A DNA stretch of 64,000 nucleotides, taken from NCBI GenBank assembly GCA_963825135.1, contig CAWGRW010000009.1, forward strand, positions 2,656,001 through 2,720,000, read 5' to 3'. Under the pieces are notes generated by a model. The model saw nothing but the letters and a program-made list of their open reading frames with translations. It ran no database searches and was not told the origin of the DNA. Positions 1-64,000 of this stretch are shown here, one piece after another (the stretch's first letter is position 1; each line of letters begins with the position of its first letter). This stretch comes from an uncultured bacterium. Its GTDB lineage: Bacteria; Desulfobacterota_D; UBA1144; Nemesobacterales; UBA2774. The position numbers and the translations under genes were made by a program.

Positions 1-247
1 GAGTGTCCCCGGTGACCGTAACCGGGTCGCGGGTCATTACGGAGGCTACACTCAACCCGGGCTCGGAAAGGGTTTCCACGACGGCGAGTCTCAAGTCCCT
101 GTCGGTGACTATCCCCGTAAGCTTTCCCCCCTCGACTACAGGGGCCTGACGAATCTTGAGGTCTGTGAGCCTTCCGAATGCGACCCTGACGTCCTCATCG
201 GGCGAAAACGTAACAGGGTTTGCAGTCATGCATTCCTTTACGAGCAT
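1..247 (-). CDS. CBS-domain protein (partial, runs off the window edge)
   Basis: Manual translation from ATG at 247 (GGAGG RBS upstream): MLVKECMTANPVTFSPDEDVRVAFGRLTDLKIRQAPVVEGGKLTGIVTDRDLR. Classic CBS pair and a paralog of 16289..16879. Not in the ORF track. Confidence 0.85.
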   Translation of the reverse strand, partial: MLVKECMTANPVTFSPDEDVRVAFGRLTDLKIRQAPVVEGGKLTGIVTDRDLRLAVVETLSEPGLSVASVMTRDPVTVTGDT

Positions 248-587
248 AGGTGTTCCTCCCTGATCATTAGTCCGCCGGGACGCTCAATCTCCCGACATGA
301 CATATAATTTGCCCATTCGGCGCGGGAAATCCAGCCCCGGGTCAAAAATACCGAAGACATGGGTTCTTTTAGGCCGGTCCCGGAGATTCCGCTACTATCC
401 GGGATGGAAAAACGTCTCTTTTAATTTCAAGATATTGGAATTATTATTTACTGCCCGGAGTGAAAATCATCTTATACAGGTGGGGCGTCTGCTCTTCAAA
501 TTGGATATTGACGGCCTGCGAATTATTGGTGGTTATAATATATATACGGTATATCGATTAAATCATCTTTAAAGGAGGGGATTTCAA

Positions 588-1418
588 ATGCGTTCGATTA
601 CATCATTAACGGGTTTTGTTTTAGCATCATTCTTATTGGTTTTTTCAATTGTGAAGGACGTAAGGGCCGGAGACGTCGAGTTTTACATCACGGACACGTT
701 CTTCCCGAATTCTTCGACGAGGTTCTGCTGGATATGTACGGGACCCGCTTTCAGGAGCACTGGACTCCATTACTTCACCACACCCCTGCAGCGGACTCAC
801 TTTTACACGGCTGCGGACGGGATCGGAGACCAGTACGGCGATTGGAAATGCTGGTTTAACGATGCAAATAATGTAGGTGACGAACTCGCGTGCCTCGGTC
901 CCCGTGCGGGATTTAGCCATGCCTTTGACTTTTCAATACCGAAAAACACTATAGCGGTTGACTTTGTCGAAGTCGGCTCGGGATACGATGTCAGGCCGAC
1001 CAAAACCAGAGCAGTTGCAACCGGAGATGTATCCGCGGAGGCAGCTGCCCCCGAAGAGGTCCAGACCGCCGCTCTCGGAGACGACTCGAGAGAAGACAAG
1101 CCCGACAGTGATACTTTCACTTTCGATGCGGTCGAAGGGGACGCTATAGTCCTCAGGCTCGAAGGAGACCCGGCCAAAGGACACCTCGGATCGCTGGCGA
1201 GACTTAAGCTCCGCCCTGCCGGAGCCGCCTCCGGTGAAGAAGTAGTCGAGGGCAGTGTTCCCCTCAGGCTGAAAACTACTATATCGGAAACGGGGACGTA
1301 CGAGGTCGTCGTCGAGCAGGATGACAAACAGAAAGACGATTGGTTCAGGGGAGATTACTTCCTCGTTCTCAGGCCTGGCATTGCGGAGTTCGTGCCGGGC
1401 GAAGACGTCGAGCAATGA
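588..1418 (+). CDS. Secreted hypothetical protein; Cys-containing N-terminal domain plus C-terminal PPC-like beta domain
   Basis: AAGGAGG RBS, signal peptide ending VRA-G, and a C-terminal 'DSDTFTF...GD.I.LRL...TGTYEVVV...Y.L.L' pattern resembling pre-peptidase C-terminal domains. Confidence 0.65.
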   Translation: MRSITSLTGFVLASFLLVFSIVKDVRAGDVEFYITDTFFPNSSTRFCWICTGPAFRSTGLHYFTTPLQRTHFYTAADGIGDQYGDWKCWFNDANNVGDELACLGPRAGFSHAFDFSIPKNTIAVDFVEVGSGYDVRPTKTRAVATGDVSAEAAAPEEVQTAALGDDSREDKPDSDTFTFDAVEGDAIVLRLEGDPAKGHLGSLARLKLRPAGAASGEEVVEGSVPLRLKTTISETGTYEVVVEQDDKQKDDWFRGDYFLVLRPGIAEFVPGEDVEQ

Positions 1419-1494
1419 TCTCTTAGTGCGCTGAAATCCGCAGGGTGAAAACACCTGACTCGTTATTATTCGAGACCGGGCGGCGGAGCGCGTT

Positions 1495-2112
1495 TTATCG
1501 TTCCGCCGTGCCCGCAGGGTGCTGTCCGTTATTAAACCCGAGCACCCTCAGTGAGGAGGACGTGGTTTCCTCGATCAGCTCCGCGTACGGGGTATCGAGC
1601 ATGCCGCTCTTGTAGAAGAGTATCGCCCTCGTGACCATGCCGATGACGTAGGCCGCGCCCAGTTTCTCTTCCATCCCCCTGAAGACCCCGTCCCTGACCC
1701 CTTCGCCTATTATAGCGACGAATATGTCCATGGGCTTCTTCTTGTCAGGGGGCATCTTCCGGAGCTCTGTATAGTGGCCGATCATTATGTAGGCGTAAGC
1801 GTCGGGTTCGCGCTCGGCAAACCCGAAGAATGTCCTGACGGCGGCCGAGAGCTTCTCCGCGGGATTCCCGGAGGACGAGGCCGCTTCCGAAAGCACGTCC
1901 CTGAACATATCCATGTACCGGACGAAGAGCTTATAGGCCAGGTCCTCCTTGCTCTCGAAATAGTTATATATAGAGCCTTCCGAGACCCCGGCCTTCCTCG
2001 CGATTTCCTTCGTCGTCGTGCCGGCAATACCCTTTTTGATAAAGAGCCCGAGCGCAGCGCTCTGTATCTTCTCCCCGGGGTCTATCGCTTTGGCGCTCTT
2101 ATGTGTATCCAT
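1495..2112 (-). CDS. TetR/AcrR family transcriptional regulator
   Basis: N-terminal HTH 'LFIKKGIAGTTTKEIARKAGVSEGSIYNYFESKEDL'. Confidence 0.95.
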   Translation of the reverse strand: MDTHKSAKAIDPGEKIQSAALGLFIKKGIAGTTTKEIARKAGVSEGSIYNYFESKEDLAYKLFVRYMDMFRDVLSEAASSSGNPAEKLSAAVRTFFGFAEREPDAYAYIMIGHYTELRKMPPDKKKPMDIFVAIIGEGVRDGVFRGMEEKLGAAYVIGMVTRAILFYKSGMLDTPYAELIEETTSSSLRVLGFNNGQHPAGTAER

Positions 2113-2206
2113 GTTATAAAAACCGAATCAATATGATATGCGTAATATTTCTGAACTCAATCTATTAATCCGCCTCAATAAATCTTACCGCATCCGGTAG
2201 CGCAGC

Positions 2207-2641
2207 TTATTTTATAAGCTCGCCGAAGCCCCCGAGAGCCTTGCCGCCCTTATAGAGCGGGCTCGCGTTCATCTCTTCCCCGCTCGCGAAAGCGGCAATA
2301 TTATATCCCATCGGTGATTTCAGTTCGGGGTTCCGGAGATAAAACGCTTTTCCGGCCTCGAGCCACTCCCCGGTGCCGTAGTCCGTCACGTACACGGCGA
2401 GAGCGTTTTCCCCGCCCTTCCCGGCCTCTTTCATGTAATCGATCATGCACCCCGCGTCGTCGAATTTTTTAGCCTCTCCGTTTTGCGTGATGTACTGGGC
2501 GGCGAAACGCCTGTCGCTTATAATCATCCTGCACCTCTCGCAGACGTCCTCCCCGAAACGGACAGCCTGAGGGCCCGTATCGACCCTGTCCTTACAGGCG
2601 ACGAAACCCAGGAGCACGAGCAGTATGAGCATATATTTCAT
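2207..2641 (-). CDS. nosL: NosL copper-chaperone lipoprotein
   Basis: Lipobox FVAC, CxxCxM (CERCRMII), FDDAGC and SPMG motifs; lies in the nos cluster. Confidence 0.92.
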   Translation of the reverse strand: MKYMLILLVLLGFVACKDRVDTGPQAVRFGEDVCERCRMIISDRRFAAQYITQNGEAKKFDDAGCMIDYMKEAGKGGENALAVYVTDYGTGEWLEAGKAFYLRNPELKSPMGYNIAAFASGEEMNASPLYKGGKALGGFGELIK

Positions 2642-3477
2642 GTCTCTTCCCTCCTCAATACGGTGAATGTTATGAATGCGAATATAAACGGCACGATGGT
2701 CCAGAGCGCCAGCACCGAAAGCAGGAGATAAATGACCCCTTCCCTCCCGAACGTCCTCACGGCGTATATGCCGACCGGGCCCAGTATCTCGAACCTCGGG
2801 CTCAGCACGAGGACGGAGGCTATCTTGAATACCTCGGCCGGGTTTAAGAGCGCGAGCGCAAACACCTGCTTGATGCCGAGGTCCATAGCGACCGCGGTGC
2901 CCATGATGCCGAGGTCGCCCAGTATGATATAAAGAAGCCAGAGGAACACCGCTATGCCTATGGCCTTCGAAGACCTCCCCGATAAGACCGAAACCGCGAG
3001 CCCCACGCTCAGGAGCGACGCCGCCAGGAGCCCCGAGAGGAGCGCCGTAAGTATGAATTCAGCGCTGTCCCCGCTTCCGCCCTTTAGCGCGACGCCCACG
3101 CCCGCCAATCCGAAACCGAGCGATATAGAGATACAGATGGGCAGGAGGATCCCTATGAATTTTCCGGTGAACACCTCGGCCTTCGTAACCGGATGAGACA
3201 GCAGGTACTGGAGCGTGCCGCTCTCCCTCTCTCCGGATATGGATATAGAGCCCGTAATCAGGGCGATTAGCGGGACGAACAATAGGACGAGGTTGATCAG
3301 GCTCGCCGCCGTCCTGCCGTATCCCGAGATGCCGGCTATCTCGTCCCTCCCGGGGGAGATAGACAGTATCAGCACCGCCAGCACCGAGAAAGCGACAGTA
3401 TATATAACGAACCACCTGTTCTTGAGCGACTCCCTCGTTTCCTTGCCCGCAAGTATCAGAATATTCCTAAGCTCCAT
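2638..3477 (-). CDS. nosY: NosY ABC transporter permease
   Basis: Multi-TM protein with 'GERESGTLQYLLSHPV'; directly downstream of nosF. Confidence 0.92.
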   Translation of the reverse strand: MELRNILILAGKETRESLKNRWFVIYTVAFSVLAVLILSISPGRDEIAGISGYGRTAASLINLVLLFVPLIALITGSISISGERESGTLQYLLSHPVTKAEVFTGKFIGILLPICISISLGFGLAGVGVALKGGSGDSAEFILTALLSGLLAASLLSVGLAVSVLSGRSSKAIGIAVFLWLLYIILGDLGIMGTAVAMDLGIKQVFALALLNPAEVFKIASVLVLSPRFEILGPVGIYAVRTFGREGVIYLLLSVLALWTIVPFIFAFITFTVLRREET

Positions 3478-4366
3478 CCCCGCCGGCTCCTTCGATTATA
3501 TTTTCCATGGTCGGTTCCTCGACGCTGAACCCGAGGACCGGTATGTCCTTCGACATAAGCTCCCTCAGCGGACGGAGGCTGTCCCCTCCCTTCACCTCGA
3601 TGAGGAACCCCCTTCCGTTCCTGCCGTGGACTATAATGCCCGCGCCCGAGAAAGCGGATGCGGCGCGCGAGGCGTACTCCTCCGGCACGGCGATATTCAT
3701 TTTCGTTCCGAGCCCGAGGGACTCCCTCAGCCCGTGCGGCTCCTCGTCCATAACGACCCTGCCGTCTTTCATGACCACGGCCCTGTCGGCCAGATAGTCC
3801 ACCTCGTCGAGCCTGTGCGAAGAGAAAATCACCGTCTTTCCTTTTTCCTTATATTCCCTTATCAGCTTCAGGAACTCGGCGCGCGCGTGCGCGTCCAGGT
3901 TGGAAGTCGGCTCGTCAAGGATGAGGAATTTCGGCTCCGATAGGAGGGCTATGGCGAACGAGAGCCGCTGCCGCATGCCTCCCGAGAGCTCAGAGGCGTA
4001 TTTCGATGCGTGCTCGGCGAGCCCGACTCTATCGAGGACGGACATGGAACCCTTTTCGTCGACTTTCCTGAGACGCGCGAAAAAACGGACTATGTCCATG
4101 GCGCGCATATCGTAGAATAGCGGCTCCTGCGGGAGGTAGCCGATGAGGGACCTCGCTTCCTTCGAGCGTTCCTTGACCCTGAGCCCGCTCACGATGATTT
4201 CGCCCGTGTAATCAAGTAAACCGAGTACGCATTTTATGAGCGTGCTCTTGCCGGCGCCGTTTGACCCGAGGAGCGATACCGCTTCTCCCTTCCTCACGGA
4301 AAAGCTCACGGAATCCACCGCCGTTAATTTCCCGAAACGCTTCGTTACGTTTTTAATCTCGATCAA
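3467..4366 (-). CDS. nosF: NosF ABC transporter ATPase
   Basis: Walker A GSNGAGKS, LSGGM signature, ILDEPT; between nosD and nosY. Confidence 0.92.
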   Translation of the reverse strand: MIEIKNVTKRFGKLTAVDSVSFSVRKGEAVSLLGSNGAGKSTLIKCVLGLLDYTGEIIVSGLRVKERSKEARSLIGYLPQEPLFYDMRAMDIVRFFARLRKVDEKGSMSVLDRVGLAEHASKYASELSGGMRQRLSFAIALLSEPKFLILDEPTSNLDAHARAEFLKLIREYKEKGKTVIFSSHRLDEVDYLADRAVVMKDGRVVMDEEPHGLRESLGLGTKMNIAVPEEYASRAASAFSGAGIIVHGRNGRGFLIEVKGGDSLRPLRELMSKDIPVLGFSVEEPTMENIIEGAGGDGA

Positions 4367-4379
4367 TTAAGGCTCCCGT

Positions 4380-5774
4380 TCACCGCTTTATAAAATAGCC
4401 GTAAAAAAGCAGGGGAAGCAACACCATGGACAGAGACAGCATGAGAAGCCGCGGGGACAGCGCCCTTTCCTCGGTTCTCAGATCAGGCGGTATCATGGCG
4501 CGGACACTCGGATAGTCGTCCGTCAGCTTGGGCTCGGGCTTTATTACCGGGAACGCCTCCGACGCGAGCTCTATAGCGTTCGCCACCGGGCTGAATACGA
4601 AGATCCTGAGCTCGGGCTTCGAGTCTATCAGGCTCTCGAAGAGGCTCTCGGATTTATAGGGTATCTCCCCTATGCCGTCGCCGTCCTCGTCGTATCCGAC
4701 GTAATCGCTCCAGTAATTCCCGCTCTTGTCCTTAAACCACCTGTTGCCCTTAAGCCCCCCTCCTCCCCTCACCTCGATCTGCTCGTCGTTGTCCATGAAG
4801 GTGTTCGAAACGAACTCGTTCCTCTCTATGGACGGCATCATCGACACGCCTATGTCGTTGAACGCGATAAAATTGTTGTCTATTTCGTTCCAGGAATCGA
4901 TTAGGTAGGGCGAGTTGTCGAGGAATATCCCGACGCGGTTGTCCGCGATGAGGTTGTCTTTGGCCACTACGTCGTCGAGGTCCTTGAACCCGATCCCGTA
5001 TCCGGTCCCAATGCCCCGGTTGCTTATAAACTTGTTACGGTAGAACTGTATGTCCACGCTGTACATGAGGAACCCGCCGACGAAGTTGTTCCTGAATATG
5101 TTGTCCTCGAACCTGTTATGGTTGCTCGACATGTAATGGAGCCCGTACCTGCCTTCCTCGACGATGTTCCCCTTGATAAGGGTATTGCCCGACCACCATA
5201 TAACGAGGTCCCTGATTAATGTTATTTTGTTGTCGAGTATTTTCGTGCCCGAGCTGTACCAGAGGCGGACGCCGTCCCCCCTCTCGGGCATCGGGACGTC
5301 CTTACCCCTTACGGTATTGCCGCGGATTACCGTGTCGGGCGAGTTCTTGATGTATATGCCGAAGAGCACGTCCCGGAGCGTATTGCCTTCGATAAGGCTT
5401 CCGCGCGCCGAGTCGAGAAGAATTCCCGTGTCCTCGTTCGAGAGGCGGGAGCCCGACCCCGTGACGACGAATCCCTTGAATACGCAGTCGGGGGCTGTGA
5501 TCTCGACCACGGTCCCCGTCCCTCCGCCGTCAATAACGGGGTTGCCGACCCCGGTCAGGTTAAGAGTCTTGTCTATGACCAGGCGCTCGTGATATACGCC
5601 GCTCTCAACGCTTATGGTGTCGCCGGGGGAGGCCGATTTTATCGCTTCCCCGACCGATCTTAGAGGACCCGAGGGGGACACGATTCTCGTCTTTTCCAAA
5701 GCGCGCCCGTAGGAAGCTCCGGAGAGGGCGAGAACAACTGTCGCACAAATATGAAGTATCAGGTATTTGGTCAC
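4380..5774 (-). CDS. nosD: NosD periplasmic copper-binding maturation protein
   Basis: Parallel beta-helix repeats with 'RYGLHYM' and 'GNYWSDYVGYDEDGDGIGEIPY'. Confidence 0.95.
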   Translation of the reverse strand: MTKYLILHICATVVLALSGASYGRALEKTRIVSPSGPLRSVGEAIKSASPGDTISVESGVYHERLVIDKTLNLTGVGNPVIDGGGTGTVVEITAPDCVFKGFVVTGSGSRLSNEDTGILLDSARGSLIEGNTLRDVLFGIYIKNSPDTVIRGNTVRGKDVPMPERGDGVRLWYSSGTKILDNKITLIRDLVIWWSGNTLIKGNIVEEGRYGLHYMSSNHNRFEDNIFRNNFVGGFLMYSVDIQFYRNKFISNRGIGTGYGIGFKDLDDVVAKDNLIADNRVGIFLDNSPYLIDSWNEIDNNFIAFNDIGVSMMPSIERNEFVSNTFMDNDEQIEVRGGGGLKGNRWFKDKSGNYWSDYVGYDEDGDGIGEIPYKSESLFESLIDSKPELRIFVFSPVANAIELASEAFPVIKPEPKLTDDYPSVRAMIPPDLRTEERALSPRLLMLSLSMVLLPLLFYGYFIKR

Positions 5775-5799
5775 GGGTCACCTTGTACTTTTGCTTTCC

Positions 5800-6453
5800 T
5801 TACCTGCCGCCGGCATCGACGAGCAGAGGCTTGTAAGCCCTCCTGTGGAAATAGAGGCCGACCAATATGAGAACGGACGCCGCGATAGATAGATAAAGGC
5901 CTATTTCCCAGGTTGCCGTGGTGGAGAACTGGGCGATCTTACCCTCACCCAGAATAGGCGGAACGAACGGTTTTATCGCCCCGCTCAGTGCGGCATTTCT
6001 ATCGAGGTTCAGACCGAAGTTCCGCATCCAGAAATAGAGGTCCCCCACAAAGAACGCCGGATACATCACGGCCGGTATGCATAGGATCAGCGCGAGCGGG
6101 TTGTGGACGTAGACCGCCGCCGCTATGAGGAGCGCGAGGCCTATCACTATGAATATGCTGAGCGTGCGCTCGAGGACCGCGGCCTCGCCCATCGGCTTCA
6201 TTCCGATATAGTGGTTGAGCTCGTCTATTTCCTGGACGTCCCCCGTTAGCCTGTTCACGTACATGGTGGCCGCGAGGCCCTGCGGATACTGGGGAGCGAA
6301 AAGCGTGATTTTCCAGTACGGTAGAAATATCGAGATAAAGAGCAGCACCGCTGCGGCAACGAGCACGAAAGAAGGCACGAGAAATCTCTTTCTCTCCTTC
6401 TCCCAGAGCTCCTTCGGTATCCGCGGTCCTATTATCAATTCATTTTCTTTCAT
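5800..6453 (-). CDS. nosB: NosB-like membrane protein of clade II nos clusters
   Basis: 'PYW.ITLFAPQYPQGL...IDELNHYIGMK' motif and 4 TM segments; between nosZ and nosD. Confidence 0.8.
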   Translation of the reverse strand: MKENELIIGPRIPKELWEKERKRFLVPSFVLVAAAVLLFISIFLPYWKITLFAPQYPQGLAATMYVNRLTGDVQEIDELNHYIGMKPMGEAAVLERTLSIFIVIGLALLIAAAVYVHNPLALILCIPAVMYPAFFVGDLYFWMRNFGLNLDRNAALSGAIKPFVPPILGEGKIAQFSTTATWEIGLYLSIAASVLILVGLYFHRRAYKPLLVDAGGR

Positions 6454-6515
6454 AATGAGCCCTCCGGGCTTTCTGTGTTGTTACGGCTAATCCTTCCGAT
6501 AAATCTGCATGGGTG

Positions 6516-6917
6516 CTATAAACCGCTCAGAATGCTTTTCGCGTTCAGGCCCGCCGTTGCGGCTTTCACGTAATATTGCCACGACATGTTGTAATCGTTG
6601 CTGGCCTTCTCGTAGTCTTCCTTCGTCATGGCTTCGTCGGCCGCGGCCATGCTCTTGTCGCCTTCCCCGAGCCATGTCACCGCGTCCGTAATGAGCCCCT
6701 TTACGTCGGCGTTTCCCTTGTCCCCGGTCTTCCCGAGCTCATCGGCGACGCCCACTACCACTACCCTCGTGTCCTTGGCCTGCTTCTGCCAGGACAATGC
6801 GCTGTCTTTCCACGCGGAAGGGTCCGCCGCCTGAGAGGATGCGGCAGTAATAAACAAAACGCTTAACAGAATAATTGCCGTATACAATTTCTTCGCGTTT
6901 AATACGTTCATTTTCAA
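6516..6917 (-). CDS. Secreted alpha-helical hypothetical protein inside the nos cluster
   Basis: Co-oriented ORF with a Sec signal peptide (SQA-A); no heme motif or known domain recognised. Confidence 0.75.
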   Translation of the reverse strand: MKMNVLNAKKLYTAIILLSVLFITAASSQAADPSAWKDSALSWQKQAKDTRVVVVGVADELGKTGDKGNADVKGLITDAVTWLGEGDKSMAAADEAMTKEDYEKASNDYNMSWQYYVKAATAGLNAKSILSGL

Positions 6918-6940
6918 ACCCCCTTTTTCGAATTTAATTT

Positions 6941-7001
6941 AAAAACAGAGGGCGCCCCTTCCTTCACTTCCCGTGACTAAAGATCCGGGAGAGACGCCCT
7001 C
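6941..7001 (-). terminator. Long hairpin with T-tract downstream of nosZ
   Basis: GAGGGCG...CGCCCTC outer stem and TCCCG/CGGGA inner stem, followed on the minus strand by TGTTTTT. Confidence 0.5.
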
Positions 7002-7007
7002 GGTAAC

Positions 7008-9050
7008 TCACGACTTCGGTTGTTTCGGCTGTACCAGCATATAGCCCATCATCTCCAGGTGAAGCGCGGAGCAGAATTCGGTGCAGTAGAACGGGAACAC
7101 TCCCGGCTTGTCCGCGACGAACTTGACCGTGCTGCTCTCGCCCGGCTCGAGACTCAGGTTCACGTTGTAGCCGTCGATGGCAAACCCGTGCGTGGCGTCC
7201 CTCGCGCGCTCTACGTTCGTGATGTGGAGTGTGACGTTGTCGCCTTCCTCGAGCATTATGTGCTCCGGATTGAAGTGGCTCCTGATAGCCGACATCCATA
7301 CCTCGACGTTGTCTCCGTTACGCACGATCTTTTCGTTCCCTATCGACGCGGCTTCCGGATCGACGCTCATGGTCGCCGGGTTGAATCCGACTTCCGGGTA
7401 AACGAGCCATGGCTTAAGCTTGTCGGCCTTTATCATCTGCACGTAGTGAGGCTCGCCCACGCCTATGGGCATGTCGTAGAGGAGCTGCATGTTCTTGCCC
7501 GATATGTCTATGAGCTGGAAGTTCTGAGGATGCAGAGGCCCTACGGGAAGGAACCTGTCTATGGACCACTTGTTGAGCGCGACGCAGTATTTCCCGTCGG
7601 GGGACACCGTATCCCCTTCGGCGCAAACTACGTGGCCGATGTTGTACTGTACCGGTATCTTCTCGACTACGGTCCAGGCGTCGGGTCCGTCGTACTCAGG
7701 GGGCCCGAGCCTCCATTTGGCCAGGGTGCTCTCTACGAATACGCTCGTATAAGCGTTGCCCTTGTCGTCGAACTGGGTATGAAGAGGGCCTAATCCAATC
7801 TCGACCTGCTTCTCCATTACGTCGTTGAAGTTGAGGATCGGGACTCCGTATGGGTCCTTTCCCTCGATCTTGTTGTTCTTGATGGCGTCCATTATCTTGT
7901 TGAAGGAATAGACGGTGGCATGGGTGTCGAGCTTGCCGGACGCGATTATGAAGTTACCCGTTGGGGAAACGTCCACGCCGTGCGGGCTCTTGGGTACCGT
8001 CATGAAATACAGAAGCCCTTCCGCGACCGCGGTATCGAGCGAAATGATGTTCATCCCGTTTAACTTCTTGTACTTGCCCTGTTTAAAGACTTCCTCGGCC
8101 TTCTTCCAGTTAAATACATGGAGGTAATCCGCTTCCCTTTGCGACACGCCTGCCTCATAAGGCGGGTTCCCCTCGTTTATTCCGCCTGTCGCCATCTCTG
8201 AATTGATGGAGTTGCAGAATGCCCATCCGTCGCTCACCTTCTTTCCGGCGTCGCAGAGGTCCTGCCAGTAAGGCGGGAGCACTATGGCGAACGACTGGGA
8301 TTCGTCTATCCTGCCCTTCTCCCTGTCGAACTTGTGGAACGTGATGAGTCCCCTGTACTTTTCCTTGTACTGGTCCATCCCCGCGTAATCATCGAAGGGG
8401 AGAGGGGCCGCGTACTGGGTAGTCTCGATAACGTACTCCGTATTAGGCGTTACAAAGGTTGCGCCGTGATCGGAGATCGTATTGGGGTTCTTTAATATCT
8501 GCTTGGTTTCGAAATCGCGCAGGTCTATGACGGCTACCCTGGCGTTCGCCTTGTCGTTCACAAACAGGAACTGACCGTCGTAATCCCCGTTCGTTTCGCT
8601 GAGCCCCGGGTGATGGACGTCGGCCCACGAAAGCGTGTTGTCCTTTTTCTCGGGCATGTTGCCCTTTGCAAGAATGTCATGGGATTCCACTGACCCGGTC
8701 CCCCATCCCTGCCAGGGCTCCGGCGTAAATACGGCTATCGACTTGAGAAGCCTCATGGAAGGGACTCCTATCACGAACACCTGACCTGAATGCCCGCCTG
8801 AGGCGAACATAACGTAATCGTCAAATTTCCCCGACGGCACGTAAGTCTTGAGAGCCGCAACGACGTCCTTGGGCGTAAGCCCCCTCGACGCCGCTATCTG
8901 CTCAGCGCTTTCCGGTAATTCCGTGCCGGCTGTCTCCTGTTTATCCGCCTTCTTCTCGGTGCCGGCGTTCTTACAGCTCGTAAAACAAACCGGCGCGAGA
9001 GCAAGCAGAAAAACAGGCAATAACGCTAATAATCTTTTAATTCCTATCAT
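7008..9050 (-). CDS. nosZ: Sec-dependent (clade II) nitrous-oxide reductase
   Basis: CuZ His motifs (DVHH, DHG, PHG, PLH, EPH) and C-terminal CuA (HGF...CTEFCSALHLEM). No twin-Arg signal. Start placed at 9050 from the AGGAGGTG RBS. Confidence 0.98.
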   Translation of the reverse strand: MIGIKRLLALLPVFLLALAPVCFTSCKNAGTEKKADKQETAGTELPESAEQIAASRGLTPKDVVAALKTYVPSGKFDDYVMFASGGHSGQVFVIGVPSMRLLKSIAVFTPEPWQGWGTGSVESHDILAKGNMPEKKDNTLSWADVHHPGLSETNGDYDGQFLFVNDKANARVAVIDLRDFETKQILKNPNTISDHGATFVTPNTEYVIETTQYAAPLPFDDYAGMDQYKEKYRGLITFHKFDREKGRIDESQSFAIVLPPYWQDLCDAGKKVSDGWAFCNSINSEMATGGINEGNPPYEAGVSQREADYLHVFNWKKAEEVFKQGKYKKLNGMNIISLDTAVAEGLLYFMTVPKSPHGVDVSPTGNFIIASGKLDTHATVYSFNKIMDAIKNNKIEGKDPYGVPILNFNDVMEKQVEIGLGPLHTQFDDKGNAYTSVFVESTLAKWRLGPPEYDGPDAWTVVEKIPVQYNIGHVVCAEGDTVSPDGKYCVALNKWSIDRFLPVGPLHPQNFQLIDISGKNMQLLYDMPIGVGEPHYVQMIKADKLKPWLVYPEVGFNPATMSVDPEAASIGNEKIVRNGDNVEVWMSAIRSHFNPEHIMLEEGDNVTLHITNVERARDATHGFAIDGYNVNLSLEPGESSTVKFVADKPGVFPFYCTEFCSALHLEMMGYMLVQPKQPKS

Positions 9051-9091
9051 ATCTGCACACCTCCTCATGTGTGATGGGTTTTTTAAATCAG

Positions 9092-9481
9092 TTACTTTTT
9101 GTTGGAATCCTCGTATTTGAAATAATCGATAAGGGTCTGTATTTCCTCGTCGGAGAGCCCCAGGTTCGGCATCGGGACCATATACACACCGAGCATCTCC
9201 TTTGCCACAGGGTCAGTCATGATCATGGTGTCGGGAGACTTGAGCCACTTCTTGAGCCACTCCTCGTCCCTCCTTTGCGTAACGCCCAGCAGATCGGGCC
9301 CCGTGATTTTGCCCTTCCCTATGGAATGGCACGCCGTACATCCCCGCTCCTGGAAGATCTTTTTACCTTGTTCGACCTCCGCCTGATCTCCGCGGGAGGC
9401 GGATATAAACAAATTCAAGCTCAAGGTGATAACGAGCACCGTCAATAGAACCCCGAACAGGGGTGAGATAATCTTTTTCAT
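9092..9481 (-). CDS. Monoheme c-type cytochrome (NosC-like, probable electron donor to NosZ)
   Basis: CTACH...GPDL...MP motif and an N-terminal hydrophobic segment; immediately upstream of nosZ. Start reassigned to MKKIISP. Confidence 0.9.
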   Translation of the reverse strand: MKKIISPLFGVLLTVLVITLSLNLFISASRGDQAEVEQGKKIFQERGCTACHSIGKGKITGPDLLGVTQRRDEEWLKKWLKSPDTMIMTDPVAKEMLGVYMVPMPNLGLSDEEIQTLIDYFKYEDSNKK

Positions 9482-9603
9482 GGGTATCAAAAGCCTCCTT
9501 TTACTGCTGCTATTATGAAAATTAAATGCCAGTCGTAATTCCCTGTAATTATTTGTATTAATAAACCTGCCCGTGTCGATTGTCCGAAAATAGTACAAAA
9601 AAA

Positions 9604-9621
9604 TGAGTGTGCGCTCACTCA
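9604..9621. promoter_or_regulatory. Inverted repeat TGAGTG-N6-CACTCA; candidate repressor operator of the nos operon
   Basis: Perfect 6-bp arms. Overlaps the spacer/-35 region of a minus-strand TACTAT -10 candidate (9590..9595). Confidence 0.5.
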
Positions 9622-9768
9622 GGGGACGGCCAAAAGCCGACGTGACGAAAATACGCCGGCCGTCCGGAAAAATTAAGATAGAAAACTAATATTATTATCT
9701 AATCAGATTTTGCTGATAATGATTGACAGTGATTAGTCCGGTGTTAATTTTCTTGTCAGCCCTGGAAA

Positions 9769-11166
9769 ATGAAAACCGACATAATTTTTTTAACCGGAGA
9801 CTATCCGGGTATCACCGGAGATGATGATCCCAACGGAATATACTTTTACGATGTCGCCCGATGCCTGTGCGAAGAAGCCGGAAAGCGCATACAGGTAGCG
9901 GCCTTCCGCATCGGCGGGAAGGAATACTTCGAGGAAAAAAACGGATTATCGGTAACGCGCTTCGACCTGCCCCGCGACGGCGGCCGCGCCGACGGGCGGC
10001 CCACGAGCGACGTCGAGCTCATGTACTCCCACCGCATGTACGCTAAGGCCGTCTCCGCCCTGGCCTTGCACGCCGTGCGCATGGCGGAAGCCTTCGGGAA
10101 GGATACGCCCGTCTGGTGCCACGGTATCGAGACTAGCGGGGCCGCGATTGAGCTCAGGAAAAGAGGCTTTCCCGTAGTCTCCGCGACGCATTACCTTATA
10201 GCTCAGGAACTGATGAACAGGCTCGAGGCCTACGAGGACCCTGAGAGAGCCGGTTACTTCGCACGTACGGTTTCGTACTACGCAGGCGCGCTGATACCGC
10301 GGAGGCACAGGCCCGGATTGCTGAGGTTTCTATCTCGTACGGCGCCCGTACTCTCTCTACTCCCCCTTCCGGATGCGCTTGAGCTTCTCGGGAAGCTCGT
10401 GAGCGAGGCACAATTGATCGAGGCCTCGCACCTCGTTACGGCCGTAAGCCCCGGACTCGCTGAATCCATAGCGGAGCTCCACCCGGCATCGCGGAACAAA
10501 TTGAGGGTCTCCGTCGCGGGAGCCCCTGCCCCGTCCGCGGGCTCGCGCTGGCCGTTCCCGGTCAGGGACGACAGGCTGCGTCTTGTGATGGTCGGAAGGC
10601 CCGTTCCGAGCAAGGGATGGGACTACGTCGCCCGGGCGCTCAAAAACATTGAATCGGTCAGGCCCGCCGAAGCGGGCAGACTGGAAATTACACTGATAGG
10701 AAACTCGGAGAAATTGGGCGGCGCCTACGGGCGCCGGATAGACGAGAACTTCAAAAGTCTGAAGTCGGTGTCGTATTTCAGTATGGAGTGGCTCCCGAAC
10801 AAGAGGGTGCTGGAAATCATGTCCGCGGCTGACGCGCTCATCCTGCCCTCGGTGTTCGAGTCATTCGGACTCGTGATACTGGAAGCCATGGCAAACGGAT
10901 GCATGGTCCTGGCGTCGGACGCGGACGGGCCCCGGAGCATCGTGAAAGCCCCGTGGGGAATTATCGCCAATTTTCAGGACCCGGAGAGAAGAGCCCGCGA
11001 AATAGAGCGCGGTATCCTGAAATTACTTTCCCTGTCGAGAGAAGAGATAAACGCGCTCGGGGAGGATGCCCGGGCCGCCTCCCGCCGATACACATGGAAG
11101 AAGTGCGCGGATGCGCATGCGGCGGTGCTTGAAGAGGCCCGCCTGTTTGTCTCGGGAGTCGGCTAA
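9769..11166 (+). CDS. Glycosyltransferase family 4 (GT-B)
   Basis: 'GRPVPSKG' and 'PSVFESFGLVILEAMANG' (EX7E) motifs. Confidence 0.92.
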   Translation: MKTDIIFLTGDYPGITGDDDPNGIYFYDVARCLCEEAGKRIQVAAFRIGGKEYFEEKNGLSVTRFDLPRDGGRADGRPTSDVELMYSHRMYAKAVSALALHAVRMAEAFGKDTPVWCHGIETSGAAIELRKRGFPVVSATHYLIAQELMNRLEAYEDPERAGYFARTVSYYAGALIPRRHRPGLLRFLSRTAPVLSLLPLPDALELLGKLVSEAQLIEASHLVTAVSPGLAESIAELHPASRNKLRVSVAGAPAPSAGSRWPFPVRDDRLRLVMVGRPVPSKGWDYVARALKNIESVRPAEAGRLEITLIGNSEKLGGAYGRRIDENFKSLKSVSYFSMEWLPNKRVLEIMSAADALILPSVFESFGLVILEAMANGCMVLASDADGPRSIVKAPWGIIANFQDPERRAREIERGILKLLSLSREEINALGEDARAASRRYTWKKCADAHAAVLEEARLFVSGVG

Positions 11167-11209
11167 CATGCCGGCCGACGCCGAGGTATAATTCCTGCAG
11201 CTTCCATAA

Positions 11210-12592
11210 TTGATCGATATGAACCCGGCCAAAGAAAATATTACAGACGTACTCCTTGTCACCGTAAATTTTCCCACCATGGACACGAACATGGACGGAA
11301 TGGGGATATATACCGTTAACTCCACGAAATACCTGATGGAACTGACCGGGTGGAAAATTCGGGCGGTCGTTTTCAGGTTCCCCGGACAGGAAGCTTACGA
11401 GGAGAGAGACGGCTTGAGCATAGAGCGTATCGACCCGCCCCTCGGCATACTCCATTACAACGAATTGTATTATCCCCAGAATTTCAGAATCGCCGCTTCG
11501 CACCTCGCCGCGGCCGCCTCGCGGACCGCATCCGGGATGAACGGGACTACCAGGGTATGGTGCCACGGCTACGAGACCGGTATGGCCTCTAAAGCGCTGG
11601 CCGGGGCCGGTTATCACGTAGCGGGAGTCGTTCATTACCTGGTCGCTCAGGACCTGCTCCATCGTTTTCAAAATGCGGACGACCCGTTGAGAAAGAGCCT
11701 TAACGACGACGCGTTGTCCACCGCGGTCGGAGGAATCTGTCCCGCGAGGCTCCGTCCCGCGCTTATAAGATTCTTGTCCCTGTGCGCCCCGGCGCTCTGC
11801 AGGCTGCCGATACCCGACAGGCTCGAGCTGATGTACAAGCTCGAACAGGAGTCTCTGCAGATGAAGTCCTCCAGGCGGATCGTGGCCGTGAGTCCGGGGT
11901 TCGGAGACACTATCGTGAGTTACTATCCCGGCGTGAGGGATAAAATAAGCGAATGCGTCGCGGGCTCGCCCCCTCCCTCATCCGGCTCTGACTGGCCCTT
12001 TCCCATCCGCGGGGAGCGTCTTCGACTGGTCATGGTTGGGAGGCCCGCGCCCCAGAAGGGTTGGGACTACGTCGCCGAGGCGCTCGGGAGACTCGAGTCA
12101 AGGAGACCCGACCAGGCGGCAAGGGTGGAGCTGGCCGCGATCGGGGGTATCGGAGACTGGGGCGGAGGTTTCAGCGACCGGACGTATCAGAGGTTCCTCG
12201 GGCTTAAGAAGATATCTCTGGCGAAGCTCGGAGAGATACCGAACGAGAGAGTCAGACGCATAATGTCCTCGGCCGACGCGCTCCTCCTGCCTTCGACCTT
12301 CGAGCCGTTCGGGCTGGTGGTGCTCGAAGCGATGGCGTCCGGGTGCATGGTGCTTTCGTCCGACTGCGACGGGCCGCGGGGAGTCGTGAAACCCCCATGG
12401 GGGATACTCATGCCGTTTCAGAACCCGAACGAAAGGGTACCCGCGCTCGAGGCCGGGATCAGTAAATTACTCTCCTTAACCAGGGCGGAGCTCGACGAGC
12501 GCGGCGAAGCGGGCCGCGCAGCCGCTGCCGGATACGACTGGAAGGAATGCGCCGGAATCCACGCGGAGGCGCTCAGGGGCGGCACGGCTTGA
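11210..12592 (+). CDS. Glycosyltransferase family 4, tandem paralog of the upstream gene
   Basis: 'GRPAPQKG' and 'PSTFEPFGLVVLEAMASG'; colinear similarity to 9769..11166. Confidence 0.92.
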   Translation: MIDMNPAKENITDVLLVTVNFPTMDTNMDGMGIYTVNSTKYLMELTGWKIRAVVFRFPGQEAYEERDGLSIERIDPPLGILHYNELYYPQNFRIAASHLAAAASRTASGMNGTTRVWCHGYETGMASKALAGAGYHVAGVVHYLVAQDLLHRFQNADDPLRKSLNDDALSTAVGGICPARLRPALIRFLSLCAPALCRLPIPDRLELMYKLEQESLQMKSSRRIVAVSPGFGDTIVSYYPGVRDKISECVAGSPPPSSGSDWPFPIRGERLRLVMVGRPAPQKGWDYVAEALGRLESRRPDQAARVELAAIGGIGDWGGGFSDRTYQRFLGLKKISLAKLGEIPNERVRRIMSSADALLLPSTFEPFGLVVLEAMASGCMVLSSDCDGPRGVVKPPWGILMPFQNPNERVPALEAGISKLLSLTRAELDERGEAGRAAAAGYDWKECAGIHAEALRGGTA

Positions 12593-12648
12593 CCGCAGTC
12601 CGGTCCCCGGCGCTCGTAATCCCCGAATGGTGTATTATTAGAGGGATA

Positions 12649-14445
12649 TTGAGCGTCCCGAACTTCTCACGAAAAGACTTCATCCTTGATCTCATAAGAC
12701 CGTACCGGCTCATTATAGCTTTACTGATCGCCGCTTCTTTCCTCGCGGCCGCTTTCGAAGGCTTCTCGATCGGAATGCTCGTCCCGTTTCTGAGCTCGAT
12801 ACAGGGGATACACGACTATAGCGTCTTCCCCGGCCCCCTCCGGATACTCGTAAAATACTTCGACAGATACCCACCCGGGACTCAAATACTTTTCGCGTTG
12901 GGGCTCGCGGTCACGGGCGTTATGATCAAGAATCTCTTCCTGGCCGCGTCTATTCGGTTGGGATTCCGGCTCTCGGGCAAGCTCACCGCGGTATTGAGGT
13001 CCAGGGCCGCCGACACGCTGCTGAGCGTGAGCCTCGGTTATTACGACGAATCCAGGACCGGTCATCTGGCCGAATACGTCATCGGGCATACTCAGAGACT
13101 CGGCAAATTATTCGAGTCCTTCTCCTATCTGATTATAAACTTCATCAATTTTATCGTGCTTTTCGCCCTGCTCATCGTACTTTCATGGAAGCTCACGTTA
13201 ATAGCGATAGCACTTACCGGCGTTATCTCATTTCTCCTCTCGGGATTCATAAACAAATTGTCGCGTATAAGCAACACCGTCGCCGAGGACGCCAGAGAAT
13301 TATCGGGGTCGCTCTATGAAACCATAACCGGAATACGTCTCATCAAATCTCTTGTAAAAGAAAAGTCGATCGGTTCGATGCTCAAGGCGAAGATCGAGAG
13401 AGTCAGGCAGGACGAATACGAATTAAATTACAAGTCCGAGATGACGCAAATCTACACGGAGATGCTGGGGGTAATCGTCATCACCGTCATATTCCTGTTG
13501 GGTCTTTTGAAATTCAACATCGAGAATAAAGTGCTGATCACGCAGTTGATCCCGTTTATTTACGTAATCAACAGGCTCCTGTACATACTCAAAACACTCA
13601 ACGGCATAAAGGGGAATATAGTGAGCGGTGTGCCGTACATCGACCTCATCCACGACCTCATTCGAAAAGACAATAAGCCCGTCATCACGGACGGCGGCAC
13701 ACCGTTCACCGGTCTGGAGAAAGGCATAGATTTCAGATCCGTGACGTTCGCCTATACCGCAGGCTCCGAACCCGCGCTCGAGGGGGCGTGCTTTAACATC
13801 CCCAGGGGGAAGACGACGGCCTTCGTGGGCGAATCCGGGGCGGGGAAATCGACGATCATAAATCTCCTCCTTAGATTCTATGAGCAGCAGAGCGGAGAAA
13901 TCCTCGCAGACGGAGTGCCGCTTGAGAGCTTCAGTATAGATTCCTACAGGGAGAAAATAGGCATAGTGAGTCAGGACACGTTCATTTTCAACGACACCGT
14001 AAAGTCGAATATCGCATTCGGGGCACTGGGCACGCCTGCGGAGCAAGAGATCGTCGAAGCCGCGAAAAAGGCCGGGGCGCACGTCTTCATAGAAGGACTG
14101 CCCTCGGGCTACGACACGATACTCGGCGACAGGGGGGTGAAGCTGTCGGGGGGCGAGAGGCAGAGGATATCCATAGCGAGGGCGATATTGCGAAACCCCG
14201 AGATACTCATACTCGACGAAGCCACGAGCTCGCTCGATACGAGGACCGAGCAGCTCATACACAGGGCGATATCCGAGCTCAGTCTCAACAAGACGGTCAT
14301 CATTATCGCGCACAGGCTTTCGACGGTGAAGTCGGCCGACCGGATCGTGGTTTTAAAAAACGGACGCATCGCCGAGACCGGGAGCGAAACCGAGCTAATA
14401 GAGAAAAAGGGGGAGTACTACAATCTGGCGAAACATCAGGACTGA
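12649..14445 (+). CDS. ABC exporter, fused permease and ATPase (MsbA/PglK/HetA-like)
   Basis: TM domain plus GESGAGKS, LSGGERQR and ILDEATS. Likely TTG start at 12649. Confidence 0.9.
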   Translation: MSVPNFSRKDFILDLIRPYRLIIALLIAASFLAAAFEGFSIGMLVPFLSSIQGIHDYSVFPGPLRILVKYFDRYPPGTQILFALGLAVTGVMIKNLFLAASIRLGFRLSGKLTAVLRSRAADTLLSVSLGYYDESRTGHLAEYVIGHTQRLGKLFESFSYLIINFINFIVLFALLIVLSWKLTLIAIALTGVISFLLSGFINKLSRISNTVAEDARELSGSLYETITGIRLIKSLVKEKSIGSMLKAKIERVRQDEYELNYKSEMTQIYTEMLGVIVITVIFLLGLLKFNIENKVLITQLIPFIYVINRLLYILKTLNGIKGNIVSGVPYIDLIHDLIRKDNKPVITDGGTPFTGLEKGIDFRSVTFAYTAGSEPALEGACFNIPRGKTTAFVGESGAGKSTIINLLLRFYEQQSGEILADGVPLESFSIDSYREKIGIVSQDTFIFNDTVKSNIAFGALGTPAEQEIVEAAKKAGAHVFIEGLPSGYDTILGDRGVKLSGGERQRISIARAILRNPEILILDEATSSLDTRTEQLIHRAISELSLNKTVIIIAHRLSTVKSADRIVVLKNGRIAETGSETELIEKKGEYYNLAKHQD

Positions 14446-14479
14446 CATATCGATCCGCGGCCGCGAGGGAAACGCGCGG

Positions 14480-15733
14480 TCAGCCGAATAACTTTTTGGC
14501 TTTTTTAATGGCCTCGACGGCGAGGTCTATTTCTTCTTTCGTATTGTACACGTAAAAGCTCATGCGGACGGCGAAGTCCATGCCGAGCTCGGACATCAGC
14601 GGCTGCGCGCAGTGGTGCCCGGAGCGGACGGCTATCCCCGCTTCGTCGAGTATCCCGGCGACGTCGTGCGGATGCACCCCGTCGACGTTGAAGGATACGA
14701 CCCCTACCCTCTCCTCCTCCCTGTCCCCGTGTCCGTAAACCGTGATCCAGTCATATTCTGAGAGCCTCCCGAGCGCGTACCCGAGCAGCTCCCGCTCATG
14801 GGCCTGGATGTTTTCAAGCCCGACGCCGGTCAGGTAATCCGCGGCCGCGCCCAGCGCAATCGCGCCCCCTATGTCGGGCGTGCCGGCTTCGAACTTCCAC
14901 GGAAGCTCGTTCCACGTGGATTTCTCCGTAGTCACCTTGGAGATCATATCCCCGCCGTAAAGGAAGGGGTCCATACTTTCGAGCAGCCCCGGCCTCCCGT
15001 AGAGGAACCCCGTCCCCGTGGGGCCCATCATCTTGTGCCCCGAGGCGGCAAGGAAATCACAGTCCATGTCTATAACGTCCACCGGCAGGTGGGGGACCGA
15101 CTGGGCCGCGTCTATGAGCACCAGCGCTCCCGCCTTCCGCGCCTCGGCCGCGATGCGTTTCACCGGGTTTACGGTGCCGAGCACGTTAGAGGCGTGCACG
15201 ACGCTCACGAGCCTCGTCCTGTCCGTGATGAGCCGGGGGAGGTCGTCCATTTTCAGATTCCCGCCCGCGTCCACCCCCAGGAATTTGAGCCTTATCCCTA
15301 TCCTGTCCCGGAGCATCTGCCACGGGACTATGTTCGAATGGTGCTCCATGAGCGTTATCAGCACCTCGTCGTCCTTTTTGAGGTTCCCCATGCCCCAGGC
15401 ATAAGCCACGAGGTTTATCGATTCCGTCGCGTTTCTCGTAAACACTATGCCGCGCCAGTCGTGGGCCCCGATGAACCGCGCCACCTTCTCGTGCGCCTCT
15501 TCGTACATGAGAGTGGATTCGTAGCTGAGGGTGTGCACTCCCCTGTGTATGTTCGCGTTATGGGTCTCGTAATAGTTTCTTAACGTGCCAATGACCACGT
15601 TCGGTTTCTGCGTGGTGGCCGCGTTGTCGAGGTAGGCGAGCGGCTTTCCGTGCACCTTGCGCCTGAGTATAGGGAAATCCTCTCTCAGCTTCGAGGGATC
15701 GAAAATAATTTTTTTGCCGGCCGCTTGTTCCAT
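14480..15733 (-). CDS. sufS: Cysteine desulfurase, SufS family
   Basis: YLDNAATTQKP, SGHK (PLP lysine) and RSGHHCAQP. Confidence 0.96.
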   Translation of the reverse strand: MEQAAGKKIIFDPSKLREDFPILRRKVHGKPLAYLDNAATTQKPNVVIGTLRNYYETHNANIHRGVHTLSYESTLMYEEAHEKVARFIGAHDWRGIVFTRNATESINLVAYAWGMGNLKKDDEVLITLMEHHSNIVPWQMLRDRIGIRLKFLGVDAGGNLKMDDLPRLITDRTRLVSVVHASNVLGTVNPVKRIAAEARKAGALVLIDAAQSVPHLPVDVIDMDCDFLAASGHKMMGPTGTGFLYGRPGLLESMDPFLYGGDMISKVTTEKSTWNELPWKFEAGTPDIGGAIALGAAADYLTGVGLENIQAHERELLGYALGRLSEYDWITVYGHGDREEERVGVVSFNVDGVHPHDVAGILDEAGIAVRSGHHCAQPLMSELGMDFAVRMSFYVYNTKEEIDLAVEAIKKAKKLFG

Positions 15734-15768
15734 AATATTTTCACGAATCCCGCCGCGCGCGGAGGGGT

Positions 15769-16144
15769 CTAGAGGCTTTTATTGGAGAGTAACGCCTTTT
15801 TGAGGACCTTCACCCCGAGGAGGGCGCATTTAAACCTGGTCGGAGAGACCGGGTTGCCGAGTGCGCCGAGCATCTCCTCGTCTTTCATAGTCAGGATATC
15901 TCCGACTGATTTCCCCTTCACGCTCTCCGTGAGTATGGAGACCGATGCCTGGCTTATCGCGCACCCGGTCCCCGAATACTTCACGTCCTCGATTACCCCG
16001 TCCCTCAAGCTTCACGTCTATCCTCACCAAGTCCCCGCACGAGGGTATCCCTTCCTCGTAGGACGCGTCGGCGCCTTCGATAGTTCCGTAGTTTCTCGGA
16101 TTCTTATAGTGGTCGAGAATGTATTCGTACTGTTCCGGTTCCAT
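15769..16144 (-). CDS. sufU: SufU/IscU-type Fe-S scaffold or sulfur-transfer protein (frameshift near 16008)
   Basis: ILDHYKNPRN..PSCGD in one frame and GCAISQAS..R.KCALL in another; joined they give a full-length protein. Confidence 0.88.
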
Positions 16145-16288
16145 GATAGAAGCGGACCCGTTATCCCGGGCCCTTTTTTATTATACCAGAATAATCCGGG
16201 CGTTCATGCGCGTCGGCGGGAGCCGGCCGTCTCCGGGGACAGACTATCGCGCGGGCGCGCGTTATTGTCCTCCCCGGGCCGGAAAGTC

Positions 16289-16879
16289 CTACGAATGTAT
16301 CGTGCTTATCTTCGTGTCGAGCTTTCTGAGGGACTTCTCTATCTCGCCGAAGTTGCAGTTGACCACCCAGAAATAGTAGAGCTTCCTGTTCTCGGGGGCC
16401 GCGCTGAAAGAGAGCACCTTCTCGGAATTGGTCTGTATGATCTGGAGCACGTCGAAGAGGCCCATCCCTTCGGGCATCTGCACCTCGAGACGCTGCGGCT
16501 TCTCGTGGAACCCGAGCATCCTGAGGAGCGCGTCGAGAAGGTCGGTGACTGTGAGAATTCCGACGAGCTCACCTTTATTCGTTACGACGGGGAGCGCATT
16601 GAACTTGCCGCTCCTGATAATCTCGGCGGCGCCCTCGACGGAGGCGTAATCGAGTATCGTGATCGGGTCCTTCGTCATTATATCGCCTACTTTCGTGTCG
16701 CTCCTCCCGGAGAGGACCCCCCTTATGTTTCTGTCCGTTACTATACCTATGAGCTTGCCGTCCTCGACGACGGGACACTGCCTGAAATTGAGCTTCCTCA
16801 TGACATCGAGGGTCTCGTCCGCCCTCTTGTCGGGAGTAACTGTAATGGGGTTTGGAGTCATGAATTCCTTAACCAGCAT
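16289..16879 (-). CDS. CBS-pair protein with C-terminal ACT-like domain (AcuB-like)
   Basis: Two CBS repeats (MTPNPITV...GIVTDRNI; MTKDPITI...GILTVTDLL). Confidence 0.85.
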   Translation of the reverse strand: MLVKEFMTPNPITVTPDKRADETLDVMRKLNFRQCPVVEDGKLIGIVTDRNIRGVLSGRSDTKVGDIMTKDPITILDYASVEGAAEIIRSGKFNALPVVTNKGELVGILTVTDLLDALLRMLGFHEKPQRLEVQMPEGMGLFDVLQIIQTNSEKVLSFSAAPENRKLYYFWVVNCNFGEIEKSLRKLDTKISTIHS

Positions 16880-17051
16880 CGCTCACCTCCGCGTTATGGG
16901 TATCGGGCAGCCCCGCAGCGCGGAACGGCCTATACTATCATACAGAAATATCTTAAAAGCGCTAATATCTTTAACATGAATTTCACACGCCGCGTTATAC
17001 GCGGGGAACCTTGACAACGGAGCGCGCCTTCGGTTTTCTTTAAACATCGCC

Positions 17052-18592
17052 ATGCCCAGCAGAGGAACAGTATATCTCATAGGCGCGGGACCCGGAGACC
17101 CCGGCCTCCTGACAATCAAGGGGAGAGAAATTCTCGGCTCATCGGACGTCGTCGTGTACGACTACCTTGTCAATCCGGGGCTACTCGATTTCGCCCGGGC
17201 GGGCGCGGAGATAATATACGTCGGGAAAAAGGCCGGAGCTAAGGAGATGTCCCAGGGCGACATCAACAGGCTCCTCATCAGCCGCTCGAAGAAAGGGATG
17301 ACCGTCGCGCGATTAAAGGGCGGAGACCCGTTCATATTCGGGAGGGGCGGAGAGGAAGCGGAGGCGCTCTCCGAAAAGGGCATACCGTTTGAAATAATAC
17401 CCGGAGTGACCTCGGCCTCCGCCGTGCCCGCCTACGCAGGCATTCCCCTCACGCACAGGGACTTTGCCTCGTCCTTCGCCGTAGTCACGGGACACGTCGC
17501 CCCGTCGAAGGAGGAATCGAACATCCCCTGGGGAGCGCTCGCTGACATCGGAACGGTCGTATTCCTCATGGGAGTGAAGAACATCGGAAAAAACATGCGG
17601 AAGCTTATGGATGCGGGGAAGCCTCCCGGCACCCCGGCGGCGGTCATCGCACGCGGGACGTACCCCTCGCAGTCATCCGCGACCGGCACTGTGGGCGACA
17701 TAGCGCGCATCGTTAAGAAAAGAAAGGACATCGCCTCCCCGGCGATAGTCGTCACAGGGGAGGTCGTCAGGTTAAGAGAGGTGATCAACTGGTACGAGAG
17801 CAAACCGCTATTCGGAAAGAGGGTCCTCGTGACCAGGGCCAGGGGGCAGGCGGAGTCCTTCGCCCGGCTGCTCGGGGAACAGGGGGCCGAGGTCATAGAG
17901 TTCCCCGTCATAGAGATAGTCCCTCCCGCTGACTACGCCGGGCTCGACAGGGCTCTCGCAAACGTGAGGGATTACGATTGGATAATATTCACGAGCGTGA
18001 ACGGGGTGGCGAAGTTCTTCGAGAGGCTCGGTGAGTCGGGGAAGGACCTGAGGGAGCTCCACGGCGTAAGGATCGCCGCGATAGGCGAAGTCACCGCCGG
18101 AGAGATAGAAAGAACGGGAATACGCGTCGAGCTCGTGCCGGGGGAATACAGGGCCGAGGGGCTCATAGAAAAGCTCGCCGGAGAAAATGTGAGGGGGAAG
18201 CGGATATTGCTGCCGAGGGCTAAGGAAGCGCGCGACATACTCCCGGCGTCGTTAAGGGAAATGGGCGCGGTCGTGGACGTAGTGACCGCATACGAAACGA
18301 AGAAGCCCGGAAGACGCTCATCGGCGAAAATAAAAAACATGCTCGACAACAATATGATAGACGCCGTCACGTTCACAAGCTCCTCGACCGTGAGGAACTT
18401 CCTCTCGATATTCCCGGGGTTCAGGCAAGTGCGCGGAAAGCCCGCGCTCGCCTGCATCGGCCCCGTCACCGCGAAGACCCTCCGGGACGCCGGGTACAAG
18501 GCTCAAATAACTTCGGGGGAGTTACGGTGGACAGGCTCGCCGAAGAGCTCGCCGTATACTTCGGAAAGAGCAAACCGAAAAAGAAAAAATAG
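17052..18592 (+). CDS. cobA: Uroporphyrinogen-III C-methyltransferase / uroporphyrinogen-III synthase fusion (CobA-HemD)
   Basis: GAGPGDPGLLT and RLKGGDPFIFGRGGEE, then HemD motifs (VLVTR, FTSVNGV, FTSSSTV). A probable 1-nt deletion near 18522 restores ...TVDRLAEELAVYFGKSKPKKKK* ending at 18592. Confidence 0.92.
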
Positions 18593-18663
18593 ACCGCGTA
18601 TCATCGGAGAGTCTCACTCGGACAGCCGATCCATGTAGATACATCCCTTACCAGGAACAGACG

Positions 18664-19386
18664 ATGCCCAGATTCCCTATCGATGAAAAAATCATAGAAG
18701 GCGGCAGAGCGGCCATCACGGGTACCGACTACAGGCACATAGTGAAAGTGCTCCGCTTGAGGCAAGGCGACGCCCTCACTCTCTTCGACGGAAACTCCGT
18801 AGAGTACGAGGGGAGGATTTCGCATGTCGGCAGCAGAGAGGTTATGGTCGAAATCGTTTCCTCGAGAAAGGTCGAGACCGATTCTCCGCTGCGCATAACG
18901 CTCCTTCAGGGGCTCCCCAAGGGGGAAAAGATGGATTACATCGTGGAGAAGGCCACGGAGATCGGCGTACATACAATAGTGCCCGTGGTAACGGAGAGGT
19001 CTCAGGTCAGGACCGCGTATAAAAGGAATAGATGGGAGAGGATAGCGCTCGAAGCTTCCAAACAGTGCGGAAGGACCATGCCCCCCGTAATAGAAAATGC
19101 ATTAAATTATGATGAAGCACTAAAATATAACAATCATAGTGGGTTAGCCATAATACTGCATGCAGGTAGTCAGGTTTCCTTGAAAGATTTTCTAAATAAC
19201 CCTTTACAACATCCCAAGGATATTATAGTATTGATTGGACCGGAAGGTGGATTTTCTGAAAATGAAGTCCTCCTTGCAAGTGAAATGGGTTTTACCTCCC
19301 TGGGTCTGGGTCCCAGGACTCTTAGAACGGAAACGGCAGGAATCGCGTTTCTGTCTATAATCCAGTTTCAACATGGAGACTTGTGA
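18664..19386 (+). CDS. rsmE: 16S rRNA m3U1498 methyltransferase
   Basis: HIVKVLR, EKATEIGV, EASKQCGR, IGPEGGF and LGPRTLRTETA. Confidence 0.96.
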   Translation: MPRFPIDEKIIEGGRAAITGTDYRHIVKVLRLRQGDALTLFDGNSVEYEGRISHVGSREVMVEIVSSRKVETDSPLRITLLQGLPKGEKMDYIVEKATEIGVHTIVPVVTERSQVRTAYKRNRWERIALEASKQCGRTMPPVIENALNYDEALKYNNHSGLAIILHAGSQVSLKDFLNNPLQHPKDIIVLIGPEGGFSENEVLLASEMGFTSLGLGPRTLRTETAGIAFLSIIQFQHGDL

Positions 19387-20856
19387 TCAAAATCGCAGTC
19401 TCCGTGTAACTTCAATAAGCTCGGCCTTCTTATTTTCCCTCAGTTTTCTATAACCGGCTTCGTCAGCGCCTCCCTCTTCGAACCTGTCGTCGAGCGCTGC
19501 GATCTCCTTTATAAGGGCGCTCCTCTTCTGCATGAGCGCGTCTCTGCTCCCGTTCTTCTTCTCCTCCTCGGTAACCGCGCTCCCTCTCTTCACGCGGGAG
19601 GAATACAGAACTCCCCCGGCGACCGCGAGAACCAGAAGAGCCACGCCGGCCCACTTGATGTATTCACGCCACGCGAGAGGGTTCGTGAAAGTTATTTTTA
19701 TCTTGTGCCCGGGCTCGAGGTCATCGCCCGACCATCTTATGAAATCCTCTTTCTCGATCTGCACGACGTCTCCGCCCGTAAGACCGTCGACCTTGACCTC
19801 GTCGTTGGACTTCGCGACGAGTAGCAGGAATTTCCCCGTCGGATATTCTATCGTCTTCTCGATCGATCCGCTTCCGGAATGGAGCGGCAGCGTATACGCG
19901 AATACGACCCTTTTGGGACCCGGAGGCACGCTCGCCGTGTCGGAGAAACCGGCGGGGGTCTTCACTATGGCTTCGGGATCGAGCCCGTTGATGAAATTTA
20001 AATTCGCGGCGTCCGGGGGAACGCTGAACTTGAGCGTCTCCTTTTTCCCGTCGGCGATATCGACGCTGCCCACGTACATCCTGTCGCCCTTACTTTCGAA
20101 GACCGAGAGGTCCGCGATCGACAGCCCTTCCTCGACGGTCTGCACGATCATATGCCCTTCGCTTACGCTTATGTTCTCGGCGCTGTCCGTGGGCTCATAG
20201 ACGGGGAGATCGAGGGTCTTCGTATCTTCGTCGGGATAAAAAACCATTTTGTCCGTCGAGTACTCCGCGCCGTTATACTCGACCTTGACCATGTAGCTCC
20301 TGTCCCAGGGGAGAGACGCGAACGTGAATCCGCCGTCTTTGGACGTGTCGGAATCGACTGTTCCCGTTTCCTTGTCCCCCATGAACGATGTGAGAGTGAC
20401 TTTGGCGCCCGCGACGGCCACGGAGTTGGTCTTGTCGAGCACCTTTCCGGCAATAGTCCCGCCCCTGCCCGTATCAGCCTTTACCTGCACCTTCAGGAGA
20501 TAATCCGCGATAGCCTGGGCAGCCATCGGATGGACTTCCATCGGAGGCATCGGCGGGTAGCCTTCGTTTACCGGCATCTTCCCCGTCGCCTGATATACGG
20601 ACTGCGGGTTCTCTATCCACTTTATTAATTCATCGCGCGTGTACCTGTCGCCGACGCCCTTGAGGTCGGGCCCTACGAACCTCCCCCTGCCTATCGTATG
20701 GCACCTGACGCAGCGGTTCTCCACGAACTGGTCCCTCCCGATCGTATCCATGTCGTGCGGGTTCTGCGCATAAGCTCCGAGCGCCCCGTTAAAGAATAAA
20801 AGCGCAAGGAACGAAATCAGCATCAGGTACGGACTAGGACGGTCTGGCATTATCAC
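19387..20856 (-). CDS. Multidomain c-type cytochrome: monoheme domain, carboxypeptidase-regulatory-like/Ig-like region, TM, CcmI/CycH-like tail
   Basis: CVRCH...GPDL...MPPM; 'GTIAGKVLD...GAKVTL'; C-terminal TM followed by 'LIKEIAALDDRFEEG..DEAGYRKLR'. Confidence 0.8.
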   Translation of the reverse strand: MIMPDRPSPYLMLISFLALLFFNGALGAYAQNPHDMDTIGRDQFVENRCVRCHTIGRGRFVGPDLKGVGDRYTRDELIKWIENPQSVYQATGKMPVNEGYPPMPPMEVHPMAAQAIADYLLKVQVKADTGRGGTIAGKVLDKTNSVAVAGAKVTLTSFMGDKETGTVDSDTSKDGGFTFASLPWDRSYMVKVEYNGAEYSTDKMVFYPDEDTKTLDLPVYEPTDSAENISVSEGHMIVQTVEEGLSIADLSVFESKGDRMYVGSVDIADGKKETLKFSVPPDAANLNFINGLDPEAIVKTPAGFSDTASVPPGPKRVVFAYTLPLHSGSGSIEKTIEYPTGKFLLLVAKSNDEVKVDGLTGGDVVQIEKEDFIRWSGDDLEPGHKIKITFTNPLAWREYIKWAGVALLVLAVAGGVLYSSRVKRGSAVTEEEKKNGSRDALMQKRSALIKEIAALDDRFEEGGADEAGYRKLRENKKAELIEVTRRLRF

Positions 20857-21376
20857 TCTCCGGTAATCTATTCAGCTTCGCGCCGCATTTCGAGCAGAAG
20901 AGGTCTTGAGGGCCCGAGGCGCTCCCGCACTTCGTGCAGAACCTGTCGCCACCTTCGCCCCAGGAAGCCTCCCTCGCCCGCAATATCTCCTTCTCGAGCT
21001 CTTCGTCGTCGTATGACGACAGGTATTTTTTCCTCTCGGCGCGTATCTCCCTCTCCAGGTCGTCGAGGCCGCCGTCAGAGGCCGCACCCCGTGAGAGGCC
21101 GTCGATTTCCTTTAACAGCGCGGCCGCCTCGACCCTGTACTTTCCGTGGAGCTCCTCGAAGTCGTCCCGGGACAGCTTCCCCAGGCCGTAATCGAACTCG
21201 ATGTCCTTTATGGCGGTGAGCAGCGAGTCCTTCCTGGAGTTGAGCTCTCTCGCCTTCTCCGTTCCGGGGTCGGGGAAATACTCCGCTCCGTCCGTCGTCT
21301 TGTGTCTCAAAAAAAACGGGATCGCAATAAATAGTGCAGCCAGCAGGGCTATAACCAAAGCCAGTATGATTTCCAA
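20834..21376 (-). CDS. Membrane-anchored CcmI N-terminal-like protein with C-terminal zinc ribbon
   Basis: N-terminal TM, 'AIKDIEFDYGLGKLSRDDF' and CTKCG...FCSKCG; follows ccmF. Confidence 0.75.
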   Translation of the reverse strand: MEIILALVIALLAALFIAIPFFLRHKTTDGAEYFPDPGTEKARELNSRKDSLLTAIKDIEFDYGLGKLSRDDFEELHGKYRVEAAALLKEIDGLSRGAASDGGLDDLEREIRAERKKYLSSYDDEELEKEILRAREASWGEGGDRFCTKCGSASGPQDLFCSKCGAKLNRLPESDNARPS

Positions 21377-21421
21377 ATTTTTACCTTTGATGAGTTGCGC
21401 CTAAAAAGCGCCACGGAATTT

Positions 21422-23425
21422 TTACACCTTTACGGTCCCGTCTCTGTCGCCAAGACTATACCTGACGAATACCTCTTCGCGCCCTTTCCGCCCGCCCGGC
21501 CACATCGTCACGATGGCCCCGAGCAGGAGCACCAGTCCGCCGCACCATATCCAGCTCACCATCGGGTTCACTATGACCCTCACAGTCGCGTTGCCGTCGC
21601 CGTAGCTCATGAGTATGACGTACAGATCGTCCGTGAGCGTGGACCTCAGCGCGACTTCCGTCTCCTGGTTTATCTCCCTGTTCCCCTCGTACTTATATAC
21701 GTTCTTCTCGGGTGACACCGGCCCTATGGATTTACCGTCCTTGTACCCCTCGAGCTTCGCGACTGTCGCGGTCTTGGCGTCCGTCGTGTACTGGTCCAAC
21801 CCCAGGAACGTGAGCTTATAACCGTCAAGCTCGAGGGACTGTCCCTTGGTGAGGGTCGCCTGCTTCTGCGTCACGAATACGGAGGAGGAAGTGATTCCTA
21901 TCACGATCAGGACGACGCCTATATGTACGATGTAGCCGCCGTACCTCCTCTTGTTCCGGGACACCAGGCGCACAAAAGCGAGAGCGGGGTTCTCGCCCCT
22001 CCCGGTCCTTACGCGGACTCCGCGGAAGAACTCCGTGAAGACCGTCGCGGTGACGAACGCGCAGAGCGAATACGAGAGGACCGCGTACACGACCCTCACG
22101 CCCATAAACAGGAGCACCCCGGCGGTAGCGGCTCCGACCAGCACGGGGACGAGGAAGTTCTTCATAAGATTTTCTTTGGACGCCTTCCTCCACGAGATAA
22201 GCGGACCCACGCCCATGAGGAAAATAAGAACGAGCGCGATCGGGACGTTCACCCTGTTGAAATAGGGCGATCCCACGAGGATCTTATGCCCCGTTATCGC
22301 CTCCGACATGATCGGGAATACCGTCCCCAGGAAAACCGCGAACGCCGCGCCCAGGAAAAGCAGGTTGTTGAATATGAAGGCGCTTTCCCGGGAAAGTATG
22401 GAGTCGAACCTGTTCTCGGAATCGAGGTCCCTCAGCCTGTAGAGGAACATAGCGAACGAAAAGAGCAGTAGGAATGCGATGAAGCCTAAAAAGAGCGGGC
22501 CGATATCGCTCTGCGCGAACGAATGGACGGACGAGATGACGCCCGACCTGGTTATGAACGTGCCGAATATCGCGAGGAAGAACGTGATTATGATGAGCGA
22601 CATGTTCCACTTCTTGAGCATCCCCTTTTTTTCCTGGATCATGACCGAGTGGACGAAGGCCGTCGCTGCGAGCCAGGGCATGAACGCCGCGTTTTCCACC
22701 GGGTCCCACGCCCAGTACCCGCCCCATCCGAGCTCGAGGTATGCCCAGCGCGCGCCCAGGAGGAGCCCCACGCCGAGGAAAGTCCAGGCAAGGAGCGTCC
22801 ACTTCCGGGAGTACCTTATCCATTCGTCCCCGAGCTGGCCGCTCAGAAGCGCCCCCATGCCGAACGCGAACGGCACGCTCACGCCGACGTAGCCCAGATA
22901 AAGTGTGACGGGGTGTATGGCCATGTAGGCGTTCTGGAGTATGGGGTTTAATCCCCTGCCCTCCAGGGGAGCTACGGGGAGGGTCTCGAAGGGGTTCTCG
23001 ACGAAGCCCAGTATGTAAGTGAAAAAGACGCATATCGCCGCGAGCACCGCCACGACGTATGGCGCGAGCTTCCTCGCGCTCGACCGCGTCTGGAGAACTA
23101 CCAGCGCGGAATATATAGACAGTATGAGCGCCCATAGGAGCAGCGAGCCTGCCTGCCCCGCCCAGAGGGATGTGAACCTGTATATGAGCGGAAGGTCGGT
23201 GCTCGTGTTAAGCGCGACGTACTTGAGGCTGAAATCGAGGTTGATCAGCGAATGCAGGAGCGCAGCCGTAGCGATGATGAGAAGAAAGCATACGGCCAGC
23301 ATGCCGTTTCGGGCGCTCCTGATGAAATCGCTCTTCCCGGAGCGCGCGCCGTAAACGGACGCGCATACCACGTAGATGGATATTGCGAACGCAAGGAATA
23401 TGGACAGCTTTCCGGTCTCGACCAT
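21422..23425 (-). CDS. ccmF: Heme lyase CcmF
   Basis: WAGQAGSLLLW, HP..LY.GY, WGGYWAWDPVENA and SVHSF. Confidence 0.97.
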   Translation of the reverse strand: MVETGKLSIFLAFAISIYVVCASVYGARSGKSDFIRSARNGMLAVCFLLIIATAALLHSLINLDFSLKYVALNTSTDLPLIYRFTSLWAGQAGSLLLWALILSIYSALVVLQTRSSARKLAPYVVAVLAAICVFFTYILGFVENPFETLPVAPLEGRGLNPILQNAYMAIHPVTLYLGYVGVSVPFAFGMGALLSGQLGDEWIRYSRKWTLLAWTFLGVGLLLGARWAYLELGWGGYWAWDPVENAAFMPWLAATAFVHSVMIQEKKGMLKKWNMSLIIITFFLAIFGTFITRSGVISSVHSFAQSDIGPLFLGFIAFLLLFSFAMFLYRLRDLDSENRFDSILSRESAFIFNNLLFLGAAFAVFLGTVFPIMSEAITGHKILVGSPYFNRVNVPIALVLIFLMGVGPLISWRKASKENLMKNFLVPVLVGAATAGVLLFMGVRVVYAVLSYSLCAFVTATVFTEFFRGVRVRTGRGENPALAFVRLVSRNKRRYGGYIVHIGVVLIVIGITSSSVFVTQKQATLTKGQSLELDGYKLTFLGLDQYTTDAKTATVAKLEGYKDGKSIGPVSPEKNVYKYEGNREINQETEVALRSTLTDDLYVILMSYGDGNATVRVIVNPMVSWIWCGGLVLLLGAIVTMWPGGRKGREEVFVRYSLGDRDGTVKV

Positions 23426-23859
23426 CAGTAGGTTTTAACTCCTTTGTTTTCTTTACCGTTGTTATATAGCGCTTCGGTCGATTCGTATTTCGTCGGGCAC
23501 TTCGCGAGGAGCACGTCCGCGGCGAAGACGTTCTTGTCCGTGTATTCGCCCTCGACCACGGCTTCCACGTTGTCCTTGAATATGTCGGGGACGATCCCGC
23601 TGTAGGCGACGTTAATATCCCCGCCCCCGTCCGCGAGGCGAAACGCTATCGACCCGTCCGTACCGTGCTTGATCGAGCCCGGCACGACTTTCCCCGACAC
23701 CCTTATCTTCTCGCCGTAAACGGAGGGGATCTTACTCTTGAGCTCCTTTACCGTGAGGTAATACACCATCGTGTCCTTCACGCCGCCGTAAACGAGATAG
23801 CTTACGGCAAGCGCTATGACCGCGATCGCGATGACAAATTTTATTTTTCCCTTGAGCAT
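23425..23859 (-). CDS. ccmE: Heme chaperone CcmE (CxxxY variant)
   Basis: VYY.TV, IRVSG.V..GS, PDIFK and LAKCPTKY. Confidence 0.95.
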   Translation of the reverse strand: MLKGKIKFVIAIAVIALAVSYLVYGGVKDTMVYYLTVKELKSKIPSVYGEKIRVSGKVVPGSIKHGTDGSIAFRLADGGGDINVAYSGIVPDIFKDNVEAVVEGEYTDKNVFAADVLLAKCPTKYESTEALYNNGKENKGVKTY

Positions 23860-23909
23860 TCCCTCACCCTTTCATAGTCAAACGCAGCGAAGCTTGCATA
23901 ATGCGGGGT

Positions 23910-24569
23910 CTACGGCCCCTTCCCGGCCGCCGCGAGCTCCCCGGCCAGCCTCTTACGTTTTTCCAGCAGGTAATAAATATATATAATTAGCGCTATCCAG
24001 ACAACCGCGTTCCCCCAGAAGAGGTAATCGAGCCTGAGCGGCTGCATGACGAGCGCCGCGTCGTCGATCCAGACCTTCCCCCTGCCGTCGACGACCAGGC
24101 CGAGCGTCACGCTCTCGGGCCTGACGCCCCTGTCCGAATACAATACCGCCTCTCCGGGCGTCCAGTCCGTATTCCCCGAAGGGGGTATAGCGGGACCGCG
24201 TGAAACGATTTCCCCGCCGCCCGGGTACCGGACCCTCATTTCGAGATACGCTATGCCCTTGGAGTCCCCGTAAGCCGCGAGGCCTTCAGTCCTGAGCATC
24301 GCCTTGTACGCCGCGCGCGTATGCTCGAAGCCCGCGCCGTCCACCTTATAGAGCACGAGGCTTACCGGCCCGGCCGCGTCCACGTATAGAGAGCCGTCCC
24401 CGTCGCTAGTGACCTTCCTGTCGATCACAGGGTTACGGACGGCACTGAATTCACCCGCGTCCGACACAGGGAACCTCAACACGCTTGTCTCCTTCTCGCC
24501 CGACTCGAAACACCCTGCCGCCAGGGATAAAACCGCAATCATCAGCATAAAAGAAAGTCCTGTTTTCAC
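23910..24569 (-). CDS. Lipoprotein beta-sandwich domain fused to a C-terminal CcmD-like segment
   Basis: Lipobox AAGC; jelly-roll-like end 'GKVWIDD'; C-terminus 'DYLFWGNAVVWIALIIYIYYLLEKRKRLAGEL' matches the CcmD pattern; directly upstream of ccmE. Confidence 0.7.
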   Translation of the reverse strand: MKTGLSFMLMIAVLSLAAGCFESGEKETSVLRFPVSDAGEFSAVRNPVIDRKVTSDGDGSLYVDAAGPVSLVLYKVDGAGFEHTRAAYKAMLRTEGLAAYGDSKGIAYLEMRVRYPGGGEIVSRGPAIPPSGNTDWTPGEAVLYSDRGVRPESVTLGLVVDGRGKVWIDDAALVMQPLRLDYLFWGNAVVWIALIIYIYYLLEKRKRLAGELAAAGKGP

Positions 24570-24830
24570 GACTCTATCTATCCGTCTCTCAATCCCGGAA
24601 AAGATACCCGTACGGAGAGAACAATAACAATATCTTTCTCAAGGCCGGAGCGGCCGGCGATATTATTTAGCTATCCTAATTTTCACGGATATCGGATAGG
24701 CGGTCAATGGCTAACTTTAGTAATTAGAAGTAATTGCAGGGCGGCCACCGGGGCTCCCGTTTCGTCAAGCCCGGTTCAGTTATAGAGCATGAATAGCGGA
24801 GGACACCCAGCGCCCATGCTTCGACTAAAT

Positions 24831-24860
24831 ATAAAAGGGAGACCGGGGCCTCCCTTTTAT
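24831..24860. terminator. Intrinsic terminator (bidirectional type)
   Basis: ATAAAAGGGAG-ACCGGGGC-CTCCCTTTTAT, just downstream of the IPTL-CTERM gene. Confidence 0.8.
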
Positions 24861-24869
24861 TCTTGAGAG

Positions 24870-26303
24870 TTATGCGGACGCCTTTCTTCTCCGAACGACC
24901 ATTAAGCCTGCTATTCCAAGAAGCCCCGCGGTTATAATGAGCCCCCATTCGCTCATAGTGGGGATGTTGCTCACCTGGACTAACAATTCGTAAGCCCCTA
25001 TGTCGCAGGCCGTCTGCTGAGGCCTCGTGACCCCCCTCTCGTCGGTAAAGGGAGGCGGGCACGCCGGGTCGGCCGTGTCTATCGCCGGGCTTGCGGGCAG
25101 AAGCGCGATAGTCTTCGCAGGCCCGCCGTTGTCCTGTAAGCCATGCGGGTTGAATAGCGGGTCGGTATTCGGTTTGTCTCCGGTGACCGTGCCGTCCACG
25201 CAGCTGCTCCCGTTATCTATGTTGTACCCGAGCGAGACAACATCAATTCCCACAATTGTGCCGCAATTATTGGAGGGGTCGTCCCCCTTTACAATGGAAT
25301 TCGAAATCTCGGTTCCTTCGACTGAACCGGAAACCGCGTCCGCGATCTCTTGACAATTAGCGCCTGTGCACGCGGCTGTGTTCGAGTCAAATGTGCAGAA
25401 GTTGCAGGATACATGGCTCCCTCCCCCGGAGCCTATCGCACCGCCGATCGCGTTGCAATTAACACCATTACACTCCACACGGTTATTGTAGAATGTGCAG
25501 TTCGTGAATTCCGTATTAGATTCGCCTCCGTCCCCAAAGACGCCTCCGATAACCAAAGCATTGCCGCGTGCGTAGTTAGAGTCGAACGTGCAGTTGTTGA
25601 ACTTGAAATCGAGGTCGCCCGCAGCTATTCCTACAACGCCGCCCAGCACCAATCCATCATTCGACTGGGCGAAGTTACGCGTAAAAGTGCTGTCGTTTAC
25701 CTCGATAGTATATTCGCTGGCCCCTGTCCCGAATACGCCCCCAGAGGCGAGTCCGGTGCCCGGCACAACCGTGGAATTATCGGTGAAGGCGCATCTGTTT
25801 ACCACAAGGCTGATGCCGTTGGCCAAATTCGTAATGATTCCGAGACCCAGACTCCCCGAGGTAGTGTTATTCTCGAAGACGCAGTCGTCTAGCTCCACAT
25901 TAGAATTCGCCGATACAAGTAAAATCGCCCCGCCGACTCCTCCGCTCAGAATAGACCCGACACCGTTACCGTCCGTTATCCTGAGGCCGGAAATGGTTAT
26001 GTCCGTACCGCCGCTTATAACGAATATTCTGGTTACATCCCCTCCGCTGACTGTGAGGTGACCGGCCCCCGGCCCATCTATGGTCAGGTCCTTGTCTATC
26101 ACGAGCTCGGTCAGGAGAGATATGGTCCCCGAGACCGAGAAGTTAACGGTCCCTCCGGGGGCGGTATTCGCTATGGCGTCCCTGAGGGAGCCCGGCCCGG
26201 AGTCGCCGAGGCTGGTTACAGTATCGCCGTAAGATGCCGCAGTGATTAGAAAGAATATAAGAAAAGATAAACACAGGGTATAAAAACGCTTATCGCAAGT
26301 CAT
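24870..26303 (-). CDS. Secreted beta-helix (polymorphic membrane protein-like / choice-of-anchor Q) protein with IPTL-CTERM sorting signal
   Basis: 'GPGSLRDAI', GGA/FxxN repeats, 'LQDNGG..TIALL..SPAID...D.RG..RP....CDIGAYE', and the tail IPTMSEWGLI-TM-RRRK. Confidence 0.88.
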   Translation of the reverse strand: MTCDKRFYTLCLSFLIFFLITAASYGDTVTSLGDSGPGSLRDAIANTAPGGTVNFSVSGTISLLTELVIDKDLTIDGPGAGHLTVSGGDVTRIFVISGGTDITISGLRITDGNGVGSILSGGVGGAILLVSANSNVELDDCVFENNTTSGSLGLGIITNLANGISLVVNRCAFTDNSTVVPGTGLASGGVFGTGASEYTIEVNDSTFTRNFAQSNDGLVLGGVVGIAAGDLDFKFNNCTFDSNYARGNALVIGGVFGDGGESNTEFTNCTFYNNRVECNGVNCNAIGGAIGSGGGSHVSCNFCTFDSNTAACTGANCQEIADAVSGSVEGTEISNSIVKGDDPSNNCGTIVGIDVVSLGYNIDNGSSCVDGTVTGDKPNTDPLFNPHGLQDNGGPAKTIALLPASPAIDTADPACPPPFTDERGVTRPQQTACDIGAYELLVQVSNIPTMSEWGLIITAGLLGIAGLMVVRRRKASA

Positions 26304-26673
26304 CTCCAGTCCTCCATAATATTTATTTTTATCCGATGTTTGCTGATCGAATAAATTGGTTTCTATTAGTGATCTTCTGTGATCTTCCGCAAAAAATAAA
26401 GCAAATTAGATTACATCTATGACCATTCTAACACCACTTACAAAAAATTTCACTAGATAATCTTAATATTGTAGATACTTATGTACGAATTAGCCCGCGG
26501 CTCTAAAAACCGTGAGATGCAGGCTGGCTCCCGGTATCACTGATGAGCTCCGGACAAGAGCTCGTCCCGCCGGATGTAGAAGCGGTTCTGATGTATTCCG
26601 AGGTCGTCGCATATCTATCCGGGACAGGCCTTCCGGATAGGCCTTCAGGTACTACTTTTGTCTTCTTTTAGCA

Positions 26674-27336
26674 TCACTCCCCCTCCCCGCTTTCTTCCGG
26701 GGCCTCGGCATCGTCCCCGCCTTCCGCGCCCTCTCCGGCCGGCTCCTCCCTCCGGCGGAGCATGATGAGCTGTATGACCAGGCCGAAGACGCCGAGCCCG
26801 AACCAGATTATGGCCATTCTGTAGAGCTGGTCCTCGCCCAGGGTATTGAGGAACCCGGGGTCGAGCGGGTCGAAGTTCCTGCTGATCAGATATGAAATCC
26901 CCGCAACGGCCGCGTAAGCGCCCCCGAATGCGGTCGCGAGAATCAGCATCGGCTTCTGCAGGACCGCGGCCAGAATTCCTCCGACCGCGCCCGCCGCTAT
27001 GAGGGCTACGCGAAGCGGGGCCGTGTTCAATATTCCGAATATATAGGAGGCCGTCATGAAGCCGAGCGCCGCCCCGATCGCGAATACGCCGACTATATAG
27101 AGCGTGTACGTGATGAAAGCCCCCGCGAGCCCGCCGCCGATTCCGGCGATTATGGATATGATTTCATTCCCGCCCGAAAGCTCGTACCCGAGGCTGCCGA
27201 ATACCACCGCCCCCGCGATAAATCCGAGAACGCCCAGCAGGAACCTCAATATCCTGTAGCCGAAAAAGCACTCGATAAGCCCTATCGCCGCAGCCGCCAT
27301 AATATAGTAGTTATACATATCGCCGTGGAGTTTCAT
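26674..27336 (-). CDS. DUF4203/TMEM198-like membrane protein
   Basis: 'CFFGYRILRFLLGVLGFIAG', Gly-rich TM helices and 'ATAFGGA'. Confidence 0.8.
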   Translation of the reverse strand: MKLHGDMYNYYIMAAAAIGLIECFFGYRILRFLLGVLGFIAGAVVFGSLGYELSGGNEIISIIAGIGGGLAGAFITYTLYIVGVFAIGAALGFMTASYIFGILNTAPLRVALIAAGAVGGILAAVLQKPMLILATAFGGAYAAVAGISYLISRNFDPLDPGFLNTLGEDQLYRMAIIWFGLGVFGLVIQLIMLRRREEPAGEGAEGGDDAEAPEESGEGE

Positions 27337-27479
27337 AGACAGTCACAGGAGAGGGGAACAATCATTTTATTAATCATTTATTCTTGCGTGGCGGCCATTT
27401 ATCAAGCATACATAATGCAGCCGCCTGAACACTTGTCACGACCGGCATGAAGCATGAAAGGGGGCTATCCCCCCCACTG

Positions 27480-28139
27480 TCAGCCCTCCCGGGCCTTCAG
27501 GACCGCAAGCTCGTCGCTCATACGCTCGAGGTCTATCCTCTCGAGGAGAAGCAGAATGAAGAGGAGGGAGCATGCCGCGAGGTTAATCAGGAGCGCGTGC
27601 ATCATTTCCGGGGCTATGCCTCCCCCCCTGGGGCCGAATACGACCGGGGAGATGCCCCTCATGACCCTCACCGAGGCGTAGACGAGCGGAAGGTCTATAA
27701 ACGCGAGTATGCCGAACACGGCCGCGAACTTGGCCTTCTTGGTATCGCTTCCGGCGGAAGACCTGAGCACGAGATAGACGATGTAGAGTATCCACAGTAT
27801 GAACGTCGTCGTAAGCTGTGGGTCCCAGGTCCACCACGTGCCCCATATCGGCTTCGCCCATATGCTCCCCGTCAGTATTGTGATGGTGAGGAAGACCACG
27901 CCGATTTCGGCCGAGCAGTAAGCCAGTATGTCCCACTTCCTCGTCCCCTTCCACAGGTACATAACGCTCGAGACGAACACGAGCGTGAACGCGACGGTTG
28001 CGACCCAGACCGTGCCCATGTGGATGTAGAATATCCTCTGTATGTGGCCCATCCTGGGCTCGGTGGGCGCGTATATGAACGCGGCGTAAAGGGACGCCGC
28101 CATGAGTACGAACGCGAGTACAGCGAGAGCCTTTCTCAT
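27480..28139 (-). CDS. ccmC: Heme exporter protein C
   Basis: RIFYIH and the WWD motif GSIWAKPIWGTWWTWDPQLTT. Confidence 0.96.
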   Translation of the reverse strand: MRKALAVLAFVLMAASLYAAFIYAPTEPRMGHIQRIFYIHMGTVWVATVAFTLVFVSSVMYLWKGTRKWDILAYCSAEIGVVFLTITILTGSIWAKPIWGTWWTWDPQLTTTFILWILYIVYLVLRSSAGSDTKKAKFAAVFGILAFIDLPLVYASVRVMRGISPVVFGPRGGGIAPEMMHALLINLAACSLLFILLLLERIDLERMSDELAVLKAREG

Positions 28140-28163
28140 TTTCGGGTTCCTTCCCTTCCTCCC

Positions 28164-28835
28164 TCAGGATTCCTCGATGACGAATTCGAACACGACCGCG
28201 CACGCGGCGATAAAGATTATATCGAATGCTATAAGGAGTTGTAAAGCGGACGCCCCGTCCGTAAGAGGCTTGCCCTCGAGCACGAGGCCCGAGAGCTTAA
28301 CCGCGCTCACTATGAGCGGGATAATTATCGGGAAGAGCAGTATGGGCAGGAGCACCTCCCTCAACCTCGTATTCACGGCCATCGCGGAGAATAGAGTGCC
28401 CACGGATACGAACCCGATCGAGCCCAGGAATACGACGGGGGCGAGCGGCAGCAGAGTGCCCAGGAAATCGAGGTTGAAGAAAAGGACGAACATCGGGACT
28501 ATGATCATCCCGACTATGAAAACGAAAATGGTGCCGCTTATCATCTTGCCGAAGTAGATGAGGCTCCTGTCGGTGGGGGTCAGGAGCAGGCCGAGCACCG
28601 CGTTTCCTTCCTTCTCGAGGGCGAATGAGCGCGAGAGCCCCAGCACGCCCGCGAACGTGAACGTGATCCAGAGCATCGCCGGTACGGCCGGCCTCACGAG
28701 CCCGCCCGAGAAGCCGAAGGCGAAGCTGAAAATAACGGTTACCAGGAGCGAGAACGTAAGCATCGAGGTGAAGAGCTCCTTCGTCCTCATCTCCGTGACT
28801 ATGTCCTTCCTAATGATCGCCCAGACCTTTTTCAA
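28164..28835 (-). CDS. ccmB: Heme exporter protein B
   Basis: KDI..E.R, RSFALEKE.. and LLPILLFPIIIP. Confidence 0.95.
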   Translation of the reverse strand: MKKVWAIIRKDIVTEMRTKELFTSMLTFSLLVTVIFSFAFGFSGGLVRPAVPAMLWITFTFAGVLGLSRSFALEKEGNAVLGLLLTPTDRSLIYFGKMISGTIFVFIVGMIIVPMFVLFFNLDFLGTLLPLAPVVFLGSIGFVSVGTLFSAMAVNTRLREVLLPILLFPIIIPLIVSAVKLSGLVLEGKPLTDGASALQLLIAFDIIFIAACAVVFEFVIEES

Positions 28836-29158
28836 GCCCCGGTGCTCCTCGCAGTCATCATTTTAAACACTTATTCCTGAAAATATCCGGGCCGTACCGC
28901 CGGCCGGAATCCAAATCAGCCCCAAAAACCGGAAAAACAAACGAAAAGAGATATATAAATGTAGTATCACGACAGATTAACTCTCACACATAAAGTCTAA
29001 TATTACTTTTATCAAGCCGATTCCGGACAACTTGGAAATGGAATAGAATACCATATTGATTATATTCGTATCATACGTTATATATGCTTTATATTCTGCT
29101 GTTATTCCATAATATTATGTCACACAAATACTTGAAGTAATCTTGCGAAAACGGCGAT

Positions 29159-29890
29159 TCAATGACCCTCCACCCGGGACAGGTATATCTCCCTGAATTC
29201 GCTTTTTTGAACCCCTTCCCTCCTGCTTTCGTACACTATCCGGCCCCCGGCGAGGATGCCCACGCGGTCGCTCCGGTCAAGCCCCTCCTCGATATTGTGG
29301 GTGGTCATGAGTATGGTCCTGCTGCCGGTCTTGAGCATGGAGAGCATCTCCCCGAACACCCCGGCCCCGTGCTGGTCGAGCCCCGTATATGGCTCGTCGA
29401 GGAGGAGTATCGCGGGGTCGTGGACTATGGCCCTCGCCACGGCGAGCCTCTGCTTCATGCCCCGGCTGAAGTTCCTCACGAGGTCGTGCGCGCGCCTCCC
29501 GAGGCCGACCCGGTCTATCAGCTCCCGGGCCCTATCGTCCGTCCCTGAGACGCCGTAGAGAGCGCCGAAGAACCTGATATTCTCGAAGGCGCTCAGGTTC
29601 TCGTATAGAAAGGGGTCGTGCGAGATTACGCCTATCACCGCCCTCGCCTTCTCGGGGGATTTCACCGCGTCGTGCCCGTTTATAGTCAGCTTCCCCGACG
29701 CGGGCTTCGCCAGCGTGGAAAGTATTTTTATGAACGTCGTCTTCCCCGCGCCGTTCGGGCCGAAGAGGGTATAGAACTCGCCCTTTTTTATTTCGAGGTC
29801 CACCCCCCGGAGCGCTTCGAGCGGACCGAACGATTTGGTGAGACCCTCTGCTTTGATATCCGTTACTATTTGAGCGAATGTTTCCTGCAT
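29159..29890 (-). CDS. ccmA: Heme ABC exporter ATPase
   Basis: GPNGAGKT, FSRGMKQR and LLDEPYTGLD; upstream of ccmB. Confidence 0.92.
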   Translation of the reverse strand: MQETFAQIVTDIKAEGLTKSFGPLEALRGVDLEIKKGEFYTLFGPNGAGKTTFIKILSTLAKPASGKLTINGHDAVKSPEKARAVIGVISHDPFLYENLSAFENIRFFGALYGVSGTDDRARELIDRVGLGRRAHDLVRNFSRGMKQRLAVARAIVHDPAILLLDEPYTGLDQHGAGVFGEMLSMLKTGSRTILMTTHNIEEGLDRSDRVGILAGGRIVYESRREGVQKSEFREIYLSRVEGH

Positions 29891-29958
29891 GGCGGGACGT
29901 GAAGAAAACTACATTAAAAGGGTGGTTCTTTCAATCGGGGTACGGCACACCCGGGGCG

Positions 29959-30987
29959 TCATTTCAAAAGCGCTTCGGTCCCGCCCAAGAGCTTGACCCA
30001 GTCGGCCATCTCCCTCATACCCTTGTCCATGTCGACAGACGGCTCGTAACCGAGCTCGCGCCTGGCCTTTGCGATCGAATAGCTCCTGCTCCCGGCGAGC
30101 GCGGCCACCGCGAACCTCGTGAGCACGGGGGGCTTCTTCGACTTCCTCGCCCTGTAGACGAGCTCCATGAGCGCTGCCGCGGCGTAGGCGAGCTTATACG
30201 GCACCGAGAAGCCGGGGGTCCAGTCTATGCCCGCCGACTTTAGCTGCCTCTTCAGAAAATCCATGTAGCCTATTTTTATACCGTCGTTGATGAAATAGAT
30301 ATTGCCCGGCGCGCTCGCGCTCCCGGCCGCCAGGACCAGCGCGCGGGCGAGGTTCGAGACGTGACAAGGGGTGACGGTCCTGTCGCCCCGTCCCATCGGG
30401 TGGAGTATCCCCTTCCGGGCGGCTACCGCGACGCGGGGGAGTATCACCAGGTCCCCGGCGCCCCAGACGTTCGAAGGCCTTATGACCGTGGTCTCGAGGC
30501 CTCTATCCTTATAAAAACTCAGGACGAGCCTCTCGGCGTCGGCCTTGGACTCGTTGTAATAGTCGTTGTATTTCTCCCTGTAGGGGTAGGTCTCGTCTAT
30601 GTCGACGAGGTTATGGACACTCAGGAAGTCGGACTTCCAAACGACGGTCGAAGAGCTCATGTGAACGAACCTCTTCACGCCCGCCTTGAGAGAGGCTTCG
30701 AGGAGGGTCCGGGTCGCTTCCACATTATATCTGCGAAACTCATCCCTCTCCCCCCAGTCCGAAACGAGGGCCGCCAGGTGGAACACTACGTCCCCCCCTT
30801 CAGGCAGCCTCTTCAGGCTCCCGGGGTCGCCGAGGTCGCCGTGACAGAGCTCCGCTCCGAGCTCTTTTAACATCTTCACGTCGCTCGTATCCCTCACGAG
30901 GCACTTCACCCCGTACCCCTTCCCCGCGAGCTCCTCGACGAGCCTCCCGCCGATGAACCCCGTACCGCCCGTGACGACGGCTTTCAT
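29959..30987 (-). CDS. NAD-dependent epimerase/dehydratase (3-beta-HSD-like extended SDR)
   Basis: TGGTGFIG, VFHLAA, YNESK (YxxxK) and RPSNVWG. Confidence 0.88.
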   Translation of the reverse strand: MKAVVTGGTGFIGGRLVEELAGKGYGVKCLVRDTSDVKMLKELGAELCHGDLGDPGSLKRLPEGGDVVFHLAALVSDWGERDEFRRYNVEATRTLLEASLKAGVKRFVHMSSSTVVWKSDFLSVHNLVDIDETYPYREKYNDYYNESKADAERLVLSFYKDRGLETTVIRPSNVWGAGDLVILPRVAVAARKGILHPMGRGDRTVTPCHVSNLARALVLAAGSASAPGNIYFINDGIKIGYMDFLKRQLKSAGIDWTPGFSVPYKLAYAAAALMELVYRARKSKKPPVLTRFAVAALAGSRSYSIAKARRELGYEPSVDMDKGMREMADWVKLLGGTEALLK

Positions 30988-31133
30988 TGTCGCGCGTCCC
31001 CCTTTTCGGATACCTGCATCATGGCCTCAGCGACTAATATACTTCCAAACGCCGCATACAGTCAAAAGCAGCCGGTCGATGAGGGTTCCGGGGAACCGTA
31101 CACTTGTAATTTTCGGTATCGGTTCAGGGCGAT

Positions 31134-31181
31134 AAAGAAAAAGCCGCATGAACGCATTCGAATCGATGCGTCAATGCGGCT
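31134..31181 (-). terminator. Intrinsic terminator of the 72-aa gene
   Basis: AGCCGCAT...ATGCGGCT extended hairpin followed on the minus strand by TTTTCTTT. Confidence 0.75.
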
Positions 31182-31208
31182 GATATTTCATGTCTGAATT
31201 TATTTTCG

Positions 31209-31427
31209 TTATTGAGGGCTTGCCAGCCAGTTCTCCATCCATTCCTTCGTCTTCTCGGCAAGCTCCCTGGAGGAAGTCGAAGAAACCCTGCTCTCGTTTA
31301 AAAAGACCCCCCAGTAAGTAATTGGCGCGTGAGCTTTCGTGATATGAAAGTTTCTGTCATAACCGACGGCTTCCGGCGGACAATCGCAAGACGGCTCGAA
31401 CGTGTAAGGAACAATCTTTATATCCAT
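31209..31427 (-). CDS. Small hypothetical protein (72 aa, CxC motif)
   Basis: AGGAGGT RBS; has its own promoter and terminator. Confidence 0.75.
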   Translation of the reverse strand: MDIKIVPYTFEPSCDCPPEAVGYDRNFHITKAHAPITYWGVFLNESRVSSTSSRELAEKTKEWMENWLASPQ

Positions 31428-31494
31428 TAACCATTACCTCCTGTTGAATTTTTTACCACGCAACGCAATCACTGTACCATATAACCAAACTGTA

Positions 31495-31510
31495 TGCAAT
31501 TAGCGTGCCA
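31495..31510 (-). promoter_or_regulatory. Sigma54 (-24/-12) promoter
   Basis: Minus strand reads TGGCACG-CTAA-TTGCA, an exact match to TGGCACGnnnnTTGCw, 67 nt upstream of the ATG. Confidence 0.85.
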
Positions 31511-31734
31511 ATATTTATATTAAGCATCACTCTCATGTTTTCAAGGGGTTAGAATCGGTGAGACGCCGGATGCCGGCGATTGAGCTCAAAATATGGTCAC
31601 AAATGCCGTCAATCCGCACGCGGACTTGAACAATGACGCAGAGCATCCCCGAATCATTAGCTAAATGTTAAGATGTTTGACAAGTACCGACTTATAGTAG
31701 AAAATTCAGCTTTTATTTCGAGGAGGTTAGAAAA

Positions 31735-32289
31735 TTGCTTCTACCAAAAAGGGCATTCATCACGAAAGGCGTAGGAAAACACAAGGAGAAGCTTACGAGC
31801 TTCGAAATGGCTCTCAGGGACGCGGGTATCGCCCAGTTCAACCTGGTGAAGGTATCGAGCATATTCCCTCCTAACTGCAAGCTTATATCGCGTACGAACG
31901 GACTAAAGTACCTGAGCCCGGGTCAGATAGTGCACGTCGTCATGAGCGAGAACGCCACTAACGAACCCAACAGGCTCGTGGCCGCGACTACCGGAATTGC
32001 GATACCGAAAGACCCGGACCACCACGGATACATATCGGAGCACCACAGCTACGGTCAGAACGACACGATAGCGGGGGAATACGCGGAGGACCTCGCGGCG
32101 TACATGCTCGCGACCACCCTCGGAGCGCCGTTTGACCCGGACAAGAGTTACGACGAGCAAAAGGACATCTGGAAGATAAGCGGCCACACCGTAAAGACCA
32201 TGAACAACACCCAGACCTCCGTAGGGGATAAGAGCGGGCTCTGGACGACGGTGATCGCGGCCGTGGTATTCGCCGCCTACCAGCAATAG
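31735..32289 (+). CDS. pdaD: Pyruvoyl-dependent arginine decarboxylase
   Basis: 'SFEMALRDAGIAQFNLVKVSSIFP' (SS self-cleavage site), GYISEHH and WTTVIAAVVF. Confidence 0.93.
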   Translation: MLLPKRAFITKGVGKHKEKLTSFEMALRDAGIAQFNLVKVSSIFPPNCKLISRTNGLKYLSPGQIVHVVMSENATNEPNRLVAATTGIAIPKDPDHHGYISEHHSYGQNDTIAGEYAEDLAAYMLATTLGAPFDPDKSYDEQKDIWKISGHTVKTMNNTQTSVGDKSGLWTTVIAAVVFAAYQQ

Positions 32290-32371
32290 CCCCTCGCCGG
32301 ACCGTGTCGCGCGCCTGAACCCTGCCCGCGTACTAACCGCCTCGGGAACACTCAGTGAATCGACAATCGGC

Positions 32372-32938
32372 TTACGGCTGTCTGTAGACGGGGAGGCTGT
32401 CGAATTTTATCTCGTCGAGCCTGGGATGTTTCCTGTCCCCCTCGGACAGTATCGGGTCCCTGACCGGCCAGTCTATATCGATGCCGGGGTCTGACCACAA
32501 TATGCCGTAGTCCTCGTCAAGGGCGTAGAACTGCGTGCACTTATATATAACGTCGGCCGAATCGCTCAGTACGGCGAACCCGTGGGCGAACCCCTCGGGG
32601 ATGTAGAGCTGACGGTTGTTAAGCGGCGAGAGATAAACGCCCGTCCACCTGCCGAACCCGGGCGACCCCACCCTTATATCTACCGCGACGTCGAAGATCT
32701 CCCCGGTAACGGCCATGACCAGTTTTCCCTGGGGATCCTTCAGCTGGTAGTAAAGCCCGCGCAGTACGTTCTTCACGGAATGGGAGTGTATGTCCTGGAC
32801 GAACGTCATTCCGAGACCCGAGGACAGGTATTCGTCGAGGCTGTATATGTCTTTATAGAAACCCCGCGAATCCGAGCGCACCTCGGATTCTATGATCAAT
32901 ACTCCGGGCAGGTCTGTCTCTTTAACTGTGAGGGGCAT
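32372..32938 (-). CDS. rfbC: dTDP-4-dehydrorhamnose 3,5-epimerase
   Basis: DSRGF, QGKLV, DVAVDIR.GSP and PEGFAHGF. RGLY replaces the usual RGLH. Confidence 0.92.
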   Translation of the reverse strand: MPLTVKETDLPGVLIIESEVRSDSRGFYKDIYSLDEYLSSGLGMTFVQDIHSHSVKNVLRGLYYQLKDPQGKLVMAVTGEIFDVAVDIRVGSPGFGRWTGVYLSPLNNRQLYIPEGFAHGFAVLSDSADVIYKCTQFYALDEDYGILWSDPGIDIDWPVRDPILSEGDRKHPRLDEIKFDSLPVYRQP

Positions 32939-32997
32939 TATCGTTCAAACGCGGCTCTGATATTCACACTAGGGCGGCACGAGAGCGCGCGAAGTTT

Positions 32998-34653
32998 TTA
33001 ACCGCCGAGCATCTCCTTCGCGGCGTCTATAGTTTTTTCCGTAATATTTATTCCGCCTATCATCCGGGCGAGCTCGCTCACCCTCTCGTCCCGCCCCAGG
33101 CTCTTTATCCTCACCTGCGTCTTCTTATCCTCGAGCGTCTTCGTAACGAGCAGGTGCGTATCGGCGAACTTCGCCACCTGCGGGAGGTGCGTGATGCATA
33201 TCAACTGACACGAGCGGGAGAGGTTCTTTATTTTTTTCCCCACCGTCTCGGCCACGGCCCCCCCTATGCCCGAATCCGCCTCGTCGAATATTATCACCGA
33301 GCCCCCGTCCGACTTCGAGATGAGCTCCTTTATCACGAGCATTATACGCGAGAGCTCTCCTCCCGAAGCGACCCGCGCGAGGGGCCTGGGCTCCTCGTCG
33401 GGGTTAGCCGAGAAGAGGAACGAGACGTCGTCCTTCCCGTCGGCTGAAATGTCCTTCTCCGAAATTTCCGCGCGGAACCTGGCGCCCTTTATACCGACCT
33501 CTTTCAACTCCCGCTCGAGCGAGCTTCCGAGCTTAAGCGCGGTTTCTTTTCTAAGCTTCGAAAGTTGTTCCGCCTTTGACAGAAGCTCGGCGGAGATTTT
33601 ATGCGACTCCTCCCGGAGCCTCTCGAGCTCGCCCTCGCACCCAGCGATGCCCCTGAGCTCCCTCCCTATCTCCTCCCTCTTCAAGAGGATGTCCGCGATA
33701 GTGTCGCCGTATTTCCTCTTGAGGTCCCTTATCCCCTGGAGCCTGTCCTCCACCGCTTCGAGCCTGCCGCTCTCCGTGCCGAGGCCCGACGCGTAGTCTC
33801 TCAGCGTGAACGCGGCGTCCTTTAACTGGAGCACGGCGTTCTCCATCGAGCCCGCCGTCTCCTGGAGGGAAGCGTCTATCCTGCCCGCGTCCTCGATCTC
33901 CGAGAAGAGTCTTTGCAGGGAACCGAGGAGGGAGGGCTCGTTCTCGTAAAGGGCCTCGTACGCCCCGCGGGCCGCTGAGAGGAGTCTCTCGCCGTTGAGG
34001 AGCCTCTTCTTCTCGTCCTCGAGCTCGGTGTCCTCCCCTTCCCTGAGGAGGGCGTCGTCTATCTCGGCGCACTGAAATTTTAGGAAGTCTTCTTTCTGAA
34101 AAAGGTTCTTCTGGCTCTCGGCGAGCCTTTCTATCTCTCTGTTGGTATCCCTGTAGCGGGTGTAAATCTCTTTTAACCCGGAAACGAGGGCCCCGAGTCC
34201 CCCGAACTCGTCGAGCACCCTGACATGGTTCTCGGGCCTGAGCAGGCTCTGGTGCTCGTGCTGGCTGAATATGTCTATGATTCCTTCCGAGGCGCGCTCC
34301 AATACAGGGAGCGTGGCAATGCCCCCGTTGATGAAGACCCTGCTCCTGCCCTTTCTGTAGATTACGCGCTTTATAAGGAGCTCTCCGCCCGATACGTCCA
34401 GGCCCAGGGAGTCGAGCCTGTCGCGGAGCGCCCGGTTTCCGGATATGTCGAAGAGGGCTTCCAGGTGGGCCTCTTCCCTGCCCGTCTTGATATATTCGGG
34501 CGAGACCCTGTCCCCCAGTATAACGTTCACGGCGTCGACTATGACGGATTTGCCCGCCCCGGTCTCCCCCGTGATTATATTGAGACCCGCACCGAAGGCG
34601 ACCGAGATTTCGTCAATGACGGTAAAATTCCTGAGACTTAGGCCGAGGAGCAT
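32998..34653 (-). CDS. recN: DNA repair protein RecN
   Basis: TGETGAGKS, ASGGELSR, FDEADSGIGG and ITHLPQVA. Confidence 0.97.
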   Translation of the reverse strand: MLLGLSLRNFTVIDEISVAFGAGLNIITGETGAGKSVIVDAVNVILGDRVSPEYIKTGREEAHLEALFDISGNRALRDRLDSLGLDVSGGELLIKRVIYRKGRSRVFINGGIATLPVLERASEGIIDIFSQHEHQSLLRPENHVRVLDEFGGLGALVSGLKEIYTRYRDTNREIERLAESQKNLFQKEDFLKFQCAEIDDALLREGEDTELEDEKKRLLNGERLLSAARGAYEALYENEPSLLGSLQRLFSEIEDAGRIDASLQETAGSMENAVLQLKDAAFTLRDYASGLGTESGRLEAVEDRLQGIRDLKRKYGDTIADILLKREEIGRELRGIAGCEGELERLREESHKISAELLSKAEQLSKLRKETALKLGSSLERELKEVGIKGARFRAEISEKDISADGKDDVSFLFSANPDEEPRPLARVASGGELSRIMLVIKELISKSDGGSVIIFDEADSGIGGAVAETVGKKIKNLSRSCQLICITHLPQVAKFADTHLLVTKTLEDKKTQVRIKSLGRDERVSELARMIGGINITEKTIDAAKEMLGG

Positions 34654-34658
34654 CGACT

Positions 34659-36008
34659 CTACTCGATGAAGCTTTTAAGTATCACTCCCACATCGGAGTC
34701 CTCGAGCTTTTCGAGGGCCCTTTTCTCTATCTGCCTTATGCGCTCCCTCGTAAGCCTGAAGTGCTTTCCTATCTCGTCCAGAGTGAAGGTAGTCTCGAAC
34801 CCTATCCCGAACCTCATTTTAAGTATCTGCTCCTCGCGCGGCGTGAGCGTGGAAAGCGCGTCCTTTATCTTCGACGTGAGCGTGGCCTTCGCTACGGCGT
34901 AATCGGGGGAGCCCGACACGTCGTCCTGTATGAAATCGAGGAGCGTGGTTTTCTCGCCGTCCAGCACCGGGGAATCGAGCTGCACCACTTCCTTCGTGGC
35001 CTCGAGCACCCTCTTCACCCCTTCGACGGAGATACCGGTCTTCCTCGAAATCTCTTCCGGCAGCGGCTTTCTTCCCATCTCCCTGTTCATGGCCGAGCTT
35101 ATCCTGTGGACCTTCGTCGCCTGCTCGAGCACGTAAACGGGCACCCTTATCGTCCTCGTCTGGTCCAGCAGCGAGCGTGAGATCGCCTGGTGTATCCACC
35201 ACGACGCGTATGTGGAGAACTTGTAGCCCTTGGTGTGGTCGAACCTCTCGACCGCCCTCATGAGCCCCACGTTCCCCTCCTGAATGAGGTCGGGGAGAGG
35301 GAGGCCCCTGCTCATGTATCTCTTCGCTATGCTCACCACGAGCCGGAGGTTCGCTTTTATGAACCTTTCTTTAAAACGCCTGGCCCTCATCAGATAGACC
35401 TTCGAGAGGAGCGTCGATCTCCTGATGCTCTTCTTGGCGGCCTCTCCGTCGAGCTTCCTGAGAGCCGATTTAAGCTTCTTGGCCTTGGCGCTTTTCAGGC
35501 GCCTCGCGACGCCGCCGCGGTTTAGGCCCTCGACCTCCGATATGGTGCCCTCGAGGGCTTTCCCGAGACGTTTCTGAAATACTCCTTCGAGCATCGTCCT
35601 CATCTCGGCGGCCCTGGCCTCGCACCTCTTTATCTTGGCCGATACCTCTATCTCCTCTTTCGGCGTAAGGAGAGGCTCCATGCCCATTTCCTTGAAATAC
35701 ACCTGCAGGAGCCTGAATTCCTCGTCAGGGGCGAACTGCTTTCCGCTTTCCTCCGCCGGCTCGTCCTCGGGATTCTCTTCCTTCAAGTCGATTTCGGCTT
35801 CGGAGAGCTCGACCAGGACCTTCTCGTCGATTTCGATCAGGAACTCCTCCTCCTGCGTAACGCTCTCGACTTCGTCCCGGAAATTATCGTATTCCTGGCT
35901 CGTAAAATTCTCTTTTTTCTTTTCCTTCTTCTTGGATATCGGTCCGCTTCTCGACGCCTTTCGGCCGGATGCAGGAAGTGCTTTACTTTTCAGCCTGGGT
36001 TTTCTCAC
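34659..36008 (-). CDS. RpoD/RpoS-type sigma70 factor (group 1/2-like, no recognisable region 1.1)
   Basis: ANLRLVVSIAKRY, DLIQEGNVGL, FSTYASWWI and TRERIRQIE. Confidence 0.93.
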   Translation of the reverse strand: MRKPRLKSKALPASGRKASRSGPISKKKEKKKENFTSQEYDNFRDEVESVTQEEEFLIEIDEKVLVELSEAEIDLKEENPEDEPAEESGKQFAPDEEFRLLQVYFKEMGMEPLLTPKEEIEVSAKIKRCEARAAEMRTMLEGVFQKRLGKALEGTISEVEGLNRGGVARRLKSAKAKKLKSALRKLDGEAAKKSIRRSTLLSKVYLMRARRFKERFIKANLRLVVSIAKRYMSRGLPLPDLIQEGNVGLMRAVERFDHTKGYKFSTYASWWIHQAISRSLLDQTRTIRVPVYVLEQATKVHRISSAMNREMGRKPLPEEISRKTGISVEGVKRVLEATKEVVQLDSPVLDGEKTTLLDFIQDDVSGSPDYAVAKATLTSKIKDALSTLTPREEQILKMRFGIGFETTFTLDEIGKHFRLTRERIRQIEKRALEKLEDSDVGVILKSFIE

Positions 36009-36036
36009 TTTCCATCCTCCTCTAATTTAGATGGCA

Positions 36037-37329
36037 CTACTCTCTAATCTGCCCTTCACCGAAAACGACGAACTTCGTCGTCGTAAGCTCGAGCGCGCCC
36101 ATGGGGCCGAAAGCATGGAGCTTGGAGGTGCTTATGCCTATCTCCGCACCGAGCCCAAGCTCGTAGCCGTCGTTAAACCGCGTGGACGCGTTGACCATGA
36201 CGGCCGATGAATTTACGCCGCTTATAAACTTTTGCGCATTCGTGTAGTTCTCCGTGATTATCGACTCCGTATGCAGGGAGCCGTATTTCTCTATATGGCT
36301 TATCGCCTCGTCTATGTCCTTCACCACCCTTACGCTCAATATGAGGTCGAGATATTCCTCGTACCAGTCCGCTTCCTCCGCTTTCTTGACGCCGGGGAGT
36401 ATTTCCCTGGTCCGCTTGCAGCCTCTGAGCTCGACCCCCTCTTCCTCGAACCTCTTCCCCATCCCGGGCAGAAATTTCCCCGCTATCTTTTCATGGACCA
36501 GCATGGTCTCCATCGCATTGCACACGCCCGGACGCTCTACCTTGGCGTTGACGCACACCCTCTCGGCCATTCCCAAGTCGGCGCTCTCGTCGACGAAGAT
36601 GTGACACACGCCCTTATAGTGCTTGAGCACGGGTATCCTCGAGTTCTCGGAAACGAACCTGATTAGTCCCTCGCCTCCCCTCGGGATGATGAGGTCTATG
36701 TACTCCTCGAGCTTCAGCATCTCGAGGACGGCTTCCCTGTCCGTGACCGGTATAATCTGCACCGCGTCCTCGGGCAGGCCCGCTCTCTTCAAGGAATCCC
36801 TCAGCACTTCCCCTATCGCGAGGTTCGACCTCAACGTCTCCGATCCGCCCCGGAGGATTACGGCGTTTCCCGATTTAACGCAAAGCCCGGCGGCGTCAGC
36901 CGTCACGTTCGGTCTCGATTCGTAAATTATGCCTATCACGCCGAGCGGTATCCTCATCCTGCCTACCCGGAGGCCGTTCGGGCGCTTCCACATGCGCACT
37001 ATCTCTCCGACAGGGTCTTCAAGGGCCGCCACCTGCCTCAACCCGTCCGATATCCCGGACAGGCGGTCCCGGGTCAGCGTCAGCCTGTCTATCATGGCCG
37101 GCGACAGCCCTTTGGAGCGGGCGTCGTCCGCGTCCTTTTTGTTCTCTCCGATTATATACTCGGCCCTGTCGATAATCCCGTCGGACATTCCGAGAAGGGC
37201 ATCGTTTTTCGGAGCCGCGTCGGCCCTGGCCAGTTCATGCGAAGCTTTACGGGCCCGCTCCGCGATATCCGCCAGGAGCTTCGATAGTCGGGTATTCTTC
37301 AGTTTATTTTTCGCTTTAATATCAGACAT
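36037..37329 (-). CDS. proA: Gamma-glutamyl phosphate reductase
   Basis: [28 protein letters not shown] and [14 protein letters not shown]. Confidence 0.97.
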
Positions 37330-37568
37330 TTAGACAGATCTATGGTCCTAGAGCTGGTAATTAAATCATAATACAACCGGCTGCAAAAAGTCAAGCCTAT
37401 TTTTGCCGTATGGCTGTGAAAGGTGTCAAACGGTGATCGGCGCACTCGAGACCCCGCATTAGTCGACGGCTCGACAAAGTTATATCCGTGCTCGGGCAGC
37501 GCCGTCCGGGGGAACCGTTCCCCGGGAGGCCGGAACCGAAATGCCGTTCGAATTCCCGCCGGCCGGAT

Positions 37569-38510
37569 TTAGAAATCGGCACGGCTCCTGAAATAATCGA
37601 GAGTCCTTATAAGCCCTGTTTCGATGTCTATAACGGGTTTCCAGCCGAGCATCTTCACCGCGAGCGATATGTCGGGCTTCCTCCTTCGCGGGTCGTCTTC
37701 GGGAAGGTCGCTGAAAATAATCCTCGAGCCCGAACCCGTTAACCTGATGATCGTTTGCGCGAGGTCCCGTATAGAGACTTCTTCCGGGTTCCCGGCGTTC
37801 ACCGGTCCTGTAAACCCGTCCGGGCTCCGCATCATCCGTATAATCGCCTCGACCGTATCGTCCACGTAGCAGAAAGACCTCGTGTGGGAGCCGTCTCCGT
37901 AAATCGTTATATCCTCTCCCCTCATGGCCTGCACCATGAAGTTGCTCACGACCCTGCCGTCGTCGGGGAGCATCCTCGGGCCGTACGTGTTGAATATCCT
38001 GAGCACCTTTATCTCTACGCCGTGCTGACGGTAGTAATCGAAGAAAAGCGTCTCCGCGCACCTCTTCCCCTCGTCGTAGCACGCCCGCGGGCCGATCGGA
38101 TTTACGTTGCCCCAGTAGGTTTCTTTCTGCGGATGCTCCGCGGGGTCTCCGTATACCTCGCTCGTGGACGCCTGGAATATCCTTATCCCGAGCCTCTTTG
38201 CGAGCCCGAGCATGTTGATGGACCCCGAGACGTTCACCTTCGTAGTCTGGACCGGGTCCGACTGGTAATGGACGGGGGACGCGGGGCACGCCAGGTTATA
38301 GATTTCGTCGACCTCGAGGTATAGCGGGAAGCAGATATCGTGCCTCAGCACCTCGAAATACGGGTTTCCGAGGAAGGGTTTGACGTTGTCCCTGGTCCCG
38401 GTGAAGAAGTTATCGACGCATATAACCTCGTTCCCTTCGGCCAGGAGCCTTTCAGAGAGGTGGGACCCGATGAACCCTGCCCCGCCCGTTATGAGGACCT
38501 TTTTCCTCAT
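37569..38510 (-). CDS. uxs: UDP-glucuronate decarboxylase (UDP-xylose synthase)
   Basis: [35 protein letters not shown] and [10 protein letters not shown]. Confidence 0.93.
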
Positions 38511-38555
38511 TCCATATATTCCTTTTCCGTTTTAGCAATTAAGACTATTTTATCG

Positions 38556-39158
38556 CTAGTCGGAATTCACAACGCCCTTGCTCCGGAGGTACCCGATTAT
38601 GAGGTCGGCTCCTTCGGACAGGGTCATCTTGTCCGTCTCTATCACGATCTCGGGCTTGAGCGGGGCCTCGTACGGGTCGTCTATCCCGGTGAACCCCTTT
38701 ATCACGCCCTCTCTCGCCTTCTTGTAAAGACCCTTGACGTCCCTCTTCTCGCAGACCTCGAGCGGCGCGCTAACGTGTATTTCCACGAACTCGCCCGACT
38801 CGACGAGCGCCCTGACCGCGTCCCTGTCCCTCCTGTAGGGACTCACGAAAGCGGACAGCACTATGCATCCCGCCTGTATGAAGAGCCTCGACACCTCCCC
38901 GATGCGCCTGATGTTCTCGGCCCTGTCCGCCTCGGAGAACCCCAGGTCCTTGCAAAGACCCATCCTTACGTTATCGCCGTCCAGGATATAGGTCCTGATG
39001 CCCGAGCTTATGAGCCGCTTTTCGACCTCGTTCGCGAGCGTGGATTTACCCGAGCTCGGGAGCCCGGTAAACCATAGTATAATCGAGCCGTGACCGTTCA
39101 GTTTCCGCCTGTCCTCTTTGGTTATCTCGTGGTTATGAGGGATAACAAATCTCTGCAT
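38556..39158 (-). CDS. cysC: Adenylyl-sulfate kinase
   Basis: WFTGLPSSGKST, LDGDNVR, RDVKGLY and FTGIDDPYE. Confidence 0.96.
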   Translation of the reverse strand: MQRFVIPHNHEITKEDRRKLNGHGSIILWFTGLPSSGKSTLANEVEKRLISSGIRTYILDGDNVRMGLCKDLGFSEADRAENIRRIGEVSRLFIQAGCIVLSAFVSPYRRDRDAVRALVESGEFVEIHVSAPLEVCEKRDVKGLYKKAREGVIKGFTGIDDPYEAPLKPEIVIETDKMTLSEGADLIIGYLRSKGVVNSD

Positions 39159-39360
39159 TAAAACCTCCTGTCTACCTGTCGGTAAGAATTATCGGTAAAA
39201 TGATTTTTGGGACAAGAGTTTAAGGGAAAATACGGAAAGGTCAAAATTTATTTCCGGCAGCGCCCGGTCGGGTCCCTGTACCGCTCCCGTTTTATCCGGA
39301 CAGATTCAAGCCGGGATCATGAATAGCTCAAAATCCCTGACTCCCTTACGCCGGATAGAC

Positions 39361-39385
39361 AAAAAAGGGTGACCGCAGTCACCCC
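39361..39385 (-). terminator. Intrinsic terminator
   Basis: GGGTGAC-TGCG-GTCACCC followed by T6 on the minus strand, downstream of the IPTL-CTERM gene. Confidence 0.75.
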
Positions 39386-39414
39386 TGGTTTGTATCCATT
39401 TTATTCAGATTATG

Positions 39415-40096
39415 TTAAGCGGCTGCTTTCCTTCTTCGAATAACCATAATAAATCCAATTATTCCTAAAATACCCGCCGTAGCTATCAGGCCCCATTCGG
39501 AAAGGGTGGGTATGGGCGACGACATCGACCCCGACCCGGCCGTGTAGACGATGCGCTCAAAGGAATCCGAACTATTCAGGTCTTCTGTAGCTCCGCATCG
39601 ATACCCCCCTACGCCCTCATTGCACGTGCCAACACAGCCTTTCATCGTTTGCACCGCTGTCATCCTCATCGCAATTGAATTTTTCTACGCTATCGCCTGC
39701 TCTGACAAATCCCCACGAGTCTTTGCCGGGGGTGTTAAAATACCATCCGACGCCGTTGGCTACGTGTAGAACGTCAGAATTATCGCCCGTATCGAAAGTG
39801 ACGTCGCTCCTGTCGCCCTGGGCAAGCAGGGTCAGTGTAGTGCTTCCGGTCGACCGGCAAGACAGCAACAACCGGCTCCCATGACAGACCCTTAAGACGT
39901 TTTCGGCGTCCAGATTGTTACTATAGGTATCCCGGTAACACTCGGTCCATCCGCCCCCGGTTACAGTGTTTACAGGCACATCTGTTTGCGGTCCGACGGG
40001 CAGGTAGGTTTGAGCGTTTGCTTCAAGGTTATAGAAGGCAAGTGCCGTCAATAGAAAAACCGCTAGTGGTAAATATTTGATTCCATTTTTCATCAT
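39415..40096 (-). CDS. Secreted Cys/Trp-rich protein with IPTL-CTERM sorting signal (frameshift near 39620)
   Basis: Signal peptide and domain '...RLCWH' continue in another frame as 'GGYRCG...IPTLSEWGLI-TM-RRRK'. Confidence 0.8.
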
Positions 40097-40124
40097 CCGT
40101 CTCCTGGAATACAACGCTGCAGAG

Positions 40125-40154
40125 ATTATATAACATATCGGGGATGTTAGTCAA
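40125..40154 (-). promoter_or_regulatory. Sigma70 promoter with an inverted repeat in the spacer
   Basis: TTGACT-N18-TATAAT; TAACAT-N7-ATGTTA at 40131..40149. Confidence 0.55.
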
Positions 40155-40245
40155 TCCGGTTTCCGGTATGTACTCAATCGGGAGCAATCCCGGCATCGGT
40201 CATTATTGACAGCCGTCGAGCGGATCAGTCTATTCGTAGGAGGGC

Positions 40246-41289
40246 TTACTCCGCCTTCCACCAGATATTGGGGAACATTTCCCTGAGCCCCCTGTCGCCT
40301 TCTCCCGGCGGCTCGAGCCCGAGCGCCCTCATGTCGGCGTCCACCATTATCCTGACGAGGTCCCTGAATTTAACCCGCGGTTCCCAGCCCAGCTCTTTTC
40401 TAGCTTTTGACGAATCCGCCCTCAGTCCCCTGGAGTCGGTGGGGCGGAAATACCTCGGGTCTATCTTCACATGCTCGCCCCAATCGAGCCCCGCGTAGGA
40501 GAAAGCCTCCTCCACGAACTCCCCGACCGTGTGCGACTCCCCCGTGCCTATGACGTAGTCGCAGGGCGCGTCGTTGTCGAGAATCTTCCAGATCATTTCC
40601 ATATACTCGGGCGCGTAGCCCCAGTCTCTTTCGGGCTTCAGGTCCCCGACGATGAGGAATTTGTCTTCGCACGCTACTATACGCGCAACCGCGCTCGTAA
40701 TCTTTCTCGATACGAATATCTCTCCCTTCCTCGGCGATTCGTGGTTAAACAGTATGCCGCTTGAGGCGAACAGACCGTGCGCCTCTCTGTAGTTTACCGC
40801 CGAGAGGTGAGACATGAGCTTCGCGCACGCATAGGGGCTGTGAGGACGGAAGGGGGAAGACTCGTTCTGGGGAGGGGGCGTCGAGCCGAATATCTCGCTC
40901 GACGAGGACTGACAGAACCTGCAGCCGACGCCGCTCTGCTTTATGGCCTCCAGGATAGTCAACGAGTTCAACCCCGTGATGTCTCCGCTGAACTCGTGCA
41001 TGTCGTATCTGACGTTGACGCGGCCCTGTGACCCGAAGTGATAGACCTCGTCCGGATTTATCCCGTAGATGAGCTTTGTGAGCTCCCCCGAGTCGTATGT
41101 ATCGCAGGCATGGTAATGGAGCGGGGCGCTTTCGCTCCCGCCGCCGAGCTCGCTGCGGTCTATATATTCGTCGCTGGATTTATTAGGCCCGCTGACTATC
41201 CCATGCACCTCGTACCCTATCGAGAGCAGGAACTCCGTCATGTAAGACCCGTCCTGACCGGTAATGCCGCTTATTATCGCTCTCTTCAT
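40246..41289 (-). CDS. gmd: GDP-mannose 4,6-dehydratase
   Basis: GITGQDGSY, SSSEIFG, SPYACAK, LFNHESPR and RDWGYA. Confidence 0.93.
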   Translation of the reverse strand: MKRAIISGITGQDGSYMTEFLLSIGYEVHGIVSGPNKSSDEYIDRSELGGGSESAPLHYHACDTYDSGELTKLIYGINPDEVYHFGSQGRVNVRYDMHEFSGDITGLNSLTILEAIKQSGVGCRFCQSSSSEIFGSTPPPQNESSPFRPHSPYACAKLMSHLSAVNYREAHGLFASSGILFNHESPRKGEIFVSRKITSAVARIVACEDKFLIVGDLKPERDWGYAPEYMEMIWKILDNDAPCDYVIGTGESHTVGEFVEEAFSYAGLDWGEHVKIDPRYFRPTDSRGLRADSSKARKELGWEPRVKFRDLVRIMVDADMRALGLEPPGEGDRGLREMFPNIWWKAE

Positions 41290-41538
41290 TTTAATCCGCG
41301 TTCACTCAGATTAAGGGATAATCCTGCCGCCGCTCCCGGACCTTCCCGTCCGCCGCGTTTGCCGCGGACCGATATCCACATTCGTATGTGCGGCCGGAAA
41401 TTAAATGATCGAATGATCCCTCTGTGTTTAATTTTATACCCTTATTCACCGCGGGGTACACGTCGGGGAAGAAGATGGAAAAATTGTGTGAAATGGAATA
41501 CCGGACGGGGAGGAAACACATCTCTGAAGTAGCTGCTA

Positions 41539-41568
41539 TCACGCCCGGCCGGAGAAGGCCGGGCGTGA
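41539..41568 (-). terminator. GC-rich hairpin downstream of the SxtK-like gene
   Basis: TCACGCCCGGCC-GGAGAA-GGCCGGGCGTGA, a perfect 12-bp stem with a weak U-tract. Confidence 0.55.
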
Positions 41569-41575
41569 ATAATAT

Positions 41576-41755
41576 CTAAAATAGTGTATATATGAAAGGA
41601 GCCACGGCGGAGCTCTGGGCAAATATGATAAGTAACGCGAAGAGTATCAATATAACAATCATCGGCGTTATCCACCACCATTTATTCTGTATAAAGAACT
41701 GCAGCAGCTCTCCCACTATTCCCATTCTCTCGGTAATGCCCTTTAGGAATGACAT
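41576..41755 (-). CDS. Small membrane protein, SxtK/DUF5989-like (59 aa; not in the ORF track)
   Basis: Manual translation MSFLKGITERMGIVGELLQFFIQNKWWWITPMIVILILFALLIIFAQSSAVAPFIYTLF, with GGAGG RBS and the family C-terminus APFIYTLF. Confidence 0.9.
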   Translation of the reverse strand: MSFLKGITERMGIVGELLQFFIQNKWWWITPMIVILILFALLIIFAQSSAVAPFIYTLF

Positions 41756-41824
41756 TTGAATATTCCCTCCGATAAGTGAATAAAGTATAACAGTATTTTA
41801 TAGGATTCTGTCGGCCCGCGCCAA

Positions 41825-43612
41825 TCAGGGCAGCTTGTCTTTATCTACAATATAGTTCCCGAGCACGAGCAAATCCATCCCGCTCTTGTTAAACGAGTTA
41901 AACGCCTCTGCGGGCGTATTCACTATGGGCTCGCCTTTAAGGTTAAAAGAGGTGTTGAGCACGACAGGCACGCCCGTCGCGTCGCCGAACGCCTCGATCA
42001 GGCTGTAGTACTTCGGGTTTAACTCCTTGTTTACGGTCTGGAGCCTTCCGGTCCCGTCGACGTGGGTGATCGCCGGAAGGACGTCCCTCTTGTTTTCGCG
42101 CACGTCCGTGACGTACAGCATGAAGCGCGCCGGGTAGTGTTTCGCCGGATCGTCGAGCGCGAAATAGTCCCCCGCTTTCTCCACGAGCACCGAAGGGGCG
42201 AACGGCCTGAAAGGCTCCCTGAATTTTATCTTGACGTTCACGATGTCCTTCATGTCGGCCCTCCCGGGATCGGCTATGATGCTCCTGTTCCCGAGCGCGC
42301 GCGGACCCCATTCGAACCTGCCCTGGTGCCAGCCTATGACCTTTCCCCGCGCGAGGTTATCGACGACCCTCTCGATGAGCTTCCGGTCGTCCTCGATTCT
42401 TTCGTACGGTATGTTGTTTTCCTTGAGGAATTCCTCGGTATCGGAAGCGCTGTGCTCTTCTCCCCAGTACGCGTGCTCCATGACGAACTTCCTCGGCTGA
42501 CCGAGCAGAGCGTGATAACCGTAGAGGGCCGCGCCCAGGGCTCCGCCGCCGTCCCCCGCGGCCGGCTGTATATATATATCGTCAAACGGGGTCTCGGAGA
42601 GTATCTTCCTGTTCGCCACGCTGTTGAGTGCGACGCCCCCGGCCATGCAGAGCTTGCTCAGGCCCGTCTCCCTGTGAGCGTACCCCGCCATCTTGACCAT
42701 TATCTGCTCCGTCACCGCCTGAATGCTCGCGGCGATGTCGGCGTAGTACTGGTTCTGTATCCCGAGCTCGTCGTAATTGGAAGGCTTTTCCCCGAAATAG
42801 GACGGGTATCCGGTCGAGGGGGTGAAGAAGTGCGCCTTCTGGTCCCTCGGGTTGCCGAACAGTTTTTCGAACTTCTTGTTGAAGGTCTTTTCAGACGAAT
42901 AATGAAAACTAAAATAATCCATATCGAGCTCGAACCCGCCGTCGTCGTCCACGTGGACGAGCTCGTAGATCTTGTCCACGTATTTAGGCTGGCCGAAGGG
43001 CGCCATCCCCATCACTTTGTATTCACCCTCGTTCACCTCGAAGCCGAGGAACGCCGTAAACGCGCTGTAGAGAAGCCCGAGGGAGTGCGGGAACCTTATC
43101 TCCTTAATCAGCTTTATATCGGTCCCTTTGCCCACGCCTATGGCGGCCGTCGTCCATTCGCCCACGCCGTCGACGGTCAGAATAGCGGCTTCCTCGAACG
43201 GAGAGCAGTAGAAACTGCTCGCCGCGTGCGAGAGGTGGTGCTCGCTGAACAGCACCTTCGAGGCGGGCACGCCGAGCTTCTTAAGGAGCAGGTGCTTTAC
43301 CCAGAGCTTGTCTCCGAGCCAGGTGACCATCGCTTCCCTGAAGAGCTTCATCGAGCGCGGGAACGAATACATCGAGCAGAGCAGCAGCCTCTCAAACTTG
43401 ATAAAGGGCTTTTCAAAAAACATCACGTAGTCGACGTCGCCCACCTCTAATCCCCCCGTCTCGAGACAGAACTCAATCGCGTTCTCGGGGAACTCGTAGT
43501 CGTGCTTAATGCGGCTGAACCTCTCTTCCTCAGCCGCGGCGACGAGCACTCCGTCTTTTAGAAGCGCAGCTGCGGCGTCGTGAAAATAACATGATATTCC
43601 AAGGATATTCAT
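41825..43612 (-). CDS. O-carbamoyltransferase, NodU/CmcH family
   Basis: HDAAA, EEERFSR.KH, EHHLSHAAS, GEYKVMG, GPRALGNRS, FRPFAPS and LNTSFN..GEPIV. Confidence 0.96.
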   Translation of the reverse strand: MNILGISCYFHDAAAALLKDGVLVAAAEEERFSRIKHDYEFPENAIEFCLETGGLEVGDVDYVMFFEKPFIKFERLLLCSMYSFPRSMKLFREAMVTWLGDKLWVKHLLLKKLGVPASKVLFSEHHLSHAASSFYCSPFEEAAILTVDGVGEWTTAAIGVGKGTDIKLIKEIRFPHSLGLLYSAFTAFLGFEVNEGEYKVMGMAPFGQPKYVDKIYELVHVDDDGGFELDMDYFSFHYSSEKTFNKKFEKLFGNPRDQKAHFFTPSTGYPSYFGEKPSNYDELGIQNQYYADIAASIQAVTEQIMVKMAGYAHRETGLSKLCMAGGVALNSVANRKILSETPFDDIYIQPAAGDGGGALGAALYGYHALLGQPRKFVMEHAYWGEEHSASDTEEFLKENNIPYERIEDDRKLIERVVDNLARGKVIGWHQGRFEWGPRALGNRSIIADPGRADMKDIVNVKIKFREPFRPFAPSVLVEKAGDYFALDDPAKHYPARFMLYVTDVRENKRDVLPAITHVDGTGRLQTVNKELNPKYYSLIEAFGDATGVPVVLNTSFNLKGEPIVNTPAEAFNSFNKSGMDLLVLGNYIVDKDKLP

Positions 43613-43662
43613 ATAGTCACCGTCTCGGGTTAAGTCCCGTCAAACCGTCTAGCCGGTCAGAG

Positions 43663-43938
43663 TTAAAACTGCCTCGCCGCCCTTTCCATGGGAGTAGTGC
43701 CAGGTTTTTCTTCCTTTATCTGCCAGCCTTTTTTCGCGTCCTTCTTTATCTCCAGGGGGTCCGTAAATAATCTGACCATGACAGCGAACGGCATGAGAAG
43801 GACGAAATAAAAGACGGTGAGGATTACCCTGGCGTTGAAATCCCCTATCTTTCTCGCGATCTTCTTCCATCCGTTCCAGATCCTCCTCAAGAGGTGCTGC
43901 CGCTCTGAACCCTTCTTCCTGTCGCTGTATTTACCCAT
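43663..43938 (-). CDS. SxtJ-like small membrane protein
   Basis: 'W...ARKIG.FNARVILTVFYF....PF.......DPL' ending in ..RQF; directly upstream of the carbamoyltransferase. Confidence 0.8.
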   Translation of the reverse strand: MGKYSDRKKGSERQHLLRRIWNGWKKIARKIGDFNARVILTVFYFVLLMPFAVMVRLFTDPLEIKKDAKKGWQIKEEKPGTTPMERAARQF

Positions 43939-44229
43939 CGCTATCCGATCACTCCCGGTGAAATTGATATAACTTACAGCCGTTTTTGCGATTAATAAAC
44001 CGGTTTGAAGTTTTAAGCAGCTAGTAAGCTACCTGAGAATCCTTTTCTTGGGAAGCTCCTGCGTCGCCGGGACCCGGCCGCTCCGCCCGGTAACGCTAAT
44101 CCGAAGCCGTACGCGGGATACCGAATAACCGGCTCGGCCGTCAGACGAGGACAGGTCCGCATGTTACATATTATGATATGATACAAGACGGTTAAGCCCG
44201 GCTCCGGGAATACGAATTCCCGGCGGGGA

Positions 44230-46479
44230 TCATCCGCCAACCGTGTTGGTGGATTCGATCTTGTAAGTGAGCTCCTGAATCTTCCACGCCCCTTCTGACC
44301 AGAAGAGCCTCCAGTTTATGCTTCCGCGCGAATTCTTGAGAGCCCCCGTCCGCTGGTCCTTGAACGTTACGTAGAAATATCCCCTCACGAGACCGAGGGT
44401 ATTCTGAAGGGATACCCTGCTCACTTTAACCTCGTAGTTGATGATGTCGAGCCTGGAGAAATTAGAGCTGTAAGTGTCAAGCACCCTCGATATGCCCACC
44501 CCGTTCTCAACCGCGCTGGGAGAGAACAGGGCTCTTACGCGGTCTATGTCCTTGCTCTTGTAAGCGGACACATACTCGGAGACGAAAAGATTTAGCGACG
44601 CGTTGTCGGGTGCGGGGGAGGACGGGACGGGTTCCGGGGCGTTAAGCGCCGTGTCCCTGATCGCGACGGCGGACTCGGCGAGCTTCGGGTTGAAATCCGC
44701 GGTAATATCCGTTTTCACCGGGGGCTTGACGGGCGTTACGGTCTTTCCCGCCGCGGTATTTTTAATTAACGGCTCGGGCAATTTATCAGCCTTTGCAATT
44801 TTCACGGGCGCGGGCTCCGCCTTTTTTACCTCCGCTGCTTTATCGGCAGCTTCCTCATGGGGGCGGGCAATACCGTCGCCCGCAATTAACAGCTTTTCCC
44901 CTACACCGATCTTATTGTTTTCGAGATCGTTCAATCGTGAAAGCTCTCCGGTCGTGGTGCCGAACTTATGCGCTATGGTCCAGAGCGATTCGCCTTTCTT
45001 CACGGTGTGGTACGTCCCCGGAGCGGGAGTCTCCGCCTTTTCGGGCAATTTTATTTCCGTCACTCCCTCGGCGGCTTTCCCGGCATCTTCCGATTTCTTT
45101 GCAAGCTCGGTTTCAGGCGCGGATTTATCTTCGCTCCGTGCAGAGACGGCGTCGTTTCCGGATAAAGCCTCCGGGGCGCTGACCTTGGGCTCCGGTAACG
45201 TTGAGGACGCTTCAGGGGTTACGCCGGCTAGAGATTTCTTTTCTTCAGCCTTCTTCGCTGATAAAGCCCCCTCGGCGGCCTCTTCGGTCTTTGCCTGCAG
45301 CGGGGATTTCGCAGGCGACGTTTCCGGGGCCGCGATATCGACAGGTTTCTCCTCTTTTTCCGCTACCCCGGCCTCGGGTTCCGCGAGCTCTCCGACTTCG
45401 ACAGCTTTTTCCTCCGCTTTTTCGATCCCGGCCGCGGCTTCCTCGGCAGGAGCTTTCTCTATCGCTTCTTCAGGGCTGATTTCCGTGATTTCAAGCCTTT
45501 TTTCCAGGGCGGGTTCGGTCTCCAAAACAGCTTCCGTGCCGGTTACAGGGACGCTCGCCGTTTCGTCTCTCTTTGCCGCCGCGTCCCCTTTAGCCGGGGG
45601 CTCGGCTTCCGCCAATTCGGTTTTCGTATCCGCCGGTGCGCTATTGACGACCGGGGGGTTTTTAGCGGCGGTTTCCACCTGGACCGCGGTTTCGCCCCTG
45701 TCCGCCTCCTCGGGTTCCCGGCCCTCGTCGGCGATTATACTCTCGGCCGTATGGGCGGGCGCGAGCGGCTTTATCCCGGATACGCGTTTATCGACCTTCT
45801 CGGAATCGAGGAGATCGCCCTTGTAGACCGTGTTAGGCATGTCAGGCGCCTCTAACTCCCTGGCGAACCTTTCTTTGTCCTCCTTGGACTTGAAAATGAG
45901 CCCCGACCCCGAGGCGTACATTACGACGAAAAACACGACGACCATGAGGGACGCCGCGTAGTAGTATTTCTTCATTTCGCGCTGCGGGACTATGACGGGC
46001 ATGGCCGGGAGGCTCTTGTTGTCGTAGGCCTCCCTCTTCGCGCTGTTGCTCAGGACCTCGTAGGCTTCGTTTATCTTTTTGGACGTATCCAGCCCCTCGG
46101 CGCCCGCCTTGTCCGGGTGGTGGGACTTCATGAGCTCGATCCAGCTCCTCCTCATATCTTCTTCGGAGGCATTCCGGGGGACGTTGAGCGTCTTGTAGTA
46201 ATCGAGCGAATCCGATTGATAATACTCATAATAAGGGATGAAATAGCCGAGGACGGTCTTCGACTGCTCTATTATGAAGTCCTCGCTCAGCTTTCGTCTG
46301 TCGGCCAGGTTTTTGAGCAGATTGAAATTCGGGGAACGCTGACCCGAGGATATGTCCTTCAGGATATGGTAGTAATAAACCCTGTCCATGGAGAATCTGT
46401 CGGCGACCTCCCTGATATCCTTGGCGTCGATCAGCTCCGATACGATCCTCTCGTATTTTCTCTTATCAAGAATTATCAT
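44230..46479 (-). CDS. J-domain + TM + low-complexity linker + LysM + NTF2/SnoaL-like domain protein
   Basis: DYYKTL...HHPDK...INEAYEVLS; a single TM; E/A/K/P-rich linker; 'HTVKKGESLWTIAHKFGTT.GEL.RLN'; C-terminal 'YVSAY...DID....LF...W......WKI'. Confidence 0.85.
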   Translation of the reverse strand: MIILDKRKYERIVSELIDAKDIREVADRFSMDRVYYYHILKDISSGQRSPNFNLLKNLADRRKLSEDFIIEQSKTVLGYFIPYYEYYQSDSLDYYKTLNVPRNASEEDMRRSWIELMKSHHPDKAGAEGLDTSKKINEAYEVLSNSAKREAYDNKSLPAMPVIVPQREMKKYYYAASLMVVVFFVVMYASGSGLIFKSKEDKERFARELEAPDMPNTVYKGDLLDSEKVDKRVSGIKPLAPAHTAESIIADEGREPEEADRGETAVQVETAAKNPPVVNSAPADTKTELAEAEPPAKGDAAAKRDETASVPVTGTEAVLETEPALEKRLEITEISPEEAIEKAPAEEAAAGIEKAEEKAVEVGELAEPEAGVAEKEEKPVDIAAPETSPAKSPLQAKTEEAAEGALSAKKAEEKKSLAGVTPEASSTLPEPKVSAPEALSGNDAVSARSEDKSAPETELAKKSEDAGKAAEGVTEIKLPEKAETPAPGTYHTVKKGESLWTIAHKFGTTTGELSRLNDLENNKIGVGEKLLIAGDGIARPHEEAADKAAEVKKAEPAPVKIAKADKLPEPLIKNTAAGKTVTPVKPPVKTDITADFNPKLAESAVAIRDTALNAPEPVPSSPAPDNASLNLFVSEYVSAYKSKDIDRVRALFSPSAVENGVGISRVLDTYSSNFSRLDIINYEVKVSRVSLQNTLGLVRGYFYVTFKDQRTGALKNSRGSINWRLFWSEGAWKIQELTYKIESTNTVGG

Positions 46480-46950
46480 GTATCCCCTTGTCGTCCTATT
46501 CCGCAGATGACCCGCGAGCGTTAACGGGTACTGCTATTACTTTATCATATATAGAGAAAATTTCTTTCCCGGCGAGGCCGCATAACCTTCCCGGTCACGG
46601 AGCCGTATCCGCGTAAGGCGTCTTCGAAAGCGATTCCCGAGATGTATTGCAGGAACAACGATTGATAGATTCCGGCACCTCCGCGCAAGACTCCATCATC
46701 CTGAAGCGGACCGGGTACTTATATTCCGCTCGCCGAATAAGTATTAGCTAACTAATCGGATTGGGCAAGTTTTTTTTATAAATTCATCAAAATCGCGCGA
46801 TAGAGCATAAAAACACCCGTTTAACCGATGTAAACGGCCCGGTGCGCCGTCAAATCCTCCCAGGCGGCCCGAGAATCCGGGGGCGTGATATTTGACAAAA
46901 CGGTAATTACGGAAAAAATTAAGAGGCAAAAATATGCCGGAGGAAGGACA

Positions 46951-47391
46951 TTGGAACGCACACTATCGATAATAAAGCCCGACGGAGTCGAGAAAAACGT
47001 AATCGGGGAAGTCATAAGCAGGTTCGAGAAGAACGGGCTCAGGATTGCGGCTCTGAAAATGGTCAAGCTCACGAAGAAGGACGCGGAGGGCTTTTACATC
47101 GTGCACAAGGATAGGCCCTTTTACGGGAGCCTGACTGATTTTATGTCCCGGGGCCCCGTCGTGCTCATGGTGCTCGAAGGGCAGAACGCCGTCGCTAAAA
47201 ACAGGGAAATAATGGGCGCCACCAACCCCGCCCAGGCGGCGGAGGGGACGATAAGAAAGGACTTCGCGACGAGCATCGAGGAGAACACCGTCCACGGCTC
47301 CGACTCCCCCGAGTCGGCCGCGTTCGAGATCGGCTACTTCTTCAACGCGTTTGAGCTTTGCGGGGGGGATAAAGCGCTAAATTGTTGTTGA
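46951..47391 (+). CDS. ndk: Nucleoside diphosphate kinase
   Basis: [15 protein letters not shown] and [11 protein letters not shown] start at 46951. Confidence 0.96.
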
Positions 47392-47406
47392 CTAGGGATT
47401 GAAAGA

Positions 47407-47481
47407 TGGATTCCCGATAAAGTCACTCGGGAATGACAGAAAGATGAGATTGCCGCGGTTCCTACGGAACCTCGCAATGAC
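47407..47481. repeat. Two REP-like palindromic elements between the convergent ndk and lipB
   Basis: GGATTCCCGAT...CGGGAATGAC and GAGATTGCCGCG...CTCGCAATGAC. The first recurs inverted at 55408..55437. Confidence 0.7.
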
Positions 47482-47495
47482 AAAGTATTGGATCT

Positions 47496-48171
47496 TTAGA
47501 GTATCTCCCTCATCTCCGCGTTGAAGACCTCGCCGAAGGAGCGTACGAAGGAGCGCGTGACGACTCCGAAGTCTATCTCCTCTCCGAGAATGTCCTTTAA
47601 CGACGTAATCATCACCCCCTCGAGGCCGCATGGGACGATCATCGAGAAAGTAGCTCAGGTCCGTGTTCACGTTAAACGCGGAGCCGTGCATCGTTATGCC
47701 GCCGCTCACGGAAACCCCTATCGACGCTATCTTCCCCCCGTAGGCCCACACGCCGGGATACCCGTCCATGGTCACGCCCTTTATGTCGTAATCCCCGAGC
47801 ACGCGGATTATCGTCTCCTCGAGCGCGCGGACGTACGCCTTCGCTCCGAGTCCGAATGAACGGAGATCGATTATCGGGTACGCGACGAGCTGCCCCGGGC
47901 CGTGGAAGGTAACGTCCCCTCCCCTCTCCGTCTTATATGTCTCGACGCCCCGCTTGCCGAGCTCGTCCTCGGAGAGGATTATATTCCCCCCGCGCCCGAA
48001 CCTGCCGTCCGTGATGACGGGCTCGTGTTCCAGCAGAAGGAGATACCCGCCCGCCCCCGGCCCTTCCCTGCGGAGCCTTTCCCGGCGCTCTTTCTGGAGC
48101 GAGAGTCCGTCCCGGTAGCGGACTGCGCCCAGGTACTGCCATCTTATCGTTCCTTTCGCGCCGGAGTCCAT
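47496..48171 (-). CDS. lipB: Lipoyl(octanoyl) transferase (frameshift near 47647)
   Basis: LLEH, RGGDVTFHGPGQLVAYP, KIASIG and HG.AFNV; the conserved IVPCG resumes in a shifted frame and ends at TAA 47496. Confidence 0.92.
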
Positions 48172-48304
48172 GACCCGGTAGAGTCTAAACTATCGCCCGC
48201 CGCTTTCCACTCCGCTTGCCTCCCGCCGGGTACTCGAATATACTGACCTCGAAACGGTCCCCGGTAAAACGGGCGTCGTTTTTGTCCCCGCAATCCCCAC
48301 GACC

Positions 48305-49309
48305 ATGAAACAAAAACCGGGAAAAAAATCAGGCGCCGAAGAATTCTCCGGCTATCTCGCCTCGGGCGCACCCGCCCCGGTGCTCGTATTCACCGGAGAC
48401 CAGCCCTATCTCATGGACAATGCCGTCGCCGGTCTCAGGCAGACCGTCCTCGGCCCGTCGGGAGACGTCAACTACATAGTATTTTACGGGGAAAGCGCTT
48501 CGGGCAGGGAGATTGCCGACAACGCGAGCACCTACCCGATGTTCTCCAAAAAAAAGCTCATCGTTGTGAAAAACGCGGAGAAGCTCCCGGCGAAGGAGCT
48601 TTCGGCGCTCGAGCCCTACTTCGCGTCCCCGTCCCCGGCCTCCTGCCTCGTGCTCATGTTCTCAGACGGCAAGAAGCCGAAGCTCGGCGGCGGGAAGAAC
48701 GTGACGGCGTTTGACTTCTCTCTGGAGAAGGGGAACACGGCGTCCGCCGTCAGGGAGGAGGCCGGGAAGCTCGGATACGAGATAACGAGGGCGGGCGCTG
48801 AGGCGCTCATAGGCCTCGTCGGGGACGACCTTCAGGAGATACACAACGAGCTCGTTAAGATTTCCATATACAAGGGCGACAAAAAGACCATAGGCCCCGA
48901 GGACGTGGAGGCGCTCACGAAGAAGACGAAATTCGCCGACATATATCAGCTCATCAACGCCATATCGCGGAGGGACAAGCGGACCGCGCACAGGGTGCTC
49001 GGCGAGCTAGAGGCTGCCGGCGAGGAGCCGCTTTCCATACTCGGGCTCATAAGCTGGAGGTTCAGGCTCATATGGAGGGCGAAGGAGCTTCAGGACAGGA
49101 GGCTCGGCCAGGCCGAGATGTTAAAGGAGCTCAAGATCTCTCCCGGGCAGTTCTATTACCTGGGCGAGGACCTGAAAAAGTTCAGCTACGCGGACATAGC
49201 GCGCATAATGGAGGCGCTTGCCGAGTGCGACAAGAAGCTCAAGCTGAGTTATGTGCCCAGGAGCTTCATGCTGACGAAGCTCGTCATCGAGCTGTGCGCC
49301 AGGGGCTGA
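48305..49309 (+). CDS. holA: DNA polymerase III subunit delta
   Basis: 'PMFSKKKLIVVKNAE' and 'NELVKI'; typical length; adjacent to rpsT. Confidence 0.88.
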   Translation: MKQKPGKKSGAEEFSGYLASGAPAPVLVFTGDQPYLMDNAVAGLRQTVLGPSGDVNYIVFYGESASGREIADNASTYPMFSKKKLIVVKNAEKLPAKELSALEPYFASPSPASCLVLMFSDGKKPKLGGGKNVTAFDFSLEKGNTASAVREEAGKLGYEITRAGAEALIGLVGDDLQEIHNELVKISIYKGDKKTIGPEDVEALTKKTKFADIYQLINAISRRDKRTAHRVLGELEAAGEEPLSILGLISWRFRLIWRAKELQDRRLGQAEMLKELKISPGQFYYLGEDLKKFSYADIARIMEALAECDKKLKLSYVPRSFMLTKLVIELCARG

Positions 49310-49316
49310 GGGGGTG

Positions 49317-49607
49317 CTAGGAAGCGGGGGCCGATGCCGATTTTGAGAGCTGATGCACCCTCTTGGCGAGCCTTCCGGTCTTGCGCGAGGCCGTTTTCTT
49401 GTGCATTACGCCCTTGGACGCCGCCTTCTTGAGCCTCGATTCCGTTTCCCTGAGGATACCTTCCGCGGCCTTTTGATCCCCGTTGTCTATGAATGCGGTG
49501 ATCTTCTTTACCTGAGTCTTCAAGTCCGATTTTACTATGGTATTCCTGTCCCTTCTCTTGATGCTCTGACGGTGCTGCTTTATTCCGGATTTAATTCTTT
49601 TAGCCAT
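49317..49607 (-). CDS. rpsT: 30S ribosomal protein S20
   Basis: IKSGIK..RQS..RR.RN and KGVMHKKTASRK. Confidence 0.95.
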   Translation of the reverse strand: MAKRIKSGIKQHRQSIKRRDRNTIVKSDLKTQVKKITAFIDNGDQKAAEGILRETESRLKKAASKGVMHKKTASRKTGRLAKRVHQLSKSASAPAS

Positions 49608-49765
49608 TAATATGTATCCCTCCCGCGGATAATCCCGTTAATTTTGCCGGGAATCGGGGATTTGTCAAATGATTCCGGGCGGAATCGGGCATATACACAC
49701 TCGATTATTTTATTGCCCGGGCGAATTATGGTATATTCCACCTCAATTTACGGAAGGAGGCCCGG

Positions 49766-50413
49766 ATGAAATTCTTTCTCGATACCGCGAATCTAGACGA
49801 GATCAGGGACGCCGCAAGCTATGGCGTGCTCGACGGCGTGACGACGAACCCTTCCCTCGTGTCCAAGGAAGGCGAGCAAAAAGGGTTCAGGGACTTAGTC
49901 AGGGAGATATGCGAGATCGTCAAGGGGCCCGTGAGCGCCGAAGTTTTATCGACCGACATAGAGCGCATGCTGGACGAGGCCCGTGAGCTGGCAGGGATAC
50001 ACGAGCACGTCGTGGTGAAGATGCCGATGACCGAGGACGGCATAAAGGCGACGAAGATAGTCTCGGACGAAGGCATAAACGTGAACGTTACGCTAATATT
50101 CTCACCGTCTCAGGCGTTAGTCGCCGCCAAGGCCGGGGCCGCCTACGTGAGCCCGTTCGTAGGCCGCCTCGACGACATATCCGAGTTCGGGATGGAGATG
50201 GTCGGGGACATAGTGCAGATATTCGGCAACTACAATATAAAGACGGAAGTGCTCGTCGCGAGCGTGAGGCACCCCTTACACGTAGTCGAGGCGGCTAAAA
50301 TGGGTGCTGACGTCGCGACCATGCCGTACAAGGTGTTCAAGCAGCTCATCAGGCACCCGCTCACGGATATAGGATTGGAAAAGTTTTTAGCAGACTGGGG
50401 AAAGGGTAAATAG
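49766..50413 (+). CDS. fsa: Transaldolase / fructose-6-phosphate aldolase (TalC/MipB family)
   Basis: [26 protein letters not shown] and HPLTD.G. Confidence 0.95.
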
Positions 50414-50427
50414 CCCGGAGAGCGCGT

Positions 50428-51196
50428 TTAATCATCCTTCCCCTTAACAGCCGCGATCAGGAATTCCTTATTGCCCTCGGCCCCTTCTATGGGCGAGGGG
50501 ATGACGCCTAAAACCCCGACCCCGAGACCCTTGACGAATTCGGTAATTTTATCGACCACCTCCCTGTGCTTGGACTCGTCCCTCACTATTCCGCCCTTCC
50601 CCACCTCGCCCTTGCCGACCTCGAACTGGGGCTTTATGAGCGCGATGAGTACGCCGCCCGGTTTGATGAGCGCGAGAGCGGGAGGAATGATCATAGTGAG
50701 CGAGATGAATGAGACGTCGATTACCACTATGTCGGCGGGCTCGGCTGATGTCAGCGGGCTTAATGTAGCGGGCGTTTAACTTCTCCCTGACCACGACGCG
50801 GGGGTCCTGCCTCAGCTTCCAGTCGAGCTGTCCGTAGCCGACGTCTACCGCGTAAACTTTTGCCGCCCCGTGTTTGAGCAGGCAGTCGGTAAAGCCCCCG
50901 GTGGAAGCGCCTATGTCCACAGCCGTACAGCCCGCCGGGTCTATGCCGAATTCCTTTAACGCCGCTTCGAGCTTGAGACCGCCCCGGCTCACGTATTTGA
51001 GCGCGGCGTCCCTGAGCGTCACCTCCTGACCGTCCTTCACGAGAGCGCCCGCCTTGTCCGTCCTCACGCCGTCCACGTACACGTCCCCGGCCATTATCAC
51101 GGCGCGCGCCTTTGACCTCGACTCGGTAAGCCCCCTCTCGACGAGGACCGTATCGAGCCTCTTTTTAACAGCGGCGCGTTTATCTGTTTTGTTCAT
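50428..51196 (-). CDS. tlyA: TlyA family rRNA 2'-O-methyltransferase (frameshift near 50747)
   Basis: S4 domain, YVSRGGLKL and DIGASTGGFTD; DVSFISL, LIKPQFE and GNKEFL are in a second frame. Confidence 0.92.
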
Positions 51197-52092
51197 CAGT
51201 GATTTCTGCAGCCGAGATAGAGCGCAATCTGTCTTAGGGGCTCGGCCCTTTCGTCGAACTCCGCCAGGGCGAGGACCGCCTGACGCGTGAGCTCGGAGGC
51301 CTTTGCTTTCGATTCCTCGATCCCCGCGACTCCGGGGTGGGTGGACTTGCCGTGCCTCTCGTCGTTCCCCCTCTCCTTCCCGAGGTCCCCTTCCCCTTCT
51401 ATGTCGAGTATGTCGTCTATTATCTGAAACGCGAGCCCGACGGACTCGGCGTAGGAGGCGAGCATTTCGAGCTGGTTCTTGTCGGCCCCGCCTATCCGCG
51501 CGCCCGCCGTGACCGACGCCCTTATCATCGCCCCCGTCTTAAGCGCGTGCATACGCTCGACCCGGGGGAGCGTTACGTCTTTAGTCCCGGCGAGTGCGAG
51601 GTCCATCACCTGCCCCTCTATCATCCCGCGGGAGCCGGCGGCGAGGGCTATGTCGCCCGCGACGTCGCATATCACCTGCGCGCTCACGCCCCTCGCGAGC
51701 CCTTCGGTGACCAGCATCCCGAACGCGTCGGTGAGGAGCGCGTCCCCGGCCAGTATCGCGGTCGATTCGCCGAACACCCTGTGGTTCGTAGGCACGCCCC
51801 GCCTCATCGCGTCGTCGTCCATCGAGGGCAGGTCGTCGTGTATGAGCGAATACGTGTGTATCATCTCTATCGCGCAGGCAGCGGGCATGACCTTTTCGGT
51901 GTCGGCCCCCACGGCCTCTCCCGCCGCTATGGCGAGTATCGGGCGGAGCCTCTTGCCCCCCGCAAGGGCGCTATACCGCATGGACTCCAGCAGACGCGAC
52001 TGACTCCCGCCCCCGGCCAGAAGGAGCATGTCGAGCTCCCTGTCCACGAGCTCACGGTTTTTCTTGAGATAGGCCTTGATATCGAATGCCAT
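51196..52092 (-). CDS. ispA: Farnesyl/geranylgeranyl diphosphate synthase
   Basis: GGKRLRP, LIHDDLPSMDD, KTGA and FQIIDDILD. Confidence 0.95.
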   Translation of the reverse strand: MAFDIKAYLKKNRELVDRELDMLLLAGGGSQSRLLESMRYSALAGGKRLRPILAIAAGEAVGADTEKVMPAACAIEMIHTYSLIHDDLPSMDDDAMRRGVPTNHRVFGESTAILAGDALLTDAFGMLVTEGLARGVSAQVICDVAGDIALAAGSRGMIEGQVMDLALAGTKDVTLPRVERMHALKTGAMIRASVTAGARIGGADKNQLEMLASYAESVGLAFQIIDDILDIEGEGDLGKERGNDERHGKSTHPGVAGIEESKAKASELTRQAVLALAEFDERAEPLRQIALYLGCRNH

Positions 52093-52098
52093 GACGGG

Positions 52099-52326
52099 TC
52101 AGATCTCGGGCTCGAAATCCTCTAATGCAGTCTCGCCGTTCTTCTCCACGAGTATCTCGACTTTCTTCCTGATTTCATTCAGCTTTTTCTGGGAAAAGGA
52201 GATGAGCTCCGTCCCCTCCTGAAAGAGCTTTATCGAGTCCTCGAGCGGCAGGTTCCCGCTCTCGAGCTTCTTTATGATTTCTCTCAGCTCCCTCAAGGCG
52301 TCCTCGAATTTCATCTTGGATTTCAT
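52099..52326 (-). CDS. xseB: Exodeoxyribonuclease VII small subunit
   Basis: FEDAL.EL..II..LESG.LPLEDSI.LF.EG; conserved xseB-ispA order. Confidence 0.95.
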   Translation of the reverse strand: MKSKMKFEDALRELREIIKKLESGNLPLEDSIKLFQEGTELISFSQKKLNEIRKKVEILVEKNGETALEDFEPEI

Positions 52327-52441
52327 AAGGAGGTATTTTATCTTTGAAGAGGACTCCGCACAAGACGGCGGAACCCCGGCGTATATAAGGCGTCCGCGTT
52401 TCGCCGGGCAAGAGGGCTATATTTACCGCCCTTCAGGGAAT

Positions 52442-52475
52442 AAAAAAAGGGCGGTACGCATAGAGCGCCCGCCCC
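52442..52475 (-). terminator. Intrinsic terminator
   Basis: GGGCGG...CCGCCC stem followed by T7 on the minus strand. Confidence 0.7.
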
Positions 52476-52526
52476 GGTTATTCGTTAATTGACGTTAACC
52501 TCGGTCAACGAGTGTCGTTTCTATGC

Positions 52527-52820
52527 CTACTGCGCCTTCTTTTCCGCGTCGTCGGCGGCGCTGTCGGGCGCTGCGTCCTGGACTGATTCGACGGTCTCAT
52601 CGACCTCTACCTCGTCCACTTCCACTTCGGTTCCGCTCGTATCCTGTACCGTGGTCTCCGCGCTTGGCTCCGCCATGCCTTGATCGGCGGGGGTTTCCAC
52701 CTCATCGACTTCTACCTCTTCCACCTCGGCAGGCTCCTCGGCCTGTTTGCAGGCGGCCACTCCCAAAACGAGCACGCTCGCGCAAAGAATTATGAAATAC
52801 CTGCTGAAAATCGACTTCAT
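52527..52820 (-). CDS. Small acidic, probably disordered lipoprotein
   Basis: AAGGAGGT RBS before MKSIFSR, lipobox VAAC and repeated EVEVDEVE. Confidence 0.75.
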   Translation of the reverse strand: MKSIFSRYFIILCASVLVLGVAACKQAEEPAEVEEVEVDEVETPADQGMAEPSAETTVQDTSGTEVEVDEVEVDETVESVQDAAPDSAADDAEKKAQ

Positions 52821-53044
52821 ACCCGTACCTCCTTTGTGAAATTGAATTCCTGTCCGGGGGGTGTGCGGCCCCCCGGTAGTGAAACAACATACTATATTTA
52901 TATGCCTAAATCCATATCTTTTCACACCATTCCGTATCGGCCTCAGGGCCGGGATTTTCTCTTGAAAAACAAACGACTTCCGGCGGCGGGTGAGCACCCG
53001 CGGGCATACGATCTCTACATCCCTCCGGCTCAATCAACTGCTCA

Positions 53045-53586
53045 AGCCCAACCCGTTCGTGCTGAGCTAGTCGAAGCACGTTACCGACATTACAGAATTT
53101 GCGGCACACAATGTGTGCTCATATACGATTCTTCCGTAACTCCTCTGCCATCGCCAGGGAACGAGCCCAACCCCTTCACCCTGAGCCTGTCGAAGGGTGA
53201 TTATTTCCCGACATTACAGAATTTGCGTGAAGAAAATCGATTGTACGAGCGTTAAAAATCTTACGTGGGGTGGGGTAGAATTGGAAGATTTAGCGAGTAC
53301 ATGAGATTTTTAGCACAATTCTGTAGTCGGATGATTTTTGCTTCTTTTCATCAAGGAAAAGAAGGATAATAAAACAGCCTCTCACCTTTCTAGTCTTTTC
53401 ATAAAACACACTACATGTGTGTCACGATTGATGATAGAGATCGGGTGTTTATCACCCCCACCTATATCCTCCCCCCTCAAGGGGGAGGAAAGGAATATAG
53501 ATCGCGGCTGGAAGCCGCTCCTGCAAATTTAGGAGTGTCATTTCACAAACCCGTCCGTCCTGAGCTTGTCAAAGGATGAACGGGTT
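53045..53586. repeat. Cluster of several REP-like palindrome families plus a 123-bp TIR element
   Basis: Three CTGAGCnnGTC(G/A)AAG-type palindromes, CCTCCCCC/GGGGGAGG, GCGGCT/AGCCGC and CTTCTTTTC/GAAAAGAAG. Confidence 0.8.
53208..53330. mobile_element. MITE-like 123-bp element, copy 1
   Basis: Imperfect terminal inverted repeats CCGACATTACAGAATT / AATTCTGTAGTCGG; near-identical copy at 55490..55612. Confidence 0.6.
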
Positions 53587-53682
53587 TACCACCCTGCCCC
53601 GCCTACCCTCATCAGAGGAACCGGGGACGCAATCCCATTTTAATAGACAGCCGGGAGAAATTATCATATTATTCCCGAATCT

Positions 53683-55397
53683 ATGAAAACGGCACAAGAT
53701 CTCAGGGAAGCGCTCAGGAAAATAGACGGCAGGGGTTACGCCTCGTATAAGGACATCGCGGGGGAATACGGTTTCGACGAGTTCATCCTCTACGTAGACC
53801 GCGTGCAGGGGGACCCGTTCGCCTCCCCTTCCCGCGTGAGGGCCAGGGTCTATCAGGATACGGCCCGGTTTCCGAAGGACGCCTACACGGGCAAGAGCCG
53901 GGAGACCGCGCTCAGGGACTTCATAGCCAGGGCGTTCGGCTTCGCGGCGGAGAGGTTTTCGCTCGGCAGCAGGGGCAGCGGCGGGAGCGGCCTCGTAACG
54001 ATGAGCAGACCGGGCCAGGAGATACTCGAGCGCTCGTCGGTAGTCGTCACGCACCTCTACGCGGAGGCGAGGTTCGGTATGGGGCTTCCCGCGTTCGGCC
54101 GCTCCGTCGCCGGGAAGCACGCGGAGGCGATGTTCTTCGAGGAGCTCCCGAAAATAGTCAGGTTTTCGATGATCTTCGGGAACCTCGACCGGGACGCGCT
54201 CTACCGGCACATAGAGACGGCGGAGGACGCGGACTTCCTCAGGAACGAGATAGAAGGACTCGGCTGCGTCGCTTTCATAGCCGAGGGAAGCGTGCTCCCC
54301 CGCGCAAGCGGCGTGGACCCGGGGCCGATGAGCGCCGGGGAAGCGGTCCCGTTCGAGTCCCCCCCTTCGCTCAGGATGGACGTGGAGCTCCCGAACAGGG
54401 GACAGATCACCGGCATGGGGATACCCAAAGGCGTGACTCTCATAGTCGGGGGCGGGTATCACGGCAAATCGACCCTCCTCGAAGCGGTATCCGAGGGCAT
54501 ATACAACCACGTACCGGGGGACGGGCGCGAGTTCGTGGTCGACGAACCCGAACGCGGTCAGGATAAGGGCCGAGGACGGGCGAAGGATCGAGAAAGTGGA
54601 CATATCCCCCTTCATATCGAACCTGCCCTACGGGAAGGACACGAAGTCGTTCTCGACGGAGGACGCGAGCGGGAGCACGTCTCAGGCGGCCAACATCCTC
54701 GAATCCCTCGAAGCAGGGGCGCACGTGCTGCTCATCGACGAGGACACCTCGGCAACTAACTTCATGATAAGGGACCACCGGATGCAGGAGCTGGTATCGA
54801 AGGACAGGGAGCCTATAACGCCGTTCATAGACATGGTGAGGAGCCTCTACACTGACCAGAGGGTCTCTACGGTGCTCGTGATGGGGGGCTCGGGGGACTA
54901 CTTCGACGTGGCGGACCACGTCATATGCATGACGGATTATAAATCGTCGGACGTCACGAAGGAGGCGCTCGGGATAGCGAAGCGGTTCGCGAGCGAGAGG
55001 AAGAAGGAAGGGGCGGGCCCGATCGGGAGGGTGACGGACAGGATACCCCTTTCGGGGAGCTTCGATCCGGGCAAGGGGAAGAAGGACGTGAAGATCTCGG
55101 CCAAGGGGCTCCGCTCCATACACTACGGGAGGCACAAGATAGACCTCCACGCCGTCGAGCAGCTCACGGACGTATGCCAGACGGCGGCCATAGGGGACGC
55201 GATAGAATACGCGCGGCGTTACATGGACGGGAAGAGGACGCTCCGGGAGGTCTCGTCGCTCGTGATGATGGACATAGCGAGGGACGGCCTCGACGTGATA
55301 AGCCCCCGCGATTTCCGGGAACTACGCGGAGTTCAGGAAGATAGAGCTCCTGGCCGCGATAAACCGGCTGAGAACGCTGGAAGTCACGCAGAAGTAA
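53683..55397 (+). CDS. Predicted ABC-class ATPase (ABC_ATPase / MRB1590-like); frameshifts near 54540 and 55320
   Basis: VQGDPFASPSR, LPRASG and GGGYHGKSTLL, then ASGSTSQAANI and LIDEDTSATNFMIRD, ending AINRLRTLEVTQK*. Confidence 0.88.
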
Positions 55398-55407
55398 CCG
55401 CTCTTCT

Positions 55408-55729
55408 GTCATTCCCGAATTCCTTAATCGGGAATCTCGTCTTTTAAACCCGTTCGTGCTGAGCTTGTCGAAGCACGCATTTTTTCTTCCCGACATTACA
55501 GAATTTGCGTTAAGAAAATCGATTGTACGAGCGTTAAGAATCTTACGTGGGCCGGGGTAGAATTGGAAGATTTAGCGAGTACATGAGATTTTTAGCCAAA
55601 TTCTGTAGTCGGATGATTTTTGCTTCTTTTCATCAAGGACAAAGAAGGATAAAAGAACAGTCTTTGCACCTTTCTTTGTCTTTTCATAAAACCACACTAC
55701 GTGTGTTCATCAAGGAAAAGAAGAAATAA
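55408..55729. repeat. Second REP cluster, including MITE-like copy 2 (55490..55612)
   Basis: Direct repeat of about 210 bp matching 53207..53420, preceded by the same CTGAGCTTGTCGAAG palindrome. Confidence 0.8.
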
Positions 55730-55831
55730 CATTTGCCTTTCTATATCATTCCAAGCTGCGAAGCAGACGTGGCGATCTGTCTTTTTTCTTGAGATTACCC
55801 GCTGACAATCATATGTTGCGTATACCTGTTT

Positions 55832-56773
55832 CTACCCGCCGTACGCGGCGACTGTGATCTTCATCACGTCGACGTTCGACTGTTTGCCCGGCGGCGTTCG
55901 GGACGATGATCAGGGAGACGAGACCCCGGCCTTTCTGTAGGCCTCGAGCCTCTCCCTGCACCTCTCGGCGGGCCCTACCAGCGCGACCGCGTCTAACATC
56001 TCGTCCGAGAACACCTCGGCCGGGTCCGCGCCGCCCTTTATCCTGTCGATCACGTCGCCGAAGCCGTTATTCGTCATGAGCCTCTGATAGAACGGGAACC
56101 GTAGATATCCCGAGAGTCCGCGCTTGCCCGCTTTTCTGGCGAGCTCGAGGTCGTCCGATACGACGGACGGTATGCCGAGCGTGATGTCTATTTCCGACGG
56201 GTCTCTGCCCGCCGCCTTCGCTCCCTCGGCCACCCAGCCCGCGAGCTTCTTTATGTATTCCGGCGTGGACATGTAGGGCATTATGCCGTCCGCGACCTCG
56301 CCCGCGAGCCCGGCCGCCCCCTTCGCGAGCCCGGCGATATACACGGGCACCTTGGGAAGCTCGCGCTTGAGCGTGAGCTGGGGCGCCGTCCCGTCCATGA
56401 ACGATTTCACAGCCTTCACGTATCCCCTCATCTTCTCTACCGGGTCCCCCATTACTATCTCGTACCTGTCGTTCACGGGCTTGTGGCTTACGCCGAGACC
56501 CAGCACCATCCGTCCGCCCGATACTTCCTGGATCGTCATCGCAGTCGCGGCGACCATGACCGGCTGGCGCATGTAGATGTTCGTTATCCACGTTCCGACC
56601 TTGATCCCGGTCGTCGCCTCGGCGAACACCTGCGCGTTCGCGAGCCCGTTATAGGGCGGCACCTCGGGCGAGAATATGGCTTCGAAGCCTCCTGATTCCG
56701 CTTCCAGTGCGAGCGCGCGGAGGTCCGATACGCTGCATCCCCATACGGGGGAAATCGTGGCTATCCTGGGCAT
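55832..56773 (-). CDS. LLM-class (luciferase-like) flavin/F420-dependent oxidoreductase; 3' end disturbed by indels
   Basis: AE..GF, ATT.IKVGT, SGGRMVLGLGVSH, AGEVADG and LVGPAERC. Confidence 0.85.
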
Positions 56774-56810
56774 AGTATTTCTCCTTTAAAGTGTATCCAG
56801 TCTTTTATTA

Positions 56811-57708
56811 TCAATACTGGTTTATGACTTCCCTGTAAAAATCGGGCCTGAGAAGGGACTCGTCCCCGCTCGCGATGCACCGTCCTTATCTTGCTTAGCA
56901 CCTCTTCCTTGTCCCCGGGGAACCTGGCCTTCACGGGCAGGTAGTTCGAGATGTGGTTCGAGAAGAAGTACCCGTCCGTAAGCTCGGTGTTCTCGACGAG
57001 TATTTCGAGCTCCTTTATCATCCGGAACTTGTCCGGAAGCTCGAACTCCCCCCTCTCCCACTCCTCGTACACGGGCGCTCCGGGCCTCAGCTGAAGCGAC
57101 AGCGCCCCCACGTACTCCGGGTCGCACGCGGTAAGAAGTTTTCCGGTCGCCTCCGCGTGCTCCGCGCTCCTCTCCACTCCGCCCATGCCGAGGAGCACCA
57201 TCGCTGAGTTCATTACCCCCGCTTCCTTTAGCATGTGTGATGCCTTCACGGTCTCGGCGAAGTTGGCCCCCTTCTTAATTCTTTCAAGGACAACGTCGTC
57301 CCCGCTCTCGAATCCGATATACACCATGTCGAGTCCGAGGGCCCTCAGCTCTTTCAGGTTCTCGACCCCTTTCCTGAGAATATCGCCGACATTGGCGTAC
57401 ATCCTTATGCGTTCCAATCCGGGAGCTTTTTCCCTGAGGTATCCCATAATATCGATGAGCTTCTTCTGCGCGAGCACGAGCGCGTTGCCGTCGGCTATGA
57501 ACACGCGGTCGTCAATGAGGCCGGATTCGGCAGCCTCGTCTATTATCCGCTTTACTTCTTCCATGGGGCGGGCGCGGAACTTCTGCTCCTCCCCCCTGTA
57601 CATGGCGCAGTAGGTGCACTGGTTGTGAGAGCACCCTATCGTCGCCTGGAGTATGAAGCTATTGCCCTCGCTGGGCGGCCTGAAGTATGGCGTTACGTAT
57701 TCTATCAT
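56811..57708 (-). CDS. Radical SAM protein; frameshift near 56878
   Basis: FRPPSE...QATIGCSHNQCTYCAMY (CxxxCxxC), G.ESGDD and SNHISNY. Corrected end ..LRPDFYREVINQY*. Confidence 0.9.
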
Positions 57709-57839
57709 ACTATTAGTATTAACTATTTTTTAGAACTTTGCAAACCCGGCCCGCACAATCAATACGGTATTAAGCGGATTATTCGGCAATACTCAGCATG
57801 TAAAATCATCTTACTTCATGGCTTAAATATAGTCTTATT

Positions 57840-59044
57840 CTACGTTCTTTTAAAAACGCAGCTCAACTTGCGCCCCACATATCTTAGTATTACTTTAAAG
57901 TAATTGTATGCATCCATTATAGAAGGTATCGGGTCCCGTATCGATAGGACGGCAAAGGTATTTACACCTCTGATTGAATTGAGCCACTCTTTGAGTGTTA
58001 ATTCGCCTCTATTATAATATGCTCTCGATGCCAGAAGGTCTCTCCCGAAAGAAATCCATTTGACGCCGGTATGCTTTGGTGCTGTATAGGGCGGCAAGTG
58101 CATATCCAGAGCATCACAATACATCGTATATAATATCGGTACTCCGCTGGCTTCAACTTGACCTATGCTCGTATTCGGCCGTCCGACATCCGGTTCTATT
58201 ATAAAATGTTTGCCGCTCTTTTCATCGATTTTTATTTCGAGAGATATGATTCCTTTGTATTGAATACCACTATATATATCAATTGATTCTCTCGGGACCG
58301 GATCATTAAGACAATTTTCTACTAAACTTGCTTCCCCCAATTCTATAGGCCATTGCCGCAGCTTGCGCGATGTATAATTGATTATCCGCTCATGGTTCTT
58401 ATCAAAATAGTAATAGTATTGGTATATATTAGAATCTTTCCCGTCGATCCATTCCTGGATGATGAAGGTGTCAGCCGCCCTTAAGCAATTATCGTATACG
58501 GCATACAGTTCTTCCGGGCTTCGTATTTTTAATACCCTTTTGTCGAAGTATTCGGACCAAGTTTGTGTCGGCCTGGGCGGTTTTACTATGCATGGGTATG
58601 TCACTCTGTTCGCTATCTCTTTTATGTCCGATTTATTACTGATAAGCAAGTGGGGGGTATTGAGAAACCGCCACGCGTCAGGTACTGGTAGAGCTTAACC
58701 TTGTCTATAAGCAAATCAATAACTTCGTGGTCGGCGATTACAAATCCATACCAGTCCTTAAGCGCTTCTCTAAATCCGGATACGGCGAGAACGCTATCGT
58801 CACTGCACGGAAAAAGCGCGGACTTTCCTCCTAATTCTTTACCCAGTTTCAGTAATGTATTTATCAGTTCTTCATTTGATGTGTTAGCAGTTAGAACTTT
58901 TTTACATGAATTAGTCCTGCAGCAAAAATTATCGGGGTTATCCGCAATACCAATTACCGGTATTCCGTATCGAGCCAATATCCTGGATGTTTGCAAACCT
59001 GTGACCGAGTCAAGTTTGATAATTACGGCATGCGGTCTCTGCAT
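57840..59044 (-). CDS. ATP-grasp carboxylate-amine ligase (D-aspartate ligase-like); frameshift near 58660
   Basis: N-half 'GL...R.L...GIPV...LFPCSD...DK..LY'; C-half 'YPCIVKP', 'IIQEWIDG', 'RKLRQWP', 'LEIK.D......IIE...R'. Confidence 0.8.
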
Positions 59045-59130
59045 TATTTCTTGGCGTCCCCATATAATTGTAGTGCCGGCGGAGGAAACAAAGGTCTTCG
59101 CGCGTTATGAAATATTCCGGATTTTTATAA

Positions 59131-60283
59131 TCAAAAATCATGTAAATAAATCATCTTATAATCCCAGCTGGTTGAATCGAGTAAATTCAGGCCTTGAAAT
59201 TCAAGCTTATTATTATCTTTACCCAAGAGCCGGATCAAAATAGTTCGATGGGGGTTTTTTACGCTTTTTGCGGAGCTGTCTTCTTTAAATCCCTTCGATA
59301 CTAAAAAATCATAGCTGTCCCGGTCCAGCATATCCGCCCAGGTTGAAATTGATCCGTAATCTATGAGCGACATCAGGGTATTTAAGAGCTCGATTTTTAT
59401 TGAGGAGTCGGCCGCCTCTAATTCAAATAAATTATGCGCGCCTCCGGATTCCATACTGTATATATGGCTCTGTAAGGTAAGATAGCCTTTTAAGCAATCA
59501 TCATACCAGTACAGGAAAAGGTATTTTGAAAGCGGGTTGTTGTATCTCCAGCGAAAAAACTGCTCATCCCTTACCTGTGTAATTTTGTTTTCGGGGAGTG
59601 TGCTGTCAACGAGGAGGGCCATTTCCGCCGGTTTGGGTTTATCGTCTATCGTTATGCGGGGAGGAAGCTGAGTCCCCGGATTATGACAGATCATATCGAT
59701 TCTTTGTGAATTGTTCCTTTCGCTCCTTTTCAAGAACATGCCGATCCCGGCCTTTCTCAATAATCTTTCTGGCGTACGGACCTGCCAATTTCTTAGCTAG
59801 TGTCATTGCCCTTGATTCAATTGTTCGGAATTGCTTTTTCATAATCTTAATTTGTCCAACGCTCTTCCAACCCCTGGATAATGAAATCATAGCGTTTAAG
59901 GGGGTCGCATTGAAGCTAAAAAAGTGTTGAGCTCCCATCCTCTCCAAATCTTCCAAGACGAAGTTAGCCAGCTCTTTGTATATACCCCTGTTTCTGTATC
60001 CCTCCAGTATCAGGAGGTCCGCAGAACATAACGCGCTAAAATGAGCCGGCGCGTCTTTTATCCGCCAAGTACTTTCATACACGCCCGCCATTGCCACAAT
60101 CTTATCTCCCGCACGAACAAAATATATTATGGGTTGTTTAGAATGGGGCCGGTCTATGTAGTTCCATTTTACATAGGACCTGAATACATCAAAATCCAGA
60201 CCCCAGTTGATCGTCTTGAGCCTGGCGATTTGATCAATTTGGTTTTCAAAATCATCGGAATATCTTAAAATTTCATGTTTCAT
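59131..60283 (-). CDS. GNAT-fold acyltransferase (tandem GNAT-like); frameshift near 59720
   Basis: 'W.Y...P', 'ADLLILEGYRNRGIY' (motif A) and 'RDEQFFRWRYNNP'. Confidence 0.75.
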
Positions 60284-60319
60284 TTGGGCGCAGCCGGGTC
60301 AGGGCATAGAACACTGAAT

Positions 60320-60580
60320 TTATGTTCCGTAACTCTTTACGAAATTTAATATGCTGTCTACGGTGTCCCATTCCTTCATGAAGTCGATGGTCGTCAGGTC
60401 TAGTGGAGCCCGGACTTCCTCCTCAATCAGCAGCGCCAGCTCCAGCAAATGGAGGGATTCCAAGAGTCCGGAAGTTAAGAGCGGCGTGCTGTCGTCGAAT
60501 TCTTCGGGAAGAGACTTTCCGGAGTCCTTAATTTTAGCATCGATAAAATCGGCGAGTATTGTTTTAAAATGTCCTGACAT
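60320..60580 (-). CDS. Acyl/peptidyl carrier protein
   Basis: Acidic 86 aa with 'DDSTPLLTSGLLESLHLLELALLIEE...DTVDSILNFV'; phosphopantetheine Ser in an ESL context. Confidence 0.85.
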   Translation of the reverse strand: MSGHFKTILADFIDAKIKDSGKSLPEEFDDSTPLLTSGLLESLHLLELALLIEEEVRAPLDLTTIDFMKEWDTVDSILNFVKSYGT

Positions 60581-60590
60581 TTGAAAGTCC

Positions 60591-61599
60591 TTAAACCGAA
60601 GTGTCGAGCTCCTTCCAGCTCACGGGTTTTGCCATTGCAACCACGACCTTTCTCCGGCCCGAAAACGGCTTCCTACCGTGAGCGACGAGCATATTGTCCA
60701 ACACCAGAAGATCGCCCGGCTCCCATCTGAAAGCAACTGTCGCTGAATCATATGCTTTCCTCAGTTCGTCAATCACGTCCTTGCCGATTCTCGTACCGTC
60801 GCCATAGTAGGTATTGTTCGGAAGGTCTTTCTCTTTGAAGAATTTAAGAAGCATCTGCTGCAGTTTCGGCTCTATTGCATATACGTTAAGCACGGCAGCA
60901 TGGTTGAGCCACAGCATTTCTCCGGTAACGGGGTGCTTCGCGACCGCGGGCCTAAGCTGTTTCGTTCTTACTTTTTTCTCGTCCATCCATTCAAAATCCG
61001 TCTCCGATTCTTTACAGAACCTTTCCATCTCGGCTCTGTCCTGTGTTTGGTAAACTTCCTGCCACGTAAAGCCGAAAGGTCCGCCGGCCAGATTTCTGAC
61101 ATATAAAACACCTTTCTCCTCGAACGGTTTTCTTATCGAGGGGTCTATCCGTTCGTAGACCTTCCTTACGTCCGCTATCGGCGTTTCCCCCCCATTTTCA
61201 GCGGCCTCAATACAGTAAAAGAAAATCCTCATCGGGAATTTTGCGGCGAATGAGCTTTCGTTATGAAGAATTATCTCCAGCTCCGGCGGGTAATTGGTAG
61301 CCGTGTATACATTGCCTTTGACCTGAGTCCTGTGAGTGGCCCTGTCGTTATAATCAATCAGGCCTCCGTAGCAGTCCCTGACCGCCGATTCAAAGTCCCC
61401 GATGCCGTCGATGCGAAACCCCCTGAACAATATCCCCCCGTGTTTTAATAAATTCGCTTCTATTTCGTTTTGATTTAATTTGAGAAAATCGTTTAAAGCC
61501 AGTCCTCCCGCGCTTCGGGGTAACGACAAGCGCCAGTTTTTTATCGTCGTCAAAAAAACCTGTATTTACTTCGATGTTTTCATTAATTCCGATTGTCAT
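60591..61599 (-). CDS. TauD/TfdA Fe(II)/2-oxoglutarate dioxygenase, SyrP-like; frameshift near 61515
   Basis: GGILFRGF, HNE facial-triad motif, GGETPIAD and DNMLVAHGR.PF.G.R. The N-terminus MTIG...LALVVTP lies in another frame. Confidence 0.9.
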
Positions 61600-61792
61600 A
61601 CCTACCCTTGTTTTCCAATCGAAGGAAGGAATAGTCAGTAAGCACGAATCATTATGCTTCTTTCATAAAATTAGTGAGCAATAACGCTTATTATTTGAAT
61701 TTTACTGCTTTGTCGGTATTTATCAACTTTCGAGCCCCATAAACAGGTCCGGCTCAAAAGACAGGCAGTTACAGCATGTTAAGGAGTTACTC

Positions 61793-61873
61793 GTTGTGGG
61801 AGCACCCTATCGTCGCCTTGAGAATGAAGCCATTCCCCTCGCAGGGCGGCCTGAAGCATTGGCATTAAGTATT
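61793..61873 (-). pseudogene. Decayed copy of the radical SAM gene 5' end
   Basis: Translates as FRPPCEGNGFILKATIGCSHNE*, versus FRPPSEGNSFILQATIGCSHNQC in the intact gene. Confidence 0.8.
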
Positions 61874-62014
61874 TATATGAATATTGCGACTCCCGGGCAG
61901 ATTGCCAAACCCCGGACTGCAGGCGATGAACCGCTCAAAGTATGCTATAGTCCATGAAGATTATTGTTTGTGAGCGGTAGCATGGTACTCATCAGGCCGA
62001 TATAGGATACCGCA

Positions 62015-62875
62015 ATGCCGATCGATAAGCTCATCAATGTTCTAATCACGATAACTCTCTTCGAGATGATGGTGGCCATCGGCCTGAGCGTGAGCATTAA
62101 AGAGCTAATCGGCGTCGCCGGGAACCTCCGCCTCGTGACGCGGGCCGCGCTGGCGAATTATGTTTTCGTCCCCATAGCCGTTCTGGCTTTATTGTCTTTA
62201 TTTCATCCCGATCCCCTGGTTGCCGCGGGGTTTCTCATCGTCGCCGTATGTCCGGGGGCACCCTACGGGCCGCCCTTCACAGCTATCGCCAAGGGCAATG
62301 TATCGGCGGCGGTCGGCCTGATGGTAATTCTCGCCGGATCGTCCGCAGTCCTCGCCCCGGCACTCCTTTATTTCCTCCTGCCCCTCATGGGGGGAGGCGG
62401 AACGCTGAGCGTGGATGCGGGCAGGATCCTGATCACGCTTCTCATGACCCAGCTCCTGCCTTTATGTATCGGGCTCTTCATTCGACACCGTCGTCCTGAC
62501 ACCGCCGCAAGGCTCCGGAAACCGTTTACCCAGCTAAGCAAGGTCCTCAATCTTCTTGTGCTCGGCTTTATCCTTGTAGTCCAGTTCCATGTGCTCTCTG
62601 CAGTCAGACCGAGAGGTTACGCCGGGATGATCGCGCTCCTGGTCCTTTCACTTGCGGCAGGGTGGCTTCTGGGCGGACGCGAGAGCGCCAATAGGAAAGC
62701 TATGGCGCTTGCTACATCAGTTCGGAACGTCAGCGTGAGCCTCGTGATTGCGACCGGGAGCTTCCCCGGCACGCCGGCTGTCACGGCGGTGCTGGTATAT
62801 GGCATCTTCCAGACTTTAGCATCGGCCCTGATTGCACTCGGATGGGGCCGACTGAGCAAGGAGCCGCATCCGTAG
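62015..62875 (+). CDS. Bile acid:sodium symporter (BASS) family transporter
   Basis: M.AIGL, ANYV.VP, CPGAP, AKGN and RNVSVSLVIA; multi-TM. Confidence 0.9.
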   Translation: MPIDKLINVLITITLFEMMVAIGLSVSIKELIGVAGNLRLVTRAALANYVFVPIAVLALLSLFHPDPLVAAGFLIVAVCPGAPYGPPFTAIAKGNVSAAVGLMVILAGSSAVLAPALLYFLLPLMGGGGTLSVDAGRILITLLMTQLLPLCIGLFIRHRRPDTAARLRKPFTQLSKVLNLLVLGFILVVQFHVLSAVRPRGYAGMIALLVLSLAAGWLLGGRESANRKAMALATSVRNVSVSLVIATGSFPGTPAVTAVLVYGIFQTLASALIALGWGRLSKEPHP

Positions 62876-63079
62876 CGGGAATTATAACCCTATGACGGCA
62901 AAGATTCCGGCAGTTCGGCTCGTTCAAACCGTTAAACAGAAAGTTGCCCATTGTGTTGACTCATGCATATCAATTATAATAATTCCTAATAAGCGCTGAT
63001 AGCTATTCAATCATTCTCCGATTGATGCGGGTTGTGTATTAATCTTGAATAGGCCGGGGAAAAAGGAGCATGCATTCAG

Positions 63080-64000
63080 ATGAAAATTAAACCCGTAACC
63101 AAAGAAGAGAGGCGTAAACAGGGAAAAGCCCTTCGCGAGAAGTGTCCGCGCTCCTCACACGCGGAATGGAATCCGCAGCCGCGCCCTCAGACCGTCGCTG
63201 ATCTTCTCGAAGAATCAAATGCCGACAGGATCCCCGGACTCATCGCAATCCGCTACGGCAGGATGGCCCAGACTCCATTCACCTTCTTCCGCGGCTCGGC
63301 CATCATACAGGCGCGCGACCTGATCAATTCTCCGAACTCGGGTATCACCGTTCAGGCCTGCGGCGACTGCCACCTGATGAATTTCGGCGGCTTCGCTACG
63401 CCAGAGCGGAACCTTGCATTCGATATCAACGATTTCGACGAGACTTTTCCGGCTCCGTTCGAGTGGGATATAAAGCGGCTTGCGGCGAGCATCGTGGTAT
63501 GCGCCAGGGAACGGGACTTCTCAAAAAAGGACGCGGATAAAGCCGTCGGGGCAGCCGTCGAGTCGTACAGAACGCGTATGTCGGAATACGCCGATTTGAC
63601 GCTTTTAGAGCTCTGGTACTCGAAAATCACCTTAGACGACATGATGGAGGCTTTTAAAGAGCATGAGGACACGGTAAAAAGGATAGAGAAGAAGAAAGAG
63701 GAAGCGCAGTCCCGAACCTCCGAGGCTTTATTTCCCAAGCTTACCGATGTCAAGGACGGATTAAGAAGGATCGTGGATAACCCTCCGTACATCTTTCATT
63801 TCAAAGAGAACGTTCCGGAGTTCGAAAAGGCCGCAATTAAGTTCAGGGAGCACTACGAGAAAACGCTGCAATCAGACCGACGGATTTTATATAATCGCTA
63901 CATCCCCGAAGACATAGTGGTAAAGGTCGTCGGAATCGGCAGTGTGGGCACACGATGTGTTGTCTCATTGCTGCTTGCGGATGAGAATGACCCTCTATTC
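63080..64000 (+). CDS. DUF2252 family kinase-like protein (partial, runs off the window edge)
   Basis: Manual translation MKIKPVTKEERRKQGKALREKCPRSSHAEW...IRYGRMAQTPFTFFRGSA...CGDCHLMNFG...FDINDFDE...KVVGIGSVGTRC. Not in the ORF track. Confidence 0.9.
   Translation, partial: MKIKPVTKEERRKQGKALREKCPRSSHAEWNPQPRPQTVADLLEESNADRIPGLIAIRYGRMAQTPFTFFRGSAIIQARDLINSPNSGITVQACGDCHLMNFGGFATPERNLAFDINDFDETFPAPFEWDIKRLAASIVVCARERDFSKKDADKAVGAAVESYRTRMSEYADLTLLELWYSKITLDDMMEAFKEHEDTVKRIEKKKEEAQSRTSEALFPKLTDVKDGLRRIVDNPPYIFHFKENVPEFEKAAIKFREHYEKTLQSDRRILYNRYIPEDIVVKVVGIGSVGTRCVVSLLLADENDPLF

Follow-up and report, generated by a model that had tools for sequence, protein, structure and literature searches.

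What would a stand-alone carrier protein do on a small genomic islet that also encodes an oxygenase, an acyltransferase and a ligase, in the absence of any adenylation gene? The question is raised by a locus in a 64,000-nt stretch of contig CAWGRW010000009.1 (GCA_963825135.1), hereafter the window, and all islet coordinates are positions in it. We read the islet, with moderate confidence, as a mobile cassette that tailors an envelope glycoconjugate with acyl groups delivered by a carrier protein, probably serving to decorate a cell-surface sugar or lipid of this uncultured soil or sediment bacterium.

Gene content of the islet

The islet occupies positions 57840 to 61599 on the minus strand and comprises four co-oriented genes, for a TauD-family oxygenase, a carrier protein, a GNAT acyltransferase and an ATP-grasp ligase, separated by gaps of 10, 36 and 86 nt, respectively. 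Its GC content is 0.40 to 0.48, against 0.53 to 0.65 in the flanks. Judged by the list of open reading frames (ORFs) and a Pfam search, the islet contains no adenylation, condensation or ketosynthase gene, no exporter or regulator, and no integrase or recombinase of its own. Coordinates, strand, composition and Pfam results all agree with the first-pass annotation, which had described four packed, co-oriented genes on an AT-rich islet free of adenylation, NRPS and PKS genes. In the window, the islet has no glycosyltransferase gene for a neighbor, and the nearest glycan genes are at least 14 kb away.

The first gene (60591 to 61599, in two ORFs at 61390-61599 and 60591-61553) belongs to the TauD/TfdA family of Fe(II)/2-oxoglutarate (2OG) oxygenases (PF02668, E value of 8.9e-44, 150.8 bits for a Pfam cut-off of 27), and its relatives are 335 aa long. 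Residues H112-N-E114, H307 and R309/R316 (numbering of the intact locus L004) are nearly invariant, are retained in the window copy and align with those of At3g21360; we take the His-x-Glu...His residues to be the iron triad and the Arg to be the 2OG-binding residue. Among solved structures, its best homologues are At3g21360, with an E value of 2.8e-36, and SqoD (9yut), a sulfoquinovose dioxygenase, with an E value of 1.3e-31. Because the name of the At3g21360 structure entry gives no function and SqoD acts on a free sulfosugar, according to an excerpt of PMC12951627, the oxygenase might itself act on a free substrate. The next-nearest relatives (38 to 51% identity) are a sample biased by having been collected through one peptide pattern; NRPS adenylation, condensation or thiolation domains are encoded at 62 of their 74 loci and, when only the 39 loci that measure 8 kb or more are counted, at 37. 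A Pfam scan of seven long ORFs of such relatives revealed a condensation domain fused to TauD in six and full C-A-T-C-TauD modules in four. In a quick tree, the cassette oxygenases formed one clade (14 rows, SH-aLRT of 100) amid the NRPS-linked enzymes, on a stem of 0.93 substitutions per site, and their branching among these enzymes was not settled. Sequence comparison thus supports kinship with NRPS-associated, SyrP-type enzymes.

The carrier protein (60320 to 60580, 86 aa) is of the type II PCP or DltC kind. Its profile matched the peptidyl carrier PltL over positions 3 to 79 (E value of 5.7e-6), and Ser42 in its GLLESL motif, invariant in all nine homologues, aligned to the Ser of ILNSM in PltL, the attachment site of that carrier. 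The protein hit no Pfam family at an E value of ≤10, PF00550 included, and scored 17 bits against DltC models, far below the cut-off of 68. The conserved serine and the likeness to PltL and DltC bear out the original identification of this small protein as a carrier. Wherever a gene of this TauD clade occurs and the locus extends far enough, the oxygenase gene adjoins the carrier gene with a 10-nt gap, an adjacency that suggests hydroxylation of a carrier-tethered aminoacyl group. The description of the oxygenase as SyrP-like and NRPS independent is likewise supported, since its nearest sampled relatives are linked or fused to NRPSs and its neighbor resembles a peptidyl carrier.

The third gene (59131 to 60283, ORFs 59681-60283 and 59131-59760) matched PF00583 with 25.2 bits (Pfam cut-off of 20.7) and encodes proteins of 380 to 383 aa in relatives. 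The AF2 model of the L004 orthologue (pLDDT of 82.4) predicts two GNAT domains joined by a helical linker, with a short tail past residue ~352; Eis-family aminoglycoside acetyltransferases have a third, SCP2-like domain at the C terminus. Its top Foldseek matches (E values of 1e-12 to 1e-10) were, in first place, the tandem GNAT of the clavulanate pathway (2wpx, E value of 1.3e-12, 10% identity, TM-score of ~0.5 to 0.6), Eis-like acetyltransferases and N-myristoyltransferases (NMT), and TM-scores were in general only ~0.5. The modeled architecture is therefore that of a tandem GNAT with a predicted fold like that of the N-acyltransferases Eis, NMT and 2wpx. The family is small and narrowly distributed, with 44 homologues found.

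The fourth gene (57840 to 59044, ORFs 58622-59044 and 57840-58649) encodes a putative carboxylate-amine/thiol ligase that sequence profiles place in the ATP-grasp superfamily. As a single sequence it had no Pfam match above the cut-off (17 to 18 bits), and the family profile matched D-Ala-D-Ala ligase and a carbamoyl-phosphate synthase (CPS)-like protein at an E value of 1.6e-6. We found 160 homologues, the best of them 90% identical, intact and 401 aa long (about 400 aa is usual in relatives), and relatives carry precomputed PF02786 or PF13549 assignments. The family goes by the name of predicted ATP-grasp carboligase/D-aspartate ligase, the link to D-aspartate ligase being solely a JGI name on relatives of 37 to 41% identity.

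A conserved trio and an optional ligase

The full four-gene set was found in seven other loci, with single intact ORFs in L002, L004, L006, L102, L108 and L126; L005 also has all four genes, the first of its tandem GNAT gene copies looking broken. The genes do co-occur elsewhere, which was the check proposed in the first-pass annotation. Its distribution is patchy, as only 12 of 101 genomes in the order have the cassette, and within the genus 5 of the 9 other genomes do. The annotation had treated the four genes as one pathway and had allowed that they might be a truncated remnant of a known larger cluster. The conserved unit is instead the trio of TauD, carrier and tandem GNAT, and the window copy is a reduced form of larger islands in its relatives, which have two further GNATs (a second one and a third paralogue) together with glycosyltransferases, a sulfotransferase and a membrane protein of the PAP2-like kind. 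With one GNAT, no third GNAT paralogue and no PAP2-like gene, it is the most reduced copy of all.

The ATP-grasp gene is present in 10 of the 15 cassette loci that could be assessed and absent from L103, L104, L107, L129 and L131. Genome G097, which is 95% complete and has the trio, contains no homologue of it at an E value of ≤1e-20, and neither does G098 (82% complete). Because of these absences from five loci and from G097, the ligase is optional and is unlikely to be an obligatory loader of the carrier. Its more distant family members (≤51% identity; 16 loci, Pfam scan) are found in glycan loci that lack a homologue of the cassette carrier and hold genes for polysaccharide deacetylase, GT2/GT4, Wzy_C, sulfotransferase and FemAB-like proteins.

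These data bear directly on a butirosin-like alternative, in line with the loading, hydroxylation and transfer inferred in the first-pass annotation, in which the ATP-grasp enzyme would load an amino acid (Asp or Glu, for example), as an acyl phosphate, onto the carrier thiol, TauD would hydroxylate it and the GNAT would off-load it to an acceptor. An excerpt of PMC4431377 places BtrJ in an ATP-grasp clade with carbamoyl-phosphate synthases, and one of PMC11350588 has it ligating Glu to the carrier BtrI via the side-chain carboxyl. The CPS-like proteins among the weak family matches of the cassette ligase, its presence in two-thirds of the assessable loci and the lack of an adenylation domain in any annotated cassette locus are consistent with such a scheme. 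However, five loci and G097 keep TauD, carrier and GNAT without the ligase, the carrier-free setting of its distant relatives points elsewhere, and neither the window nor the annotated cassette loci contain a PLP decarboxylase (BtrK), a BtrH-type transferase or BtrG. We therefore regard this alternative as doubtful, although it is the best of those considered.

Insertion into a radical-SAM gene and state of the reading frames

The islet was inserted where a radical-SAM gene begins (56761 to 57708, minus strand; PF04055, E value of 2.1e-21) and supplied this gene, itself no member of the cassette, with a replacement 5' end. A 71-nt direct repeat flanks it, the distal copy being 89% identical to positions 57618-57688. 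This distal copy forms part of a decayed duplicate of the gene's 5' end (61789 to 61877, minus strand) that marks the distal boundary; it reads FRPPCEGNGFILKATIGCSHNE and then a stop, compared with FRPPSEGNSFILQATIGCSHNQC in the live radical-SAM gene. The proximal copy of the duplication consists of the first ~90 nt of the gene and ~45 nt upstream of it (to 57754). Directly upstream of the start codon lies a low-GC spacer brought by the islet (57709 to 57839, minus strand), with promoter-like hexamers at 57866-57826 on the minus strand that were recognized by consensus match only. Comparison of a filled site (L109) with an empty one from the same genus (contig C17 of G009) gave an insertion of 5,216 nt plus a duplication of 132 nt, and the empty site has one copy of the repeated 5' end. 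The radical-SAM gene and its LLM neighbor also occur without the islet in G003 and G007, as they do in G009:C17, while a 5' remnant of the radical-SAM gene stands upstream of TauD in L002, L004 and L006. We read the cassette as horizontally acquired and mobile, an integrative islet with flanking repeats and an empty site in a relative. A phage-type integrase lies beside it in L005 only. The islet offers a worked example of how a small element, on integrating, swaps the 5' end of its target gene for one of its own.

In comparison with the intact L004, TauD is split by one surplus A at ~61506 and the GNAT gene by one surplus G at ~59765, and the ATP-grasp gene lacks one base at ~58646. The reading that the cassette in this genome is dead, a decaying remnant with three real frameshift mutations, can appeal to three of the four genes being broken, to the reduced gene content of this copy and to the sequence context of two insertions, GGG[A]GG and AAA[G]ATT, which are not simple changes in homopolymer length. 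Against it, each broken gene has exactly one 1-nt indel and is otherwise 75 to 100% identical to intact relatives, with no stops or larger lesions. Environmental contigs covering the three sites carried the frame-restoring indel in 4/4, 3/3 and 2/2 runs. As for read support, no sequencing run held more than 18% of the sampled words. The same kind of window-specific 1-nt indel breaks conserved neighbors, namely, the genes for LplA/B-like (47650), TlyA-like (50747), ABC_ATPase (54541 and 55309), LLM (55886/55912) and radical-SAM (an insertion at 56876) proteins; in L004 the ABC_ATPase gene is a single unbroken ORF of 570 aa. Over 39.5 kb of alignment we counted 14 window-specific indels with lengths that are not multiples of three; 7 of the 10 located in genes or at their ends lie between 47650 and 56876. 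Positions 32998-37405 have no indel of the kind that breaks these neighbors. Because similar 1-nt indels break neighboring housekeeping genes at 47.6 to 57 kb, the islet frameshifts are probably assembly (consensus) errors. Real frameshifts in a decaying islet, a possibility raised at the outset, seem unlikely. All four genes are intact in relatives.

Proposed role and relation to known systems

The surroundings of the cassette in other genomes point to glycoconjugate decoration, since it adjoins GT32-like glycosyltransferases and/or sulfotransferases there, directly upstream of TauD in L005/L106, L103, L108 and L129; two of these loci, L005 and L108, also have GT2 genes and a gene for a PAP2-like membrane protein. 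The lipid or glycan acceptor suggested earlier is plausible in view of these neighborhoods. At other loci the genes that come after the cassette encode a kinase of the APH/EcKL type and an MFS transporter (L102, L104 and L131) or, in L107, a ketosynthase with an aminotransferase and a hydrolase. The latter arrangements, the NRPS tailoring enzymes among the oxygenase's relatives and the likeness of the GNAT to Eis-type aminoglycoside acetyltransferases and to the clavulanate tandem GNAT would suit a cassette that makes or tailors a diffusible compound (for instance, a siderophore-like fragment, a conjugate of the N-acyl or hydroxy-amino-acid type or an aminoglycoside-like molecule N-acylated as in resistance), which we consider the least probable of the alternatives, as the glycan-related and membrane protein genes recur beside the cassette at four other loci and the window's islet has neither exporter nor regulator.

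For the envelope glycoconjugate reading, we infer substrate, order of steps, acceptor and carrier loading as follows. The PltL/DltC-like carrier would hold an (amino)acyl thioester on its phosphopantetheine arm, the cargo most likely being an acidic amino acid by analogy with the oxygenase's NRPS relatives. The SyrP-clade oxygenase would hydroxylate the tethered group, and the tandem GNAT would move it from the thioester to an acceptor amine, probably that of an amino sugar or lipid head group, the product of the GT32-like glycosyltransferases and sulfotransferases encoded beside the cassette in other genomes. The ATP-grasp enzyme, as an accessory, may add or couple a further carboxylate or amino acid, as an acceptor spacer or second residue. 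None of the three proteins of the trio is an adenylating or ATP-dependent enzyme. In a more specific version, which we offer tentatively, hydroxylase and carrier would be a pair derived from NRPSs, and the free PCP would be aminoacylated without an adenylation domain by a class of enzyme not known to do so in a setting of this kind, either the ATP-grasp enzyme through an acyl phosphate or the tandem GNAT from an activated donor. A beta-hydroxy amino acid would end up on a sulfated envelope glycan, and Dadabacteria-like lineages would exchange the whole set of genes as a small integrative cassette.

To our knowledge, only a few systems, such as Dlt and the butirosin side chain, use carrier proteins apart from the assembly lines of NRPSs and PKSs. 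The cassette lifts an NRPS tailoring hydroxylase and a PCP-type carrier off the assembly line and couples both to a tandem GNAT of narrow distribution, within islands for glycan decoration in an uncultured lineage. If the chemistry is as we propose, the cassette would represent a new way of decorating envelope glycoconjugates with hydroxy-(amino)acyl groups and would serve to test how a free carrier is loaded without an adenylation domain. Its three or four genes would also make a compact tool for acyl transfer from a carrier.

The clavulanic acid cluster shares three enzyme superfamilies with the cassette, namely, those of its oxygenase (CAS), the tandem GNAT 2wpx and its ATP-grasp enzyme (ORF17), but it lacks a carrier protein and carries out unrelated chemistry. 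The likeness is at the fold level only. SyrP hydroxylates carrier-bound Asp, and the NRPS Asp beta-hydroxylases, whether stand-alone or in C-A-T-C-TauD form, are of the same oxygenase family and, like the cassette enzyme, genetically coupled to a carrier; the cassette, however, has no NRPS, its oxygenase is paired with a free carrier of 86 aa and the clade has its own long stem. The Dlt (DltA-DltD) and PltF/PltL systems share with the cassette a small carrier with the Ser motif G-(I/L)-L-(D/E/N)-S-(M/L), and Dlt cargo ends on an envelope polymer. Both load their carrier with an adenylating enzyme (DltA or PltF), whereas the cassette has none.

In butirosin biosynthesis, hydroxylation of the tethered group takes place on the carrier and precedes transfer to a sugar amine, the order proposed for the cassette. 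The AHBA side-chain pathway (BtrI, BtrJ, BtrK, BtrO/BtrV, BtrH and BtrG) resembles the cassette in combining a stand-alone carrier with an ATP-grasp enzyme and no NRPS adenylation domain. The two differ in the hydroxylating enzyme (a TauD-family Fe/2OG enzyme here, a flavin [LLM] monooxygenase in butirosin) and in the transferring one (a tandem GNAT versus BtrH). The cassette also lacks butirosin's PLP decarboxylase and gamma-glutamyl cyclotransferase, and a third of its loci dispense with the ATP-grasp enzyme. The first-pass annotation did not recognize the gene combination as a described pathway; the variant is indeed new, but its logic has a precedent in the loading of BtrI by BtrJ, going by the excerpts of PMC4431377 and PMC11350588. 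The cassette is a variant of carrier-protein-mediated acyl tailoring, and its logic, likened by description and not by sequence, is closest to that of butirosin BtrI/BtrJ.

Gene content and reading-frame breaks of the islet

The islet holds four co-oriented genes, all on the reverse strand: a TauD-family oxygenase (61599..60591; Pfam, E of 8.9e-44), a carrier protein of 86 aa (60580..60320; profile match to the solved peptidyl carrier PltL), a GNAT protein (60283..59131; weak Pfam match, 25.2 bits with a cut-off at 20.7) and an ATP-grasp ligase (59044..57840; profile match and homologues). Successive genes are separated by 10, 36, and 86 nt, and the GC content is 0.40 to 0.48 versus 0.53 to 0.65 in both flanks. 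No adenylation, condensation, or ketosynthase gene was found within the islet, and Pfam gave no call for the 86-aa protein or for the ATP-grasp pieces. Coordinates, GC, and Pfam thus agree with the first-pass annotation, which had described four co-oriented genes on a low-GC islet lacking any adenylation, NRPS, or PKS gene.

TauD, GNAT, and ATP-grasp are each split into two ORFs in the window. Comparison with the intact collinear reference locus L004 bore out the three frameshifts noted earlier and traced each to one single-base event, namely, an extra base at approximately 61506 in TauD, another at approximately 59765 in GNAT, and a base lost at approximately 58646 in ATP-grasp. The halves are otherwise 75 to 100% identical to intact relatives, with no further lesion. 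No sequencing run contained more than 18% of the sampled islet words, and the four runs examined contain relatives that are 88 to 99% alike, not the source; in these relatives, every contig covering a break carried the frame-restoring indel (4/4, 3/3, and 2/2 runs). None of the runs listed as containing islet words was an RNA run.

Window-specific 1-nt indels also break the neighboring ABC_ATPase at 54541 and 55309 (the gene is intact in L004, 570 aa), the 3' end of LLM at 55886/55912, and the radical-SAM gene at 56876. In the TlyA-like (TlyA/FtsJ-like; 50747) and LplA/B-like (47650) genes, the Pfam match ends exactly at such an indel. Taken together, these sites outside the islet are insertions of 1 to 2 nt that disrupt or shorten conserved genes. 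We aligned 39.5 kb of the window with three genomes of the same genus and counted window-specific indels with a length not divisible by 3. There were 14, of which 4 were intergenic and 7 of the other 10 fell within 47650-56876; none was found in 32998-37405. This clustering in conserved genes, with the remainder of the window nearly free of gene-breaking window-specific indels, suggests a locally poor consensus, and the simplest reading of the indels in the islet and its neighbors is a poor consensus over approximately 47.6 to 61.6 kb. The split ORFs could also be taken at face value, as real frameshifts in a decaying copy of the islet, a reading that we consider unlikely.

Conservation, insertion site, and distribution of the cassette

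Among 80 loci found via ATP-grasp, partner genes were detected only in the six closest (60 to 90% identity) and in none of the other 74 (phmmer, E < 1e-3). To evaluate conservation, these loci were pooled with those found via TauD; L127, L128, and L130 were too short for cassette content to be scored. All four genes occur in the window and in seven other loci (L002, L004, L005, L006, L102, L108, and L126), and L003 and L007 have GNAT, ATP-grasp, and the radical-SAM gene on contigs that end upstream. Five loci (L103, L104, L107, L129, and L131, with identical TauDs in L104 and L131) contain TauD, carrier, and GNAT but not ATP-grasp, so that the four-gene combination described in the first-pass annotation recurs elsewhere but does not extend to every cassette. 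An ATP-grasp homologue (E ≤ 1e-20) was likewise absent genome-wide from two trio-bearing genomes, G097 (95% complete) and G098 (82% complete). TauD, carrier, and tandem GNAT thus make up the conserved core, to which ATP-grasp is often added.

Tandem duplicates of the GNAT gene are present in L002, L005, L006, and L108; L005, L102, and L108 have a third GNAT paralogue located after ATP-grasp; and L004 and L102 contain broken carrier duplicates. Together, the carrier duplicates and tandem GNAT copies demonstrate frequent duplication and recombination within the cassette. The broken copies, "second ACP" ORFs that lie after ATP-grasp (L102, 6227-6454; L004, 5529-5813), are truncated or garbled and were not counted as carriers; the one in L102 lacks the Ser-bearing stretch, and the one in L004 has a garbled N-terminal half.

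The islet is bracketed by a 71-nt direct repeat with 89% identity (57618-57688 and 61789-61859). Of the two copies, the proximal one forms the beginning of the radical-SAM gene (56761..57708), and the distal one is a decayed duplicate running into a stop codon; a decayed radical-SAM remnant also lies upstream of TauD in L002, L004, and L006. In three genomes of the same genus (G003, G007, and contig C17 of G009), radical-SAM and LLM occur with only one 5' end and without a cassette, and both were therefore excluded from the pathway. Comparison of the filled site L109 with the empty one in G009:C17 showed an insertion of 5,216 nt plus a flanking duplication of 132 nt, made up of the upstream region and 5' end of the radical-SAM gene. 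A 527-aa gene located between the transporter and the radical-SAM gene at the empty site is absent from the window. The G009 bin (7% contamination) contains both an empty (C17) and a filled (C10, L109/L002) site, with shared flanks approximately 94 to 95% identical, reflecting either heterogeneity among strains or an islet that is polymorphic for presence/absence.

Identity to L002 was 89.3% in the islet and 89.5% in the flanks, and identity to L004 was 85.0% and 87.7 to 88.0%, respectively. Islet and flanks are thus similarly diverged, indicating that the insertion is old within the group. There is no integrase in the islet itself, although a phage-type integrase adjoins the cassette in L005. 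No tRNA or tmRNA was detected in the window as an integration target, nor any Rfam family in 55000-64000. A contig joint and loose ends (X2 and X3) at 61789/61856 do not speak for excision; they are relatives' contigs with the 5' end of the radical-SAM gene, aligned to the remnant copy. Of 101 genomes in the order, 12 contain TauD; within the genus, it occurs in 5 of the 9 other genomes. One genome has two cassette copies at different places.

Protein families and their genomic neighborhoods

TauD retains His-x-Glu...His and Arg. Among solved structures, it is most similar to At3g21360 and to SqoD (PDB 9yut), a sulfoquinovose dioxygenase (PMC12951627). NRPS A, C, or T domains were found in 62 of 74 loci containing its nearest sampled metagenome relatives (38 to 51% identity) and in 37 of the 39 that reached at least 8 kb. 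Seven long ORFs were scanned, and in six of them a condensation domain was fused to TauD, including four full C-A-T-C-TauD modules. The 14 cassette TauDs formed one fully supported clade with a long stem in a quick tree that places it without resolution among NRPS-linked lineages. Searching the ESM Atlas with TauD retrieved generic TauD clusters only.

The carrier family profile matched PltL over almost its full length (E of 5.7e-6), and in its motif, TPL(I/L)TSGL(L/I)ESL, the invariant Ser42 aligns with the Ser of ILNSM in PltL. The top NCBIfam match of the carrier, "ACP_for_OlsHI," suggested a role in ornithine lipids. That lead was dropped because its score was far under the cut-off (25 versus 130 bits) and the enzymes described differ: passages of PMC12493201 describe a GH3-like enzyme and an alpha/beta-hydrolase, and no TauD, GNAT, or ATP-grasp. 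The predicted carrier/ATP-grasp complex scored 0.00 in two runs, which weighs neither for nor against binding.

In the AF2 model of GNAT (pLDDT of 82.4), a helical linker connects two GNAT domains. Its best structural matches, the clavulanate-pathway tandem GNAT 2wpx, Eis-like acetyltransferases, and N-myristoyltransferases, are all N-acyltransferases, and the family is small (44 matches). The ATP-grasp protein has 160 homologues of approximately 400 aa and belongs to a wide family annotated at source as "ATP-grasp carboligase" or "D-aspartate ligase"; D-Ala-D-Ala ligase and a CPS-like protein were matched by its profile (E of 1.6e-6). Distant members, such as those in L013, L028, L035, L047, L011, and L052 (approximately 4000-9200 in each), come from Chloroflexota, Acidobacteriota, and other phyla. 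In the 16 distant loci scanned, Pfam found D-2-hydroxyacid dehydrogenase (7/16), PEP-mutase-family (4/16), and polysaccharide deacetylase (4/16) genes as recurring neighbors in a setting of glycan genes, together with GT2/GT4, Wzy_C, sulfotransferase, and FemAB-like genes, and no homologue of the islet carrier. The recurrent set of dehydrogenase, PEP-mutase-family, and deacetylase genes may serve phosphonate or hydroxy-acid decoration of glycans.

Away from the radical-SAM site, cassettes adjoin a ThiF/rhodanese gene. In L005/L106, L103, L108, and L129, the genes immediately upstream of TauD encode GT32-like glycosyltransferases and/or sulfotransferases, in glycan islands with a varying mix of GT2, HTTM, GDSL proteins, and a PAP2-like membrane protein of approximately 606 to 609 aa. 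Genes for an APH/EcKL-type kinase and an MFS transporter come after the cassette in L102, L104, and L131. L107 (2686-10443, G007:C10), a second trio copy in its genome, continues with a 136-aa ORF, a ketosynthase, a HAD phosphatase, a class-III aminotransferase, and a split alpha/beta-hydrolase, so that the trio is here paired with another chemistry downstream.

The window itself contains two groups of glycan genes, one with two GT4 genes and an ABC exporter (9769-14445) and the other with sugar-nucleotide dehydratases/epimerases, a dTDP-sugar epimerase, a carbamoyltransferase, and an APS kinase (29959-43612). This kinase would provide the PAPS used by sulfotransferases of the type that flank the relatives' cassettes. 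Positions 2207-9598 hold a nitrous-oxide reductase cluster, with a NosZ-like protein (propeller and cupredoxin domains), NosD, an ABC ATPase and permease, NosL, and cytochrome c. An IPTL-CTERM sorting motif is found at the C terminus of several proteins (24870-26303 and 39415-40114 in the window; L016 and L129), with paralogues elsewhere in the genome; the pair 39415-39669/39617-40114 resembles another split gene.

Proposed chemistry and comparison with known systems

Beyond the families, conservation, and contexts observed, we infer a substrate, an acceptor, an order of steps, and a mode of loading. In the likeliest scheme, the carrier would hold an (amino)acyl thioester, the NRPS-derived oxygenase would hydroxylate the carrier-bound group, and the tandem GNAT would hand it to an amine of a glycoconjugate; ATP-grasp, where present, would couple a further carboxylate or amino acid. 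The first-pass annotation had instead envisaged ATP-grasp as the enzyme that loads the carrier, for which there is a precedent in the BtrJ/BtrI pair of butirosin (PMC4431377 and PMC11350588). The dispensability of ATP-grasp in the cassette weakens this reading. AMP-binding enzymes are scattered in the genomes G000, G002, and G097 (approximately 10 per genome), none of them beside the cassette, and the carrier may be loaded in trans by one of these, or by GNAT itself.

Within the library searched, no paper named all four families (ATP-grasp, acyl carrier protein, GNAT, and TauD); queries on SyrP with carrier protein, TauD, and ATP-grasp returned unrelated work only, and those on Dadabacteria nothing relevant. 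Butirosin and, more loosely, Dlt already exemplify this logic, in which a group is tailored while bound to a free carrier and is then passed to an amine. What is new here is the combination of enzyme families, with no visible loader, its glycan-island setting, and its packaging as a small integrative cassette.
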